Positions 1 through 64,000 of a DNA stretch of 64,000 nt are shown piece by piece (the stretch's first letter is position 1; the number at the start of each line of letters is the position of its first letter). The DNA is taken from contig CAXBMO010000019.1 of NCBI GenBank assembly GCA_963977015.1, forward strand, positions 1 through 64,000, given 5' to 3'. This stretch comes from an uncultured bacterium. Lineage in GTDB: Bacteria > Verrucomicrobiota > Verrucomicrobiia > Verrucomicrobiales > DEV007. The notes beneath the pieces were generated by a model. That model did not search any database and had not been told where the DNA came from. It saw only the letters and a program-made list of their open reading frames with translations. The translations under genes were made by a program, and so were the position numbers.

Positions 1-28
1 TAGGGTAGCGCAGAACTTCAGTTTTCAA

Positions 29-54
29 GTGTCCATTTTTCGGGAAACAGGTCA
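29..54. mobile_element. Putative IS3-family terminal inverted repeat (rest of element outside window)
   Basis: Reverse complement reads TGACCTGTTTCCCGAAAAATGGACAC, resembling the TG...TGGACAC ends of IS3-family elements; HNH-like coding similarity starts immediately after position 54. Confidence 0.55.
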
Positions 55-258
55 CCCCGTTCTCGAGGAGGGGAAACCTCTTGGAAGAATTGCGTGATTG
101 CCGATAAGAAGGTCAACTCCCGGAAGGCGGACAAAACGCCGCGGGAAGCCGGCTTGAAGCTGATGACGCAACCCAAGGCGCCGCCTCGTCTCCCTGTGAC
201 GTTGCTCCTGAAGAATCGCGATGATATCGCCGATTGGGTGCCGTTTCTCGGGAAGTGA
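55..258 (+). pseudogene. C-terminal fragment of an HNH endonuclease
   Basis: Frame reads PRSRGGETSWKNCVIADKKVNSRKADKTPREAGLKL...DWVPFLGK*, typical of the second half of an HNH motif; the expected upstream DHV residues are missing and an in-frame TAG lies at 1-3. Confidence 0.65.
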
Positions 259-302
259 GGGTGTGACGCGGTTTTTTGGGAGGGAAGGTTGGCCGCGGAG
301 TT

Positions 303-369
303 AAGCTCCCGCCAGTGCCGTCGAGTTTGTGGTCAAACGCAGGTTCGGTCGTTGCATTGACGGGAGCTT
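303..369. terminator. Stem-loop between convergent genes, possible bidirectional terminator
   Basis: AAGCTCCCGCCAGTGC (303-318) pairs with GCATTGACGGGAGCTT (354-369), 14/16 Watson-Crick pairs, followed by T residues. Confidence 0.45.
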
Positions 370-372
370 TTC

Positions 373-1212
373 TTAATCCTCGATCGGTTGAATCCAGATA
401 TTGCGGAAACGAACGGGGTTTCCGTGATCCTGAATCTTGAGCGGGCCGGTGTCGGCGTGCTTTTGATACTCGGAAACCGAGTGCGGTCCGCGCCAGCCGG
501 TTCCGCCGGTAATCTGGACGTTGTCATGAATGACGTGGCCGTTGTGGACGACGTGGAACCTGGCTTTTCGGGTCACGGTGCCATCTTCGGCGAAGACCGG
601 ACGATGAAAGGTGATGTCGTAGGTTTGCCATTCGCCGGGTTTGCGGCTCGCGTTGACCAACGGTTTGGCCCGGCCGTAGAGCGCGCCACACTGACCGTCG
701 GGATAGGTCGTGTTCTCGTAGGAATCGAGAACCTGGACTTCGTACTGGCCCATCAGAAAGACGCCGCTGTTTCCGCGTCCCTGTCCATTGCCCTGCACCA
801 TGCTCGGCGTGGCGAACTCAACGTGGAGACGGCAGGAGCCGAACTCCTCTTTGCTCTGGATATAACCGGCACCCTTGACCGATTCCAACGCACCATCGAC
901 CAGCTTCCACTTCGTGGGTTGTCCATTGGTGGCAGACCAATTCTCAATTGCGGCATCGCTGCCATCAAAGAGAACGGTCGCGCCTTCGGGAGCTTTCGCC
1001 GCCTCCGCATCATAGGGCTTGGGCTCGACGACGGGCGGTTGCGGCTGCTTTTCCGCATCCGTTTCGTGGACCTTGATTCCGTCGATGAACATATATTCCA
1101 CCTTCTTGCCATTTTCTTCGCGGGTTTCTTTGACGATCTCCGGCTCGGCATGCGAGGCAACAGGCGCGGCAAGCATGCCGACAAGGAGCAGGAAATGAGG
1201 GGTTTTAAGCAT
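373..1212 (-). CDS. DUF1080 (3-keto-disaccharide hydrolase-like) secreted protein
   Basis: Signal peptide; LFDG, GNSGVFL, YEVQVLD, GEWQTYDITF and QDHGNPVRFRNIWI motifs; start moved to ATG at 1212. Confidence 0.85.
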   Translation of the reverse strand: MLKTPHFLLLVGMLAAPVASHAEPEIVKETREENGKKVEYMFIDGIKVHETDAEKQPQPPVVEPKPYDAEAAKAPEGATVLFDGSDAAIENWSATNGQPTKWKLVDGALESVKGAGYIQSKEEFGSCRLHVEFATPSMVQGNGQGRGNSGVFLMGQYEVQVLDSYENTTYPDGQCGALYGRAKPLVNASRKPGEWQTYDITFHRPVFAEDGTVTRKARFHVVHNGHVIHDNVQITGGTGWRGPHSVSEYQKHADTGPLKIQDHGNPVRFRNIWIQPIED

Positions 1213-1270
1213 GGGGAATTCTGGAAAGAAGTTCGGCCGGGTCAAGCGAACATTGTCGGAGGAATGCAGA

Positions 1271-2665
1271 CTACTTCTTCTGACTGGGAAGCGGCACGTG
1301 GGCTTCGTCGATGAACTTCTCGATCTCCGAAACCTTCTCCGGCATCGCGGATGCCAGATCTTTGGTCTCGTAAGGATCGTCGGTCAGGTTGTAAAGCTCC
1401 ATCGGCTTGCCCGCCGCTCGAAACGCCTTCCAGGGCCCCTGACGAACCGCCTGGGATGCAATCTTCTGGTCGGCGCCTTTGCAGAATTCCCAATACAGGT
1501 AGTCATGCTGCTTCTGGGCATCGTCGTTCCCCTGAAGCACGGGAAGGAAGGAAATGCCGTCAATATCCGCCGGAGCCGGTTGTCCCAGAAGCTCGGCGAA
1601 GGTCGGAAGCACGTCCTGAAACGAGCTGAGATGATCGCTCGTTGATTTTGCCGGCGTCATCCCGGGCCACCGCACCAAAAACGGAGTGCGAATCCCGCCC
1701 TCATGCATGTCGCGCTTGTGGCCGCGCAAACTTCCGGACGAATTCCAGAACTTCGGATCGTGACCGCCTTCCTTGTGCGCCCCGTTATCGCTCGAAAAGA
1801 GGATCATCGTCTGCGCATCGATTCCCAGTTCCTTGAGCAACTCGAGAATCGCCCCCACCTCGTTGTCGAAATGCTCCATCATCGCGGCGAACCCGGCGAT
1901 CGGGTTCTGCACCGGCGGGCAGGGTTCATCGGCCGCTCCATACTTGCCGATCTTGTTGTCAAACTGAGGGAACGCCTTGCGCCACTTCTCATGCAGTTCT
2001 TTCGGGGCGTGCATCGCCGCATGGGGAATCGCCGTCGGGATATAGCAGAAGAACGGTTGGTCCGCCTCCGCGCTGCGCCGGATGAAACTTCGCGCCTTCT
2101 CCATCACCAATGGATTCACATACGTGCCTTCCTCCACCGGGATCTCCTTTCCATTGTGAACCAGGGTTCGTGGATAATAGGTGTGGGCAATCGTCTGGCT
2201 TTTCCAACCGTAGAACTCATCGAACCCGTGTGTCAGGGGATTCTGATCGCCCTCCTTGTTGGTTACGCCCATTCCCCACTTTCCATACGCGCCCGTCGCA
2301 TAACCTGCCGCTTTGAAGATCTCCGGCAGCACCGTGCGTTCCGGATCGAGCGATGCGCCGACTTCCCCCTTAAGGTTTCCCCGCAGATAAACCCGGCCCG
2401 AATGCAGACCGGTCATGAGCACCGCCCGCGAAGGACTGCAGACCGTATTACCCGAATAATGGTTCGTGAACTGCATCCCCTCGCTCGCCAACCGATCGAT
2501 GTGCGGCGTTTTGAGCTTTTCCTGGCCGTAACAGGAGAGATCGCCATACCCAAGGTCATCCGCCAGGATATAGATCACGTTCGGGGTTTCAGCGCCGGTG
2601 GCCAGCGTCGCGCCAATCCAGGAACACAGGAGCAGGCAGGAAGTAAGGGGTTTCCAAGTCATCAT
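1271..2665 (-). CDS. Arylsulfatase-family (S1) sulfatase
   Basis: PNVIYILADDLGYGD, CSPSR formylglycine motif, GKWG, SDNG, EGGIR; signal peptide. Confidence 0.92.
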   Translation of the reverse strand: MMTWKPLTSCLLLCSWIGATLATGAETPNVIYILADDLGYGDLSCYGQEKLKTPHIDRLASEGMQFTNHYSGNTVCSPSRAVLMTGLHSGRVYLRGNLKGEVGASLDPERTVLPEIFKAAGYATGAYGKWGMGVTNKEGDQNPLTHGFDEFYGWKSQTIAHTYYPRTLVHNGKEIPVEEGTYVNPLVMEKARSFIRRSAEADQPFFCYIPTAIPHAAMHAPKELHEKWRKAFPQFDNKIGKYGAADEPCPPVQNPIAGFAAMMEHFDNEVGAILELLKELGIDAQTMILFSSDNGAHKEGGHDPKFWNSSGSLRGHKRDMHEGGIRTPFLVRWPGMTPAKSTSDHLSSFQDVLPTFAELLGQPAPADIDGISFLPVLQGNDDAQKQHDYLYWEFCKGADQKIASQAVRQGPWKAFRAAGKPMELYNLTDDPYETKDLASAMPEKVSEIEKFIDEAHVPLPSQKK

Positions 2666-2851
2666 CCGGCAAACTGGCACCAAATTCGGGAATCGACATC
2701 CGGTAATCTCGATCTTTGAAACTTCACCCAACTTGCCAACCTGTCCGCCAACGCTTCCCAGAAGCTCTGAGTGAGCCTATTATGCCCTGGAGATAATGTC
2801 CCTTTCATTAACGAAAGGTCTGAGAAAACGCAGCTTTGCGCTGTTAAAGGA

Positions 2852-3301
2852 TTACGCTCCGGAATTCATAAATCGTGTACGAAGGGTTTCTAACGCAGGT
2901 TCCGCCAACGCCAAACGAAGTTCGTTGACTTTCATATTTGAATTTTTGGACCCGAGCAACTCCTGAGATACTTCACGCAGTTTTGGGCCGGTAAGTCCTC
3001 GACAAGCATCGAGTGCGAATTTTCTTGCCTCTTCAAATTCAGGAGAAGGCCAAGTCCTCACCTCGTCGTACAGTTTACGAAGGTGAGTAACCGTTGATTG
3101 AATGTTTGCGTTTGTTGCCTTCTTTTTGGTTGGGGCTTTCTTTTGCTTACGGATTTTTGGAATTAGGGAATCAAGTCTGGCGTCTCCGCAACTTTCAAGT
3201 GCTTCGACAAACTGCCTGAGCGATTCTCGATCGTAATTGGAAAGAGATTTAGAAGTGGACGAGGCCTCCCTGATCAGTTCGGCAAGGTGAGTTGACTTCA
3301 T
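2852..3301 (-). CDS. Hypothetical protein translationally coupled to the ParA-like gene
   Basis: ATG overlaps the upstream TGA (ATGA at 3298-3301); ~149 aa with a Lys-rich linker KIRKQKKAPTKKK. Confidence 0.7.
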   Translation of the reverse strand: MKSTHLAELIREASSTSKSLSNYDRESLRQFVEALESCGDARLDSLIPKIRKQKKAPTKKKATNANIQSTVTHLRKLYDEVRTWPSPEFEEARKFALDACRGLTGPKLREVSQELLGSKNSNMKVNELRLALAEPALETLRTRFMNSGA

Positions 3302-4560
3302 TGGACCAACTGTATTGTTTTTCGCGAGTGATCGGGTGAAATTGGACTTACAGCAAGCCAATCCATTACCTCCCCTGAAAAACTGGAATATTGACTATGT
3401 ACATCAGAGCTGTCGATCGCCAACGAAAGCTTGGAGTCAAGAGCGGTTGCAGCTTTCGAATAAGCAATCAATTCCTTGAACACAGTTTGGGCTCCCTCAA
3501 CCTCTAGTTTTATTCCTCTGATACCTTTGATATCATTTGCCAATTTTTTCACCGCCGTTCTCGCCTGATCAACATGTGTCTTATGGGATCCACAGCGGTT
3601 GGCGACAATGGCAAATTTCGGCGGTTCAAATGTTGCCTGCTCCCACAAAATTCGGTGAAGCGAATGCATTGCGGGCGAAAAGAAAAACCGTGCCCCATCC
3701 ATGGACAGTTGATCTGGAGTGACAGGCAAGATAACCAAATCTGCGATCGAAAGCCCCCCGGTTAGGCTTAGTGTGACCCTTGGAGGGCAATCGAGAATTA
3801 CAAAGTCGTAGTCAGCAGTATTTCGTCTGATCCAATCGCCAACGAGAAATCGGGCGTCATACTGGCTTTCGCCTCCAAACCATCTAAGGAGCGCAGTATC
3901 TTCCTCCAGTCCAAGACGAAGAGACGTAGGAACGACTTTAAATTCAGGCTGATCGGACCGTCTTGTCTCCATTTCGGACCAACGAGGCTTATCAACGGAG
4001 TCAGTTGCGTATGCGTCCAGGGCGGATGCGATTGGGGTCAATTCCCCGTCGTAGTCGAGCTTTCCTCCTACCTGTTGTTGAGTCAGGCAAAGGCGGGTCA
4101 GAGATTGTTGCCAGTCCAAGTCGACAACTGCTACTCTGTAGCCTTGTTCAGCCAACCTGGCACCTAGATTTGCGGTGACGGTTGTCTTTCCAACGCCGCC
4201 CTTCAGATTGGCAACAGCGATGATGCGAGGTTTTGTTTTTGGCAATGGATCGTGACGCCCCCTCGGAACTCGCCAAATTCCCTGATTGTTGGCTGCATTA
4301 ATCCGGTTTTGAAACCGATGGAGCCTTGCGAGGGAATCCTGAACCGATTTGATTAACTCTTCTTGATTTGTTTCCTTAGGGATGTCCTTTAACGAGTTTC
4401 GAAGTTTATCAAAACACCGTTCAAGACGGTGATGTTTTCCGACCAAAGACAGGTGGCGCCAAAACAGTGTGCCAAGAAGAGTTAGGCAAAGGACCAAGGC
4501 CCTCTGAATGTTGTCCTCCGGCAGTAACTCCCTAAATACGCTTTCAAAAAATTCGCCCAT
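3298..4560 (-). CDS. ParA/Soj-family ATPase with N-terminal transmembrane and coiled-coil extension
   Basis: Deviant Walker A NLKGGVGKTT, DLDWQ, Walker B ILDCPP; hydrophobic ALVLCLTLLGTLFW near the N-terminus. Confidence 0.85.
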   Translation of the reverse strand: MGEFFESVFRELLPEDNIQRALVLCLTLLGTLFWRHLSLVGKHHRLERCFDKLRNSLKDIPKETNQEELIKSVQDSLARLHRFQNRINAANNQGIWRVPRGRHDPLPKTKPRIIAVANLKGGVGKTTVTANLGARLAEQGYRVAVVDLDWQQSLTRLCLTQQQVGGKLDYDGELTPIASALDAYATDSVDKPRWSEMETRRSDQPEFKVVPTSLRLGLEEDTALLRWFGGESQYDARFLVGDWIRRNTADYDFVILDCPPRVTLSLTGGLSIADLVILPVTPDQLSMDGARFFFSPAMHSLHRILWEQATFEPPKFAIVANRCGSHKTHVDQARTAVKKLANDIKGIRGIKLEVEGAQTVFKELIAYSKAATALDSKLSLAIDSSDVHSQYSSFSGEVMDWLAVSPISPDHSRKTIQLVQ

Positions 4561-4803
4561 GAGAGGAAGCTAGAACGGACCCCAATTTCACACCAGCATT
4601 TTCTTCTTCCTACTTCAGAAAAATGTGAACTTCAGTTCGCCCCTGTAGCCGCAGGCAACGAGGAGCGGCATTGGTCAATCGTCGCGACCTTCCGTTTTAG
4701 TGGAAGAAAAGCGAGTCACCTTCTGGAAGCGTTCAGTCAAGGAAGTTTGGAAGCTGGGCGATGCCTTGTAAACGACCTTATAGGTGTAGTTTGGTGGCTT
4801 GAT

Positions 4804-5892
4804 TTAGACAGTCTGACTCCGGACCCTGGCGATCCGCTGTCGAATCCAGTCGGTGGTGGGTTGTTTCCAGGGAGACTCGAGGATCCGCTTTTCGACCAGG
4901 TGCCAGGACAGAGCGGCGAGGCCGAGGGTGATTCCGAAGGTGAGGCCGAGATGCGGCAACAGCCCGATTGCGGGAATCATGGCGACGACTTGGCCGATGA
5001 AGCCGCCGTAGATATACATTCCGTAGGAGTAGTCCCCGCATTGATTGTAGTTGCGGATCCAACCACCGGGCAGAAAGACGAGACAGATGGTGAAGTAGGG
5101 CAGCAGAATGGGGTAGATCCACTCGAAGGCGGCCGGTGCGAATACCATGGAGAGGAGGAGGCCCAGCGACGAAAGGGCGAACGCGCCCCAATGCAGGCGG
5201 ATCTTGTCGCGGAAAAGGAAGAAGCACATGCCGGCGGCGAACATCGCGGGAAACCGAAAATCCGACGTCCAGTTCTCGAGGTCGACATAGCTGCTGTAAA
5301 GATGAACGCCGCAAATGATGGCGCTGAAACCGAGAAGCGCGAGGCGATGGCGGAACGCTCCCACCAGGCCGATGATGGCGATGGCAAAGTAGCAGTAGAG
5401 TTCCCACGACAACGTCCACAGCGAAACGTTGGTCCAGGTGGGGTGGGGGTTGTTGACGAAGTCGCCGGGTAGGTCGCCGCCGCTTCCAAACACCATTAAG
5501 AGGTTCTTTGCTGTCCACTTCCAGGTCTCCGTGTGAGCCAGGAACTCGCGCAGCGGGATGGACGTGATCATTGTGCTGACGATAAGGACGAAGGCGACAT
5601 TGACCCAAAGTGCCGGATAAATCCGCGTGACACGGGACATCATGAACGAGGCGAGATCACTCCGGCGAATCCAGCTTTGCGCGATCAGGAAGCCGCTCAT
5701 GATGAAGAACATGTCGACGGCGACATAACCCATTGGCACCGAGGTCAGCCGAAAGAGCGGCTCGAGATGCTCGTCTCCGTCGGTAAACGTATAGCTGTGG
5801 GTGAATACCACCATCGTCGCCAAAACCATTCGGATGAGCAGGAAGTTGTTGTCCCGCCCCTGTGCAGAATCAGCGAGGGCTAATCGTTTCAT
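4804..5892 (-). CDS. Acyltransferase-3 family membrane O-acyltransferase
   Basis: RxxLAxxVVFTHS, AVDMFFIMSGFLI, RVTRIYP, NVSLWTLSWE, GDYSYGMY, SWHLVEK; multiple TM segments. Confidence 0.9.
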   Translation of the reverse strand: MKRLALADSAQGRDNNFLLIRMVLATMVVFTHSYTFTDGDEHLEPLFRLTSVPMGYVAVDMFFIMSGFLIAQSWIRRSDLASFMMSRVTRIYPALWVNVAFVLIVSTMITSIPLREFLAHTETWKWTAKNLLMVFGSGGDLPGDFVNNPHPTWTNVSLWTLSWELYCYFAIAIIGLVGAFRHRLALLGFSAIICGVHLYSSYVDLENWTSDFRFPAMFAAGMCFFLFRDKIRLHWGAFALSSLGLLLSMVFAPAAFEWIYPILLPYFTICLVFLPGGWIRNYNQCGDYSYGMYIYGGFIGQVVAMIPAIGLLPHLGLTFGITLGLAALSWHLVEKRILESPWKQPTTDWIRQRIARVRSQTV

Positions 5893-5963
5893 GGAATGTC
5901 AGTTGGACAAGATAATCTCACTTCCGGATTATGAAAATTATAATCATCGAGCGAATGCCGGAT

Positions 5964-6049
5964 TTAGGAACCGGGAGAAAACCGGATCGACAGCATCTCT
6001 CCTTCATTCACCGGAATCGTGAAACTCTGGCTCCAGGTCGCGGATTCCG
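5964..6049 (-). repeat. Orphan duplicate of the last 86 bp of the LamG gene (direct repeat of 12285-12370)
   Basis: 77/86 identical, no gaps, by hand alignment; encodes ESATWSQSFTIPVNEGEMLSIRFSPGS* versus ESATWSQSFTIPVNEEKKVSIRFSPGS*. Confidence 0.92.
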
Positions 6050-6189
6050 TTCCACGTTCCGGATATTGGGAAATCGACGACCTGACTGCCGCGCTTCAAA
6101 ATTTGTAGACAGCCAACTGAAATTCAAAAACATAGTGAATCTCAGTTCGTGCTTTCCTAGAAACGGATGAACTCTTAACGATTGTCAGC

Positions 6190-9100
6190 ATGTCAGAGCA
6201 GGAGCCCCAACCGCTGGATCCAAATGAACCCACTGAAGTCGATGCCGGCGCGGCATTTGCGATGGGTGCCAATTCTACCAACCCTTCCGCCATGGCTGGA
6301 TGGAAGCCGCCGGAACCGTCAGAACTCGACCCGCTTCTTCCGAACTACTCGGTCGAGAAACTGCTCGGAAGAGGGGGGATGGGCGCGGTTTATAAGGCGA
6401 TTCAGAAGAACTTGAAACGTCCGGTGGCGATCAAGCTGCTTCCCGCGGAGATGGCGCAGGCCGATCCCAGCTTCGCGGAGCGCTTTCGTCGCGAAGCTCA
6501 GGCGATGGCCGCGCTCGATCATCCGAACATTGTCACGGTCTTTGATTTCGGCGAAACGTCGGCCGGCCACTACTATTTCGTGATGGAGTATGTCGATGGA
6601 ATGGATTTCCATCAACTGATCCACAGTAACCAGCTGGATGCAGTGGGGGCGCTCAATGCGGTGAGCCAAATATGTGACGCACTCGAATACGCGCACAGCA
6701 AGGGCTACGTTCATCGCGACATTAAGCCGGCCAATATTTTCATCAATCAGTCGGGGATTCTCAAGGTTGGGGACTTTGGCCTCGCCAAGATGATCACGAG
6801 CGATGAACCGGTCAGCTCGGTCAAGGAGGCGCATTTGACTCGGACGGGGATCAGCATGGGCACTCCCATCTACTCGGCGCCCGAACAGATGGATGGGCGC
6901 CCGGTCGATCAGCGTGCGGATATCTACAGCCTCGGGGTGATGTTTTACGAGATGCTAACGCACGAGTTGCCGCGCGGCCGCTTTCCTCCCCCTTCTCAAA
7001 AGGTTCAAGTCGATGTCCGGTTGGATCAGGTCGTGCTCAAGGCGATGGAGAGCGAGCCTGAAATGCGCTACGCCAGCGCCACGGAGATGCGAACCGAGGT
7101 GGACGAAGTCCGCAGTGGGGAGACGGCGTCGCAACCCGTTGCCGGGAAAAAGCCGAACGGGCTCGCGCTTTGGGTGAGCCTGATTGGGGTGGTGGGATTG
7201 GCGGTCGCAGCGTTCTTCTTCATCAGGCCCCAACTGAAGGAGGAAACGGAAAAAGCCGTGAAACCCAGCTTGCCGGCTCGACCCGCCGAGGAACACGCGC
7301 TCCATCCCGTTGAGGCGAATCCTCCCACCAAAATCGAGTCCATTGCCGGAGGTCAAGGCCGCCCGGTGTTGGTCGATCTGTTTCCGGACAACGATGTCGA
7401 GTTCAACAGTTTACCTCCGGAATTGGACGGAGTGATTTCGGCGGCCATCTTGCCCGCAGATCCAAAGATCACCTATTTTGTGAGGAAGAACGGTCGACTC
7501 TGGATGCGCAAGGATACCAATGAACACTGGATTCACGAAGCATCCTCCGTCAGGGATGTGCTTTGTACCTATCGTCCGTATGCGATCACCGAGGCTGGCG
7601 ATTTGATTCGACCTACCTACGGTCAAGGCCGGCGTTGGCAAGTTCATGCCGCTGGCCCCTGGATCGATGTGGCGCCGGGGATGGGGATGCTCGTTGGGAT
7701 CAATCGGGACCGAAAACTGGTTTCGATCCCCAGTTTTGCCGATGATCAGGAGAAGCATTCCAGACGCTTCCGGCTACCGGAATTTGAGAACGCGACGCAG
7801 GTCAGCCTGGGCGGCGGAACGGGAATGGTTATGGACCAAGAGGGGAATTGGAGAGAATGGGGATGGAACGCCTTGAAAGGACTCCAGAATCCTGACTACT
7901 CGCTAAAAATGAAGTCTGTGGGAGCGGGCGGAGATATGGATCTGGCAATCACGCACGATGGCAAAGTGGTCATGTACAGAGCTAAGCCATCGAGTGACAT
8001 CCGGGGACAACTGGAGTCAATACGAGACGCGGAGGCGATCTTCAGCGCGTCCGGAGCACAGGGCGCATTCGCGATTCGTTTGAAAGGGAATCGCTGGCGT
8101 GTGCTTTTCAAGAGTGACAAGGGCTTGAAGATAGTCGATCCCGCCATCACCGACGCTCTCACCGGATGCCGGGAAGTTGCTTTGATTCAAGAGGTGGCGA
8201 TTGGGTTGCGGGATTTGCCGGAGGAGGAACCGGAAATCCCATCGATCGCCAACGGCAAAGGCCGCCCCACGATTCTTTCCCTTGATCCCGCAGTTCCCGA
8301 TCCGCAGGTACCACCGGAATTCGATGGGATCGTCGCCGCGAGCGTGCCCCCGGAGCATCGTGAGACGTTGGTTCGCGATCATCGGACCTGTTTCGTCCGG
8401 AAAGACGGAACCGGCTGGGATTTCAACGCATACACCAACCGGCTCATTCATAAGATGGATGGCGTTCGGGATGTGGCTCTCAATGGAGCCGATCATTGCT
8501 GGCTCAGTGAGGGTGGCGAAATGATCCCTTGGCCGGGAACTCACGAGGATAAAATTCACGCGATACCCAAGGGGCCATTTTCGAGACTCGAGGCCGGACA
8601 CACCGTCTATTTCGGGCTTGGCTCGGCTGGCGATATTGCGGCATGGCCGGTCAACGAACATCCGCTCAAGCATCCTCCGGAATTGGAGAGTGTCGTAGAC
8701 CTGGACGGCGGTAAGAAGCATGCCATTGCTTTGACGGAGGACGGCGATGTGGTGTGCTGGGGAGTCGGATTTGAGGGATCGACAACCGTACCCTTAGCTC
8801 TGAAAAACGTCCGAGTCGTTTCGGTTGGCGCTGTTGATGACGGCTCGATTGCCATCACCGAATCTGGAGAAGTAGTTTCCTGGGGAGGCGGAATCCGCCC
8901 GGAATTGAAGGCTGCGCTCGACTCCATAACCGACGCAGAGAAAGTTTTCACCGAGAGTGCGGGCCAGAAAGCTCTCGCGATCAAACGGACCGGAAAGAAG
9001 TGGTTTGTTTGGGTCAATTTCAAGGGAAATGGTTACGCCTTGCCGCCTGAGCAATTGGCAAAACTCGAAGGCTGCGACGAGGTCGCGTTGGGCGGGAGAT

Positions 9101-10944
9101 TTGTGGTGGGTTTGCGAGACTTGCCGATCGTCGATGATCCCAGAGGCGTAAAGGAAACCCAACCGGAGCCGGAAGGCGATCCGAGTCCCATCCTGGGAAG
9201 TTTGCGTGGGTGGAGCGCGGATCCCAACTATCCGGTCGATTTGTCCAAAGCCGAGGGGATTGATGATTTCGTCCAAGTCATCGCCGTCCAACACCCCTGG
9301 GATGAAAACCAGCCGAGCTTCGGGTGGGCAGCTCTAATGGCGAATGGCCAAGTTGTGTCGAGCAGCGGGCGGGGGGAAGAATTGACCAACGTGACTCGCT
9401 TGATCGAAGGGAGGCACAGTTTCGGTGCCATTCTGAAAGATGGTTCCGTGGTGAGCTACGACAACCACGGCAGCGCCCATACGGTACTGCCATCTGGCAC
9501 GCATCCGGTCGACGCGGCGATGACTGCGGGGAAGGGTTTGGCGATTGATGGGGATGGCAGGCTCAGGATGTGGGGAATGGAAAAGTGGCCGCCTCCGCCC
9601 GCTGGCTTGCTTAGTCGCCGGATCCGCGACGTTGGCGTGACGCCACCCTTTGTCTGTGTCTTGACGGACGAGGGCCGAATCGTGGTTTGGGGACAAGAAG
9701 GAGAGTTGGAGTTGCCCGCGGTCATGCTGGAGGGCGTTGACGAGATGGTGGTCATGGACAATGTCCGGATCGCCTTCCGAAAAGGCAACGACGTTCGCGT
9801 CTATCAGGTTGACAAGGATGATGTTAGGCCAGTGGTGGGAACACCGGATTCGATTCAAGGGTTCAAGTTGGCGCACGAAGTGCTTTTGATGGAGGGAGAG
9901 GATGGCGAACGAGTTGTCTGGGGCAAAGGAGTCGAGCGCTGTCGGCAGATTGGCCGCCTCCTTTCCGAACTGCCCGAAACTGCTCCCTACGCAGTGTGGA
10001 TCTACACCAAAGTGGACTTGATCTTTCATCTTGAGCCAAAAGCGCCGATTGATCCCAATCCAAAGATCGAAGGCCGGCTCCGCGCTTGGGCCTCACCGGA
10101 GAGCGATCTTCGATTCGATGTCTCCAAAGCAGAGGGGATCGACGATTTCACGCAGGTGATTCAAGTCGTGAGCGGCTCCGGAAACTATACCGAGTCCACC
10201 GACTGGGCGGCGCTCCGCGCCAATGGAAGGATCGTTTCCAGCAACGGCCGCAGTGAAACGGTCGAAAACGCGGTGAAATTGATCCCGTGTGCGATTTCTT
10301 TTGGAGCGATTACGGAAGACGGGCGGGCGATCTACCTTCGAGAGAGTGAACCGGAATACGCTCCCCTGGAAATCGGGGAACGTGCGGTGGACGGCGCTTT
10401 CGCCGGGAGTCACGGTCTGGTCATTCTCGAAGATGGATCGTTGAAACACTGGGGCCAGAAATACGAGGGATCCGACGCCTGGCCGCCGCCGCCAACGGGG
10501 GTTCTCAACTCCCGAATCGCTAGCGTGCAGGCAAGTGGACTTCATGCGCTCGCCGTAACGGAGGGTGGAGATCTTTTCGTCTGGGGGAAAGATGGCCTGG
10601 TCGAACTCCCGGAAGAAATTCGAACCGGCATCGACGACTTGGACGGTAATCAGATGGCGGGATTCGCCGTGCGAAAGGGTGGCGCCGCGTGGAACTACTT
10701 GATCCTCCAGCAAAGACTGAAGCGCCTCGAATTGCCGGATGGAAAGCCGGTGGCGCGGCTTCACACCCAGGCAAGAATCCATCATCTCATCGAAGGCACG
10801 GACGGCGAATTTCACATTCCCGTTGGCCCTTTTGAGGCGCTGAGCGGAAGGCTTTCCAAGTTGCCGAAAAATGTCCCCCACGCGGCGGCGGCGATCGACC
10901 GGGACGGCACCAGAGTCGAGATGTTGCTCTACATCGAGCCTTAG
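6190..10944 (+). CDS. Hanks-type Ser/Thr protein kinase with one TM and four extracytoplasmic repeat modules (RCC1/BLIP-II-like)
   Basis: LGRGGMGAVY, VAIK, HRDIKPAN, DFGLA, GTPIYSAPE; TM LALWVSLIGVVGLAVAAFFFI; HAIALTEDGDVVCWG-type repeats. Confidence 0.92.
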   Translation: MSEQEPQPLDPNEPTEVDAGAAFAMGANSTNPSAMAGWKPPEPSELDPLLPNYSVEKLLGRGGMGAVYKAIQKNLKRPVAIKLLPAEMAQADPSFAERFRREAQAMAALDHPNIVTVFDFGETSAGHYYFVMEYVDGMDFHQLIHSNQLDAVGALNAVSQICDALEYAHSKGYVHRDIKPANIFINQSGILKVGDFGLAKMITSDEPVSSVKEAHLTRTGISMGTPIYSAPEQMDGRPVDQRADIYSLGVMFYEMLTHELPRGRFPPPSQKVQVDVRLDQVVLKAMESEPEMRYASATEMRTEVDEVRSGETASQPVAGKKPNGLALWVSLIGVVGLAVAAFFFIRPQLKEETEKAVKPSLPARPAEEHALHPVEANPPTKIESIAGGQGRPVLVDLFPDNDVEFNSLPPELDGVISAAILPADPKITYFVRKNGRLWMRKDTNEHWIHEASSVRDVLCTYRPYAITEAGDLIRPTYGQGRRWQVHAAGPWIDVAPGMGMLVGINRDRKLVSIPSFADDQEKHSRRFRLPEFENATQVSLGGGTGMVMDQEGNWREWGWNALKGLQNPDYSLKMKSVGAGGDMDLAITHDGKVVMYRAKPSSDIRGQLESIRDAEAIFSASGAQGAFAIRLKGNRWRVLFKSDKGLKIVDPAITDALTGCREVALIQEVAIGLRDLPEEEPEIPSIANGKGRPTILSLDPAVPDPQVPPEFDGIVAASVPPEHRETLVRDHRTCFVRKDGTGWDFNAYTNRLIHKMDGVRDVALNGADHCWLSEGGEMIPWPGTHEDKIHAIPKGPFSRLEAGHTVYFGLGSAGDIAAWPVNEHPLKHPPELESVVDLDGGKKHAIALTEDGDVVCWGVGFEGSTTVPLALKNVRVVSVGAVDDGSIAITESGEVVSWGGGIRPELKAALDSITDAEKVFTESAGQKALAIKRTGKKWFVWVNFKGNGYALPPEQLAKLEGCDEVALGGRFVVGLRDLPIVDDPRGVKETQPEPEGDPSPILGSLRGWSADPNYPVDLSKAEGIDDFVQVIAVQHPWDENQPSFGWAALMANGQVVSSSGRGEELTNVTRLIEGRHSFGAILKDGSVVSYDNHGSAHTVLPSGTHPVDAAMTAGKGLAIDGDGRLRMWGMEKWPPPPAGLLSRRIRDVGVTPPFVCVLTDEGRIVVWGQEGELELPAVMLEGVDEMVVMDNVRIAFRKGNDVRVYQVDKDDVRPVVGTPDSIQGFKLAHEVLLMEGEDGERVVWGKGVERCRQIGRLLSELPETAPYAVWIYTKVDLIFHLEPKAPIDPNPKIEGRLRAWASPESDLRFDVSKAEGIDDFTQVIQVVSGSGNYTESTDWAALRANGRIVSSNGRSETVENAVKLIPCAISFGAITEDGRAIYLRESEPEYAPLEIGERAVDGAFAGSHGLVILEDGSLKHWGQKYEGSDAWPPPPTGVLNSRIASVQASGLHALAVTEGGDLFVWGKDGLVELPEEIRTGIDDLDGNQMAGFAVRKGGAAWNYLILQQRLKRLELPDGKPVARLHTQARIHHLIEGTDGEFHIPVGPFEALSGRLSKLPKNVPHAAAAIDRDGTRVEMLLYIEP

Positions 10945-11030
10945 AGTTCCGGCGCCACCCAGTCTGAACCGGAATAATCTATCATGGTTTCCGTGATGCC
11001 TCGTTTCGCAGTTCCTAGGAACCAGGTGTA

Positions 11031-11057
11031 GGCCGAGTTCACCAACTGAACTCGGCC
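11031..11057. other. Perfect 11-bp stem-loop upstream of the Zn-finger membrane gene
   Basis: GGCCGAGTTCA-CCAAC-TGAACTCGGCC; no U-tract; a 12-bp palindrome GTTCCTAGGAAC lies at 11011-11022. Confidence 0.6.
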
Positions 11058-11088
11058 AGCTAACCAACACCAAACCATCTTCATTCCC

Positions 11089-11511
11089 ATGGAACAACGA
11101 TGCTCAGCCTGCGGAGGCAGAGGCCGCCGTGAAATCATGCAAGGCCACCTGGATGGCAGTAGCTTTCCCCAAACCGTCGACTGCGATGTTTGCGGTGGAA
11201 GCGGGCGTCTCTACACGCCCGATCGTCCGTCTCGAAGCCGAACGAACTCCCGCCGTCCACCCACCGGAATCACAGAAATCGAGAGCCTCCTGGCGAAGAT
11301 CCTGATCGTCTGCATCTTTGGAGGCGCCTTCGGGCTGTGTCTGGGTCAGACGACCCTGCACCCCATCGGAGCGCTGATCCTCGGAGGACTGGCGGCGTTC
11401 GTCTCTGCAAAACTGCTATTTGGTCCCCTGCGCGGCCTGCTCAAGCTTGTCAAGTTTCTGTTGGCAGCGGCGATCGTCATCGTTGTTCTCGCCGTCATCG
11501 CCAAGGCGTAG
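11089..11511 (+). CDS. Small membrane protein with a DnaJ-type CxxCxGxG zinc-binding pair
   Basis: CSACGGRG and CDVCGGSG followed by three hydrophobic segments. Confidence 0.7.
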   Translation: MEQRCSACGGRGRREIMQGHLDGSSFPQTVDCDVCGGSGRLYTPDRPSRSRTNSRRPPTGITEIESLLAKILIVCIFGGAFGLCLGQTTLHPIGALILGGLAAFVSAKLLFGPLRGLLKLVKFLLAAAIVIVVLAVIAKA

Positions 11512-11571
11512 TTCAGCCAATCGATTGCGCTTGCCGGGTTCTGTGTTGAATTTGGAGTCAACACAAGCCCG

Positions 11572-12255
11572 ATGCCCCAATCCTTCCAATCCACGCGCTG
11601 GAGTCTGATCCAGCAAGTCGCCGCAACGGACCTTCAACAGCGCGAAGCGGCGTGGCGGGAGTTTGACCAGCTTTACCGCGAACCGTTGCTTGGTTTCATT
11701 CGCCGCGTTGGTTGGGGCAAGGAAGAGGCGGAGGACTTGCTTCAGGGGTTTTTGGCGAAGCTGGCCGAGCGCGATTGGCTCAAGGCCGCCGATCCGGACC
11801 GGGGCAAGATGCGAACCTTTTTGCTGAGCAAGTTGAAGGGGCATCTGAGTGATGCGCGAAAGTTCCAAAAGGCTCAGAAACGGGGAGGAGATGCGGTCTT
11901 CATTTCGCTGGATGAGTTGCCTGATATTGCGGATACCACCTTGGATATCGAGTTTGATCGGGAATGGGCCCAGGCGATTTTGAGTCGGGCCTTGGCCAAG
12001 TTGCAAACCGAATCAGAGGCGAAAGGGCAGGGGGAGGTCTATGCACGATTGCGTTCCCAATTGACAGGTGATGCACTGGATAAACTGCGCGATGCGGCGG
12101 CCAAGCTTGGGGAAACCGAGGGGGCGTTGCGGATGCAGTTGTCTCGTCTGCGCGAGCGGTTTCGGAAGGTGTTGCGTGAGGAAGTGGCGGAAACCCTGTT
12201 ACCGGATGAGGATATTTCTGAGGAAATGCGTTACTTGGCTGAGATCTTGAGTTGA
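11572..12255 (+). CDS. ECF RNA polymerase sigma factor (PVC type often found with Ser/Thr kinases)
   Basis: FQSTRWSLI, LYREPLLGFIRR, AEDLLQGF, ADPDRGKMRTFLL, FDREWA, C-terminal HTH ending RLRERFR. Confidence 0.85.
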   Translation: MPQSFQSTRWSLIQQVAATDLQQREAAWREFDQLYREPLLGFIRRVGWGKEEAEDLLQGFLAKLAERDWLKAADPDRGKMRTFLLSKLKGHLSDARKFQKAQKRGGDAVFISLDELPDIADTTLDIEFDREWAQAILSRALAKLQTESEAKGQGEVYARLRSQLTGDALDKLRDAAAKLGETEGALRMQLSRLRERFRKVLREEVAETLLPDEDISEEMRYLAEILS

Positions 12256-12284
12256 AACGAGGAGGGGCCTGTAATCACCGGAAC

Positions 12285-15200
12285 TCATGAACCGGGAGAA
12301 AACCGGATCGAGACCTTCTTTTCTTCGTTCACCGGAATTGTGAAACTCTGGCTCCAGGTCGCGGATTCCGCGTCGTAATCCGTTTGCCAGAAGTCGTTCC
12401 CGTGAACGCTTTGGTCGACCGGTTTGCCATCGATCGTCAGCCGGTAACCTTGATGCGAAGAAAGCCCGGTAAAGGTGATCGGGACATAGCCAAGCCCGCC
12501 GGTGAGGGTGAACGCCGCTTCGTCTTCCACGGTGCGGATCCGGACGTCCGGAAAGCGGCGAATCAGCGTTCCCTTCTCCATCTGAACCTGGCGCGCATTG
12601 CCGGAAGCTTCGCGATGAATCATGCGCCAGGTGTTCTCATGTTGCTCCAGCGCGGTGCGCAGCGACGCGTTCGGGCCATAGTAGTCGGCGGCGAATTGGG
12701 GCATGACGAGGTGCTCAATCACGGCTTCGACGTAGTCGCCCGGTTGAAGCCGGGTAACGCCGGGTGGCGGGATCAGGTCGATCGTCGAGGAAACGGTTTT
12801 GCCGGAAAGATTGAGCCCGCGTTCGGAAAACCAGGGATCGGCCTTCTTCCCACCAAGTTGGGCCTCCCAGGATCGAATCACGATCCCGCGATTGGCATTG
12901 GCGCCGGTTTGATCCGGCTTGTGGGGAACGGATTCGTGCAGGGAAATCCACGGATTCTCTCCCTCCGCCAACATCGGTTCTCCTCGATAGATGTTTCCTC
13001 CCCACTGCGTTGGCCACTCCCGAATCAGCCCCGACTCATTCCCAATCGCCATCTTCTTTTCGGAGGAGGATTGGTAGTGGTCCGCACCGACCTGAAAAAT
13101 CGCGAAGCGGGAAAATGGGACAGGCTTGGTCACGTCCATCCGGATGCGGTAAATCCCGCGAACCAGATCATCCGTCCGGCCGAGGCTAACCGTGATTGAG
13201 TGATCTATCGCGGTGCCGATTGCTCCATGATAGCGAACCTCGGTCAGGCACGGGCCATAACGGAGATAGTCGGCCTGCATGTTCGAGTGGGGAAGGCGGC
13301 TCCCGGCGGGATCGAAAAGGCGCAAGACATCCCCGCCGCCGACGTTGTTGGTCCATCCCCAATCCCGGCCCACAGTCATCGAATTCACCATCAACGGGCG
13401 CACATCCATGATCGTGCAGCCGCGTTGAACCTGAGCGGGTTCGTAGCAAATGCTCTCGCCCCAGGAGCCGAGGGCGCTTTGATCCCAACGCTGATTGCTG
13501 CCCCAGCCGATCAGGCTGAGTTGGGCGTGGGAAGCCGCGGCGACGCCTCCCCAATGTCCGTAGCAAATCGTCAACTCCAGTTCGGTCGTCGAATTGGCGG
13601 GGAGGCGAGCCTGGGTGATTCCGTGAAACCATTGCCCGCTGTAAACGGATTCCTCTGGATGCGAGTGCCAGTTCTTGCTGAGTTGAATGGGAAGGCCGGT
13701 CGGGTTTCCGTCGGTGTCGCGGAGGATGGCGGAGATCCCGGTGATGGGAGTGCCGATCCGCTGGCGAATTCCCCGGGAGGACTTTTCGAACATGAGCCGC
13801 GCTGGCTGTTCGGCGGAAGACGAGTTGGTCAGCACGAGCTTCACCCGTTCGAGCGCGTCGTTGCTCGGATTGGCTCCTCCGGAAGGAGCAGTCGGCTCGA
13901 TCCCATCCAGATTGATGCGATGCCAACCCGTTCCCAGTTCGAACGTTACCGGTCGCGCCGCGCCGCCGGAAATTTCCGAGGCTTCGATCTGGATTTCGCG
14001 ACTCGGCCCCAGCGTTGCAAAGGCGTCCGGATCAACGGCCAGCGACACCTTCCGTTCCCCGGCATCACTCCACGACGCGCCGTTCGGCAGTTCCCATTTC
14101 GAGCGCAAGGTTTTCCGGCCGTTGCTCAGTTCGATCTCCAGGCTGGCCGCGTTCCACGATTCGGTGAGGCGTTTGAGCGAAGCCGGAATGTCGTCGCGGA
14201 AGGTCCACTCACCGGTGGGTTTCAAGGTGGGGTGCTTCGCCTCCGGCCGATTGTGGCGAAGCCGGAGTTCCTGCTCGGTCAAGGCGCGATCATAAAGCCG
14301 GATCTCATCAACCACGCCGCGAAATCGAAACCCATCACCTGCGTTATCCAGACGCCGCCCAATGGCAATCGCTCCCGGCACCGGCACGCGTTCGCGCCCA
14401 ATCTCCGTTTCGGCAAGCGTGCGCCCGTTGCCATAGAGCCGCAGTCGCTCGCCATCGTAGCTCACCGCGAGGTGATTCCACGCTCCCAGTTTGAGCTGGC
14501 ACTTCGGGTTGCGTTTCGTCGTGAACGCCTGTTCGCGGCCACCGCCCAAATTCAAATGCGCCTGAGCCATCCCGCCGCGGGAAATCATGATTCCGTAATT
14601 TCCGTTCGCCTGCTCATGCTTGTTTTTGCAAACGAGCCAGGGCGACGTTCTTCCCACCTGATAATCCATCGGAACAAAGGCCCAGAGTTCCAGAGTAAAC
14701 TCCTTTGAGTCGGGCGCCGATTCGGCGGGAATCTCAAAATGCAGGCTCTCGTTCAGGCCAAAACCGCCGCGAACCCGGCCGAAAGCGTCCTCGCCGGATT
14801 CCAGGGGCAGAACTCCTGGGCGCGCCGCCAGCACGAATCCGAGCCGATCGGGCCACGCCGCCGTTTCGAACCGGGTCTCGGCATTCAAGGTCGTCCCGTC
14901 CTCCGCCGCAAACACCAGATCCGTAACATCGCCACGCTGAAACCATCGCCCCGATTCGATCAATCGAGGTCCACCATTCCGGGTCCATTCACCGCCTGAC
15001 GTGCATCGATACCGTTTTCCATCCACCGTCATGCGCAACGTCAGGTCCAAACCCGGTAATTGATCGATTTCCGTGGAAGCGGGACCGAAATGCGGAATCT
15101 GTAACTTCTCCGTATCCAGCACCAGGGCGTAGTTGCCGGTTTGAATGCAGCGTTCCCACGGTGCGCCCTCAACCACGCTCGGAAATCCCTCCTTCCACCA

Positions 15201-15308
15201 CATCGACGTGTGATCGGAGGGACGCGGCATCAACTTGCCGATGTCTGCAGCTTCGAGAAGGTTGGCGCCGAGAACGATGGGAAAAAGAAGGATGCGTGTC
15301 AGCTTCAT
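12285..15308 (-). CDS. Secreted LamG-like jellyroll domain protein
   Basis: Signal peptide; FTLELW, WNHLAVSYDGERLRLYGNG, FRGVVDEIRLYDRALT; other regions unassigned. Confidence 0.8.
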   Translation of the reverse strand: MKLTRILLFPIVLGANLLEAADIGKLMPRPSDHTSMWWKEGFPSVVEGAPWERCIQTGNYALVLDTEKLQIPHFGPASTEIDQLPGLDLTLRMTVDGKRYRCTSGGEWTRNGGPRLIESGRWFQRGDVTDLVFAAEDGTTLNAETRFETAAWPDRLGFVLAARPGVLPLESGEDAFGRVRGGFGLNESLHFEIPAESAPDSKEFTLELWAFVPMDYQVGRTSPWLVCKNKHEQANGNYGIMISRGGMAQAHLNLGGGREQAFTTKRNPKCQLKLGAWNHLAVSYDGERLRLYGNGRTLAETEIGRERVPVPGAIAIGRRLDNAGDGFRFRGVVDEIRLYDRALTEQELRLRHNRPEAKHPTLKPTGEWTFRDDIPASLKRLTESWNAASLEIELSNGRKTLRSKWELPNGASWSDAGERKVSLAVDPDAFATLGPSREIQIEASEISGGAARPVTFELGTGWHRINLDGIEPTAPSGGANPSNDALERVKLVLTNSSSAEQPARLMFEKSSRGIRQRIGTPITGISAILRDTDGNPTGLPIQLSKNWHSHPEESVYSGQWFHGITQARLPANSTTELELTICYGHWGGVAAASHAQLSLIGWGSNQRWDQSALGSWGESICYEPAQVQRGCTIMDVRPLMVNSMTVGRDWGWTNNVGGGDVLRLFDPAGSRLPHSNMQADYLRYGPCLTEVRYHGAIGTAIDHSITVSLGRTDDLVRGIYRIRMDVTKPVPFSRFAIFQVGADHYQSSSEKKMAIGNESGLIREWPTQWGGNIYRGEPMLAEGENPWISLHESVPHKPDQTGANANRGIVIRSWEAQLGGKKADPWFSERGLNLSGKTVSSTIDLIPPPGVTRLQPGDYVEAVIEHLVMPQFAADYYGPNASLRTALEQHENTWRMIHREASGNARQVQMEKGTLIRRFPDVRIRTVEDEAAFTLTGGLGYVPITFTGLSSHQGYRLTIDGKPVDQSVHGNDFWQTDYDAESATWSQSFTIPVNEEKKVSIRFSPGS

Positions 15309-15580
15309 GGTTGGTCAAAGGCAAACTTTTCGGGGTCGGGATTGCAACTGAATTCGGGAGCGTTCCGAAACCGGTTTCCAGTCAGGGAAGGAACGAAGCG
15401 GATTTTTCTGGTTTCAAGCGGCTCGACCTCGTTAAGCTGGGAACCCCGAATCCATGTCCGAAACCCCTGCCATTCACCCACGTAACGTCCGTCGTCGGTT
15501 TCTCGACCGGTTCCTTCATCAACTGGGCCGCAAGTCCTCAAGGGACGCGGTCTCGACCACGCCTGGATTCTGAAGCTGTC

Positions 15581-16516
15581 ATGATCTCCCACTCTCGCCG
15601 ATCCTGGCTCCAACTTTCAGCCGCTGGCCTCGCGGTCCCCGGTTTGCTTCGCGGGGCAAGCTCAGGGCGCCGCATTCCCAATCCCATCAGCCATGGAACC
15701 TATGGCCTTCCCGGGTATTCGCTCACGGGCGCGATTCAGCTCATTGCCGAAACAGGTTTTGATTCGATCGAGATCGCGGCCATGCCCGGGTATCACGGAG
15801 CACCCGATCAGGTTTCGAAAAAGGAACGTGGCGCGATTCGGGCGCGGCTGAAGGATTCCCAGTTGGAACTGGGCGCGTTGATGGGGTTGCCCACCCCAAA
15901 TTCCGCCAGGCAAGCCGCGAATACCGTGGTGGTCGAGCAAATGCTGGAATTGGCGAGCGATTTGGCTCCTGACAAAGCGCCCCTGATTCAGGGCGTGCTC
16001 GGCGGAGGAAACTGGAACGATAAACAGGCCTTGTTTCGCGATTGCCTCGGGCCATGGGTTGATCTCGCCTCGCAGGCCGGAGTAAAGCTCGCCATCAAAC
16101 CGCATCGTGGTCACGCGATGTCACTTCCGCAGCACGCAATCTGGTTGATCGAGCAACTCGATGCTGCGGGAAAGTTGACCATGGTTTATGATCACAGTCA
16201 TTTTGCCTTTCGCGATCTGCCGGTGCGCGAAACCGTAGAAACGGCATTGCCGCACACCAGCTATCTTGTGATGAAGGATGCCGTTTTGCGTGACGGAGAT
16301 GTGCGCTTCGCGTTGCCGGGAACCTGCGAAACCATTCCTCACGCAGCCATCTTAAGGCAGTTCATGGAAGGTAGTTATCACGGTGACATCTGTTCCGAGG
16401 TGAGTTCGCAGGTTTGGAAGGCGGAAGGCTACGATGCGGTGAAAGCGACGGAAACCTGCTTCGCGAATCTCCAACGGATCGCGGATGAAGCTGCGCAAGA
16501 AAGGAGTCGGCCATGA
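15581..16516 (+). CDS. Sugar phosphate isomerase/epimerase (xylose-isomerase-like TIM barrel) with Tat signal
   Basis: SRRSWL twin-arginine signal, GFDSIEI, AIKPH, YDHSH, KD, SEVS; start set at ATG 15581. Confidence 0.8.
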   Translation: MISHSRRSWLQLSAAGLAVPGLLRGASSGRRIPNPISHGTYGLPGYSLTGAIQLIAETGFDSIEIAAMPGYHGAPDQVSKKERGAIRARLKDSQLELGALMGLPTPNSARQAANTVVVEQMLELASDLAPDKAPLIQGVLGGGNWNDKQALFRDCLGPWVDLASQAGVKLAIKPHRGHAMSLPQHAIWLIEQLDAAGKLTMVYDHSHFAFRDLPVRETVETALPHTSYLVMKDAVLRDGDVRFALPGTCETIPHAAILRQFMEGSYHGDICSEVSSQVWKAEGYDAVKATETCFANLQRIADEAAQERSRP

Positions 16517-17586
16517 AGTTTACTCACCTCTTTCCCATGATGTTTCTCGCGGTATTCGGCCTGGCTCATGCCCAGGAACAACGGATCCTGACCCTGTTCA
16601 ACGCGCAGGATGCGGACGGGGACGGGAGAATTTCCGCAGCGGAGGCGAAACTCCTCTTCAAGCGCAATTTCAGCCGGATGGACCGGAATGGAGATCAGTT
16701 CATCGATCGGGATGAACTGCGGATGCCGGCCAATCGTCGCCCCGGAGGTGGGACCGCGGCTATTCCGGAGCCGGATCATGCCAACGTGAAGTACGGGGAA
16801 CACGAGCGGTGCGTCATGGATATCTGGTTGGCGGAAGGCGAAGGGAGAAGCCCCGTCGTCATCTCTGTTCATGGAGGCGGTTTCGTGGGTGGCGACAAAA
16901 CGTTGGCCTCCCGCGCCGTGGCGGAATATCTCGGGAAAGGTGTCACCTTTGTTTCGATCAATTATCCCTACAAAAATCAGGTCCCCTGGCCGGAGGTATT
17001 TCCTCAGGCGGTGCGGTCGATCCAGTTTTTGCGGCATTACTCGGACCGCTACCAGATCGATCCCAACCGCGTCGCGATGATAGGAGGTTCAGCCGGTGGT
17101 GGCATGACGTTGTGGGCACTCTTTCACGACGATTTGGCGGATCCGGATTCGGCCGATCCAGTTGCCCGGGAATCGAGCAAGCCTCAGTGTGGAGTGGCGA
17201 TGAGTGCCCAGGCGACCTACGATCAACTGATCTGGCACGAGATCCTGGGCGTGGAGGAAGCCGCCGTGACCGCGCTGAAAAGCCGGGAGGAGCTGGCGTC
17301 CTGGCTGGGAATTGAGGCCGGGGAACTCACCAGCGCCAAAGGGATCGAGCTGCGAAAACGCATCGACATGCTGCAGATGATCGATCGACACGACTCACCG
17401 GTGATGCTGGTCAACCCGCGGCCGAATGAGTTGCCCGGCGATCTCGTGCACCACCCGATTCACAGCATCGCCGTCAAAGAAAAATGCGATGCGGTTGGCC
17501 TTGAGTGCAAACTCATCCTGGCCACCACACCGCAAACGGAGCGCATCCGCAATATCGACTTCATCCTCGAGCACCTGGGCCCCTGA
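16513..17586 (+). CDS. Alpha/beta hydrolase (esterase) with two N-terminal EF-hands
   Basis: DADGDGRISAAE and DRNGDQFIDRDE; HGGG oxyanion hole; GGSAG nucleophile; ATGA overlap with upstream gene. Confidence 0.85.
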   Translation: MKFTHLFPMMFLAVFGLAHAQEQRILTLFNAQDADGDGRISAAEAKLLFKRNFSRMDRNGDQFIDRDELRMPANRRPGGGTAAIPEPDHANVKYGEHERCVMDIWLAEGEGRSPVVISVHGGGFVGGDKTLASRAVAEYLGKGVTFVSINYPYKNQVPWPEVFPQAVRSIQFLRHYSDRYQIDPNRVAMIGGSAGGGMTLWALFHDDLADPDSADPVARESSKPQCGVAMSAQATYDQLIWHEILGVEEAAVTALKSREELASWLGIEAGELTSAKGIELRKRIDMLQMIDRHDSPVMLVNPRPNELPGDLVHHPIHSIAVKEKCDAVGLECKLILATTPQTERIRNIDFILEHLGP

Positions 17587-17632
17587 AGGGGAGGGATTCG
17601 AAGGGGATCGAGATTCGGACGAAGAAACGCCA

Positions 17633-18259
17633 TCACGACTTTCTGGTGAGCGGAGTCTTCAAAACGTCCACGATGTAGCGTTCCACATATTCGGGCAGAC
17701 CGGTAGCCTGCGACATCAGCTCGAAACGCTCGGAAAGCGCTCCGTCTTCATCCACCGCAAGATGCACGATGCGCCAGGTATTGAGCGGGGCATCTTCCGA
17801 GCCGCTCACTCCGTGGACCACGTGAAAGAGCGGCTGCTTGGTCGAAGCGGTAATTGTCCGCCCCGCATCATCCTCAACCTCGGGCAGACCAATGAAAGTC
17901 ACTCGCTGGCTTGCGTGGTTCAGATGGCAGGCTTCGATCACGGTGCCATAACTGTCTGGCTGCAGCCAAAGGCGTTGCTCGGAGACGCGGATGAAGACTT
18001 CGTCACCACTTGCCAGCTCACGACGGCCCCAGCTGCGGGCAGTTCCCGCGCGGATCACACCGGGAATGAAGAGATCGGGGCGGGCGGCTTTCCTGACCTC
18101 CATGTCCCAAAGCTGGGTGCGGGTCAGGGAAAATCCTTCGACGCCGTCATACTCATCGGCGAGGACCTGATTCACGTCCAGTGGTTCGAGTTCGATACTG
18201 GTGTGGCCGTCGCCGTTCCAGGCCGCGGCAAAGATGGCTTCATGGTTGTCCTGATTCAT
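17633..18259 (-). CDS. Hypothetical protein, possibly AtaL/DUF1857 (SRPBCC-like)
   Basis: LTRTQLWDMEVRKAARPDLFIP resembles the AtaL-like N-terminal motif; family call tentative. Confidence 0.55.
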   Translation of the reverse strand: MNQDNHEAIFAAAWNGDGHTSIELEPLDVNQVLADEYDGVEGFSLTRTQLWDMEVRKAARPDLFIPGVIRAGTARSWGRRELASGDEVFIRVSEQRLWLQPDSYGTVIEACHLNHASQRVTFIGLPEVEDDAGRTITASTKQPLFHVVHGVSGSEDAPLNTWRIVHLAVDEDGALSERFELMSQATGLPEYVERYIVDVLKTPLTRKS

Positions 18260-18280
18260 GATGGTGTCCGTATTTTTTTT

Positions 18281-18350
18281 CGAGATCGTTAAACCGGCTT
18301 TGGAGTGGGCGCCCATCACCGGGCTCCGGCTGGTTCAATCAGCGTTACTA
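18281..18350 (-). mobile_element. Degenerate attC-like site 2
   Basis: Minus strand: TAGTAAC overlapping the stop codon, arms TTGAACCAGCCGGAG / CTCCAAAGCCGGTTTAA, end GATCTCG (GTT to GAT) followed by poly-A and the next ATG. Confidence 0.45.
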
Positions 18351-18917
18351 CCCTTTGTAGAGTTGGAGGTTTCCGCGAATATACCGTTCGACCAACTCAG
18401 GCAACTTCGGATCGGCCTTATAATAGAGGCAATCTAATTCATCATATGGGTCGTCCGGATCAAGTTCGACGCCTAAGTCCAAATCCGCATGCTCGGAAAA
18501 CCGTTCGGGACTGTAGCGATACAAGGCTCTCTGGAAAATCTGTTGATGGTAGTCTGAGGCATACAAATCGAGCCCTGCCTCAACGAGATCCAAATAGGCA
18601 CCATCAGAGTTCGTGAAGTATTGTTGATGCCCGCCATTGTTCACCATCGCATCGTAATACATCAGCGTCTCGAGCGTGCCCCAGTGCCTCGGCAGGTCAC
18701 GAAGCTTCTGCGCGAAGGAGAAGTCATTGTCGTCGTCGGCCTGGTAGAGAGTGGCGACGAGGTCTCCAGCTTCGTATGCAAGACCGTCAGACTTGAGCAT
18801 CCCCCTTGAGAGCGTCAGACTCTTCGGAAGGTTCTCGTGATAGACTCCATTTAGCAGATCCAGCGGGTCATGCTTGCCCGTGAAGAAGTATTTCAGGCGA
18901 GCGATGAGCTGCTTCAT
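18348..18917 (-). CDS. DUF4375/DMP19-family acidic protein
   Basis: YDAMVNNGGHQQYFTNS motif; ELDCLYY...LVERYIR C-terminus; acidic composition. Confidence 0.75.
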   Translation of the reverse strand: MKQLIARLKYFFTGKHDPLDLLNGVYHENLPKSLTLSRGMLKSDGLAYEAGDLVATLYQADDDNDFSFAQKLRDLPRHWGTLETLMYYDAMVNNGGHQQYFTNSDGAYLDLVEAGLDLYASDYHQQIFQRALYRYSPERFSEHADLDLGVELDPDDPYDELDCLYYKADPKLPELVERYIRGNLQLYKG

Positions 18918-18923
18918 TTCTTG

Positions 18924-19050
18924 GTAGAGCGTCAATGGTCTGCGAAGCCCGGCAGGCGGGAAGCGTTGACCACATCAGGATTTTTGAAGTTAGAATTCAT
19001 CGCTAGAAACTCAGAAAGGAGCCGGGGTTCGCACCACCAAATTGTTAGCG
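18924..19050 (-). mobile_element. attC-like integron cassette site 1 (127 bp)
   Basis: Minus strand: CGCTAAC directly after the stop codon, complementary to GTTAGCG at 19547-19541; arms TGGTGCGAACCCCGGC / GCCGGGCTTCGCAGACCA with two extra bases; ends GCTCTAC. Confidence 0.65.
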
Positions 19051-19533
19051 TCAGTTTTTCAGAGCCGACTCTCGATGCTTACGAAGATACTGCCCTAGAT
19101 CGTCCCAGAAGTCATCCCCTAAGGCTCCCAGAAATGCCGAGTGAATCTCGGAGCTTGTTTCGTCTGCGGCACTAAGACACTCCTCTTCGGCCCGGAAAGC
19201 CGGATAGCTCAGTGCTCGAGTATACCAGCTAATGGCAGCTTCACGCGAAAGGATTCGCAAGCCTTCTATCGTGTCTTCCTTGAGATCGTCTTCGTCAATC
19301 TGGGTAAAGTATGTCTGGAAACCATTACCCTCGACCGAGATCTGGGCTATAAACGCGAGATATAAACGCCTAATGGTTGGAGGAAGATTCCGCAACGCAC
19401 CGACATATCGCTCGTGGGAATCATCATCGAAGAGGATGTAATCCTCCACGAAGAACCCAAAGTTCTCAGCGAGATCGTAATCGTCGACCGACTCGGTGAA
19501 GAGTTCGTCATATGCTCGCGGATCGATCTCCAT
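19051..19533 (-). CDS. DUF4375/DMP19-family acidic protein
   Basis: QISVEGNGFQTYFTQ motif, LGQYLRKH C-terminus; very acidic. Confidence 0.65.
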   Translation of the reverse strand: MEIDPRAYDELFTESVDDYDLAENFGFFVEDYILFDDDSHERYVGALRNLPPTIRRLYLAFIAQISVEGNGFQTYFTQIDEDDLKEDTIEGLRILSREAAISWYTRALSYPAFRAEEECLSAADETSSEIHSAFLGALGDDFWDDLGQYLRKHRESALKN

Positions 19534-19691
19534 TATTTAACGCTAACTGGGGAAATTCTGCAGATTTGCAGGATCCTTTTGTGATCAACATTCTTGCAGG
19601 GAGAATTGGATATTGAGAGAGGGTTGCGGAGGAGGGGGAAGTTGAACTTTCATGACCGGATTTTGCGGATGAGCTGCTGCCTGAAGTGGCA

Positions 19692-19719
19692 ATTCTATTG
19701 CGGTGCGAGGCGGTGTCAA
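19692..19719 (-). promoter_or_regulatory. Near-consensus sigma70 promoter pointing into the cassette array (Pc-like)
   Basis: Minus strand TTGACA-N16-TAGAAT. Confidence 0.55.
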
Positions 19720-19920
19720 GGGTTGGTAGGCGATCCTGGCTGACCTCGCCAAATTGGCGATCAACGGAACATTCCCGAAAATGATCCCTGCAGATTTGTC
19801 AAAATATCACGGGACGTGTGATGCGCGGTTTGCCTTCATGTCGCAGAGGAAATGAGGTCGTTGGTGTGGCCGTGAAAAGCGATGCAGTGAGGGTTTGAGC
19901 CGACGAGGAAACGGCGATGG

Positions 19921-20046
19921 GTCTTCTCACAAAGCCTCGAACCGCATTTCCAGTCGGGAAGCGCCGCATCGCAAAATCACGCAAAGCCAATCGTCAAAAA
20001 CCGGGAACAACTTGCGCGTCTGTCACCCTGTTCAATCGTTCCCAAG
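19921..20046 (+). repeat. Left copy of a ~130-bp imperfect inverted repeat flanking pckG
   Basis: Aligns to the reverse complement of 22068-22198 at roughly 75-80% by hand. Confidence 0.85.
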
Positions 20047-21927
20047 TTAATACCGGCTTACGAGCAGGTCCCGCTGCCAGAGCAGTTCCTTGGGAATGTG
20101 ATCCCAGAGTTTGAGGAAGAGTTCGTCGTGGCCGAGGGTTTGGGCGAGGAGCTTTTCGCTGTCGATGGCCATGAGCTCCTGCCATTGCTCGTAGGAGAAG
20201 TCGAGGCCGTCCCAGTTCAGGTCCTCGTAATGCGGCATCCAGCCGACAGGAGTTTCCCGGGCGTGGCCCGCGCCGATGACGCGTTCGACGATCCAGGCAA
20301 GGACACGCATGTTGTCGCCGAAGCCGGGCCAGAGAAAGTTGCCGTTTTCGTCTTTGCGGAACCAGTTGACGTGGAACATGCGGGGCGGTTGGGAAATGGT
20401 TTTGCCCATCTTGAGCCAGTGCCGGAAGTAGTCGCCCATGTGGTAACCACAGAAGGGAAGCATGGCGAAGGGGTCGCGGCGCATCGCTCCCACCTGGCCT
20501 TCGGCGGCGGCGGTTTGCTCCGAGCCGACGGTGGCGCCGAGGTAGACGCCGTGCTGCCAGTTGAAGCTCTGGAAGACGAGCGGGATGGTGGTCATGCGGC
20601 GGCCGCCGAAGATCATCGCGCCGATCTCGACGCCGTCCGGGTCTTCCCACGATTCGTCGATGATGGGGCAGTTGCGCGCCGGGGCGGTGAAGCGGGCATT
20701 GGGGTGACTGGAGGGAATCGCCTTGCCGTCGGCGTCAGTCGTTCCCGGGGTCCAGTCGTTGCCTTTCCAGTCGATGAGGTGATCGGGCGTGTCCGAGGTC
20801 ATGCCTTCCCACCAAATGTCGCCATCGTCGGTCAGGGCAACATTGGTGAAAATGGTGTCGCGCGAGCAGCAGGCCATGGCGACGGGGTTGGTTTCCGCGC
20901 TGGTGCCGGGGGCGACACCGAAGAAGCCCGCCTCCGGATTGATGGCGCGGAGTTTCTTGGCGTCCGAGTCCGGTTTGATCCAGGCGATGTCATCGCCGAC
21001 ACAGGTGACTTCCCAGCCCTGGTCCGAGAACGCTTTGGGCGGAACCATCATCGCGAAGTTGGTCTTACCACAAGCGCTGGGAAACGCGGCGGTGACGTAG
21101 GTCTTTTTGCCGTCCGGGTCTTTAACGCCCAAGATCAGCATGTGCTCGGCCATCCAGTTCTCGTCGCGGGCGATGGTGCTGGCGATACGCAGGGCGAAGC
21201 ACTTTTTCCCAAGCAGGGCGTTGCCGCCGTAGCCGGAGCCGAAACTGAGGATGGTCTTTTCTTCCGGGAAATGGGCGATGTAGGTGTTCTCCGGATTGCA
21301 GGGCCAGGCGACGTCGTCTTCCGGTTTTTCGATCGGGCAACCCACGGAATGCACGCAGCGGACGTAGTCGCGCCGATTGCCGAGAACGTCCCAGATCTTC
21401 GGCGTAACGCGCGTCATGAGTCGCATGTTGAGGGTGGCGTAGGGTGAGTCGGTCAGTTGGATGCCGATCTTCGAGATGGGGGAGCCGACCGGGCCCATGC
21501 TGAAGGGAATGACGAAGAGGGTGCGTCCCTTCATCGCGCCTTGGGAGAGCGCGTTGATTTTCTCCTTCATCTCTTCCGGCTGCATCCAGTTGTTGGTCGG
21601 GCCGGCGTCGTCCTTGGAGACGGAGCAAATGAACGTTCGGCTTTCGACCCGGGCAACGTCCCGCGGATCGGAGCGGAAGAGGTAACTGTTTGGGCGCTTT
21701 TCTTCGTTGAGTTTGATGCAGTCCTTGCGCTCCACCATCATGTCGAACAGCGCGGCGGCTTCCTCGTCGGATCCGTCGACCCAATGAACGCGATCCGGCT
21801 CGAGCAGGCGGGTGATTCGGTCTACCCAACGGATGACGTCCTTGTTTTTCGTAGGCGGCTCGTTGCGAAGAGGATAAACGCACAATGGTGCGACGGTTGG
21901 TGTTTCGCCGGAGGGAAGTTTGCTCAT
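20047..21927 (-). CDS. pckG: Phosphoenolpyruvate carboxykinase (GTP)
   Basis: [63 protein letters not shown]. Confidence 0.97.
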
Positions 21928-22067
21928 GAGAATGGGAAATTGGATAGGTAATCGGAAGTGCCGGTCATCGCGATGAGGAAGGGATCCGGGACCACAATCG
22001 GCGGGTGACCATAGTCAGCCTCGCGCAGACTTCAAGGACAGGGGTGCGCCCGGGTTTGTAACGCGCC

Positions 22068-22198
22068 CTTGGGAGCGTTGGAAAATGATGACAGACGCAC
22101 AAGTGGTTCCCCTTTTTTTGAAAATTGGCTTCGCGGTGATCTTGAGGTGCGGCGCTTTTCCCGGCTGGAAAGGTTGTTCGGGGTTTGGTGAGAAGGAC
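22068..22198 (-). repeat. Right copy of the inverted repeat flanking pckG
   Basis: Shared blocks with the left copy include GCGTCTGTCA, AAGCCAAT, TTTCCAG, GCGCCGCA and TCCCAAG. Confidence 0.85.
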
Positions 22199-22241
22199 AA
22201 CTCTTGGTGGAGAAAGCGGGAAATCTCGCCTAAATCGGGGG

Positions 22242-23561
22242 ATGAAAACCCTTTTTGGATGCCTGCTAGTCCTCACCGGAAGTCTTTCGGCGCAGGAAGC
22301 GCCCTACGATGTCTTTCCCGAAGCCGAGCCTCCCTATCACCGCGTTCGCTATGAGGCGTCGACGAATCCGGGCGAACTGAGCCTGGCCGTGAACTATACG
22401 ATTTGGATTCCGCCGGGCGTCGAGACCTTGCGCGGGGTGGTGGTTCATCAGCATGGTTGCGGGGAAGGCTCGTGCAAATCGGGGCTCACCGGCGCGTTTG
22501 ATCTGCATTGGCAGGCGCTGGCGAAGGCGCACGACTGCGCGCTGCTCGCGGCTTCCTACGAGCAACCACAGAGCGCGGATTGTCAGCTTTGGTGCGACCC
22601 GCGAAAGGGATCGGACGCGGCCTTTCAACAGGGGTTGGCGGATCTGGGCAGCGCGTCGGGGCATCCGGAACTGGCGACGGTGCCGTGGGCGCTTTGGGGG
22701 CATAGCGGCGGGGCCAATTGGGTGGGGGTGATGACGCTGCTTCATCCGGACCGGGTTGCGGCGACCTGGCTGCGGTCGGGCGTTCCGCTCGTTGTTCCGC
22801 GTCCCGACCGGCCTTCGTCCAACATCGTGCAGATTCCTGACGAACCGATCACGGTGCCGATGATGCTGAATCCCGGGACGAAAGAAGGCGTCACCGTGAA
22901 GGAAGGCCGGTTCTCCAAATTGTGGTCCATGATGGAACTCTTTTTCGAACCGGCGCGGGAGCGGGGAGGGCTGATCGGGGTCGCGGTGGATCCGTTGACC
23001 AGTCACGAATGTGGAAATCAGCGTTATCTGGCGATTCCGTGGCTCGATGCCTGTCTCCGCGCGCGGTTGCCGGAGACGCCGGGGGATCCGCTCCAATCGA
23101 TGCCGGCCGGCGAGGTTTGGCTGGCTCCGTTGCTGGGAAGCGAAGCTGTGCCCGCGGCTGAGTTCACCGGTGACAACGCCAGGTCGATTTGGTTGCCGAA
23201 CGAGACCGTTGCGAAAGCCTGGATGCACTACGTCAAGGATACCGCGGTTCCCGACACGACCCCGCCACCAGCTCCGACGAATCTCGAGGTTCGGAAGGGT
23301 GAGTTGACGTGGGAAGCGGAGGCGGACGTCGAAAGCGGGATTGCCCATTTCATCATCGAACGTGACGGCGAGGAAATCGCCACGGTCCCGGCCCAGCCAA
23401 AGAACCGGTTTGGCCGGCCGCTCTTCCAGGGACTTCAGTACAGCGACACGCCTTCGCAGCCGCTCGTCGAGATGCGTTTCAGCGACAAGGACGCGAAAGC
23501 GGGTGATGATCACGAATACAAGGTGATTGCGGTGAACACCGTGGGTTTGAAGTCGGAGTAG
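22242..23561 (+). CDS. Secreted alpha/beta-hydrolase-like protein with C-terminal Fn3-like domain
   Basis: Signal peptide; WGHSGG nucleophile elbow; [11 protein letters not shown]...[13 protein letters not shown]. Confidence 0.7.
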
Positions 23562-23632
23562 ATTTTTCGATTGGCTCGCCCGCTCGTCATTCCTCCTTGA
23601 GGTCGCAAAGCAGAATCGCTTAGTCTCGGGAA

Positions 23633-25033
23633 ATGAAACGTCTTCTTACGCTTTTTGCTCTGTACGTTGCGGTCGCCACGGCTTCCGCTGCGGATCGTCC
23701 CAACATCATCTACATCATGGCCGACGATCTCGGCTGGGCGGAACTCGGGAGCTACGGTCAGGAGAAGATAAAGACGCCGAATCTCGACCGGATCGCGGCG
23801 GAGGGGATTCGCTTCACGCAACACTACACCAGCGCCCCGGTTTGTGCGCCCGCCCGGTATTCGCTCATGACGGGGCGGCATGCCGGGCATTCGGTGGTGC
23901 GAAACAACTTTGAGGTTGGGAAGTGGGATTCCCATCAGGGCCAATACCCGATGCCTGCTGAAGAGATTACGATTGCGGAAATGCTGAAAGAAGTAGGCTA
24001 CGCGACCGGCGCCTTCGGCAAGTGGGGGATCGGTCAGCCCGGTTCGGAGGGCGATCCGCTGAAGCAGGGATTCGACCGCTTTTTCGGTTACAACTGCCAG
24101 CGTCACGCGCACAATCTCTTCCCTGAATACATCGTCGATCAAGATGAGAGGGTTCCGCTCGAAGGCAACACCGCAACGGTTTACGGCAAGCAGTATGCGC
24201 CGCAGTTGATTGCCGATGCGGCGCTCGCCTTTGTTGAGGAGAACAAGGATCAGCCGTTCTTTCTCTATTACCCGACCGTCATTCCCCACCTCGCCCTGCA
24301 GGTGCCCTACGATGAACTGGCACCCTACCTGAACGAATGGGATGAGACGCCTTACATCGGCAAAAGTTATCAGCCACACCCGACGCCGCGCGCCGCCTAT
24401 GCCGCGATGATTTCACACATGGATCGTCAGGTCGGGCGTCTCCTGGCGAAGTTGGAGGAACACGGGATCGCCGAAAACACCGTCATCTTTTTCACCTCCG
24501 ACAACGGCACCACCTTTCTCAAGGAGCAGGTCGACTACGAATTCTTCAACAGCGTTGCCGGACTTCGTGGGTTGAAGGGTGAGGTTTACGAGGGCGGCAT
24601 TCGCGTTCCGATGATCGTGCGCTGGCCCGGCAAAATCGAGGCGGGACGAACCACGGATCATCTCAGTGCCCATTACGACGCCCTCGCCACGATCGCAGAC
24701 ATTACGGGGGTTAGGCCCGAGTCGGATCACGATGGCATCAGCTATCTCCCGACGCTCCTGGGGAAGGAGCAACCAACTCACGACTATCTTGTCTGGGATT
24801 TTGCCGGCTATGGTGGACAGGTCGCCCTGCGCCAGGATGGTTGGAAGGCGGTGATCCGGAATCTCCAGAAGAATCCCGACGCCAAAATGGAGCTCTATGA
24901 TTTGAGCCGCGATCCTTCAGAAACCAAGGATCTGGCCGACACGCTTCCGGAGAAAGTCGCCGAACTGACCGAACTCCTGATTGAGGCGCGCGACGAGCCC
25001 GAGGTCGAGAAGTTCCGGTTTTGGAAGTATTGA
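23633..25033 (+). CDS. Arylsulfatase-family sulfatase
   Basis: PNIIYIMADDLG, CAPAR, GKWG, SDNG, YEGGIRVP. Confidence 0.92.
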   Translation: MKRLLTLFALYVAVATASAADRPNIIYIMADDLGWAELGSYGQEKIKTPNLDRIAAEGIRFTQHYTSAPVCAPARYSLMTGRHAGHSVVRNNFEVGKWDSHQGQYPMPAEEITIAEMLKEVGYATGAFGKWGIGQPGSEGDPLKQGFDRFFGYNCQRHAHNLFPEYIVDQDERVPLEGNTATVYGKQYAPQLIADAALAFVEENKDQPFFLYYPTVIPHLALQVPYDELAPYLNEWDETPYIGKSYQPHPTPRAAYAAMISHMDRQVGRLLAKLEEHGIAENTVIFFTSDNGTTFLKEQVDYEFFNSVAGLRGLKGEVYEGGIRVPMIVRWPGKIEAGRTTDHLSAHYDALATIADITGVRPESDHDGISYLPTLLGKEQPTHDYLVWDFAGYGGQVALRQDGWKAVIRNLQKNPDAKMELYDLSRDPSETKDLADTLPEKVAELTELLIEARDEPEVEKFRFWKY

Positions 25034-25145
25034 GAACCGGGGTCGGGCCGGGCGGCTCTGATCTTGCTCGGTTCCGGTGACTCTCATGAAATCCTGGGGT
25101 CGAGATTCGGCATGCAATGCGGCGATGTGCCGCGTAGGGTGAGCC

Positions 25146-25574
25146 ATGAGTGAAGATCCGGAGCGTATCCCGAGAGAGCGGGAAGAGTCGCTGTGTCCCT
25201 GCAAGAGCAAGCTGAAGTATGCGGAATGTTGCATGCCGTTTCACTATGGTCGCGCGAACCCGGAGACGGCGGAGCAATTGATGCGCTCGCGCTACAGCGC
25301 CTACTTTTTTCGGCGGGTCGATTATCTGGTCCAGACGACGCATCCGCGGACGCGCAGCAAAACGCTCAAGGAAGAGCTGGAAAGCACGATCCATGAGGTC
25401 AACTGGAGCTTCCTGAGGATCGTCGAGGTCTCGAAAGGAACGAGCGAAGACAAGACCGGAAAAGTCGAGTTCATCGCGGATTACTACGTGGACGGCGAAG
25501 AGCATCAGCTTCAGGAGCGATCCCGGTTTCGGCGATACAAGGGATTGTGGAAGTATTTGGATGGAAAGGCCTAG
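25146..25574 (+). CDS. YchJ family (SEC-C/UPF0225) protein
   Basis: CPCKS...CC..FH, TAEQLMRSRYSAY, GKVEFIA, ERSRF, WKYLDG. Confidence 0.88.
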   Translation: MSEDPERIPREREESLCPCKSKLKYAECCMPFHYGRANPETAEQLMRSRYSAYFFRRVDYLVQTTHPRTRSKTLKEELESTIHEVNWSFLRIVEVSKGTSEDKTGKVEFIADYYVDGEEHQLQERSRFRRYKGLWKYLDGKA

Positions 25575-25717
25575 CCGGAATTCCGGGGTATGAAGACCGG
25601 CGTGAGGTTTCTCAGGGTTTTAGCGAAATTCTCACGATTGTCAGGGGTGTGATGGGTTCGACTCGGTCGACGGGAGTTCGCTCCGATTTCTCAAAATTCA
25701 CACGTTGAGAATCGTCA

Positions 25718-25734
25718 TTCATGGATGTCATGAA
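25718..25734. promoter_or_regulatory. Palindromic candidate operator TTCATG-N5-CATGAA upstream of the porin gene
   Basis: Perfect inverted repeat containing T-N11-A; identical arms recur at 29389-29405. Confidence 0.6.
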
Positions 25735-25794
25735 TCGAATTCGTCCACCCTGTCATTGCGACAGGTTTGGACGCGTGCGAAATCAGGGTTGCTT

Positions 25795-27036
25795 ATGAAA
25801 GTACCGCGCACCATCAACGTTCTCTTCTTGTCCTGCTTTGCCGCGTCCCTGCTGGTGGCCGAAGAGAAGCAACCCATCATTGAAACGCCGCCATCGCCGA
25901 TGGATTGGCTGACCGGCTCAACCATCAAAGGCGATATCAGGCCGCGCTATGAGTTTGGAGATCAGGAGGGGAGGGACTCTTCCCATGCGGGCACGCTTCG
26001 GGCGCGTCTCGGCCTTTTGAGTGGAACCTTTGCGGGCGTTCAGGCGTTCGCTGAATACGAGGGAACCGTCACCGCCGATCGCGAAAGCTACCAAGCCGCA
26101 AGCGTTCATGGGTTGGGACAAAACAAAACGGTCATTGCCGATCCCGAATCTCACGAGTTGAACCAATTGTGGTTGAACTTTGATGGATGGATTCCGAAAT
26201 CGACCGTCAAAGTGGGCCGCCAGGGAATCAATCTGGATGGCCAGCGCTATGTCGGGACGGTCGCCTGGAGGCAGAACATGCAGACCTTTGATGCGGTGAC
26301 GATCAACTCCAAGCCGATGGATGAGTTAACCATGATCTACGGCTATTTTAACCACGTGGATCGAATCTTTGGCTCGGGTGACATCAATCTCGCCGGGCAG
26401 ACGGATTTCGAGGGGGACTCACACATCATCAACGCGGCCTACACCGGATTGCCCTTCGGCAAATTGACTGTGTTTGGCTACTTCTTTGATTTGGGCAACG
26501 ATGCGGGTGATGCGAACAGCAACCAGAGTTTCGGCGCCAGTCTTGCCGGACCGCTCTTTAGCGAAGTTCTCAAGTACTATGCAGAATACGGTTATCAGAC
26601 CGATGCCTTCGATAGTCCGCTGGACTATGGGGCAAACTACTTTCACGTGAATGTTTCCGCCAGCGCCAAGCCGGGGACGGCCGTGCTGGGGTATGAGTAT
26701 CTTGGGACCGACAATGGAGTTGGATACAAGTTCCCGCTTGCGACCCTTCACAAGTTCAATGGTTTTGCCGATAACTTTTTGGCGACTCCCGCTGGAGGAC
26801 TCCAGGATGCCTATGTGTCGTTGGGCACGAATCTTCCGTTTGGATTCAAGGGAACGCTCGTTTACCACAAATTCCTTTCGGCATCAGGTGGCAATGATCT
26901 GGGTGATGAAGTGGATGCGGTTCTGGTGAAGAAATTGAGCGAGAACCTCACCTTGCTCTCCAAATACGCCTATTTCTTCTCGGACGATTCTCCGGACATT
27001 CAGAGAGCGGTTATCCAGCTCGACTACAAGTTTTAA
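25795..27036 (+). CDS. Alginate-export-family outer-membrane porin, probably nitrate/anion entry
   Basis: RPRYE, GRQ.I.LD.QR.VG.V.WRQN.QTFD, PLATLHKFNGFAD; C-terminal YKF; adjacent to the nitrate cluster. Confidence 0.85.
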   Translation: MKVPRTINVLFLSCFAASLLVAEEKQPIIETPPSPMDWLTGSTIKGDIRPRYEFGDQEGRDSSHAGTLRARLGLLSGTFAGVQAFAEYEGTVTADRESYQAASVHGLGQNKTVIADPESHELNQLWLNFDGWIPKSTVKVGRQGINLDGQRYVGTVAWRQNMQTFDAVTINSKPMDELTMIYGYFNHVDRIFGSGDINLAGQTDFEGDSHIINAAYTGLPFGKLTVFGYFFDLGNDAGDANSNQSFGASLAGPLFSEVLKYYAEYGYQTDAFDSPLDYGANYFHVNVSASAKPGTAVLGYEYLGTDNGVGYKFPLATLHKFNGFADNFLATPAGGLQDAYVSLGTNLPFGFKGTLVYHKFLSASGGNDLGDEVDAVLVKKLSENLTLLSKYAYFFSDDSPDIQRAVIQLDYKF

Positions 27037-27063
27037 GCCAAGGCTTACAGGTTCATAGGGATG

Positions 27064-27100
27064 AGGCGGCTCTCTGGTGATGAGGGCCGCCTTTTTCTTT
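27064..27100 (+). terminator. Rho-independent terminator after the porin gene
   Basis: AGGCGGCTCTC / GAGGGCCGCCT stem followed by TTTTCTTT. Confidence 0.75.
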
Positions 27101-27145
27101 GTTGACGGTGGGGTGGTCAGGGTGGTCGGGGGAACGCGCGAGCGG

Positions 27146-28099
27146 CTACTTTTCTTTGGCTTCGTCATCCGCGGGAGCGTCGTTCCACTGTCCCTTTTTC
27201 GCGATCTCCTGGCAGACCATTTCGCTGAGGCCGAAGAAGTTTTCCTCCATGATCGAGAGGGTCCGGCTGCTATGGGAATAAATCCCCCATTCGCGTTGGA
27301 TCGGCTCTGGTCCAAGTTCGCGAATGAGGAGTGACTTCTCACCGAGTTCCTTGTCGGCAATCCAGGGAGCAATGATGCCGACGCCTACCCCGATTTTCGC
27401 AAATTCCTTGATCGCTTCCATATTTCCCAGGGCCAGTAGCTGCGGTGTTGGGACGCCATGTTTCCGGAAATGCTCTTCCACCATTCGAGTGGTGAGGCTT
27501 CGTTGCGCGTAGACGATCAGTTTTTCGCGCCGCAGGTCTTTGGGAGTCACGAACTCCAGGCTTTCAGGGGCGCTAAGTGGAGAGTAGATGCAGGCCAGGC
27601 GATCTTCAAAGAGCGGCTGGAAATTGAGATGCTCTGCTTTGGAGCTTCGCAAGCTGATCGCAACATCCACTTGTCCGGCATCGACCATGTTGACCAGCTC
27701 CGCGGTGTCGCCGGGCATGATGGAGATCTCGCAATTGGGGAAGCACTCCCGGAATTCCCGGATCACGGCAGGAAGTATGTAGTAACACGCGGTGTGGGCC
27801 GCTCCAACCCGCAACCGTCCAAAGCCGGGCCGGAGTAGAGACGTGACTTCCATCATCGCCGTTTCGGCCTGTGTCAGAATGATCTCCGCGTGACTCAACA
27901 ACGTTTCGCCCGCGCCCGTCAGGGAGATCGTCTTTCCGAGTCGCTCCACCAACTGACAATCCAACTGGCCTTCCAGCGATTTGATCGAGTGACTGACCGC
28001 GGACTGGGTGAGGAAGAGCTTTTCCGCGGCGGCGGTAAAGCTCTTGGTCTCAGCGAGGGCAGAAAAAATTTTGAGTTGCCGTAGATCAAAGAGGTCCAT
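27146..28099 (-). CDS. LysR family transcriptional regulator
   Basis: SFTAAAEKLFLTQSAVSHSIKSLE HTH; GRLRVGA; MEAIKEFAKIGVGV. Confidence 0.93.
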   Translation of the reverse strand: MDLFDLRQLKIFSALAETKSFTAAAEKLFLTQSAVSHSIKSLEGQLDCQLVERLGKTISLTGAGETLLSHAEIILTQAETAMMEVTSLLRPGFGRLRVGAAHTACYYILPAVIREFRECFPNCEISIMPGDTAELVNMVDAGQVDVAISLRSSKAEHLNFQPLFEDRLACIYSPLSAPESLEFVTPKDLRREKLIVYAQRSLTTRMVEEHFRKHGVPTPQLLALGNMEAIKEFAKIGVGVGIIAPWIADKELGEKSLLIRELGPEPIQREWGIYSHSSRTLSIMEENFFGLSEMVCQEIAKKGQWNDAPADDEAKEK

Positions 28100-28154
28100 C
28101 AGGTGAGTTCAGCTTGTGGTTGAACCAGCAGTTTATACGCCGAATTGGAAAGAG

Positions 28155-28170
28155 TGGCATGATAATCGCT
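28155..28170 (+). promoter_or_regulatory. sigma54-type -24/-12 promoter upstream of the NasS-like gene
   Basis: TGGCATGATAATCGCT (GG-N10-GC). Confidence 0.55.
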
Positions 28171-28226
28171 TATAAGAAGGATGAACTGAGTGAATAGCCG
28201 AACTTTCGTCAACAATTACACCTTCT

Positions 28227-29231
28227 GTGCTGAAAATTGGATTCGTACCACTGCAAGACTGTGCGCCTTTGGCGGTCGCACAGGAACTGGGAATGTTTGC
28301 GGCGGAAGGTCTTCGAGTCAATCTGCATCGGGAGCCGGGCTGGGCGACCATTCGCGATAAGATCATCTTTGGTGAAATTGATGCAGCGCACTCCATTGCA
28401 GGATTGGCCATTTCCATGGCCTACGGGGTGGCGGCTCCCCGGCAATCCTGCGTGACCGGGTTTCTGTTCAACACACATGGCAATGCGATCACGTTGTCGT
28501 CCGCCCTGGTGGATGCCGGGGTGCATGACGCTGCGTCTCTCGTTCGCTTTGCCGAAACCAATCGCAGGAACAAACCGGTCGTGCTCGCGGTTGTGCATTC
28601 GTTTTCCACTCACCATTTTCTGATTCACGCCTGGCTTCGCAGCGTTGCCGCAACGACCGAAAAGCCGGTTCGGCTCATTGTGCTTCCACCTCCCTTGGTC
28701 GTGAGGAATCTGGAACTTGGTCATATTGATGGATTCTGTGCCGGTGAACCCTACAACAGCCTGGCGGAGGAAAAAGGCATAGGAAAGATCGTTGCCTGGA
28801 GTCAGACCCTGGCGCCCTTTCATCCCGAAAAGGCGTTGATTGTCCGGACTGAGTTCGCCGAAAAACGGGCGGAGCAACATCTCGCGTTGATTCGTGTTTT
28901 GGACAAGGCCTGCGCCTTTTGTGATGATCCCGTCAACCGGGGAACCATCTGTGAACTCCTTTCCAGTCCGAAGTATCTGGGCATCCCTCGATCCAGCCTG
29001 GAGTATTGTCTTTCCCCGGATCGCGATCCCAAAGGGCTCAACCACATCTATCATCAACCGAACGTGAACTGTCCGAGTCTGGACAAGGCCGAATGGTTAA
29101 TCAATGAGATGGTTCAAGCCGGACTCGTGAAACCAGAGCACTTGGCGGGAGGTCCCAAACCGGCTGATATCTTCCGGGAAGATATCTACAAGGAGGCGCT
29201 TGATCTCGATTCCGTGGCAGCTGTTTCCTAG
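28227..29231 (+). CDS. Cytoplasmic NrtA/CmpA-family nitrate-binding protein (NasS-like sensor)
   Basis: LKIGFVPLQDCAPL, WATIRDKI, GNAITLS, GFCAGEP, HPEKAL; no signal peptide. Confidence 0.82.
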   Translation: MLKIGFVPLQDCAPLAVAQELGMFAAEGLRVNLHREPGWATIRDKIIFGEIDAAHSIAGLAISMAYGVAAPRQSCVTGFLFNTHGNAITLSSALVDAGVHDAASLVRFAETNRRNKPVVLAVVHSFSTHHFLIHAWLRSVAATTEKPVRLIVLPPPLVVRNLELGHIDGFCAGEPYNSLAEEKGIGKIVAWSQTLAPFHPEKALIVRTEFAEKRAEQHLALIRVLDKACAFCDDPVNRGTICELLSSPKYLGIPRSSLEYCLSPDRDPKGLNHIYHQPNVNCPSLDKAEWLINEMVQAGLVKPEHLAGGPKPADIFREDIYKEALDLDSVAAVS

Positions 29232-29388
29232 CTGTACGGAAATCACACAGGAAATGTTTCCTTTGCAACAATCCATGGCCGTTTTCGCACAGAATGAACC
29301 GCGGCGTTCCCGTAGAGTAGTGTTCATCGCATCGCGGAAATCGGGTGCATGAGAGAGGCTAAGGGGGAAGTCTCGACCATGAACCAAC

Positions 29389-29405
29389 TTCATGCTTTTC
29401 ATGAA
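29389..29405. promoter_or_regulatory. Candidate operator TTCATG-N5-CATGAA upstream of nrtA
   Basis: Same arms as 25718-25734; overlaps a second LysR-type box ATGAA-N5-TTCAT at 29379-29393. Confidence 0.6.
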
Positions 29406-29432
29406 ACGAATGAGGCCCACACATGCTTGGCT

Positions 29433-29448
29433 TGGTACAGATATCGCG
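29433..29448 (+). promoter_or_regulatory. sigma54-type promoter upstream of nrtA
   Basis: TGGTACAGATATCGCG (GG-N10-GC). Confidence 0.5.
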
Positions 29449-29538
29449 TTACCTACCGCATCAACGCGAGTCCTGACATCCCAATCCGATCGTTAGCCTG
29501 GCGGGTGAACAAGTAGATATCAATTCTCCTCAATCAGC

Positions 29539-30915
29539 ATGAAACGACAGAAATCGAAAGCCTATATCAACTACTGCAGCCTCTTCCTTTGGTTGCTTGG
29601 TGCTCCTCTTTCCGAAGCAGAAATCCTGCTCGTGGAGAAAGACACGCTCAAGTTTGGATTCATCAAACTGACGGACTGCGCACCCTTGGTCATCGCAAAA
29701 GAGAAAGGGTTCTTTGATGACGAAGGACTCAGTGTTGAGTTGGAAGCGCAGGGCAACTGGAAAGAACTGCTGAATCGTGTGATCACCGGCGATCTGGATG
29801 GCGCGCACATGCTCGCCGGCCAACCGATTGGGGCAACGGTCGGCTTTGGGACGGAGGCGCATGTCGTCACTTCCTACAGCCTGGATTACAACGGAAACGG
29901 CATCACGGTATCCAACGATATCTGGGCGCAAATGAAGCCGGGGGTGGCAAAGGACGCGGACGGGAAAGTGATTCATCCGATCACCGCAGAAGGACTGAAA
30001 CCGATCGCGGAAACCGCGAAGAACGAAGGCGCGAAGTTGAAAATGGGAATGGTGTTTCCCGTTTCCACTCACAACTACGAGTTGCGCTACTGGTTGGCGG
30101 CCGCTGGAATCAATCCGGGATTCTATTTCGATCCATCCACGGATCAACGCGATATCGCCGGGTTTCTCAATGGTGACGTTGAGCTCTCGGTGACGCCGCC
30201 ACCGCAAATGCCGCAAACCCTTGAGGCGGGAACGATCTGCGCTTACTGCGTTGGGGAGCCTTGGAACCAGCAGGCGGTGATCAAGAAGATTGGGGTTCCG
30301 GTTACGACGAACTATGATATCTGGAAGAATAATCCGGAGAAGGTCTTTGGTGTTTCCGGCGATTGGGCGAAGGAAAATCCGGAAACCTGGGTCGCGGTCA
30401 CGAAAGCCCTGATTCGGGCGGGCTACTGGTTGGACGAAAGTTGGGAGAACCGGGATGAGGCCGCAAAGATTCTCTCCAAGCCCAACTATGTAGGCGCGCC
30501 TTATGAAGTGATCAAGAACAGCATGACCGGGACATTTGAATTTGAGCCCGGTGTCGATATTCGCGAGATGCCGGACTTCAACGTCTTCTTCCGATACAAC
30601 GCATCCTACCCGTACTACAGTGACTGTGTGTGGTTTCTTACCCAGATGGTGAGATGGGGGCAGCTCACTGAGCAGAAGGAAGACGCCTGGTATGATGAAA
30701 CGGCGAAAAAGATTTACCGCCCCGATGTCTACCTCCGCGCAGTCGCGGAACTGATCGATGACGGTCAGTTTGAGGAGAGTGTTTTTGCTCCTGCGATGGA
30801 GGCATCCGAAGCCGGCGGCTACAAGCCTGCGACGACGGACTTCATCGATGGAAATGAATATGATGGAACGAAGCCGAATGAATACATCGAGAGCTTCGAG
30901 ATCGGTCTCAAATAA
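29539..30915 (+). CDS. nrtA: Nitrate/nitrite ABC transporter substrate-binding protein
   Basis: Signal peptide; [50 protein letters not shown]. Confidence 0.9.
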
Positions 30916-30944
30916 TTAAAGAAAATTGCTAGTATATCCTTGTA

Positions 30945-30982
30945 GAGACCGGGGGTGGGGTTGCCTCCCGCTCCTGGTTTCT
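30945..30982 (+). other. GU-rich stem-loop between nrtA and nrtB (possible mRNA stabiliser or attenuator)
   Basis: GAGACCGGGGGTGGGG pairs with CTCCCGCTCCTGGTTTC. Confidence 0.45.
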
Positions 30983-31008
30983 CTCGGAACAACCATTGAT
31001 CCAAGCTT

Positions 31009-32154
31009 ATGAGCGCTGCTGTAGATACTGCTCCTGTTGTCAAATCCGAGTCGACTCCACCGAAGTCTCGTTTTGTGTATAATCCCAACAAGGCCGCCCA
31101 CGCGCTGGAACGGTTGGGGTTGGGATACTTCAGTCCCTTTGCACGCCTGATTGGCCGGGATGAGCCGCAAAAGCAGATTCGCGCCATAACGATCAACACC
31201 GTCTTGCCGGTGGTCGCCATTCTCATCTTTGTGGCGCTGTGGCAGGTGAGCTCTCAGGTGGTCGTTACGGACAGCACCAAGATTCCAAGCCCGGTCGAAA
31301 CCTGGCAGGCCTGGGAGGGCATGGTGGAGTTTGCGGCCGCGGAAAGGGAGAAGGAAGCGGAATACTATGTGAAGCAGGAAGAGCGGGTCGCGTCCTTCCA
31401 GGAGAAGGCAAAAGAAGCGGCCGCTGCCGGAGAGTCAGAAAAAGCGGAGCGTTATTCGGAGATGGCGGTTCGATTCGGGGACAAGCCGTTCATCGGTTCC
31501 CCCACGTTTTTTGATCAGATTGGAATCAGCCTGATTACGATTGCGATTGGCTTCGTCCTTGCCTCCGCCATCGCCATTCCCTTTGGGATTCTCTGCGGAC
31601 TCTCGCCGGGATTCAACATTGCGGTGAACTCGCTGGTCCAGCTCTTTAAGCCGGTTTCGCCACTTGCGTGGTTTCCGATCGTATTCGTCTTCACGACCTG
31701 GGGGATCGATCAGCCATCGTCGACCAGTATTTGGCAGCGTGCCCTGTTCACCTCAGCCGGGGTGGTGACGCTGTGCTCGCTCTGGCCAACCCTTGTCAAT
31801 ACCGCCGTTGGGGTTGCGGCCGTGGACAAGGATCATATGAATGTGGCGAAGGTGCTCAAGCTGGGCTGGATCAAGCGAATCTGGAAGATCGTCCTGCCTT
31901 CCGCGCTACCGCTGATTTTTACCGGGCTTCGTCTCTCGATTGGAGTGGGCTGGATGGTGCTGATCGCGGCGGATATGATGGCGCAGAATCAGGGCCTCGG
32001 GAAGTTTGTCTGGGACATGTATCAGAATGGGGACACCCAAAGCACCGCCCAGATCATCGTCGCCGTCTTCTTTATTGGAGGCATCGGGTTTCTGCTCGAC
32101 CGGATCATGTTGGTCTTTCAGCGGATGGTCACTTTTGAAGAGCAAAACGTTTAA
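31009..32154 (+). CDS. nrtB: Nitrate ABC transporter permease
   Basis: KPVSPLAWFP, LWPTLVNTAVGV, IFTGLRLSIGVGWMVLIAA. Confidence 0.9.
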   Translation: MSAAVDTAPVVKSESTPPKSRFVYNPNKAAHALERLGLGYFSPFARLIGRDEPQKQIRAITINTVLPVVAILIFVALWQVSSQVVVTDSTKIPSPVETWQAWEGMVEFAAAEREKEAEYYVKQEERVASFQEKAKEAAAAGESEKAERYSEMAVRFGDKPFIGSPTFFDQIGISLITIAIGFVLASAIAIPFGILCGLSPGFNIAVNSLVQLFKPVSPLAWFPIVFVFTTWGIDQPSSTSIWQRALFTSAGVVTLCSLWPTLVNTAVGVAAVDKDHMNVAKVLKLGWIKRIWKIVLPSALPLIFTGLRLSIGVGWMVLIAADMMAQNQGLGKFVWDMYQNGDTQSTAQIIVAVFFIGGIGFLLDRIMLVFQRMVTFEEQNV

Positions 32155-32164
32155 CGCACGAATC

Positions 32165-33064
32165 ATGGCCTTTATTGAATTCAACAATGTGAGCGTCGGT
32201 TTCGGCTCGGGCACCGCCCGGACCGAGGTGCTCAAAGACGTCAACCTCTCCGTCGAAGAAGGGGAGTTTATCGCGATCCTCGGATTTTCCGGGAGTGGCA
32301 AGACGACCTTCATGAATCTCATCGCGGGACTGTTGAAGCCCGACTCCGGTGAAGTTCTGGTCGAAAGAAAAGCTGTCGATGGACCAAGCCCGGAACGTGG
32401 ACTGGTGTTTCAGAACTACTCCCTGCTTCCGTGGCTGAATGTCTACAACAACGTGGGTCTCGCGGTCGACCAGATTTTTGGGGATGAATCAGAGGCCGAA
32501 AAGCGGGAAAGGATTCTCAAGTCCATCGACCGGGTGAACCTGAGCAATGCCCTGCATAAGAAGCCGGGAGAGCTTTCCGGAGGAATGCGGCAGCGGAACT
32601 CGGTTGCCCGGACGCTTTCTGCCTCTCCCCGGATTCTCCTGCTGGATGAGCCGTTGAGTGCGCTGGATGCCTTGACCAGAAGTGTGATTCAGGATCAGAT
32701 CCTTGAGATTTGGAAGCAGGAAGGGCAAACCGTTATCCTCATCACCAACGATGTCGATGAGGGGATCTACATGGCGGATCGGGTCATTCCGATGACGGTG
32801 GGCCCGGCGGCCACGTTGGGACCGGAAACGGAGGTCAACGCCTCCCGTCCGAGGGACCGGCGAGCCATCACGATCGAGCCGGAGTTCATCAAGATGCGCA
32901 ACGCGGTCATCAACTTTTTATTGGAAGAGAAGAAGGCGGAACTGGGTCGTGAGCCAGTCAAGCCGGTGTCGCTGCCCAACATCAGGCCGCTGGATATCAG
33001 TCGCTCCCGGCCGAGCAAGTATCTCGGCCTTCGTCCCAAGAAAAAGAAGGTTCTAGCCAGCTAA
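32165..33064 (+). CDS. nrtC: Nitrate ABC transporter ATP-binding protein (short form)
   Basis: GFSGSGKTT, FQNYSLLPW, LSGGMRQR, LLLDEP; start MAFIEF. Confidence 0.88.
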   Translation: MAFIEFNNVSVGFGSGTARTEVLKDVNLSVEEGEFIAILGFSGSGKTTFMNLIAGLLKPDSGEVLVERKAVDGPSPERGLVFQNYSLLPWLNVYNNVGLAVDQIFGDESEAEKRERILKSIDRVNLSNALHKKPGELSGGMRQRNSVARTLSASPRILLLDEPLSALDALTRSVIQDQILEIWKQEGQTVILITNDVDEGIYMADRVIPMTVGPAATLGPETEVNASRPRDRRAITIEPEFIKMRNAVINFLLEEKKAELGREPVKPVSLPNIRPLDISRSRPSKYLGLRPKKKKVLAS

Positions 33065-33070
33065 ATTATT

Positions 33071-33865
33071 ATGTCCTACTTCGAAACTATCAGCCTGGGG
33101 AAGACCTACAAGACACCCAACGGAGACGCCGTGATCGTTCGGGATTTTAATCTCAAGATCCGCAAAGGTGAGTTCGTTTGTGTCATTGGACACTCCGGGT
33201 GCGGAAAATCGACCGTGCTTTCAATGGTCGCGGGTCTGAACGAGATCACCGATGGATCGGTCATTCTGGACGGTCACGAGATTGAAGGCGCGGCACCGGA
33301 TCGCGGGGTGGTCTTTCAGTCGCCATGCCTGCTTCCCTGGATGACGGCCTGGGACAATGTCAGGCTCGGTGTCGAGCAGGTCTACTATCATGCGACGGCA
33401 AAGGAGCGGAATCAGATCATCGAGTATTACCTCACCGTCGTTGGTCTCGGCAAGTCGATGCACAAACGCCCCAGCGAACTCTCCAGCGGGATGCGCCAAC
33501 GGGTTGGTCTCGCCCGTGCCTTTGCCCTTTCACCCAAGATGCTCCTTCTGGATGAGCCGTTTGGGATGCTGGACAAGCTCACCAAGTTCGAGCTGCAACA
33601 GGTGTTGCTCGATCTCTGGAACCGGGAGCGCCTCACCGCCATGATGATTACGCATGACGTGGATGAAGCCATCTACCTGGCGGATCGCATCGTGATGATG
33701 ACGGAAGGTCCGGCGGCGACGATTGGCAAAGTGGTGGAGATCAAATTCGACCGCCCTCGCGATCGCAAGGAGATCATGGAAACGGACCAATACTATGTCT
33801 ATCGCGACGAGATCATCCGTTTCCTGGAAGGGGATGGTCATGAGGGAACGGTAAAGGCGGCTTAA
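33071..33865 (+). CDS. nrtD: Nitrate ABC transporter ATP-binding protein
   Basis: [33 protein letters not shown]. Confidence 0.88.
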
Positions 33866-33885
33866 CACTTTAAGAACATCGGACG

Positions 33886-35628
33886 ATGAGCCAATCTCCA
33901 ATCTTACCAGAATCAGCACCGTTCACCCCTGAGCAGCGGACCTGGCTCAATGGGTACTTGGCGGCACTCTATGCAACGCCGGCGACTCCCGAGGCGGTCG
34001 CGCCTTCCGGCCCTCCGATTACCATTTTCTGGGGCAGCCAGTCAGGAAATGCGGAAGGCCTTGCCGAAGCGTTTGGGGAACAACTTCAGGGGCGAGGATT
34101 CAAGCCTTCCGTCCTCAGTATGGAAGACTTTTCGTCCGTGGACCTCACGTCCCTGGAGCACCTGTTGGTGATTTCCAGCACCTGGGGCGAGGGAGATCCT
34201 CCGGACAACGCGGTCGAGTTTTGGGAGTATCTTTCCTCGGACGAAGTGCCTCAGCTTCCGAACCTGAAGTTTTCCGTGTTGGGGCTCGGGGATACCAACT
34301 ATCTGGACTTTTGCGCGATGGGAAAACTGTTTGATGCGCGTCTGGAGGCGCTGGGAGCGAACCGCTTCGCTCAGCGAGGGGATTGTGACGTCGATTTTGA
34401 AGAATCGGCGGAAGCCTGGTTCAGTGGAGTTCTCGCGAACCTGGGCAACGTGGAAACCGCGAGCCCGACTCCAACGGAAGCCGGCAACGTGGCGGTCGCG
34501 GAATCCTGGTCCAAGAATCAACCGTTTCCAGCCCGGCTAACCCGAAACCTCGCTCTCAACGGCCCGGCGTCAGCAAGGGATACGCGTCATTTTGAGATCG
34601 CGTTGGGCGATTCCGGCCTGGAATACGAAGTGGGGGATGTCCTCGGAGTTTTTGCGAAGAATTGTCCCGAGTTGGTTCAAGACCTGTTGGCGGTTCTGGG
34701 GTTGGATGGGGACGACGAGGTGCCGGATCCTGACGGGAACTCCGTTTCGCTGCGCCTGGCCCTTCAGGACCACTATTCGATCACGACGCCTGCGCGAAAG
34801 TTTCTCACCGCGTTCGCCACGCGCACGAAGAGCGACAAGCTCGCGGGGCTCCTGCAGCCCGAAGCCAAGCAGGAACTGGCTGACTATCTGTGGGGCCGGG
34901 AGATGATCGATCTTCTCCAGGAATTTCCCGATCACGGTTTTACGGCCTCGGAGTTTGTGGCCGTGCTCGGGAAGCTGACGCCGCGACTCTATTCCATCGC
35001 GTCGAGTCCGAAGGCGCATCCCGGTGAGGTGCATCTGACGGTTGCGCGGGTTGCCTACGAAAGCCACGGCCGCGCCCGAAAGGGAGTCGCATCGACCTGG
35101 CTGTCGGATCGCGTCGCTCCGGAAGACGAAGTGCCGGTCTTCTTCCAGGTTGCAAAGCATTTCAAGCTTCCGTCGGACCCGGCAACCGATGTGATCATGG
35201 TGGGACCCGGAACCGGGATTGCTCCCTTTCGCGCCTTTCTCGAGGAACGGCAGGCGATCGACGCGCCCGGAAAAAACTGGCTCTTCTTTGGGAACCCCCA
35301 TCGCGAGACGGATTTTCTCTATGAGGATCAGCTTTCGGAGATGAGCAAGGAGGGCGTGCTGAATCGCCTGGATACGGCCTGGTCACGTGATCAGGCTGAG
35401 AAGATCTACGTTCAGGATTTGATGCAGCAGAATGCGGCCTTGCTTTGGGAGTGGATCGAGGGAGGTGCGCATTTCTATGTCTGTGGGGATGCGAAACGGA
35501 TGGCCAAGGATGTCGATGCGGCTCTTCATGCCGCTATCGCAGTGCAGGGCGGTCACGGGGAGGAAGGTGCCGCAGAATACGTTTCCAGGATGAAGAAGGA
35601 AAAACGCTATCAACGTGACGTCTACTAA
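33886..35628 (+). CDS. CysJ-like NADPH diflavin reductase (flavodoxin + FAD + NADPH domains)
   Basis: GSQSGNAE, STWGEGDPPDNA, LGLGDTNY..FC, PRLYSIASS, GPGTGIAPFR, YVCGDA, RYQRDVY. Confidence 0.92.
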   Translation: MSQSPILPESAPFTPEQRTWLNGYLAALYATPATPEAVAPSGPPITIFWGSQSGNAEGLAEAFGEQLQGRGFKPSVLSMEDFSSVDLTSLEHLLVISSTWGEGDPPDNAVEFWEYLSSDEVPQLPNLKFSVLGLGDTNYLDFCAMGKLFDARLEALGANRFAQRGDCDVDFEESAEAWFSGVLANLGNVETASPTPTEAGNVAVAESWSKNQPFPARLTRNLALNGPASARDTRHFEIALGDSGLEYEVGDVLGVFAKNCPELVQDLLAVLGLDGDDEVPDPDGNSVSLRLALQDHYSITTPARKFLTAFATRTKSDKLAGLLQPEAKQELADYLWGREMIDLLQEFPDHGFTASEFVAVLGKLTPRLYSIASSPKAHPGEVHLTVARVAYESHGRARKGVASTWLSDRVAPEDEVPVFFQVAKHFKLPSDPATDVIMVGPGTGIAPFRAFLEERQAIDAPGKNWLFFGNPHRETDFLYEDQLSEMSKEGVLNRLDTAWSRDQAEKIYVQDLMQQNAALLWEWIEGGAHFYVCGDAKRMAKDVDAALHAAIAVQGGHGEEGAAEYVSRMKKEKRYQRDVY

Positions 35629-35629
35629 C

Positions 35630-37408
35630 ATGAATATAGTTCCGAATACGATCAATGGAAAAGCCATCACGCTCGAACAAGAGAGCTACCTCGGTGGCTT
35701 CTTTCAAGGGCTGAACAACCGCGGGATGACCTTTGCCGATGCGGAGCCCGAAGCCGGGCCACAACCTCAGGCCAAGAAGGAAAAGCTGACGGCGGAAGAG
35801 AAGATCAAGCGGGAGCTTGACCCCTTTGATGCGCTGGAAGAATTGCGTCGCAAGGCCAAGGACAACACCGAGCCGGCCAAGGAAGACATCTTTCGATTCA
35901 AATGGAATGGTCTGTTCTGGTTGGCGCCCGTTCACCAGGGCTACATGTGCCGGTTGCGCATTCCCGGCGGCGTGGTGAGTTCCTCCCAAGTTCGCGAATT
36001 GGCATCGATCGCCGATGATATCGCCTGGGGCTATCTTCAGATCACGACCCGCAACAATTTCCAGGTTCGGGTCATCCAACCGAAGGATACGCCCGAACTT
36101 CTCCGGCGAATCCAGGATTGCGGCCTGCACTCTCGCGGTTCGGGCGCGGACAACCTGCGCAATTTCACGGCAACCCCAACTTCGGGCTACGATCCCTATG
36201 AATTGGTGGATGTGATGCCGTTGATCAAGGATCTCGCGCATTATATTATCAACCAATCGGAGTTCTACGATCTCCCGAGAAAATTCAACATTTCTTATGA
36301 TAGTGGGGGGCTTGTCGGGGTGGCGGAAGATACCAATGATATCGGCCTGCGCGCGATTCGGATCAAGGAACCGCCGGAGGGTCACCCGATGCATCAGAAA
36401 CTGAAGGCTGGAGTCTATTTCCAGATTTTCCTGGGGGGAGTCACCGGTCATCAGGAGTTTGCCGAAGACAGTGGGGCGTTGTGTCGTCCGGAGGATGCCA
36501 CAGAGGTGGTTAGTGCGCTGACCCGGGTCTATCTCCGGAATGGAGATCGCAGCAGTCGGGGCAAGTCCCGCCTCATCTATCTGTTGAAGAACTGGGGATT
36601 TGAGAAGTTTCTCGATGAAACGGAGAAGCTCCTCAACGGCACGATGCTGCGTGGTGACTTAAAGGATCTCATTGAACCCCGGGAGGTGCCGTCGGTTCCT
36701 CATCCTCACATTGGGGCGCTTCCCCAGAAGCAGGACGGGCTCAGCTGGCTGGGTGTCTATATTCCGGTCGGCATGTTGCAGAGCGATGAAGCTCGGGCAA
36801 TCGCCGACGTCGCGGAAGAATTCGGGACTGGCGAGATGCGCCTGACGATTTTCCAGAATCTGATGATCCCCAATATTCCGACCGAGAAACTGGAGGCGGC
36901 GAAGGCCCGGTTGGCGGAAGCGGGGCTCGGTTGCGAAGCCAGTTATATCCGCGGAGGCGTTGCCGCTTGCACCGGAAATCGATACTGCAAGTTTGCCAGC
37001 TCGGACACGAAAGGCAATGCGATCGGATTGGTCGAGCACCTCGAGAGCCGGTTGACGCTCGATCAGCCGCTGAATATTCACGTCACCGGGTGCCCGCATT
37101 CCTGTGCCCAACATTATATCGGCGATATCGGTCTCCTCGCTTGCAAAGTCAAAGTCGAGGGCCAGCCGGATCCCGTCGAAGGTTATCATGTCTTCGTCGG
37201 GGGCGGTTTTGGCGCCGAGAAGAAGCGGCTTGGGCGACAGCTTTTCAAGAGCGTTCCCGCCGGCCCGGTCCTCAATCAAAAGATCGAGGCCCTGCTTCGT
37301 GGGTATTTGGAACAACGGGAGTCCAACGAGTCGTTCCTCGAATTCACGACCCGGCATGAGATCGAGGCGCTGGAAGCGCTGACGTTGGGTCAACCCAGTG
37401 CGGTATGA
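35630..37408 (+). CDS. nirA: Siroheme/[4Fe-4S] nitrite reductase (ferredoxin type)
   Basis: FRFKWNGLF, ITTRNNFQ, GADNLRN, LPRKFNI, ACTGNRYC, TGCPHSCAQH; nitrate cluster context. Confidence 0.88.
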   Translation: MNIVPNTINGKAITLEQESYLGGFFQGLNNRGMTFADAEPEAGPQPQAKKEKLTAEEKIKRELDPFDALEELRRKAKDNTEPAKEDIFRFKWNGLFWLAPVHQGYMCRLRIPGGVVSSSQVRELASIADDIAWGYLQITTRNNFQVRVIQPKDTPELLRRIQDCGLHSRGSGADNLRNFTATPTSGYDPYELVDVMPLIKDLAHYIINQSEFYDLPRKFNISYDSGGLVGVAEDTNDIGLRAIRIKEPPEGHPMHQKLKAGVYFQIFLGGVTGHQEFAEDSGALCRPEDATEVVSALTRVYLRNGDRSSRGKSRLIYLLKNWGFEKFLDETEKLLNGTMLRGDLKDLIEPREVPSVPHPHIGALPQKQDGLSWLGVYIPVGMLQSDEARAIADVAEEFGTGEMRLTIFQNLMIPNIPTEKLEAAKARLAEAGLGCEASYIRGGVAACTGNRYCKFASSDTKGNAIGLVEHLESRLTLDQPLNIHVTGCPHSCAQHYIGDIGLLACKVKVEGQPDPVEGYHVFVGGGFGAEKKRLGRQLFKSVPAGPVLNQKIEALLRGYLEQRESNESFLEFTTRHEIEALEALTLGQPSAV

Positions 37409-38895
37409 ACCAGGCCGCTCCGACACTGATTGATGAGCTGATTGAGCAGCAGCATCGTCTGACTGCTGTGGAGCGATTTTCTCAGCGTCACGAAGCCGCC
37501 GAAACGCCGGTTCAATCGCGCTACTACCAGGATCTGATTCCGCTCAGCAAGCCCGGCGTGGGCGAGCAGTATGCCTTTGAAGTCGATCTTGACGGGTGCA
37601 GCGGTTGCAAGGCCTGCGTCAGTGCCTGTCATAGCCTGAACGGGTTGGACGAGGGAGAGTCCTGGCGAGATGTCGGGTCGCTGTTGGCGAAAGAGGTTGC
37701 AGCCCCCACTCAGCAGACGGTGACCACCGCCTGTCATCATTGCGTGGATCCGGCCTGCGCCAACGGATGTCCCACGATGGCGTATCATAAGGATCCGGAC
37801 ACGGGGATTGTGCGCCATCTCGACGACCAATGCATCGGGTGTCGCTATTGCGAACTGAAATGCCCTTACGAAGTCCCCAAGTTCAACGAGCGGCTCGGAA
37901 TCGTGCGCAAGTGCGACATGTGTCAGTCGCGCCTGGCGGTGGGGGAGGCGCCGGCCTGCGTTCAGGCTTGTCCGAACGAGGCGATTCGCATTCGGGTCGT
38001 GTCGAAGGACGAGGTTGCGAAGGAGGCCGTTCCGACTTCCCGCCTGTTGCCCGGAACCGTCACCTCCGACTATACCCAGCCGACAACCCGCTACCGGAAC
38101 CTCCGAAACGAAACGACTTCCTCTCCTTCCGATGAACGGACGATTCATCCGGCTCATGGACATTTTCCATTGGTTTGGATGCTGGTCCTGACTCAGATTG
38201 GCGCGGGCATGACCGTTGGTGATGTTCTGACGCGTTCGCTTCAGGCGGGAGCCGGAGTGTCGTGGTCGTCTCTGGCCCTCGCGGTGGTTATCTCCTTTGC
38301 CGGCCTTGCGGGGAGCGTGCTTCACCTGGGGCGTCCGCTTCAAGCCTGGCGCGCCTTTCTCGGGTGGCGAACGTCATGGCTCAGTCGCGAAATTTTGGTC
38401 TTTGGCGGATGGTCCTCCGCCTTGATGCTCTATCTTGCGGCCGTCCTGTTCGGCAAATGGCCTCTGCTGACCCTGGGGATTGGTGGTGGCGCGGCCGTCG
38501 CCGGAGTTCTCGGCATTTTTACCTCCGTGATGGTCTACGCAGATACGAGAAGGAAGTTTTGGGCACTGCCGCTGACCTTGTTTCGTTTCTACGCGACCGC
38601 GCTGGCTGCGGGGCTTCTGGTCTCTCCGTTGCCGTATCTCGCGCTGGTGGCAATCGCGGGCCTGTTGGCGTATGACGGCGCGATCTATTTCGGAGCGTTC
38701 CCAAATTTTGAGAACCAGCGCCATCTCATGCAGGGGGTGCTGAAGAAAGTGACGATCGCTCGTCTGGCGCTTGGGGTAACCGCAATGCTGTTCATTGGAA
38801 TGCCGTTGCTGGCCTTGGGAGTGTTTCTCGTTTCGGAATTGGCCGGACGATCGTTGTTTTTCAGAGCTGTTGACGAACCCGGGATGCCAGGATGA
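37405..38895 (+). CDS. Fused DmsB-like 4x[4Fe-4S] protein and DmsC-like membrane anchor
   Basis: [41 protein letters not shown]...PACVQACP; then ~8 TMs with HLGRP...SWLSRE. Confidence 0.88.
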
Positions 38896-41093
38896 GAGCC
38901 AAACAATTCATAGAAGAAAAGATTCGCGCGTTCGACGGTCCGCTCACCGAGGAACTGCTGCGGGATCCGGGAAAATTCGGGCTGGGGCAACTTCCTCGCA
39001 CGATGGAGCCCGATGCGACCACGTCGGTTGTCTGTGGCTATTGTTCGACCGGTTGCTCGCTCAACGTTCATTTGAAAGACGGGCAAGCCATCAACCTCTC
39101 TCCGGATCCTGACTACCCGGTCAACCTCGGAATGGCCTGTCCGAAAGGTTGGGAATCCCTCACGCCACTCGCCGCCGATGACCGAGGAACGAGTCCGCTC
39201 TATCGCGCTTCGTCGGATGATGCCCTGGAGCCGATCGAGTGGAAAGACGCGGCGCAGACGTTCTGCGACCGGATGCGCACGGTGCAGCGTGAGCATGGAC
39301 CGGAATCGATTGCCTTCCTCAGTACGGGCCAGATCTGCACCGAGGAAATGGCCCTGCTCGGGGCGTTCGCGAAGTTCGAAATGGGGATGATCCATGGCGA
39401 TGGCAATACCCGGCAGTGCATGGCGACGGCAGTCACCGCCTACAAGGAATCGTTCGGTTTCGATGCGCCACCGTTCAGCTACCAGGATTTCGAGGAATCG
39501 GATGTCATTGTCTTGATCGGCTCGAATCTCTGCATCGCGCATCCCATTCTGTGGCAACGCGTTCTTCGCAACGAGAACAACCCGGAGATCATCGTGATTG
39601 ATCCGCGCAAGACGGAAACGGCGATGCAGGCAACGCAACATGTCGCGCTACGCCCAAAGTCAGATCTCACGTTTCTTTACGGGATCGCTCAACTCCTGGT
39701 GGAGAACGATTGGCTGGACTCGGATTTCATTGAAGCCCACACCTCCGGGTTTGAGGATTTCAAAGAGCACATCGCTTCGTTTACGGCGGAACGGGTTTCG
39801 CAGGAGAGCGATGTTCCCTTGTCCGAACTGAAAGGCTTGGCGCAGAAAATTGGCGAAGGGAAGCGTGTTTCTCTCTGGTGGACCATGGGCGTGAATCAAA
39901 GCTACGAGGCGACGCGAACGGCACAGGCCATCATCAATATCGCCCTGATGACGGGCAATATCGGGAAGCCCGGCACTGGGGCGAATTCGATCACGGGTCA
40001 GTGCAACGCGATGGGATCCCGACTCTTCAGCAACACCACCAGTTTGTTGGGGGGGCATGATTTCCTGAACGCCCAGCATCGAGAGAAGGTGGCCGAGGTT
40101 CTCGAAATCGATCCGGCGAAAATTCCGGATCAGCGAAGTTGGGCCTACGATCAGATTGTCGACGGAATCGAAACGGGCAAGATCAAAGCGCTCTGGATTG
40201 TGGCGACGAATGGGGCTCACTCCTGGGCCCATCAGAATCGATTCCGGAAGCTTCTCTCGAAGTTGGATTTTCTCGTCGTCCAGGACATCTACCCAACCAC
40301 CGAGACCGCCGAGCTGGCGGATTTGTTTCTCCCGGCCGCGGGTTGGGGAGAGAAGGACGGGACGCTGATCAACTCCGAACGCCGAATCGGTCTCGTCAAG
40401 CGAGTCAGCCGTTCGCCCGGAGAGGCGCTCGCGGATTTCTCGATCTTCCGGTATCTGGCGTCGACCTGGGGAGCGGGTCCCTGGTTGGCAAAGTGGAAGA
40501 CGCCGGAAGATGCGTTTCAGATTCTCAAGAAACTAAGCAAGGATCAGCCCTGTGATATTCGCGGAATCAAGGATTACCGCGAAATCGACGAAGCCGGTGG
40601 CATCCAATGGCCCTTGGCGGAATCCTCCTCATCCATCGAAACGCATCGTCACCTCTTTGCGGATGGAACGTTTTATACCGACGATGGGAGGGCACGGTTT
40701 ATCTATGACGATCCGCAACCCAATCCCGAGCCGCCTGACGAAGCTTATCCCTTCTGTTTGCTGACCGGAAGGGGGAGTTCCGCGCAGTGGCATACCGAAT
40801 CCAGAACCGGCAAATCGGAGATTCTCAAAAAGCTGCACCCGAAAGAGAGTTATGCGGAAATCAATCCCGACGACGCCCGTGCCCTGGGCATCAAATCTGC
40901 GGATCGTATTACGGTCATTTCTCGGCGGGGGAGTCTGGAGCTGAAGGCGCTCGTCACCGCAACCGTGAAGGCCGGACAAGTCTTTATTCCGATGCACAAT
41001 CCCAAGGTGAATCGCCTGACGTTATCGTCGTTCGACCCGGTCTCGCGTCAGCCCAACTACAAGGCGTGCGGCGTGAAGATCGCGAAATGTTAG
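38892..41093 (+). CDS. nasA: Assimilatory-type nitrate reductase catalytic subunit (Mo-bisPGD), no Tat signal
   Basis: CGYCSTGC...[50 protein letters not shown]. Confidence 0.85.
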
Positions 41094-41096
41094 AAA

Positions 41097-42572
41097 TCAC
41101 TTTCTCAGCCTGCTCACGACGAGGCCCGTGAGGAAAATCGTCAACGTTCCGGTCACGATGGTGAGGTTGGAATGAAGAGCGGGCTTGAGATGGGCGGGAA
41201 CCCAGGATGAGCTGAGCCAGAAGATGACGATGACGCCGAGAATGACTCCGGTCACTGCGGCCGCGTTTCCGGCTTTCCTCACAATCAACCCGAGGAGAAA
41301 CAGGCCCAGCATTCCGCCGGCAAAAACCCCGGAGAGTTGCCACCAAATGTCGAGAATGTTCTTGGCGTTTCCGGTGAGCAGCAGCGCGGTTCCCGTTCCG
41401 ACGACTCCCCAAAAAACTGTCGCGCCGCGGAGCACCTTCATCGTCTCGCTCTCGCTGATGGCTTCGCCCCTGCGGACGAGGCGCTTCCAGATGTCTTTCA
41501 AGGTGATGGTCGCGGAGCTGTTCAAGCTGGTGTCGATCGTGCTCATGGCTGCGGCAGCGAGCGCGGCGAGGATGAGACCACCCACGCCCGGCGGAAGGTG
41601 GTTCGTCATGAAGTGGGGAAGAATCGAGTCCTCGAACTTCCGGTTTCCCGCCATTTCCTGAATCGCGGCGACTTCCTCGGGCATGGATTGATAGAAGCTG
41701 AAGAGCAGGGAGCCGATCAGGAAAAAGAGCAGCGAGACGGGCACGTAAAGCATCGCCCCAACCCAGAGCGAACGTTTCGCGGCGGCTTCCGACGAGGCGG
41801 CGTGATAGCGTTGGATGTAGTTTTGATCGATCCCGAAATTGGTCAGGTTGATGAAGAGACCGTAAAGCAGGACGACCCACACGGTCGAATTGGCGACGTC
41901 GAACAACGACCAACTACCCAGCGAAAATTTGTCGGCCTCGGTCGCGAGGCGAATCGCTTCCCCGGCACCGCCCGGATGTTCGAAGAGCAGAATCGCAACG
42001 ACGAGAACCGCGCCCAACGTCAGCACCACACTTTGAATCGCGTCCGTCCAGATCACGGCCTCGATGCCGCCGATGAGGGTGTAGGCGGTGACGAGAACTC
42101 CGGCGATCAAAATGATGGTGACGAGATTCCAGCCGGTGACCTGCTGAAGCCCGATCGCCACGCCGAGCATGATCGTGGCGCTTCGCGCGACCTGGGTGAG
42201 GAGGTAGCAGATCACCGCATAAATCCGCGCCCACGTTCCGAACCGGTGTTCAAGATGCTCGTAAGCCGAGATTTCTCCGGTGTCCCGGTAAAACTTCACG
42301 AACCATCGCGTCGCAATGAGAATGGCGATCGGAATCGATAGGGAAAAGACGAAGGCGTTCCAGTTTCCGGCATAGGCCTTGCCGGGGACACCGATGAAGG
42401 TGTTCGACGAAAGATAGGTGCCGAACAAGCTCAGCCCGATCACCCAGCCCGGGAGCCGGCCTCCCGCCTTCATGAACCCTTCCGAGGTCCTGCTGCGCCG
42501 GGCAAACCAGAAACCGACGCCGACAACGAGCGCGATGTAGAGAACGAGAACAATGAGGTCGAGGGGTTGCAT
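41097..42572 (-). CDS. Sodium:solute symporter (resembles sialic-acid SSS subgroup)
   Basis: SLFGTYLSSNTFIGVPG, SAYEHLEHRFG, GGIEAVIWTD, DQNYIQRY, AAAMST. Confidence 0.9.
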   Translation of the reverse strand: MQPLDLIVLVLYIALVVGVGFWFARRSRTSEGFMKAGGRLPGWVIGLSLFGTYLSSNTFIGVPGKAYAGNWNAFVFSLSIPIAILIATRWFVKFYRDTGEISAYEHLEHRFGTWARIYAVICYLLTQVARSATIMLGVAIGLQQVTGWNLVTIILIAGVLVTAYTLIGGIEAVIWTDAIQSVVLTLGAVLVVAILLFEHPGGAGEAIRLATEADKFSLGSWSLFDVANSTVWVVLLYGLFINLTNFGIDQNYIQRYHAASSEAAAKRSLWVGAMLYVPVSLLFFLIGSLLFSFYQSMPEEVAAIQEMAGNRKFEDSILPHFMTNHLPPGVGGLILAALAAAAMSTIDTSLNSSATITLKDIWKRLVRRGEAISESETMKVLRGATVFWGVVGTGTALLLTGNAKNILDIWWQLSGVFAGGMLGLFLLGLIVRKAGNAAAVTGVILGVIVIFWLSSSWVPAHLKPALHSNLTIVTGTLTIFLTGLVVSRLRK

Positions 42573-42622
42573 AACGAGTTCGGTGTCCGTCGATGGCTGG
42601 CAGAGCGATCGTCGAGCCTGGC

Positions 42623-45559
42623 TTATTCCGCGACGTCAAACGTGGCGATTGGGGCTTCCTCCAGCTTGCTCGGATCGATCACGACATGGCGAACCTTGGT
42701 TCGATTCCACGTGTAGGTCATGTGGACGAGGCCGTCGCGGGTCTGGATCATGGCAGGATAGGAGAACTCTCCGCTCTCGGCTTTCTCAACCACCGCTGCG
42801 GCTTTCCAGTCCTTGCCGTCGCTGCTGATGGCGAGATTGATGACGTTGCGTTTTCCCCAGCCTTCCTTGCGGTGGGCGCCCTGGTGATTGTAGAGCAGGA
42901 GATGCCGGCCATCGCTCAGGGTCAGGGCTTCAATTCCGGAGTTGTTGTTCGGCAGGGAAGTCTCCTCCATTTCGCTCCAAGTGTTTCCCTGGTCGGTGGA
43001 AAAGCATTGGATGATCTTCTCGTGCTTGGAGCGGAAGAGCGCCTGGATCGTGCCGTCCGGATGCGTCAGCAGGGTTGGCTGAATGACTTCGAAGGGCTGG
43101 GTCTCCGGCTCGACCCGCTTCCAGGATTTGCCGAGTTCGGGCCGTTCGATGTCCGTGAGATGCTCAAAGTGGAAACGCCAGAGGTTGTCGTATTCCGTCG
43201 ATGAAGGGCAGAGGATCGTTCCGTTGGCAAGAACCAGTGCCTTGGACCGGACCGGGCCATGCATCTGTTCGGGCAGGCGGACGCGATCGCGAAAGGATCG
43301 TCCCCGATCATAGCTGTAAAGCACTTCGCCCCACCATCCGCGCGGATCGGGGCCGGCTTTGAAAAAGAGCATGAGCGGCGCGTCGCCGGGCGGTTGGAAA
43401 AGCACGGGGTTCCAACAAGGGTAACGCAGATCCTTATGCTGAACGCCGTCCGCGACAAGCCGGGGTGAACTCCAGCCCGCCCCATCGTGATAGCTGGACC
43501 AAATCCCCACGTCGGGATGCTTCTCCTTGGTTCCTCCAAACCAGGCGGCAACCAGGCCGCGCGTGGTTTCGACGAGCGTTGAGGCATGGCACTGGGGAAA
43601 CGAAGCCTTGTTGTAGATGAATGCTTCGCTGACCAAACCGGCAAATCGCGGGGGAGTGGGTGCTTTGGCGGGGCGCGCTTTCAGGGCTTCGGCGGGGTAG
43701 GCGATGCAGTCGTTGTGATGGATGAAATACAGCCTGCCGTTTTCCGCTCCGACAAGCAAGTCAGGCTTCCCGTCCTGGTCGAAGTCGCAAGCCGTCGGGC
43801 TGGAGGTGTGACCCGCCACGTTGCGTTTGGCGAGGTTCCCGATCTTCTTCAGAACCACCTTGCCATCGCGATCCTCGCAATTGCGATACCAGGCCGCGTT
43901 CTCCGAATTGACGAGCACGTCGAGCCGTCCGTCGCCATCCCAATCGACCACGTCCAGCTTGTAGCGGCCACTGCGACCCGCAGTATGCTCGTTGAGACGA
44001 ATCGGCTGGTTGTCTTCGTCGACGAAGATCCGGGTTTCGGTCCGGGCGCGGCTTTGGCAGGTGAGATAACCCTCCTGATCGAGAATCACGAGATCGAGCT
44101 TGCCGTCTCCATCGAAGTCCGTCGCCAGGGGCGTGGTTCGCCACTGCGTCTGCAGGTTCTCGGCAAGCGTCTGCCACCAGTAAAACGCGGGTGGCGATTC
44201 CTCGGTCCAGAACGAAAGTGGTTGTTCGGTCAGGCCATCCTCGGTGTTGCGGAGCAGCTGAATCCTCGGCCAGATCGAGTTGTAGAGGATGTCGTCCCGC
44301 CCGTCCTCATCCCAATCCGCGACCGAGAGCGTGGTGTAACCCCACTTGGCTTCGGCCGGGCCCTGGATCGAGCCGTTTTCGCCCGCGAGAACGCGAAACT
44401 CTTTCCCGTCGACTTCGAGCAGTTTGGGAGCGCTCCATTTCGTGCCTTTCCCGTCGAGATTCTCGAAGACGCTGATGTTTCCCGCGGTGTTGCCACAAAC
44501 GATATCCTCGTCGCCGTCGCCATCCCAATCATGAGCGTAAGGGGTGGCCAGGGCGCCGAATTTGAGCGTGTCGGCTTCCTGTTGGAAGTAGACCGGTTGG
44601 AGAAATTGCGGAATCCCGCCGACCGACTTCCCAGTGTGCTCGACCAACGCGACGCGCCCGTCTTCGTCGCCCACGATCAGATCGAAGTCGCCATCCTGAT
44701 CCCAATCGATCGCGGTCGGCGTGATCATCTGGAGATGAAGCACGAGCGGTTCTCCGTCGGCGCCCTTCAGCTTGAGGCCCGAGGCGTAAACCGGCACTTC
44801 CCGTGTCCCGATGTTCTGGAAGTAGGTGAAGCCATCGAGAAATTCGCCACAAAGCAGGTCGAGGTCGCCATCGCCGTCAAAGTCGGCGAAGTTCGGGCAG
44901 GGCCAACCGAAAACGTCGATCGGCGATCCGCCCGCGGTGAGTTTGACCGGATTCCCGGAGTATTTCCCCTCGTCGTTTTCGATGAGATAGACCCAACCGT
45001 GCAACGGTCCGTTTTTCCAGCGCCCTTGGCCGTCATAGGCGTGATCCCATTCATAGTCGCTCCAGTCGCCGATCCCCACGATGAGATCCTGATCGCCGTC
45101 GTTTTCCCAATCGACATAGCGCCACATTCTCCCGCGCGTCTTGCCGCTGTGAAACCTCGGCCGATCGTAAACCTTCGTTGTCTTGTCGAGGTTTCCCGCT
45201 TTGAATTCCAGATACTCCAGGTTCTCCTTGAGCACTTTCGGTTCGCCATCCACGTAGCTAACCTGAACGTTGTGCCCGGTTTTTCCCAGGTGGGCGCCTG
45301 GTTTGAAGACCGGCATTTTCACGCTCGGATCCTGGGTAGGGTTCTCGAAGAAATAGAACCCGTTGGACGGTTTGTCGGGACAGGAGACCACGAGATCGAG
45401 ATCGCCGTCGTCATCGTAATCCATCGGCAAGGGCCACGCCCAGAGCCCGACGCCGAGATCAACCTTGAGGCCGGGATGATTGTAACGCAGGGGTTCGAGA
45501 TCCTGGCCAAGAACGGTGGCGGCCAGGAACGGAAGCAGAAAAAGAAGTCGGCGATTCAT
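42623..45559 (-). CDS. Secreted FG-GAP/VCBS repeat protein fused to a sialidase-like (BNR/Asp-box) domain
   Basis: About nine D-W/F/Y-DxDGxxD-type repeats; Asp-boxes SYDRGRSF, STDQGNTW, SSDGKDW; EFSYPA. Confidence 0.85.
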   Translation of the reverse strand: MNRRLLFLLPFLAATVLGQDLEPLRYNHPGLKVDLGVGLWAWPLPMDYDDDGDLDLVVSCPDKPSNGFYFFENPTQDPSVKMPVFKPGAHLGKTGHNVQVSYVDGEPKVLKENLEYLEFKAGNLDKTTKVYDRPRFHSGKTRGRMWRYVDWENDGDQDLIVGIGDWSDYEWDHAYDGQGRWKNGPLHGWVYLIENDEGKYSGNPVKLTAGGSPIDVFGWPCPNFADFDGDGDLDLLCGEFLDGFTYFQNIGTREVPVYASGLKLKGADGEPLVLHLQMITPTAIDWDQDGDFDLIVGDEDGRVALVEHTGKSVGGIPQFLQPVYFQQEADTLKFGALATPYAHDWDGDGDEDIVCGNTAGNISVFENLDGKGTKWSAPKLLEVDGKEFRVLAGENGSIQGPAEAKWGYTTLSVADWDEDGRDDILYNSIWPRIQLLRNTEDGLTEQPLSFWTEESPPAFYWWQTLAENLQTQWRTTPLATDFDGDGKLDLVILDQEGYLTCQSRARTETRIFVDEDNQPIRLNEHTAGRSGRYKLDVVDWDGDGRLDVLVNSENAAWYRNCEDRDGKVVLKKIGNLAKRNVAGHTSSPTACDFDQDGKPDLLVGAENGRLYFIHHNDCIAYPAEALKARPAKAPTPPRFAGLVSEAFIYNKASFPQCHASTLVETTRGLVAAWFGGTKEKHPDVGIWSSYHDGAGWSSPRLVADGVQHKDLRYPCWNPVLFQPPGDAPLMLFFKAGPDPRGWWGEVLYSYDRGRSFRDRVRLPEQMHGPVRSKALVLANGTILCPSSTEYDNLWRFHFEHLTDIERPELGKSWKRVEPETQPFEVIQPTLLTHPDGTIQALFRSKHEKIIQCFSTDQGNTWSEMEETSLPNNNSGIEALTLSDGRHLLLYNHQGAHRKEGWGKRNVINLAISSDGKDWKAAAVVEKAESGEFSYPAMIQTRDGLVHMTYTWNRTKVRHVVIDPSKLEEAPIATFDVAE

Positions 45560-45567
45560 CGCGGGGT

Positions 45568-46479
45568 TCAGGAGTTTTTGGGGTTGGGTTTGAGATCGTT
45601 GAGGATCGCCTCGACGAGACGTCGCTCCGGGGTTTTGAAGCGGTGAAAAGGTTCTGCCATGAAGTCGTCGCAGATTTCAAGAATGGAAAGCGCGCATTTG
45701 GTCGCTTTGATGTGGCGGGACGCATATTTGCCGATGTCGTAGGCGCGTTGCCAGGAATCGATCACCGCCTGTCTCGCTGCGAGCGTGGCTTCATCACCGG
45801 ATTTCGCCGCCTCAAATGCTTCGACAAACAGGCTCGGGAACACGTTCGCGCCACCGTTGACACCTCCATCGCCGCCAAGCCGCACGGCATCGGCGAGAAG
45901 ATGTTCCGGCCCCATGAAGAACGTCCAATCCGGTCGCTGTTGTCGCAACGTAACCAATTCGCCGAAATACTCGAGGTCGCCGCTGCTATCCTTCACGCCG
46001 ACAATCTTCTCGTGCTCGGTCAGGGCTCGGAGCGTGTCGATCTCGAACCAGACCTTGGTCAGGGCGGGCATGTTGTAGAGCATGAGCGGGAGCGGCAATT
46101 CGGGAACGAGATGCTCCACGTATTCGCTCAACTCAGTCTGGCCGGCCGGGAAGTAGTAGGGCGTCGTCACGACAAGGGCGTCGGCGCCGCAATCTGCGGC
46201 GGTCTTCGCAAGCGCCACCGATTCGACAAACGCGGTGTCGGTGATTCCAACGAGAACGGGAATCCGGCCCGCGACTTGTGCGCAGACTCGCTTGATCAGC
46301 TCCCGTCGCAGCGCGTATCCCAGGCTGGGCGCTTCGCCGGTCGTCCCGAGAATGAAAATCCCGCCAACGCCGCCCCCGATCACGTGCTCTAGGAGGCGTT
46401 CCAGCCCCTCATGATCGAGGCTGTCCCGATCCGACAGGGGTGTAACGAGTGGGGGGATGATTCCGTGGAGTTTTTTCAT
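45568..46479 (-). CDS. DHDPS/N-acetylneuraminate lyase family aldolase
   Basis: [20 protein letters not shown], Schiff-base GVKDSSG. Confidence 0.9.
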
Positions 46480-46537
46480 GGGGTTCGCAAATCGAATGGC
46501 GATCTTGAACGAAGAACGCGCTTGTTGCAGTCCTTAA

Positions 46538-47725
46538 TTGCGCCAAAGATGTCTTGTTTTGCGACAAGATCCCCCGAGCCAGCGTGTTGCCGTCCTCCTG
46601 AGCCAGGATCTGGGCTACTGTCGGCGCGTGCTTTCCGGAGTGCTCCGTTTTGCGGGAGAATCCCGCGACTGGCACTTTCGCGACGGTCCTCCCGACACCG
46701 AGCTTCTCCCCGCTTTGGCCAAGTGGCGCCCTCACGGAATCATCGTGCATCTCCACGATCGGCATTTGGCGGGCGGTCTCGCGCGTATTGGTTGTCCCGT
46801 CGTCAGCACGACCGACACGTTGACGTCGTTTGATCTTCCCCTCGTCGATGTCGACAACGTCGAGGTCGGGCGAGAAGCGGCGCGCTATCTGTTGCGGCGT
46901 GGATTCGGGGAGTTTGCTTACTTTGGAAGTAAGAATGCCAGGTTTTCCCGGCATCGCGAGCAGGGCTTTCGCGAGGTGCTCGCCGATTCCGGCTTTCCGG
47001 TTCATTCCCATCATGCGGAGTTTCTCCCCAAGCCACCCGGCGGCGATCCCTGGCGTTCGGTGGGGACTCGGGTTGATGAATGGCTCGCCACCTTGCCGAA
47101 ACCCATCGCCATTTTTTGCTCGAATGACTTGCCGGCCCGCCGCATTGCCGAGGCCTGCGAGCGTGGTGGGATCACCGTGCCGGATGAGATCGCCTTGCTC
47201 GGGGTCGACAACGATTCCTCAGAGTGTCGGCTGGCTTCCCCGCACCTTTCCAGCATCGATACCCCGGCTGAAGGGATTGGTTATGAGGCCGCGCGGATGC
47301 TCGCTGAACTGATGAATGGCGGCGCTCCATCGAAACGGCGCGTTTTCCTGCCGCCGCTCTATGTGGTGACGCGTTCGTCGACGGATCGTTGGGCCTGTTC
47401 CCATCCGGTCGTCGCCAAGGCGCTCGACTTCATTCGCGATCAAAGCGCCACCGGCATCGACGTGGATGCGGTCGCCAGTCACGCCGGAGTTTCCCGCCGC
47501 CAGTTGGAACGGCAATTCCGCCAGGAGCTGCATCGCTCCATCCTCACCGCGATTCACGAAGCCAAGGTCGCGCACGCTCGTGAACTGCTCGTCTCCACGG
47601 ACCTGCGCATGGCCGAGATCTCGGAACGCGCCGGATTCAGCTCCGCCAAACGTCTCCACGCCGTCTTTCACGCGCAGACCGGCTTCAGCCCGGCGGACTT
47701 TCGGCGACGCACTCACGCGAGGTGA
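46538..47725 (+). CDS. XylR-type regulator (periplasmic-binding-fold sensor plus AraC HTH)
   Basis: LPKPIAIFCSND, VPDEIALLGVDND, LSSID, SRRQLERQF, ISERAGF; TTG start uncertain. Confidence 0.88.
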   Translation: MRQRCLVLRQDPPSQRVAVLLSQDLGYCRRVLSGVLRFAGESRDWHFRDGPPDTELLPALAKWRPHGIIVHLHDRHLAGGLARIGCPVVSTTDTLTSFDLPLVDVDNVEVGREAARYLLRRGFGEFAYFGSKNARFSRHREQGFREVLADSGFPVHSHHAEFLPKPPGGDPWRSVGTRVDEWLATLPKPIAIFCSNDLPARRIAEACERGGITVPDEIALLGVDNDSSECRLASPHLSSIDTPAEGIGYEAARMLAELMNGGAPSKRRVFLPPLYVVTRSSTDRWACSHPVVAKALDFIRDQSATGIDVDAVASHAGVSRRQLERQFRQELHRSILTAIHEAKVAHARELLVSTDLRMAEISERAGFSSAKRLHAVFHAQTGFSPADFRRRTHAR

Positions 47726-47739
47726 GCCTCGCTTCGCCG

Positions 47740-49011
47740 CTATTCGGAACCGAAGCAATAGAGATGCTCGACACCGCGCACAAGGAGTTTGCCGTTCACG
47801 GGAACCGGAGCCGCCGCCAACCGCTCACCCATCTCATTCTGGGAGAGCACCTCCATCGAGTCGTCGCTGATTTGCACGGTCGCGAGCACGCCGTCTTCCC
47901 GCGCACAGTAGAGAAGATCACCGGCGAGGATGGGTGACGAATAATACTTCGCCGCCGCCCTCGGGATGGCTCCGGTCCAGATGTCCTTGCCGGTCGTGGC
48001 TTCAATGCAGTGGATCTTGCCCCGATCAGTCAGCAAATACACTTTCCCGTCGCGCCCCACCGGAGTCGGGCAATCGGCGCCAACGTCTTCGCGTTCCCAA
48101 AGTCGACTCCCTTCCGTGATGTCCCCACTTCCGCCCATCTTCACGCCTGCGGTGAACTTCGTCCGCCCAAACGGGACGACCGCGATTCCCTCCGTAAACG
48201 CCGGCGAAGCGATCACGCGCCACATCGGTTTGTCGTCGGGGTTGAAGCCTCCGCAGGTCCAGATGATTTCTCCGTTCTCCGGATTGTGGCCCGTCAGGCG
48301 GTCCGCGCCCCAGACCACGATCGTCTCTTTGCCGTCGATCTCGGTGACGTAGGGAGTCGTGTAGGATTGTCCGGTCTCCTTCTGCACCTCATACGTGCGA
48401 TCGGCCTTCCAGACTTCGCTCCCATCTGCGGGATTCAGGGCAACCAGATAGGACTCGCCTTCCTGCATCACCGCGATGACGATGTTGCCACCGGCAAACA
48501 CCGGCGACGTTCCGAGATCCCACCACAGCGTGTCCTCGCCGTAACGTTCCTGCAGATTCGTCTTCCACTTCAGTTTTCCGTCGAGCGAAAACGAAGCCAC
48601 CGTGCCGCTCTTGTAATAGACGATCAGGTCCTCGCCATTGGTGATGGGGGAGGGGTTCGAGCCGCTACCGTTCTTGTGCTTTCCGGGACGCTCTTTCCCG
48701 AGTGTCTCCTGCCAGACTTGGTCGCCCTTCCAATTGTAAGCGGTGATTCCGTCTTCGCCGTTGATGCCGCTCGTCACGAAAATCTGGTCGCCCCACACAA
48801 TCGGGGTGCTGCTGCCCACGCCGGGCAACTTCACCTTCCACTGCACGTTCTTCTCCGGCGAAAACTCGGTTGGGTAGTCGCCGGGCGCCGCCAGACTCAG
48901 CCCGTCCGGGCCGCGCCACTGGGGCCAGTTGTCATTGGCGGAAGCATGCGAAAGGGGGAGTAAAATCCCCACAACAACTAGAATGGATTGGAATGGAAGC
49001 CTCGTGATCAT
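47740..49011 (-). CDS. PQQ-like beta-propeller protein (BamB-like PVC family)
   Basis: NWPQWRGP, WKVKLPG.GSSTPIV, repeated SP...G...W units. Confidence 0.85.
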   Translation of the reverse strand: MITRLPFQSILVVVGILLPLSHASANDNWPQWRGPDGLSLAAPGDYPTEFSPEKNVQWKVKLPGVGSSTPIVWGDQIFVTSGINGEDGITAYNWKGDQVWQETLGKERPGKHKNGSGSNPSPITNGEDLIVYYKSGTVASFSLDGKLKWKTNLQERYGEDTLWWDLGTSPVFAGGNIVIAVMQEGESYLVALNPADGSEVWKADRTYEVQKETGQSYTTPYVTEIDGKETIVVWGADRLTGHNPENGEIIWTCGGFNPDDKPMWRVIASPAFTEGIAVVPFGRTKFTAGVKMGGSGDITEGSRLWEREDVGADCPTPVGRDGKVYLLTDRGKIHCIEATTGKDIWTGAIPRAAAKYYSSPILAGDLLYCAREDGVLATVQISDDSMEVLSQNEMGERLAAAPVPVNGKLLVRGVEHLYCFGSE

Positions 49012-49158
49012 TGCGCCATTCCGACAATCGCCATCGAATTCAGGTTCAAAAATGCCTGCGGAAGTGTGAGGAACCGCCGAAGCGCCCCGACTGCGGTTCC
49101 CTCCTCGCGGAAACTGATTGCGCGAGATGCCTGGAGCGGCAGGTTCTCAGTCCAATCC

Positions 49159-50574
49159 ATGAAACCCCACATTCTCGCCCTGATTCTCACCGTCAGCCTC
49201 GTGGTTGGCGGTTCGGCCTCCGCTGCCGAGAAACCCAACATCATCTACATCCTCGCTGACGATCTCGGGATCGGCGACGTCGGCTGCTACGGCCAGCAGC
49301 TCCTCAAAACGCCCCGCATCGATCAACTCGCCGCCGAGGGCATGCGCTTCACCGAGCACTACACCGGCTCCGCCATGTGCGCGCCCACCCGCAGCAGCCT
49401 CATGACCGGGCAACACACCGGACACACCCGCGTTCGCAAAAACGGACACGGCCCACTTTTCGATGAAGACGTCACCATCGCCGAGGTGCTCAAAACCGCA
49501 GGCTATCGCACCGGTGCCATCGGCAAATGGGGAATTGGCGAAGCCGACACCACCGGCGCGCCTTGGAAGCAGGGTTTCGATCTCTTTTTCGGCTATCTCA
49601 ACCAGAGCAGAGCTCACCACCACTACCCGTCCTACCTCTGGCGAAACGACGAAAAGGTCCTCTATCCCGAAAACCCGAAGAAACGCACCCACTACAGCCA
49701 CGACGAGTTTACCCGCGAAGCGATGGACTTCATTCGCGCGAGCCAGGACGAGCCTTTCTTCCTCTACCTGCCCTACACCCTCGTTCATGTTGATCTCGAT
49801 GTGCCTGACGAAGATCTCAAGCCGTGGATCGGCAGGATCGAGGAAACCAAGCCCTACGGCACTCCCGGCGGCCAGCACTACATCCATCAGGAAACTCCCC
49901 ATGCCGCTTTCGCCGGAATGGTGACCCGGCTCGACCGCGACATCGGCCGCATTGTCGACCTCGTTGATGAACTCGGGCTTGCCGAAAACACCCTCATCAT
50001 CTTCACTAGCGATAACGGACCCACCTCAGCCGGAGGTGCGGATCCGAGATTCTTCAATGGCAATGGCGACTATCGCGGCATCAAGTTTGAACTCTACGAT
50101 GGCGGCATTCGTTGTCCCATGATCGCGCGTTGGCCCGGCAAGATCGCCGAAGGAACCGAAACGGATCACCTTTCCGCCCACTGGGACGTCCTTCCCACCG
50201 TTGCCGAGCTCGCCGCCACCGCAACGCCGGACAAGATCGATGGCATCAGCTTTCTCCCCACTTTGCTCGGTAAAGAGCAGGCCCGGCAACACGACTACCT
50301 CTACTGGGAAACCAACGGGCGATCCGGCTGGCAAGCCCTCCGCAAAGGCAACTGGAAAGCGCACCTGCAATGGGTCGGCGCCCCGGACAAAACCACCTTC
50401 GAACTCTACAACCTCACCAACGACCTCGCCGAAGAAAAGGACATCTCCGCCGCCCACCCTGAAGTCTCCGAGGAATTGAAGCAACTCATGGCCGCCGCTC
50501 GTACCGTCCCCCAGGGCAATGCCGAAATCCTCGGATCTTCGCCCAAAAAGAAGAAGCCGAAAGCCGGCAAGTGA
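49159..50574 (+). CDS. Arylsulfatase-family sulfatase
   Basis: PNIIYILADDLG, CAPTR, GKWG, SDNG; start MKPHIL with signal peptide. Confidence 0.92.
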   Translation: MKPHILALILTVSLVVGGSASAAEKPNIIYILADDLGIGDVGCYGQQLLKTPRIDQLAAEGMRFTEHYTGSAMCAPTRSSLMTGQHTGHTRVRKNGHGPLFDEDVTIAEVLKTAGYRTGAIGKWGIGEADTTGAPWKQGFDLFFGYLNQSRAHHHYPSYLWRNDEKVLYPENPKKRTHYSHDEFTREAMDFIRASQDEPFFLYLPYTLVHVDLDVPDEDLKPWIGRIEETKPYGTPGGQHYIHQETPHAAFAGMVTRLDRDIGRIVDLVDELGLAENTLIIFTSDNGPTSAGGADPRFFNGNGDYRGIKFELYDGGIRCPMIARWPGKIAEGTETDHLSAHWDVLPTVAELAATATPDKIDGISFLPTLLGKEQARQHDYLYWETNGRSGWQALRKGNWKAHLQWVGAPDKTTFELYNLTNDLAEEKDISAAHPEVSEELKQLMAAARTVPQGNAEILGSSPKKKKPKAGK

Positions 50575-50674
50575 CGCCAAATCAAGGAGGACCATCGACC
50601 GGCCATTTTGGCTCACCCACGTTTGGTCGATCCTCAATCACAGCAACGTTCGACAAAAACCCGAAGGCAGAAAA

Positions 50675-51205
50675 ATGAATCAGAATCCACAGATATTATC
50701 GCTTGTTATAGCTCTTGGACTTATTGGATGCGCAGATGATTCCCCGGAGGGGGCGAGCGACCCGAAGTCCGGGCCTCCCGTGGAAACGGTGACCCTGCAG
50801 TGCCGCCAGGGGGCGCTCACATCGTCATACTCCTTTGAGATGGGCAAGGCGACGTCCGGCCTGACCGATATCAACTTCTACTTCGATGGGGACGACTGTT
50901 CTGAGGGCGCATTGTTCGGCCGCAATGATACCACGGGCTACATATTTCCGGTCGGTCAAGGAACGTGGGACGAGCTCTCGTTGGACGATCTACCGCAGGA
51001 GAGTTCCGAATCGGTCATCGGCTTTCGACCCATGGCGAAGGACAAGGAAGGGCTTGCGTTCTGGGTGAAGACGAAGAGCGCCAGATTTGCGTTGGTTAGG
51101 ATCAAGAGTGTGCAACCAGCTGCCTTCCCTGATTTCGAATCGGGCAAAACGGCGCAAGTGGTCTTGGAATGGGCATGGGGACGTCCTGACAAAGGAACCG
51201 AATAG
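50675..51205 (+). CDS. Hypothetical lipoprotein
   Basis: Lipobox LIGC after a hydrophobic stretch. Confidence 0.65.
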   Translation: MNQNPQILSLVIALGLIGCADDSPEGASDPKSGPPVETVTLQCRQGALTSSYSFEMGKATSGLTDINFYFDGDDCSEGALFGRNDTTGYIFPVGQGTWDELSLDDLPQESSESVIGFRPMAKDKEGLAFWVKTKSARFALVRIKSVQPAAFPDFESGKTAQVVLEWAWGRPDKGTE

Positions 51206-51296
51206 AATACGCGGAGGCGAATCCCAAAGACAGCTTGGAGCGATCGATTGTGGAACGGACTCGTGCCTTCCCTTGCGGTTTCCTTTTTGGCGCTGG

Positions 51297-51902
51297 TTAG
51301 GAGGCGGATGCCAACCAATCCTTCAGCTTCGCCAAGGCCCGTCCCCGGTGGCTCATGCTGTTCTTAATCTCCGACGAGAGTTGGCCGAAGGTTTCGCAGT
51401 GGCCTTCGGGAATGAAGAGCGGGTCGTAACCAAAGCAGCCTTCGCCTTTTTCCTGATTCGCGAGGATGCCCTCGACGGCACCATCGAAGGTGGCGAGAAC
51501 CTGATTCTGGCTGGCGAGGGTGAGGACGCAACGAAAGCGGCCACTGCGCGCTTTTCCTTTGGCCCCGGTTTTGTCGAGTTCGACGAGGAGCTTTTTGCGG
51601 TTGGATTCGTTGGTCGCGTTTTCGCCGGAGTAGCGGGCGGAGTAGACGCCGGGCGCACCGTCCAGGGCATCGACTTCAAGCCCAGAGTCGTCGGCGATGA
51701 CGGTTGCTTCGGGCATGGCCTGGCTGGCGGCGAGGGCTTTGATGGCGGAATTTTCGTGGAAGGTGGTTCCGGTTTCCTCCGCGGGCTCAAGCTCGGGGAA
51801 GGCGGTCAGGTCCACGATTTCGTCGTAGAAGTCCGCAAGGATCTCGCGGAATTCCTCCGTTTTGTGGGTGTTGTGCGTGGCAACAATGAGCGTTTTGGAC
51901 AT
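51297..51902 (-). CDS. rdgB: Non-canonical purine NTP pyrophosphatase (HAM1 family)
   Basis: ATHNTHK, ETGTTFHENS..KA, ADDSGLEVDALDGAPGVYSARY, FGYDPLF, KNSMSHR. Confidence 0.95.
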   Translation of the reverse strand: MSKTLIVATHNTHKTEEFREILADFYDEIVDLTAFPELEPAEETGTTFHENSAIKALAASQAMPEATVIADDSGLEVDALDGAPGVYSARYSGENATNESNRKKLLVELDKTGAKGKARSGRFRCVLTLASQNQVLATFDGAVEGILANQEKGEGCFGYDPLFIPEGHCETFGQLSSEIKNSMSHRGRALAKLKDWLASAS

Positions 51903-51929
51903 CGGCAGACCATGCTACATTCCTCCGAA

Positions 51930-54374
51930 ATGTCACACGGTCATCCCTTCGAACTCCTCTCTCCTGCCGGTAACTGGGATTGTGCCCGCGCGGCGGTGGC
52001 CAATGGCGCGGATGCGATCTATTTCGGGTTGCCGGCGTTCAATGCGCGGATTCGGGCGGACAACTTTACGGAGACGGATCTTCCGGAGCTGATGACGTTT
52101 CTGCACGAACGCGGCGTTCGCGGGTTTGTTGCGTTCAATACCCTCATTTTTACGGGCGAGTTGGAGGCGGCGGAGCGTCAATTGCGATTGATCCACGAGG
52201 CGGGCGTCGATGCGATCATTGTCCAGGATATCGGGTTGGCGAAGATGGCTCGGGCGATTTGTCCGGGCTTGGAGCTTCACGCCTCGACCCAGATGACAAT
52301 CACGTCGCCGGAGGCGTTGGAGTTTGTGAACGCGGCGTTCGAGTTGGATTGCGCGGTGATCGCGCGGGAGAATTCGCTGCGCGAGATGAAGTTGTTTCGC
52401 GCGGATGAAGCCGGGGCGGTGAAGCTGGAGACGTTCGTGCACGGGGCGCTGTGTGTGGCCTATTCCGGTCAATGCCTGACGAGCGAATCGCTCGGTCAAC
52501 GCAGCGCCAATCGTGGCGAATGCGCCCAGGCGTGCCGGATGCCGTATGACCTGATCGTCGATGGCGAGCAACGCGATCTGGGCGACAAGCGGTATTTGCT
52601 TTCGCCCCAGGATCTGGCGGGGATCGATGAGATTCCAGCTTTGATTGAGGCGGGGATCTCCAGTTTCAAAATCGAGGGGCGTCTCAAGACTCCCGAATAC
52701 GTGGCGGCGGTGACCCGCGTGTATCGGAAGGCGATTGATGCCGCCTTGAATGGGGAAGGGGAGCGGGCCAGTGAAGCTGATCGCTATGAATTGGAGATGG
52801 CGTTTTCGCGCGGGCTTCACAGCGGCTGGCTCAACGGGATCGACAACAAGAAGCTGGTTCATGCCCGGTTCGGGAAGAAGCGGGGCGCCTTTGTCGGGAC
52901 GATTTCGCAGGTGGGGCCGGATTGGGTCGAAGTGGAGCCTCAGGTTCCGGTGAAGAACGGCGATGGCGTGGTGTTTGATACCGGAGGCAACACGGACAAG
53001 GAGCAGGGTGGCCGAATTTATGGCGTCCATGGCAAGCGGCTCAGTTTCCAGCGGGAGAAGATTCGGTTTCAGGATCTGAAAGAGGGTGACCGGATTTGGA
53101 AAACGGATGATCCGGCCCTGAACGCGGAACTGCAGAAGTCGTGGAACGAATCGCGGCTCAAGCCTCAAAAGCAGATGTTGACCTGGGCGGTGGCTGGGCG
53201 GGCCGGGGATCCCTTGATCCTCACCGACTCAGGAACGGGAGCGAAGGTTGCTTCCTCGATTCCGCTGCAGGTCGCGGAACAACGGCCGCTGGCGGCCGAG
53301 TTTCTCCAGAAGCAGTTTGGCCGGCTCGGCAACACGGCTTACCAATTGGAGTCGCTGGATGTCGATCTGGAAGGCGAGGTGATGCTCCCGGTGAGCGAGC
53401 TGAACCGGATGCGGCGGGCGATGGTCGAGAAACTGGAGCAGGAGCCTGACGCGGCCAAACCGGCTCGTGTTTCGACGAACGTTTCCGTTGCGGAGTTGCT
53501 TCCCAAGCTTCCTGAGAACGACCGGGGTGCCGAACCGGTTCTTTATGTGTTGTGCCGCAATCAGGAGCAGGTTGATGCGGCGCTTTCCGCCAAGGTGGAA
53601 CGCATCTACGCCGACTTCGAGGATGTTCGGCGTTATCGCGACGTCGTGCGATCGGTTCGCGAGAGCGGTGTGAACTCGCGCATTTATCTGGCGACACCGC
53701 GCATCCAAAAAGCGGGCGAATCCGGCTTGTTCCGAGTCGTTGAAAAAGCGAAGCCGGACGGCGTTCTGGTTCGCAACCTGGGCGGAGTGCAGCACTTTCG
53801 CGAGCACGGCGAACTCGAGATGATCGGTGATTTTTCGCTCAACGTGGCCAACCCGATCAGCGCGGAATTTTTCCGGGGCCAGGGCTGTCGGAACCTGACG
53901 ATTTCCTACGATCTCAACATTGGCCAGGTGCTTGATCTCCTGGCGAAAGCGCCACCGGCCTGGTTCGAGATCACGCTGCATCAACACATGCCGATGTTTC
54001 ACATGGAGCACTGCGTGTTTTGCTCGTTCATCTCCGAAGGGACGGACGTCACCAATTGCGGGCGTCCCTGCGATACCCACGAAGTCGAGTTACGCGATCG
54101 CGTTGGTCAGCGCCATATTCTGAGCGCGGACGTGGGTTGCCGCAATACGCTCTACAATGGCCGGGCGCAAAGCGGCGCCCGATTCTTTGGGAACCTGCTC
54201 GATTCCGGGTTGAGACAGTATCGCGTGGAGTTGCTCAAGGAGAATCGCGAGGAGGCGGCCGCGACGATCACGGCCTATCAGGATCTCCTGAGAGGGAGTG
54301 AGGGCGGGACCCAACTCTGGGAACGCCTCCAAGTGGAGTCGAAGCTGGGAGTGGTCGAGGGAACGTTGGCCTGA
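51930..54374 (+). CDS. Peptidase U32 family Fe-S protein, long RlhA-like form (likely RNA hydroxylation)
   Basis: ELLSPAG, GADAIYFG, HASTQM, HGALCVAYSGQC, NRGECAQACR, FKIEGR; start reset to MSHGH. Confidence 0.85.
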   Translation: MSHGHPFELLSPAGNWDCARAAVANGADAIYFGLPAFNARIRADNFTETDLPELMTFLHERGVRGFVAFNTLIFTGELEAAERQLRLIHEAGVDAIIVQDIGLAKMARAICPGLELHASTQMTITSPEALEFVNAAFELDCAVIARENSLREMKLFRADEAGAVKLETFVHGALCVAYSGQCLTSESLGQRSANRGECAQACRMPYDLIVDGEQRDLGDKRYLLSPQDLAGIDEIPALIEAGISSFKIEGRLKTPEYVAAVTRVYRKAIDAALNGEGERASEADRYELEMAFSRGLHSGWLNGIDNKKLVHARFGKKRGAFVGTISQVGPDWVEVEPQVPVKNGDGVVFDTGGNTDKEQGGRIYGVHGKRLSFQREKIRFQDLKEGDRIWKTDDPALNAELQKSWNESRLKPQKQMLTWAVAGRAGDPLILTDSGTGAKVASSIPLQVAEQRPLAAEFLQKQFGRLGNTAYQLESLDVDLEGEVMLPVSELNRMRRAMVEKLEQEPDAAKPARVSTNVSVAELLPKLPENDRGAEPVLYVLCRNQEQVDAALSAKVERIYADFEDVRRYRDVVRSVRESGVNSRIYLATPRIQKAGESGLFRVVEKAKPDGVLVRNLGGVQHFREHGELEMIGDFSLNVANPISAEFFRGQGCRNLTISYDLNIGQVLDLLAKAPPAWFEITLHQHMPMFHMEHCVFCSFISEGTDVTNCGRPCDTHEVELRDRVGQRHILSADVGCRNTLYNGRAQSGARFFGNLLDSGLRQYRVELLKENREEAAATITAYQDLLRGSEGGTQLWERLQVESKLGVVEGTLA

Positions 54375-54385
54375 GCTGGTTGCGG

Positions 54386-54922
54386 TTAGGCGGCGCCACC
54401 GCGTTTCTTCTTTTTCGGAGCGTCCGTCACCCTTGCCTCCAGCAGTCCGCGATGAGCCTCGCCACCGATTTGATCCAGCACCCGCTGGTAGATTTTGCCC
54501 ATTTGCTCGGCTTCTTCTTCCGTGAGGTATTGAACGAAATTTTGTTCGATCAAGGGGCGGTAGGTTTTCCAGGCTTGATTGAGGGCCCGGCGGCCGGCTG
54601 CGCTCAGGCTGACCTGGAAGACTCTTCCATCGCTGCGGCTCTGCTTGCGCAATAGCAGGCCGCGTTCGGCCAGGCGGGCGGCGCGGCGGGACATTCCGCT
54701 TTTGCTGAGAAGCACCGCATCCGCCAGTTCCCCCATGGTCATGGTCTCATTCGTGGCCTCGTTGACGGTGAGAAGCACGTCGTAATCGCCGAAGGAGATG
54801 CAGCCCTCGGCCTGTAATCCTTCGTCAATCTTTTGGCAGGTCAAAGCATGGACGGTGAGGAACAGTCGCCATGCCACTTGCTGCGGCAGTTTGTCCGGAA
54901 AATTGGATGCTGGAGGATTCAT
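54386..54922 (-). CDS. MarR family transcriptional regulator
   Basis: YDVLL, MGELADAVLLSKSGMSR, DGR...LS.AGR; start MNPPAS. Confidence 0.88.
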   Translation of the reverse strand: MNPPASNFPDKLPQQVAWRLFLTVHALTCQKIDEGLQAEGCISFGDYDVLLTVNEATNETMTMGELADAVLLSKSGMSRRAARLAERGLLLRKQSRSDGRVFQVSLSAAGRRALNQAWKTYRPLIEQNFVQYLTEEEAEQMGKIYQRVLDQIGGEAHRGLLEARVTDAPKKKKRGGAA

Positions 54923-54972
54923 GAAGATGGGACAAGAACCCCGATCGGGGCTGTCTGCAAGTGCTGAGCAAA

Positions 54973-54990
54973 TAGTTGCACATGCAAATA
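54973..54990. promoter_or_regulatory. Palindromic candidate MarR operator
   Basis: TAGTTGCA-CA-TGCAAATA between marR and the ABC operon, just upstream of the sigma54-type site. Confidence 0.55.
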
Positions 54991-55001
54991 AATGTCTGGG
55001 T

Positions 55002-55017
55002 TGGCATTGAAGATGCT
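55002..55017 (+). promoter_or_regulatory. sigma54-type -24/-12 promoter of the glnT operon
   Basis: TGGCATTGAAGATGCT (GG-N10-GC), close to consensus. Confidence 0.65.
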
Positions 55018-55105
55018 CGATGGTTGAGGCGACTAGCAAGTCTTTTCCAATGTCCACGCCTTTTGCCAACTCTTCACCACTCACGCGTCATCGTGTGATT
55101 CTGTA

Positions 55106-55879
55106 ATGATTGATTTCGGAAGTTCCATCAACAGCGGATCTCGTCTCGGGTTAGGCGTAGCTGCGTGGGTCTGCTTTCTGGGAGGTTGGTACCTCCTGGC
55201 CACGTCCGGTTTGGCCAATGCCGCTCTCCTTCCGGATCCGCTTCAAGTGGGACGAGCGTGGTGCGAACTCTTTGCGGAGCGGGGGTTCCTTCATGACGTT
55301 GCACAGAGTGTAAAGCGGATCTTCCTGAGTTTTGGAATCGCGCTGTTGATCGCTCTTCCCCTTGGAATGTTGATGGGGGCGTTTGTCCCGGTGGAAGCAT
55401 TCTTGAATGCTCTCGTTTCTCCTTTTCGATATCTTCCGGCTCCGTCTTTTGTTCCGCTTCTACTGATGTGGTTGGGAACAGGGGATGGTCAAAAAGTGGC
55501 ACTTCTGGTGATTGGGGTGGTCTTTTTTTTGACAACGATGTTCATGGATAACACCCGGGCGGTGCGTCCGGAACTGATTGATTGTTCGCGAACGCTTGGT
55601 GCGAATCGATTGCGTGTTCTTACCCATGTAATACTTCCAGCCGCCCTACCCAGCTATGTAGATACGGCCAGGCAAATGCTGGCGGTGAGCTGGACCTATC
55701 TGGTGATCGCGGAAATCGTCGCCGCCAGCAACGGGATCGGAGCGATGATGATGCGGGCCAAACGCTTTGTTCAGGTAGACGACATCATGGCGGGCATCCT
55801 GACCATTGGAATTCTTGGGCTGCTGACCGATGCCGCGATTCGCTATCTCCATCGCCTGTTCTTTCGCTATCTCCACTAA
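55106..55879 (+). CDS. NitT/TauT-family ABC permease
   Basis: FRYLPAPSFVPLL, RTLGA...VILPAALP, WTYLVIAE. Confidence 0.9.
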   Translation: MIDFGSSINSGSRLGLGVAAWVCFLGGWYLLATSGLANAALLPDPLQVGRAWCELFAERGFLHDVAQSVKRIFLSFGIALLIALPLGMLMGAFVPVEAFLNALVSPFRYLPAPSFVPLLLMWLGTGDGQKVALLVIGVVFFLTTMFMDNTRAVRPELIDCSRTLGANRLRVLTHVILPAALPSYVDTARQMLAVSWTYLVIAEIVAASNGIGAMMMRAKRFVQVDDIMAGILTIGILGLLTDAAIRYLHRLFFRYLH

Positions 55880-55906
55880 CTAAACATCAATACCACCACC
55901 AAACCT

Positions 55907-56983
55907 ATGACTACAATACATCGAAACCTGAGCGTCATTGCCGGCTGCTGCCTGCTCTTCTCTGGTTGCAGCAAACCTGAGGGCGGGGAGGCGGCTTCCA
56001 CGGAAGCCTCCGTGACGCCGCAAACCGTGAAAATCTCTCTCTTCTCCTGGCCGGGATACGCCTTCTGGTTCGTTGCGAAAGAGAAGAACCTCGTTCCGGA
56101 GTTGGATCTGGATCTTGTGATTATTGAGGATCCCTACGAGAGCTTTGCCCAGATGGCGGCCGGCCAGTTGGACGTGACCTCTTCCACCGTGGAATACGGC
56201 CCGATCGCAGCTGATCAGGATGTGCCCGTAAAGTTGGTGACCTACACCAACCCTTCTTATGGAACGGATAAGATCATCCTCGGCCCGGGAGTGACCAGTG
56301 CGGCAGATCTCAAGGGAAAGGAAGTTGCCGTTCTCGAAGGAGGCCTGACCCAGATCTATATGGGAATCTGGCTCGAGGAAAATGGCGTCAAATTTGACGA
56401 GGTAAAGTATAGCAACCTGATCATGGACGATGCGGTTGCAGCCATGGTCAGTGGCAAAGTGGCCGCTGGTGAGTTCTGGGAGCCTTTCGGCAGTAATGTA
56501 TTATCCAGTCTTCCCGGTTGCACGGTCGCGGCGACCTCAAAAGATCCGTATTATAAGAAAACCGCGCTCCTCGGAGACGGGATGTACATGAGTGGCTCTT
56601 TTTTGTCCGAGAAGCCGGAGCTCGCAAAGTTGACCTTGAAGGCTTACTTCAAAGCGGTTGAATTCTGGGAGGCCAACCCGGCCGAGGCCAATGCGATCAT
56701 GGCAAAAGGCCTGAACTTTCCGTTGGAAGACGTCGAAACCGTGATTGGAGCCTCCGGGGAGTCGAGCGACGGCGGAGTCTACGCATTCAACTATGAAGAA
56801 GCCGGCCAGTTCATGGGTGTCCTGGAAGGGGTGCCTCCCTTTGGCGGGAATGGCGAGATCAAGAATCATTGGAAGCTCACCAACGACTGGTGGGTGAAGT
56901 TCGGAGCGGTCGGGAAAGACTATCCGATGGAATCCGGCGTCGATCTGGCACCCTTCACGGCGCTTGCTGAAGAAGGCCTCTAA
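55907..56983 (+). CDS. NitT/TauT-family ABC substrate-binding lipoprotein
   Basis: Lipobox FSGC; SWPGY, SYGTDKI, DLKGKEVA, WEPF. Confidence 0.88.
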   Translation: MTTIHRNLSVIAGCCLLFSGCSKPEGGEAASTEASVTPQTVKISLFSWPGYAFWFVAKEKNLVPELDLDLVIIEDPYESFAQMAAGQLDVTSSTVEYGPIAADQDVPVKLVTYTNPSYGTDKIILGPGVTSAADLKGKEVAVLEGGLTQIYMGIWLEENGVKFDEVKYSNLIMDDAVAAMVSGKVAAGEFWEPFGSNVLSSLPGCTVAATSKDPYYKKTALLGDGMYMSGSFLSEKPELAKLTLKAYFKAVEFWEANPAEANAIMAKGLNFPLEDVETVIGASGESSDGGVYAFNYEEAGQFMGVLEGVPPFGGNGEIKNHWKLTNDWWVKFGAVGKDYPMESGVDLAPFTALAEEGL

Positions 56984-57029
56984 GGAAGACCCGCTCACCC
57001 CTTTTATAGTGCTTGTTTCATCCTTGCCC

Positions 57030-57761
57030 ATGCCCAAGCCCGCGGGCCCTGGCTGTCTCCGGTTTCCGGAGATGGTCAGGGTTCCGCAAGGGGAAGGCAT
57101 CATGGGCGCCGTTACGGAAGACAAGTTTGCAACCTCGGTGGAGCTTCCGCCGACACGAACCCATTTTTCGCGGGAGTTTGCGCTCAGCCGAACGCCGGTG
57201 ACCCAGGCGCAATGGAGCGAGGTGATGGGGGAGCTTCCGCGGGAGTGTCCTACTGGGGTTGATGCGACCTGCCCGGTTGTGGGAGTGTCCTTTGCCGATG
57301 TCATGATCTATCTGGAGAAACTTTCCCAGTTGCGTGGGGAGACCTACCGTCTTCCGAGCGAGGCTGAGTGGGAGTATGCCTGCCGCGCGGGTTCGGTCTC
57401 CATTTTTCCCTTTGGATCCAACATCAGCCTGGGTGATGCCAATTATCTGTATGATGAGCGGGGGACGGCCATCGGCTGCGGCGCCCTCACTCCAGTGATG
57501 ACGTATCCCGCGAACGCGTTTGGGTTCTGCGACCTGTTGGGAAACGTCTGTGAGTGGACCGCCGATCTGTGGCATCCGAGTCACGACGGCGCTTCTCCCA
57601 ACGGCGCGGCGCGGACCGGCGGAGCGAAAACGAATTGCCGGACCATCCGCGGCGGTGCGTGGGATCATCTTCCCCGGGTTCTGCGCGCTTCCTGGCGCGA
57701 TTGGGCTCCGGAAGAGGCCCGCTGGGACAATCTGGGCTTTCGCGTAGCCCATAACCTTTGA
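57030..57761 (+). CDS. FGE-sulfatase (SUMF1) domain protein lacking the catalytic cysteine pair
   Basis: PVTQAQW, YRLPSEAEWEYACRAG, NAFG..D..GNV.EW, RGGAW, LGFRV; start uncertain. Confidence 0.82.
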   Translation: MPKPAGPGCLRFPEMVRVPQGEGIMGAVTEDKFATSVELPPTRTHFSREFALSRTPVTQAQWSEVMGELPRECPTGVDATCPVVGVSFADVMIYLEKLSQLRGETYRLPSEAEWEYACRAGSVSIFPFGSNISLGDANYLYDERGTAIGCGALTPVMTYPANAFGFCDLLGNVCEWTADLWHPSHDGASPNGAARTGGAKTNCRTIRGGAWDHLPRVLRASWRDWAPEEARWDNLGFRVAHNL

Positions 57762-57768
57762 AGAACCA

Positions 57769-58641
57769 ATGAAACTCTCTCTTTTTAAAACACTCTGGGG
57801 ACATGAGTCCTCGCTTTCGGATGCGATCCAATGCTGCCACGATGCCGGCTTTCAAGGCATTGAAAGTCCCGCCCCGCGCGATGGGTCCGAGCGGAAGGCC
57901 TTCTTTGAGGCGCTGGAGGCTGCCGACCTGAAATGGATTGCGGAAGTCAGCACCTGCACCCTGGACGGGACCTACGTTCCGCAGCCTGGTCGCAGCGTTA
58001 CCGATCACCTGGATTCGCTTCGCGAGGGGGTGGAGCGGAGCCTCACTGGAACCCCACTTTTTATCAATACCATGGCTGGGTACGATGCGTGGAGCATTGC
58101 CGATGCCATTGCGTTTTATCAGGGGGTTGTGAAGCTGGAGGAGGAACTGGGAATCCCGATCTCTGCGGAGACGCATCGAGGTCGGTCCACTTACAGCCCG
58201 TGGATTACGCGGGACATTTTATTGGAGACACCGGACTTGCGACTCACCTGTGATTTCAGTCACTGGTGCGTGGTGAGCGAGCGCCTGATTCTCGACGAAG
58301 AACCAGAGATTCTCCAGCTTGCCGCGAAGCACGCGTATCACATTCAGCCGCGGATTGGGTATGGCCAGGGGCCCCAGGTTCCCGACCCCCGTGCTCCGGA
58401 ATATCAGGAAGCGCTCCAGGCTCACGAACGTTGGTGGACGGTGCTTTGGGAGGCGATGGCGGCTCGCGGGAGGCGGGAAATGACCATGACGCCTGAGTTT
58501 GGGCCGGATGGTTACCTTCAATGTGCACCGTTCACCAGGGTGCCTGTCGCCGACCTTTGGGACATCAACACCTGGGTCGGGCATCGCCAGTTGGAACGCT
58601 TTCAGAACCACTTTCAAAATCAAACCATCGTATCCTCATGA
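57769..58641 (+). CDS. Xylose-isomerase-like TIM-barrel protein of unknown function
   Basis: KTLWG, GFQGIE, ETHRGR, DFSHW, QGPQVPDP, PEFGP. Confidence 0.8.
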   Translation: MKLSLFKTLWGHESSLSDAIQCCHDAGFQGIESPAPRDGSERKAFFEALEAADLKWIAEVSTCTLDGTYVPQPGRSVTDHLDSLREGVERSLTGTPLFINTMAGYDAWSIADAIAFYQGVVKLEEELGIPISAETHRGRSTYSPWITRDILLETPDLRLTCDFSHWCVVSERLILDEEPEILQLAAKHAYHIQPRIGYGQGPQVPDPRAPEYQEALQAHERWWTVLWEAMAARGRREMTMTPEFGPDGYLQCAPFTRVPVADLWDINTWVGHRQLERFQNHFQNQTIVSS

Positions 58642-59873
58642 CAACACTAACCGAACCATTACCTCCCGTCCAATCCACCAAGGACGAGTCCCTTTTCGCG
58701 GCGATTCTCGCTTCGGCGGAGAAACCGCGCGAAAAATCAACCAGCCTTCCCTCTGCGGCTTACCACGATCCTGAGTTCCTCAAGTTCGAGGAAGCTGAGA
58801 TATTCAGGAAAGAATGGATCTCACTCTGCCATGTTTCACAGGTGGCCAAGGCAGGCGATTTCGTTCGTGTCGATGTCGCCGGCGAACCGATGTTGGTCGT
58901 TCGCGGAAAAGACATGGAGATCAAGGTCCTGTCCCGCACCTGTCGTCACCGGGGCATGGAAATCATGCCTTCCGGGTTTGGGCATCCGAATGAAGGGAAC
59001 CAACGCGTCATCCTTTGCCCTTATCATCTCTGGAGTTATGATCTCAACGGCAAATTGGTTGGAGCTCCGGAAATGCAGGAGGCCGCGGAGTTCGACCGCA
59101 GCGAGGTCTGTCTCCACCAATATAGAAGCGAGGTTTGGGAAGGGTTTGTCTTTGTGACACTCTCCGACGACATTCCTCCCGTCGCCGAAAAGTATGCTCA
59201 ATTGAAGGACGACTTTGTCGGGAGATGGGACATGGGGGATGGAGAGTTGGTTTGGTCAGCTCATTGGGAATGCAATTTCAACTGGAAGATTCTTCTGGAG
59301 AACTTCATGGAGGCCTACCATCACCTCGGTGCCCACATGAAGACGCTGGAGCCGTTCCTGCCGGCCAAGGGATGCTGGACGGAGCCTTACGATCCGGAAT
59401 TCTCCTGCATGCATCTTCCGCTCAAGGACAGCATGATCGAGGAAATTCAAAAAACGAAAGACGCCGGCACTCCGTTTCCGGTCTTTCCGACCCTGGAACT
59501 GGATGACTACTGCAAGTGGTGGGTCTTCCTGGGGAACCCGAACTTCCTGCTCTTCTCCGCACCGGACCGGGTTTACTGGTATCGCCTGCTTCCCACCGGG
59601 CCGGAGACCTGCACGCTCATGACCACCATGATTGTGCCGAAGGCGGCCTTGGAAATGCCGGACTACGAAGCCGTGCTCGAGAAGGAAATCGCCGCGGGAA
59701 TCGAGTTTCACATGGAAGACATGGAAGTCTGCGCCGCCACCCAGCGCGGTGTCAAATCAACGGGCTTCACCCCGGGACGTCTCAGTCATTTGGAGCAACC
59801 CATCTGGCACTTTCAAAAATACCTGGCTGAGGTGATTCGGAAATCCTCAGTTGGTCAATCCCTTGCCCAGTAA
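58638..59873 (+). CDS. Rieske non-heme iron oxygenase alpha subunit (choline monooxygenase/CntA/GbcA-like)
   Basis: CRH...CPYH Rieske motif; NWK...[13 protein letters not shown] iron site; ED..VC...QRG; ATGA overlap with upstream gene. Confidence 0.88.
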
Positions 59874-59880
59874 CATCAAG

Positions 59881-61242
59881 ATGATATCCAATTCAAAAAT
59901 TCAGGCTCTCCAGGAGTCGCTCAAGGCGCAGGGCGTCAAGTACTGTGTCGGCGCCTATGTCGATATCCACGGAGTGCCGAAGGGGAAGTTCGTTCCGATC
60001 GATCACTTCCAGCATTTTGCCCACGGGTCCGAGCTTTACACCGGCTATGCGCTGGATGGCCTGGGACAGCGACCGAATGATGACGAGATTGCCTCCGTTC
60101 CTGACGTTGATTCAATCACGATCCTGCCGTGGAACAAGGAAGTCGCCTGGATGCCGGCGGACAACACGTTCAAAGGGGAGCCTTATCCCATCAATACGCG
60201 GGTTGCCTTGAAGAAGCAGTTGCAAGCCGCCGCCGACATGGGGTTTGGATTCAATCTGGGGATTGAGTGTGAAGTCTTTGTCGTCAAACAAAGGGAGGAT
60301 GGAAGTCTGGAGATCCCGAACGACGACGATGATCTGGAGAAGTCGTGTTATGATGTGAAACGCTTCCTCGACCGCTACACGTGGTTGGATAAGGTCTCGA
60401 CCACGATCAACGATCTGGGTTGGGGACTCTATTCCCTCGATCATGAAGATGCGAACTCGCAGTTCGAGTTCGACTTCAATTATGCAGATGCGTTGACGAT
60501 GTGTGATCGCTACATCTTCTTCCGTCTCATGGCCAAGCAGTATGCTGCCGAGGAAGGATTGCTCGCCACCTTCATGCCGAAGCCGTTCGCCGATAAAACG
60601 GGTTCGGGCGCGCATTTTAACATGTCCCTGTTCGACAAGGATACCGGGGAGAACCTTTTCAAGTGTGCCCCTGAAGCCGATCCGCGTGGATTGGGTTTGA
60701 CCGAGCTGGGCTACCAATTTATTGGCGGAATTCTCAAGCACGGCCGGGCGCTGTGCTGTGCTTATGCACCAACGGTAAATAGTTACAAACGACTGGTTCG
60801 TCGGGGCTTGATGTCCTACTACACATGGGCACCCGTGTTCAATAGTTACGGCAAGAACAACCGGACGAATGCGATGAGGGTGCCAATGGGTGGCGGTCGC
60901 GTTGAGTCCCGCAATGCCGACGCCTCCTGCAATCCCTACCTCGCGGCGACCCTTGCCCTCGCGGCGGGTCTGGAAGGAATTCGCGAAAACCTGGATCCCG
61001 GCGAGGCGATCGAGGACAACCTTTACGAACTCACTCCGGAGCAATTCGCAGAACGGGGAATCGAAGAATTACCAACCACGCTGAAGGAGGCGGTGGAAGC
61101 ATTCTCGGCTTCGCCCTTTGTGGAGGATGTGTTGGGTTCGGAACTCCGACAGGAATTCATCACTTATAAATCCGAGGAATGGCGTCAATACCACCAGCGA
61201 ATCAGTCAGTGGGAATATGAGCAGTATGCAAGGTTGTTTTGA
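59881..61242 (+). CDS. glnT: GlnT-type glutamate-amine ligase (GmaS-like gamma-glutamylamide synthetase)
   Basis: [48 protein letters not shown] flap, NNRT, ESRNAD...NPYL. Confidence 0.85.
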
Positions 61243-61297
61243 TGCAGCAGAGCGTGGATGCCAATGAACTCGATTTCTTTTACGTAGGTAAGGTTTC

Positions 61298-62287
61298 TTA
61301 GTCCGTGAGCACCGGCGCCAGATAGAGGTTGCGATAGGAAACCGCAGTGTGGTCACCCTGAATATAGATGGGGCCGGGCGCCGAGGGATCGGTATGGATG
61401 GCCCCGGCCGTCGGTCCCGGCACGGGCTGATTGTCGATCACGGTGACGCCGTTCAAAACGACGGTGACATGGCGATCCACCAGGGTAAGATCATAGGTTT
61501 GCCATTCACCTCCGGGTTTTCCGGCATTCGTCGATGGGGGAATCCTCCCAAAGATTGCCCCAACGCCCTGGAGGCCCTGCATCCGGCTGTCGCGATCCAC
61601 GACCTGAGCCTCATACATCCCCCGAAGATAGATGCCGCTGTTGCGCTGCGCGCCGACCAGGAATTCGACATGTAGCCAGAAATCCTCAAAAACCGCTTCG
61701 GTCTTCAGGTTCGCATGATCGCCTGTGGCGCTGAAGTCGGTTTTCGGGGTGCTGTTGACGAGCATGCCATCCTTGACGCTCCATCCGTTGATTTTGTCAG
61801 GCTCATGAGGGATCCAGCCGGTCAGGTCCCTGCCATTGAAGAGCGCAATGGGATGCCCAAATCGAACCTTGGAGAGGTCCGGTGCTTTGGTTGGCATGGG
61901 CGGAATCTTCGTGCCTGTAAACGCGACGTTCTCCGCGGTGCCATCAGGAAAGGTCTGCAAAATTGTCCCGTCGAGTTTTCCATCGACGATCCCAACGTCG
62001 ACCGTTTGCGTTGGCACGCCCTCCTTCTTCCGTTTCTTGAGCGCAAATTTGATCCGGCCATCAACGACTTCGACGTTTTCAAACGGACCGGCAGATCCAA
62101 CATACAATCGGAAGAACACGACCGGATTTCCTTCCTTTTCCTGAATGCTCATCCAACCGGGAACACCGGATTCAACCTCGAGCGACCAGTCCCCCCAAAG
62201 GCTCTCGGGAATCGATTGAGCATGCACCGAAGAGATGAAGAGCAGGAACAGGCAGGGCAGGAGTTTGCGATGGAGAGTCATGAACAT
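61298..62287 (-). CDS. DUF1080 domain secreted protein
   Basis: LFNGRDLTGW, NSGIYLRG.YE.QV, GEWQTYD, QGDH...YRN. Confidence 0.85.
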   Translation of the reverse strand: MFMTLHRKLLPCLFLLFISSVHAQSIPESLWGDWSLEVESGVPGWMSIQEKEGNPVVFFRLYVGSAGPFENVEVVDGRIKFALKKRKKEGVPTQTVDVGIVDGKLDGTILQTFPDGTAENVAFTGTKIPPMPTKAPDLSKVRFGHPIALFNGRDLTGWIPHEPDKINGWSVKDGMLVNSTPKTDFSATGDHANLKTEAVFEDFWLHVEFLVGAQRNSGIYLRGMYEAQVVDRDSRMQGLQGVGAIFGRIPPSTNAGKPGGEWQTYDLTLVDRHVTVVLNGVTVIDNQPVPGPTAGAIHTDPSAPGPIYIQGDHTAVSYRNLYLAPVLTD

Positions 62288-62454
62288 GGGGTTGGGAAGT
62301 GAGCGTTAAAGGGGCCATCAAGGAGATGCCCGCCGCGTTTGAAATGCCAACGTTTTTCTGAGTGGGGATTCGAAAAATGACGGGGCGGTAATGAAAATAG
62401 AATCGATTTGAAGGAAACTGGGGTTTCATCTTTTTGACCAGCCGCAAATTCCCC

Positions 62455-63843
62455 ATGAAATGGTTCCCCCAACTCTTCCTCGCTCTGACCGTGTTCTCCA
62501 GTAGTGCACTCGGTCAGGATCAGCCCAACTTCCTGTTTCTGCTTTCCGACGACCAGGCCTGGAACGAACTCTCCTGCCAGATGCATCCGGAAATGCCGGA
62601 GTCGAAGAGCCAAATCGTGCAGACTCCAAACATCGCGAAACTGGCGAGCCAGGGGATGCGATTCAGCGCGGCATATTCACCGACATCCGTGTGTTCGCCC
62701 TCGCGCATCAGCCTGCAAACGGGGAAGAGTCCGGCCCAATGTGGTTGGACCAAGGCGGGGCCGGTGATGAGAGCTGGAGCCGGGTTCAAGCTCATTCCGC
62801 CGCCGAGCCGGAGCCACATCGAAGCTGGCGAAGTGACGATTGGCGAGCTGCTGCAATCCGCCGGCTATCGCACGGCACATTATGGCAAGTGGCATCTTGG
62901 GGGCGGCGGTCCCGGGAATCATGGTTACGACGAGAGCGATGGAGATACTGGAAACCGGGACGCAGCTCCACACGTCGAGCCCAATCCGGTCGATATCTTT
63001 GGGATGAGCAGTCGCGCTCAGGCGTTCATGGAGACGAGCCGGAACGCTGGCAAACCCTTCTTCATCCAGATGTCGTTTTACGCCCTGCATTATCCGCAGA
63101 ATGCGAGCAGGTCGCTGGTCGAGAAATATCAGGCCTTGAATCCGCGCGGTAGGGAAAGGGAGATTGGGCGTGCTGCGATTTCCGAAGATCTGGATCGTGG
63201 GGTGGGGGAGTTGATGGCCAAAATCGAGGAATTGGGGATCGGGGACCGCACCTACGTGATTTACATGTCGGACAATGGCAGCTCGACCGGCAACACGCTG
63301 AATGGCGGGAAAGGCGACGTTTGGGAAGGAGGGATCCGGGTGCCGCTGATGGTTCGGGGGCCCGGGATTGCGGCGAACTCATGGAATCATCAACGCGTCG
63401 TCGGTTACGACTTTTATCCCACGTTCTGCAAATTGGCCGGTGTGAAGCAAAAGCTGCCTTCGACGACCGAAGGAGGACTGATCGATCATCTCTTCCACGG
63501 AAGTTCCGAGCCTGTGAAACGTCCGCGCGAGGAACTGGTTTTCCATTTTCCGCACTACCAGGGCGATGCGCCTCACACCGCGTTGTTTCTTGGCGACTAC
63601 AAGTTGATCCGGTTCTACGAGGATCATTCGCTCCAACTCTACAACGTCAGTGAGGATATCGGAGAACGGAACAATTTGTTGAGCGAGAAGCCGGATTTGG
63701 CGGACCAGATGTTGGCACGGATGGATGCTTATCTGGAGGCGGTGAACGCGGGATTGCCAACGCCAAATCCGAACTATGATCCGGAGAATCCGCCCAATCT
63801 TCGAGAGGTGAACCGGGGCAAGAAGGGCGGAAAGAGAAAGTGA
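62455..63843 (+). CDS. Sulfatase (S1 family)
   Basis: PNFLFLLSDDQ, CSPSR, GKWHL, SDNG, WEGGIRVP; signal peptide. Confidence 0.9.
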   Translation: MKWFPQLFLALTVFSSSALGQDQPNFLFLLSDDQAWNELSCQMHPEMPESKSQIVQTPNIAKLASQGMRFSAAYSPTSVCSPSRISLQTGKSPAQCGWTKAGPVMRAGAGFKLIPPPSRSHIEAGEVTIGELLQSAGYRTAHYGKWHLGGGGPGNHGYDESDGDTGNRDAAPHVEPNPVDIFGMSSRAQAFMETSRNAGKPFFIQMSFYALHYPQNASRSLVEKYQALNPRGREREIGRAAISEDLDRGVGELMAKIEELGIGDRTYVIYMSDNGSSTGNTLNGGKGDVWEGGIRVPLMVRGPGIAANSWNHQRVVGYDFYPTFCKLAGVKQKLPSTTEGGLIDHLFHGSSEPVKRPREELVFHFPHYQGDAPHTALFLGDYKLIRFYEDHSLQLYNVSEDIGERNNLLSEKPDLADQMLARMDAYLEAVNAGLPTPNPNYDPENPPNLREVNRGKKGGKRK

Positions 63844-64000
63844 AACGGACCGGAAGATTCCCGGTCTCACAGGTTATCCGATCCTCGAGGCGGAAGGCTA
63901 TCGCAGGACTCGCCAAACGGAGGTTTGTCAGGGGCGATCAAGGCAAGAAATCGCGCTTGCCATGGTCTGGAGCAGTCTGCAAGAGTTGCGGCCTATGAGC

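Follow-up and report, generated by a model that had tools for sequence, protein, structure and literature searches.

The stretch of DNA analysed here (the window) spans 64,000 nucleotides of an uncultured verrucomicrobial genome. Its open reading frames and translations reveal six co-directional genes at 55106-61242, all on the forward strand. In order, these encode an ABC permease of the NitT/TauT type (55106..55879; BPD_transp_1, 71 bits), a lipoprotein-type substrate-binding protein of the NMT1/SsuA type (55907..56983; NMT1 53.7 bits, SsuA_fam 98.9 bits, below that model's cut-off of 163.5), a PvdO-like protein with the FGE fold (57030..57761, with an alternative TTG start at 56964; FGE-sulfatase, 155.6 bits), a xylose-isomerase-like TIM-barrel metalloenzyme recognized from its AlphaFold model, a candidate lyase or isomerase (57769..58641), an alpha-only Rieske non-haem iron oxygenase with a bridging Glu225 (58638..59873; Rieske 67.4 bits, Ring_hydroxyl_A 105.4 bits) and a glutamine synthetase (GS)-like glutamate ligase of the GlnT/GmaS superfamily (59881..61242; Gln-synt_C, 310 bits). 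Successive genes are separated by 27, 46, 7, -4 and 7 bases. Read directly from the sequence, the TIM-barrel stop and the Rieske start overlap as ATGA, and 7 bases precede the ATG of the ligase; the original prediction of six close-set genes with one overlap is thus confirmed. A gene for a MarR-family regulator (54386..54922, reverse strand; MarR_2 41.6 bits, MarR 32.7 bits) diverges from the operon. Genes for nitrogen assimilation abound in the region, among them a nitrate cluster at 29.5-41 kb.

Two elements occupy the intergenic region between marR and the permease gene: a palindrome, TTGCACATGCAA (TTGC-N4-GCAA, 54976..54987), and, 14 bases downstream of it, a forward-strand -24/-12 element of the sigma54 type, TGGCATTGAAGATGCT (TGGCAT-N6-TGCT, that is GG-N10-GC, 55002..55017). 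Both had been pointed out at the outset, and both are kept in all 14 orthologous intergenic regions (14/14 each), the sigma54-like element with a varying spacer and the palindrome with the aligned consensus A.TTA.TTGC....GCAA.TA, a candidate operator to which MarR would bind. The sigma54-like pattern is found twice in the window against 0.19 expected, a number reached in 2 of 100 shuffles, and 51 times in the 6.9-Mb genome, once before the operon and four times in a 23-kb cluster on another contig, C1, where the same type of element precedes the importer and NikR operons. The genome encodes RpoN and at least eight full-length enhancer-binding proteins. No sigma70-like site was found upstream of the permease gene, and terminator-like sites were not more frequent than in shuffles. 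Control of the operon is probably sigma54-dependent, with gating by MarR.

The operon does not contain an ATPase gene for its transporter; C1:103735-104619 holds the orthologue of the cluster ATPase. The nearest NCBIfam models of the permease are SaoP, TauC and SsuC, all under cut-off, and identity between the binding protein and its 'uca'-type counterpart in the neighbouring guanidine/urea importer is no more than 24-30%.

The catalytic motifs of the Rieske enzyme are intact: C102, H104, C127, H130, E225, H228, H233 and D361 do not vary among 75 homologues, and the predicted ENFMEAYH is present in the translation. With Stc2, CntA and GbcA the protein shares the CxH/CxxH Rieske motifs, the 2-His-1-carboxylate iron site and the bridging Glu. 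Its best solved relatives are Stc2 (3vca, 127.8 bits) and CntA (6y8j, 102.5 bits), both of which oxidise a carbon adjoining a cationic nitrogen; its grouping with oxygenases that cleave C-N bonds beside such a nitrogen is supported, as is the kinship with quaternary-amine oxygenases such as CntA proposed earlier. It differs from these enzymes in the modest score to Stc2 and to the model of GbcA, its best NCBIfam relative (just 151 bits, cut-off 670), in its predicted FGE-fold partner, and in having no reductase gene in its operon, the sole NAD_binding_1 protein of the window being a flavoprotein of the nitrate-assimilation cluster some 20 kb upstream.

The FGE-fold protein has PvdO as its best solved relative (5hha, 100.5 bits). 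Like PvdO and other non-catalytic proteins of the FGE-sulfatase fold it has no copper-binding cysteine pair, and no Cys is invariant among 75 homologues; unlike them it is cytoplasmic by sequence, no signal peptide being seen, and its gene goes with that of a Rieske oxygenase. Of the 44 loci with full flanks (defined below), 41 have both genes, two have neither, one has the FGE gene alone and none the Rieske gene alone, so that one tracks the other in 43/44. A predicted complex of the two proteins scored an ipSAE of 0.76 against 0.00 for the best control, a mark that 58 of 80 solved complexes reach, as do 2 of 110 mismatched pairs; this score expresses model confidence, computed with alignments built in the present analysis. 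Prediction runs agreed in at least 97% of contacts, with a partner pLDDT of at least 90. The predicted docking site is the Rieske domain of the oxygenase, and the invariant residues of the FGE-fold protein fall in the predicted interface. Whereas the FGE-domain protein had been proposed to perform a step of its own, the complex model and gene co-occurrence favour a partner of the Rieske enzyme, which it probably is, rather than a separate catalytic step.

The TIM-barrel protein has no Pfam match of its own. Its AlphaFold model (pLDDT 93.9) has a xylose-isomerase-like fold, with Art22 (8z1i) at a VIA Z of 19.7 (rmsd 3.2 A, 246 aligned residues); many structural neighbours are tied, C-glycoside and 3-keto-glucoside lyases among them. 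In Foldseek the TM is about 0.6. Residues E134, D162, H191 and E243, together with R137, R139 and R195, are the same in all 80 homologues. With such an Arg cluster the ligand looks more likely to be an anion than a cation, a point against the guanidine reading proposed below.

The ligase scores 623.9 bits with TIGR03105, above the cut-off of 469.6, and 379 and 309 bits with the solved glutamate-methylamine ligases 9qur and RhGmaS (7cql). Like GmaS it keeps the Trp flap (the predicted TWAP is there, as YYTWAP), Asp177, Glu179 and Glu186, and has no Asp50'; Trp flap and missing Asp50' are hallmarks of enzymes that do not use ammonia, by criteria given in PMC7948447. It differs at RhGmaS Gln175, Asn188 and Trp189, which become Ser, Asp and Phe. 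The first two changes, Q175S and N188D, separate it from four GmaS sequences verified by their adjoining mgsABC genes, to which it is 36-41% identical, and are conserved in all 54 cluster-associated ligases aligned. Because these two amine-pocket residues differ, the ligase is, judging by its sequence, not a canonical, methylamine-type GmaS. Genes of the mgsABC/mgd type are found neither near it, as had been noted, nor in 80 related loci. Its orthologues, 68-85% identical across three phyla, form a guanidine-operon subfamily normally beside a creatininase-family hydrolase, usually adjoining, and a guanidine-type importer. The original view of a GmaS-like amine ligase is borne out by the flap and the missing Asp50', but not by the pocket or the usual neighbours.

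Conservation of the gene set was followed in 80 loci, the best 80 of 576 relatives by similarity to the TIM-barrel protein; 44 of them, whose sequence extends 7 kb or more to either side of the TIM gene, are counted as full. The loci are kin, and their counts are not independent. Among the 44, genes are present for the permease in 42, the binding protein in 39, the FGE-fold protein in 42, the Rieske oxygenase in 41, the ligase in 39, the creatininase-family hydrolase in 38, CgdA/B in 27, the carboxylase in 25 and a NikR-like protein in 21; in 17/44 CgdA/B is not found within 10 kb. The marR orthologue holds the same divergent position in 20/80 loci (12/44 full ones). The neighbourhood search suggested by the original prediction thus finds that the set does co-occur, and its nitrogen-scavenging, co-transcribed appearance is supported; the six-gene operon is real and conserved in Verrucomicrobia. 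The usual order, as annotated in Luteolibacter algae KCTC 22040, an isolate, is a first group of 'uca'-type binding protein, permease, ATPase, ligase and creatininase, then marR in reverse, a second group of permease, binding protein, FGE, TIM and Rieske, and a third of NikR, cgdA, cgdB, carboxylase and allophanate hydrolase. Synteny extends, in several gene orders, over Verrucomicrobiota, one Methylomirabilota bin and Gammaproteobacteria. The ligase-Rieske junction of the window is not the common arrangement: it recurs in 7/80 loci, and in the orthologous locus closest to it (G016, 72-82% identity) the Rieske gene has no ligase gene beside it. In two loci (L055 and L060) the module is flanked by sulfatases only.

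In most genomes, then, the module has on one side a guanidine/urea-type ABC importer accompanied by ligase and creatininase genes, and on the other an operon of NikR, cgdAB, guanidine carboxylase and allophanate hydrolase, a context that the original prediction missed. In the window no guanidine gene adjoins the operon; the pathway of guanidine carboxylase, CgdAB and allophanate hydrolase lies at C1:96-116 kb. There, a paralogous Rieske/FGE/TIM/ligase cluster is contiguous with genes for creatininase, NikR, two DUF1989 proteins, a 1193-residue carboxylase and allophanate hydrolase. The paralogous modules add an SDR gene and one of the polysaccharide-deacetylase family. In other genomes the set lies as a whole within the guanidine carboxylase/CgdAB pathway, on which it depends at the genome level: in 41 relatives, TIGR03424 (CgdB) is present in 9 of 10 genomes with a TIM orthologue versus 7 of 31 without, the one TIM-bearing exception being 59% complete. 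A Nevskiales locus (TIM 51% identical; ligase 73% identical, with the same pocket signature) has riboswitches of the Guanidine-I and Guanidine-II classes ahead of cgdA and the carboxylase gene, and an FA_desaturase-type oxygenase directly before TIM in place of Rieske and FGE; such an oxygenase also stands directly behind a Guanidine-II riboswitch in another gammaproteobacterial locus. A scan of the window and of seven loci from Verrucomicrobiota or Methylomirabilota gave no guanidine riboswitch.

Because of the neighbours of the ligase subfamily and the embedding of the set in the guanidine carboxylase/CgdAB pathway, the 'released amine' is most likely guanidine or a guanidine derivative. The original prediction had the released amine captured as a gamma-glutamyl amide; operon embedding and ligase pocket both point away from an alkylamine. 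We give a probability of roughly 45% to the operon being an oxygenase-based front end of guanidine assimilation, the substrate-specific part of a conserved guanidine supercluster. Binding protein and permease would import a substituted guanidine-type nitrogen compound, borrowing the ATPase of the C1 guanidine cluster. The Rieske monooxygenase, with the FGE-fold accessory docked on its Rieske domain, may hydroxylate the carbon adjoining a guanidino nitrogen, and the metal-dependent TIM-barrel enzyme could resolve the hemiaminal or process the carbon fragment. With ATP and glutamate, the ligase would turn the guanidine moiety into a gamma-glutamyl adduct, to be handled by the creatininase-family hydrolase, and final breakdown would fall to the guanidine carboxylase, CgdAB and allophanate hydrolase. 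Alternatively, the ligase may act first, oxygenase and TIM-barrel enzyme then working on a gamma-glutamyl derivative. Gene content, conservation of the set, its link to guanidine genes, the intact catalytic motifs and the conserved promoter are observed; substrate class, chemistry of each step and order of ligase and oxygenase are what we infer here, and the physical Rieske-FGE complex is a model prediction.

To a quite different possibility we grant an appreciable but minor chance: a gamma-glutamyl shuttle for a primary amine, of the aniline-dioxygenase or isopropylamine type, with guanidine genes nearby through shared nitrogen control only. The ligase would first glutamylate the imported amine, the Rieske enzyme then oxidise the amide and the TIM-barrel enzyme break down the N-acyl hemiaminal to yield glutamine and an aldehyde, while the creatininase-like hydrolase would clear surplus adduct. 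A GS-like ligase paired with a Rieske oxygenase is reported from the degradation of aniline and 1-naphthylamine (PMC11335346, PMC4539516), and ligase and Rieske genes do adjoin in the window, in those 7/80 loci and in a mixed operon of another genome (G009); the Arg-rich TIM site would fit a glutamyl carboxylate, and TIM, ligase and creatininase remain together also in loci with another type of oxygenase. However, a shuttle leaves unexplained both the near-restriction of the module to CgdB genomes and the Guanidine-II riboswitch before the alternative oxygenase, and the window has neither a small Rieske subunit nor an aniline-type amidotransferase-like hydrolase. It is rather doubtful that, in line with the original prediction, an N-alkylated or quaternary amine is imported and its C-N bond cleaved as by CntA or GbcA, a methylamine-like product being trapped by a GmaS-type ligase, guanidine playing no part: the TIGR03105 score, the best solved relative, the Trp flap, the Rieske kinship and the position of the ligase directly after the Rieske gene would all fit, but the two pocket residues, the missing mgsABC/mgd, the creatininase and guanidine/urea-type importer beside the ligase and the tracking of CgdB by the module do not. 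That the genes share no pathway, a GlnT-type ammonia ligase in nitrogen-regulated islands standing beside Rieske, FGE and TIM proteins degrading an unrelated, perhaps sugar- or inositol-like compound, is improbable: the NCBIfam family name (type III glutamate-ammonia ligase), a TIM fold dominated by sugar isomerases, epimerases and inosose enzymes, the SDR and deacetylase-family genes and the abundance of nitrogen-assimilation genes speak for it, while against it are the synteny across phyla in several gene orders, the tight, once overlapping gene spacing and a ligase with neither the Asp50' nor the catalytic flap Glu found in ammonia-using GS (PMC7948447).

Our literature search, in keeping with the original prediction, found no published description or pathway covering the gene set, and the operon points to unknown steps in bacterial nitrogen scavenging. 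In the aniline and 1-naphthylamine systems, as reported, glutamate ligase and Rieske oxygenase are likewise encoded together and a hydrolase can reverse glutamylation; the operon differs by the missing small oxygenase subunit and amidotransferase-type hydrolase, by the subfamily of its ligase and by its context of guanidine assimilation, not aromatic catabolism. The best reading is of a front end analogous to, and presumably not homologous with, MgdH/MgdL of Vreelandella boliviensis. According to PMC12508155, MgdH, a 2OG oxygenase, and MgdL, a lyase, sit within a guanidine carboxylase operon and demethylate methylguanidine via a long-lived hemiaminal. In both cases an oxygenase and a second enzyme accompany gca-cgdAB-atzF and an ABC importer, and the operon is proposed likewise to convert a substituted guanidine, via a hydroxylated intermediate, into guanidine as a nitrogen source. 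By contrast with that account, the oxygenase here is a Rieske enzyme (FA_desaturase-type in Nevskiales) instead of a 2OG dioxygenase; a TIM-barrel metalloenzyme takes the place of the lyase as its candidate counterpart, compared with MgdL by description rather than by sequence; further components are an FGE-fold partner, a GS-like ligase and a creatininase-family hydrolase; and sigma54, MarR and NikR-like proteins would exert the control that riboswitches exert there.

The operon lies in a genome (G000) of 6.9 Mb in 51 contigs, estimated as 95% complete, and the named homologues of the window's proteins belong to Verrucomicrobiota of the Akkermansiaceae, Luteolibacter and Haloferula kind. The gene marR, with which the region starts at 54386, sits on the opposite strand and diverges from six co-directional genes on the forward strand: a permease (55106-55879), an NMT1/SsuA-type lipoprotein binding protein (55907-56983), an FGE-domain protein (57030-57761), a TIM barrel (57769-58641), a Rieske oxygenase (58638-59873) and a GS-like ligase (59881-61242). 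The ATGA overlap of the TIM and Rieske genes and the 7-base gap 5' of the ligase are both read directly in the sequence, and the original prediction, which had described marR, the six genes and the overlap, gave an accurate account of this layout. There is no excess of terminator-like sites within the operon. Among the genes flanking it, a 1095-residue U32 peptidase of the collagenase type upstream of marR (51087-54374) and a secreted DUF1080/3-keto-disaccharide hydrolase family protein downstream (61298-62287, reverse strand) are not conserved with it, and sulfatases are found at 48988-50574 and 62434-63843. The region is rich overall in nitrogen acquisition genes, with a nitrate-assimilation-like cluster at 29539-41093 that holds an NMT1_2 binding protein, a permease, two ABC ATPases, a 580-residue flavodoxin/FAD/NAD reductase, a nitrite/sulfite reductase, an Fe-S/DmsC-like protein and a molybdopterin oxidoreductase.

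That the six genes form one pathway, as had been proposed, can be weighed against their conservation. A search with the TIM barrel found 576 relatives, taking one genome per species; the best 80 of these 576 loci were kept, 44 of them being full loci with at least 7 kb on either side of the TIM gene. The set co-occurs widely. Among the 44 full loci the FGE-domain protein and the permease are each present in 42, the Rieske protein in 41, the ligase and the binding protein each in 39, a creatininase in 38, CgdA/B in 27, a carboxylase in 25, a NikR-like regulator in 21 and MarR in 12. In the best 80 of the 576 loci the ligase adjoins the creatininase 37 times and the Rieske gene only seven times, and FGE and TIM are neighbours 66 times. 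In public metagenomes the TIM orthologue (identity of 58% or higher) is represented by more than 120 distinct clusters, defined at 90% identity.

Gene-level annotation of the isolate Luteolibacter algae KCTC 22040 (locus L045) shows the common layout, which consists of three operons. The first codes for a 'uca'-type binding protein, a permease, an ATPase, the ligase and the creatininase, with marR next to it in reverse orientation; the second for a permease, a binding protein, FGE, TIM and Rieske; the third for the NikR-like regulator, UAAP1, UAAP2, a carboxylase (TIGR02712, 1796 bits) and allophanate hydrolase. An alpha/beta-hydrolase gene of the esterase/lipase-like type, absent from the window, stands between Rieske and the NikR-like gene (L045:12130-12945). 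The window is a rearranged form of this supercluster, the ligase having moved behind the Rieske gene and the remainder lying on another contig of the same genome, C1. Another arrangement is seen at two loci, L055 and L060, where sulfatase genes flank the permease-binding protein-FGE-TIM-Rieske module (positions ~7270-12100) and neither the ligase nor any guanidine gene is found within 10 kb of it.

The C1 supercluster (C1:96399-116200, fetched as L013, 95000-114999) also carries a second, paralogous set with 44-51% identity to the first. It begins with a uca-type binding protein, a permease, a creatininase, a second ligase (433.6 bits, under the TIGR03105 cut-off), CMD and a flavin reductase, continues with an opposite-strand Zn-ADH, Rieske, SDR, FGE, a polysaccharide-deacetylase family protein, TIM and an ABC ATPase on the forward strand, and ends with the NikR-like gene, two DUF1989 genes, the carboxylase (a 1193-residue biotin carboxylase) and allophanate hydrolase. 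Completing the importer seems to require this contig as well: the operon codes for the binding protein and permease of a probable NitT/TauT-type importer and for no ATPase, and the only orthologue of the cluster ATPase is found at C1:103735-104619, with 69% identity to that of L. algae. In a sequence search against solved structures the binding protein had only weak SsuA-type matches (25-29 bits).

It was only after 2017 that guanidine came to be recognised as a metabolite of bacteria and a source of nitrogen for them. The genes that end the C1 cluster constitute the published pathway of guanidine carboxylase, CgdAB and allophanate hydrolase (PMC12508155). These genes (gca-cgdAB-atzF), together with an ABC importer, accompany the module in 27 of the 44 full loci and in the paralogous C1 cluster; for the operon of the window they are on the other contig. 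Among 41 related genomes, ten have a TIM orthologue (at least 47% identity) and nine of these ten have CgdB above cut-off, the lone exception being a genome only 59% complete; CgdB is found in seven of the 31 relatives lacking the TIM orthologue. Since these genomes are kin, the co-occurrence is a pattern rather than a test. A phylum-wide search of 201 genomes gave nine TIM matches, and says little because, of the eight outside the window's genome, seven belong to a distant TIM subfamily (30-36% identity) without the partner genes, leaving a single true module, accompanied by CgdB, in the genome G045.

Two proteobacterial loci tie the TIM barrel to guanidine by other means. In a Nevskiales locus (L095), where TIM (51% identity) and the ligase (73% identity, with the same pocket signature as described below) are retained, a Guanidine-I riboswitch precedes cgdA and a Guanidine-II riboswitch precedes the carboxylase; Rieske and FGE are absent, and a gene for an FA_desaturase-type di-iron oxygenase is placed directly 5' of TIM. 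In a gammaproteobacterial locus (L101), a Guanidine-II riboswitch lies directly 5' of an FA_desaturase-type oxygenase gene, with a TIM homologue next door. Taken together, these riboswitch loci argue that the type of oxygenase is replaceable, the TIM barrel and the guanidine link being constant. The L101 segment 2385-5123, in which genes for an MBL-fold hydrolase and an EamA transporter come after the oxygenase gene, seems to be a riboswitch-controlled trio not yet described. Rfam found no riboswitch, nor any other family, in the window or in L013, L045, L025, L070, L071, L075 and L121. The NikR-like regulator, made of RHH and NikR_C domains (L045:12957-13478, L013:8124-8699, L095:15669-16613), is encoded first in the cgdAB-carboxylase operon of Verrucomicrobia, in whose scanned loci no guanidine riboswitch turned up; in Nevskiales its gene comes after that of the ligase. 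This regulator may serve as a protein sensor of guanidine or of nickel.

Control of transcription points in the same direction. No sigma70-like site was found upstream of the operon's first gene. A pattern search of the window located a sigma54-type element, TGGCAT-N6-TGCT (GG-N10-GC), at 55002-55017 on the forward strand, one of two matches where 0.19 were expected; the second exact match, at 58093-58108 on the reverse strand, is inside the TIM gene, opposite to its direction, and was judged probably due to chance. Fourteen bases 5' of the element is a palindrome, TTGC-N4-GCAA, a plausible candidate for the MarR operator. Both are kept in all 14 orthologous marR-permease intergenic regions, in which spacer and flanks vary. 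RpoN is encoded in the genome, as are eight or more full-length sigma54 activators. Of the 51 matches to the pattern genome-wide, four fall within the 23-kb guanidine cluster of C1, standing 5' of the importer gene and of the NikR-like gene, and the pattern is also found 5' of the importer operon in three other genomes. Because of this recurrence, the operon and the guanidine genes seem to share a common sigma54 regulon.

A more familiar account of the operon would make its ligase a canonical GmaS, acting on alkylamines. The ligase does belong to this vicinity, scoring 623.9 bits with TIGR03105 (cut-off 469.6), and its best solved relatives are two GmaS proteins (9qur, 379 bits; 7cql, 309 bits). 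Alignment with four GmaS references that adjoin mgsABC on plasmids (from Acinetobacter, Methylobacterium, Rhizobium and a Rhodobacteraceae strain) places its YYTWAP on their ATWAP, Trp replacing the flap Glu, as had been anticipated in the original prediction. According to the residue roles assigned to RhGmaS in PMC7948447, the ligase keeps Asp177, Glu179 and Glu186 and has Thr at the position of Asp50'. The pocket is another matter: Gln175 is replaced by Ser, Asn188 by Asp and Trp189 by Phe, in the window's protein and in all 54 cluster-associated ligases aligned, whereas Gln175 and Asn188 are present in all four context-verified GmaS. Gene context agrees, with no mgsABC or mgd genes in the window, again as predicted, no tblastn match to Acinetobacter MgsA, MgsB or MgsC in the best 80 of the 576 loci, and only distant matches elsewhere in the genome. 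On pocket residues and context together, canonical GmaS was rejected. We infer that the roomier, more acidic pocket would suit a larger cationic nucleophile, guanidinium for example. The housekeeping GS of this organism is probably a 750-residue type encoded elsewhere in its genome. Among solved structures, the creatininase-family protein aligns with creatinine amidohydrolases at 88 bits, a match that leaves its substrate unfixed. The conserved pair of a GS-like ligase and a creatininase-like hydrolase may be an undescribed way of handling guanidine.

The Rieske protein has both Pfam domains, and its CxH/CxxH cluster residues (C102, H104, C127, H130) and 2-His-1-carboxylate ligands (H228, H233, D361) are invariant in 75 homologues. 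So is the acidic bridging residue E225, which vindicates the bridging Glu proposed earlier. It is closest to Stc2 and CntA, and scores 151 bits against the GbcA equivalog model, for which the cut-off is 670. No reductase gene for it is found within the operon. Its steady companion, the FGE-domain protein (FGE-sulfatase PF03781, 155.6 bits, residues 35-262), has PvdO as its nearest relative. In human FGE, a catalytic copper-binding cysteine pair follows the RGGSW motif. Here the stretch after RGGAW, DHLPRVLRASWR, has no cysteine, nor is any cysteine invariant in 75 homologues of this protein, and for want of the pair the reading as a true formylglycine-generating enzyme was rejected.

Rieske and FGE genes part company in only one of the 44 full loci, which has FGE alone; 41 have the two together, two lack both and none has Rieske alone. 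When the complex was modelled from paired alignments with 36 rows apiece, ipSAE came out at 0.76, 0.80 and 0.73, and at 0.00 for each of three controls. Of solved complexes, 58 of 80 reach the tool's mark, as do 2 of 110 mismatched pairs, counts that apply only roughly to custom alignments such as these. The runs agreed in at least 97% of contacts, with a partner pLDDT of at least 90. The modelled interface involves residues 72, 91-93, 123-126, 131, 133, 139 and 141-156 of the Rieske domain and invariant residues of the FGE side (D31, E143, W181, D212, R216, D224, D233, N234). These models support binding of the FGE-fold protein to the Rieske protein, making it possibly a new kind of Rieske oxygenase partner. 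We know of no solved complex of this type, and our literature search found none.

The TIM-barrel protein is modelled (pLDDT 93.9) as a xylose-isomerase-like barrel. It superposes on 8z1i with Z 19.7 and rmsd 3.2 Å over 246 aligned residues, among many tied matches; as the tied neighbours include metal-dependent lyases, a lyase role is possible. Both an Arg cluster and a tetrad of acidic and His residues at strand ends (E134, D162, H191, E243) are invariant, and membership of the AP_endonuc_2 superfamily suggests that the tetrad binds metal. The sequence profile matched no solved structure, and the ESM Atlas confirmed the sugar-phosphate-isomerase-like family name, nothing more. No analysis gave support to the other substrates considered, namely purine or 8-oxoguanine, inositol-type compounds and cyanotoxins.

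A precedent exists for the way in which these parts might work together. As reported in PMC12508155, a 2OG oxygenase (MgdH) and a lyase (MgdL), whose genes lie within a guanidine carboxylase operon, remove the methyl group of methylguanidine via a hemiaminal with a half-life of more than 1 h. By analogy, the operon would import a substituted guanidine, the Rieske-FGE enzyme would hydroxylate the carbon adjoining nitrogen, the TIM enzyme would resolve the hydroxylated intermediate, and the guanidine would be taken over by the pair of ligase and hydrolase and by the carboxylase pathway. We put the probability that the operon is such an oxygenase front end, feeding guanidine assimilation, at roughly 45%. 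The Arg-rich TIM site and the kinship of the Rieske protein with betaine oxygenases hint that the substrate bears an acidic group, as guanidinoacetate and creatine do, or else is a gamma-glutamyl derivative, in which case the ligase would act first. A bolder version, which we hold to be unlikely, would make the cysteine-less FGE-fold protein an obligate subunit of the Rieske monooxygenase, working with a TIM lyase and a guanidine-specific pair of glutamate ligase and acylguanidine hydrolase in a new ATP- and glutamate-dependent route that frees and captures guanidine from abundant natural guanidino compounds (creatine, guanidinoacetate, methylguanidine-type) in Verrucomicrobia and some Proteobacteria. 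If this were true, an FGE-fold obligate accessory would represent an undescribed oxygenase architecture.

As a widespread module, it is a candidate for the route by which Verrucomicrobia obtain guanidine from substituted guanidines, and the isolate L. algae KCTC 22040, bearing the full supercluster, opens this to direct tests. In a literature search with most subscription journals outside its reach, the gene set, a Rieske enzyme in guanidine metabolism and the Rieske-FGE pair all appeared undescribed. The nearest known system differs in kind: MgdH is a 2OG oxygenase, whereas the oxygenase of the operon is a Rieske protein, of another superfamily by Pfam. We rate the operon as a candidate oxygenase extension of guanidine assimilation, put together from apparently non-homologous parts and carrying further components.
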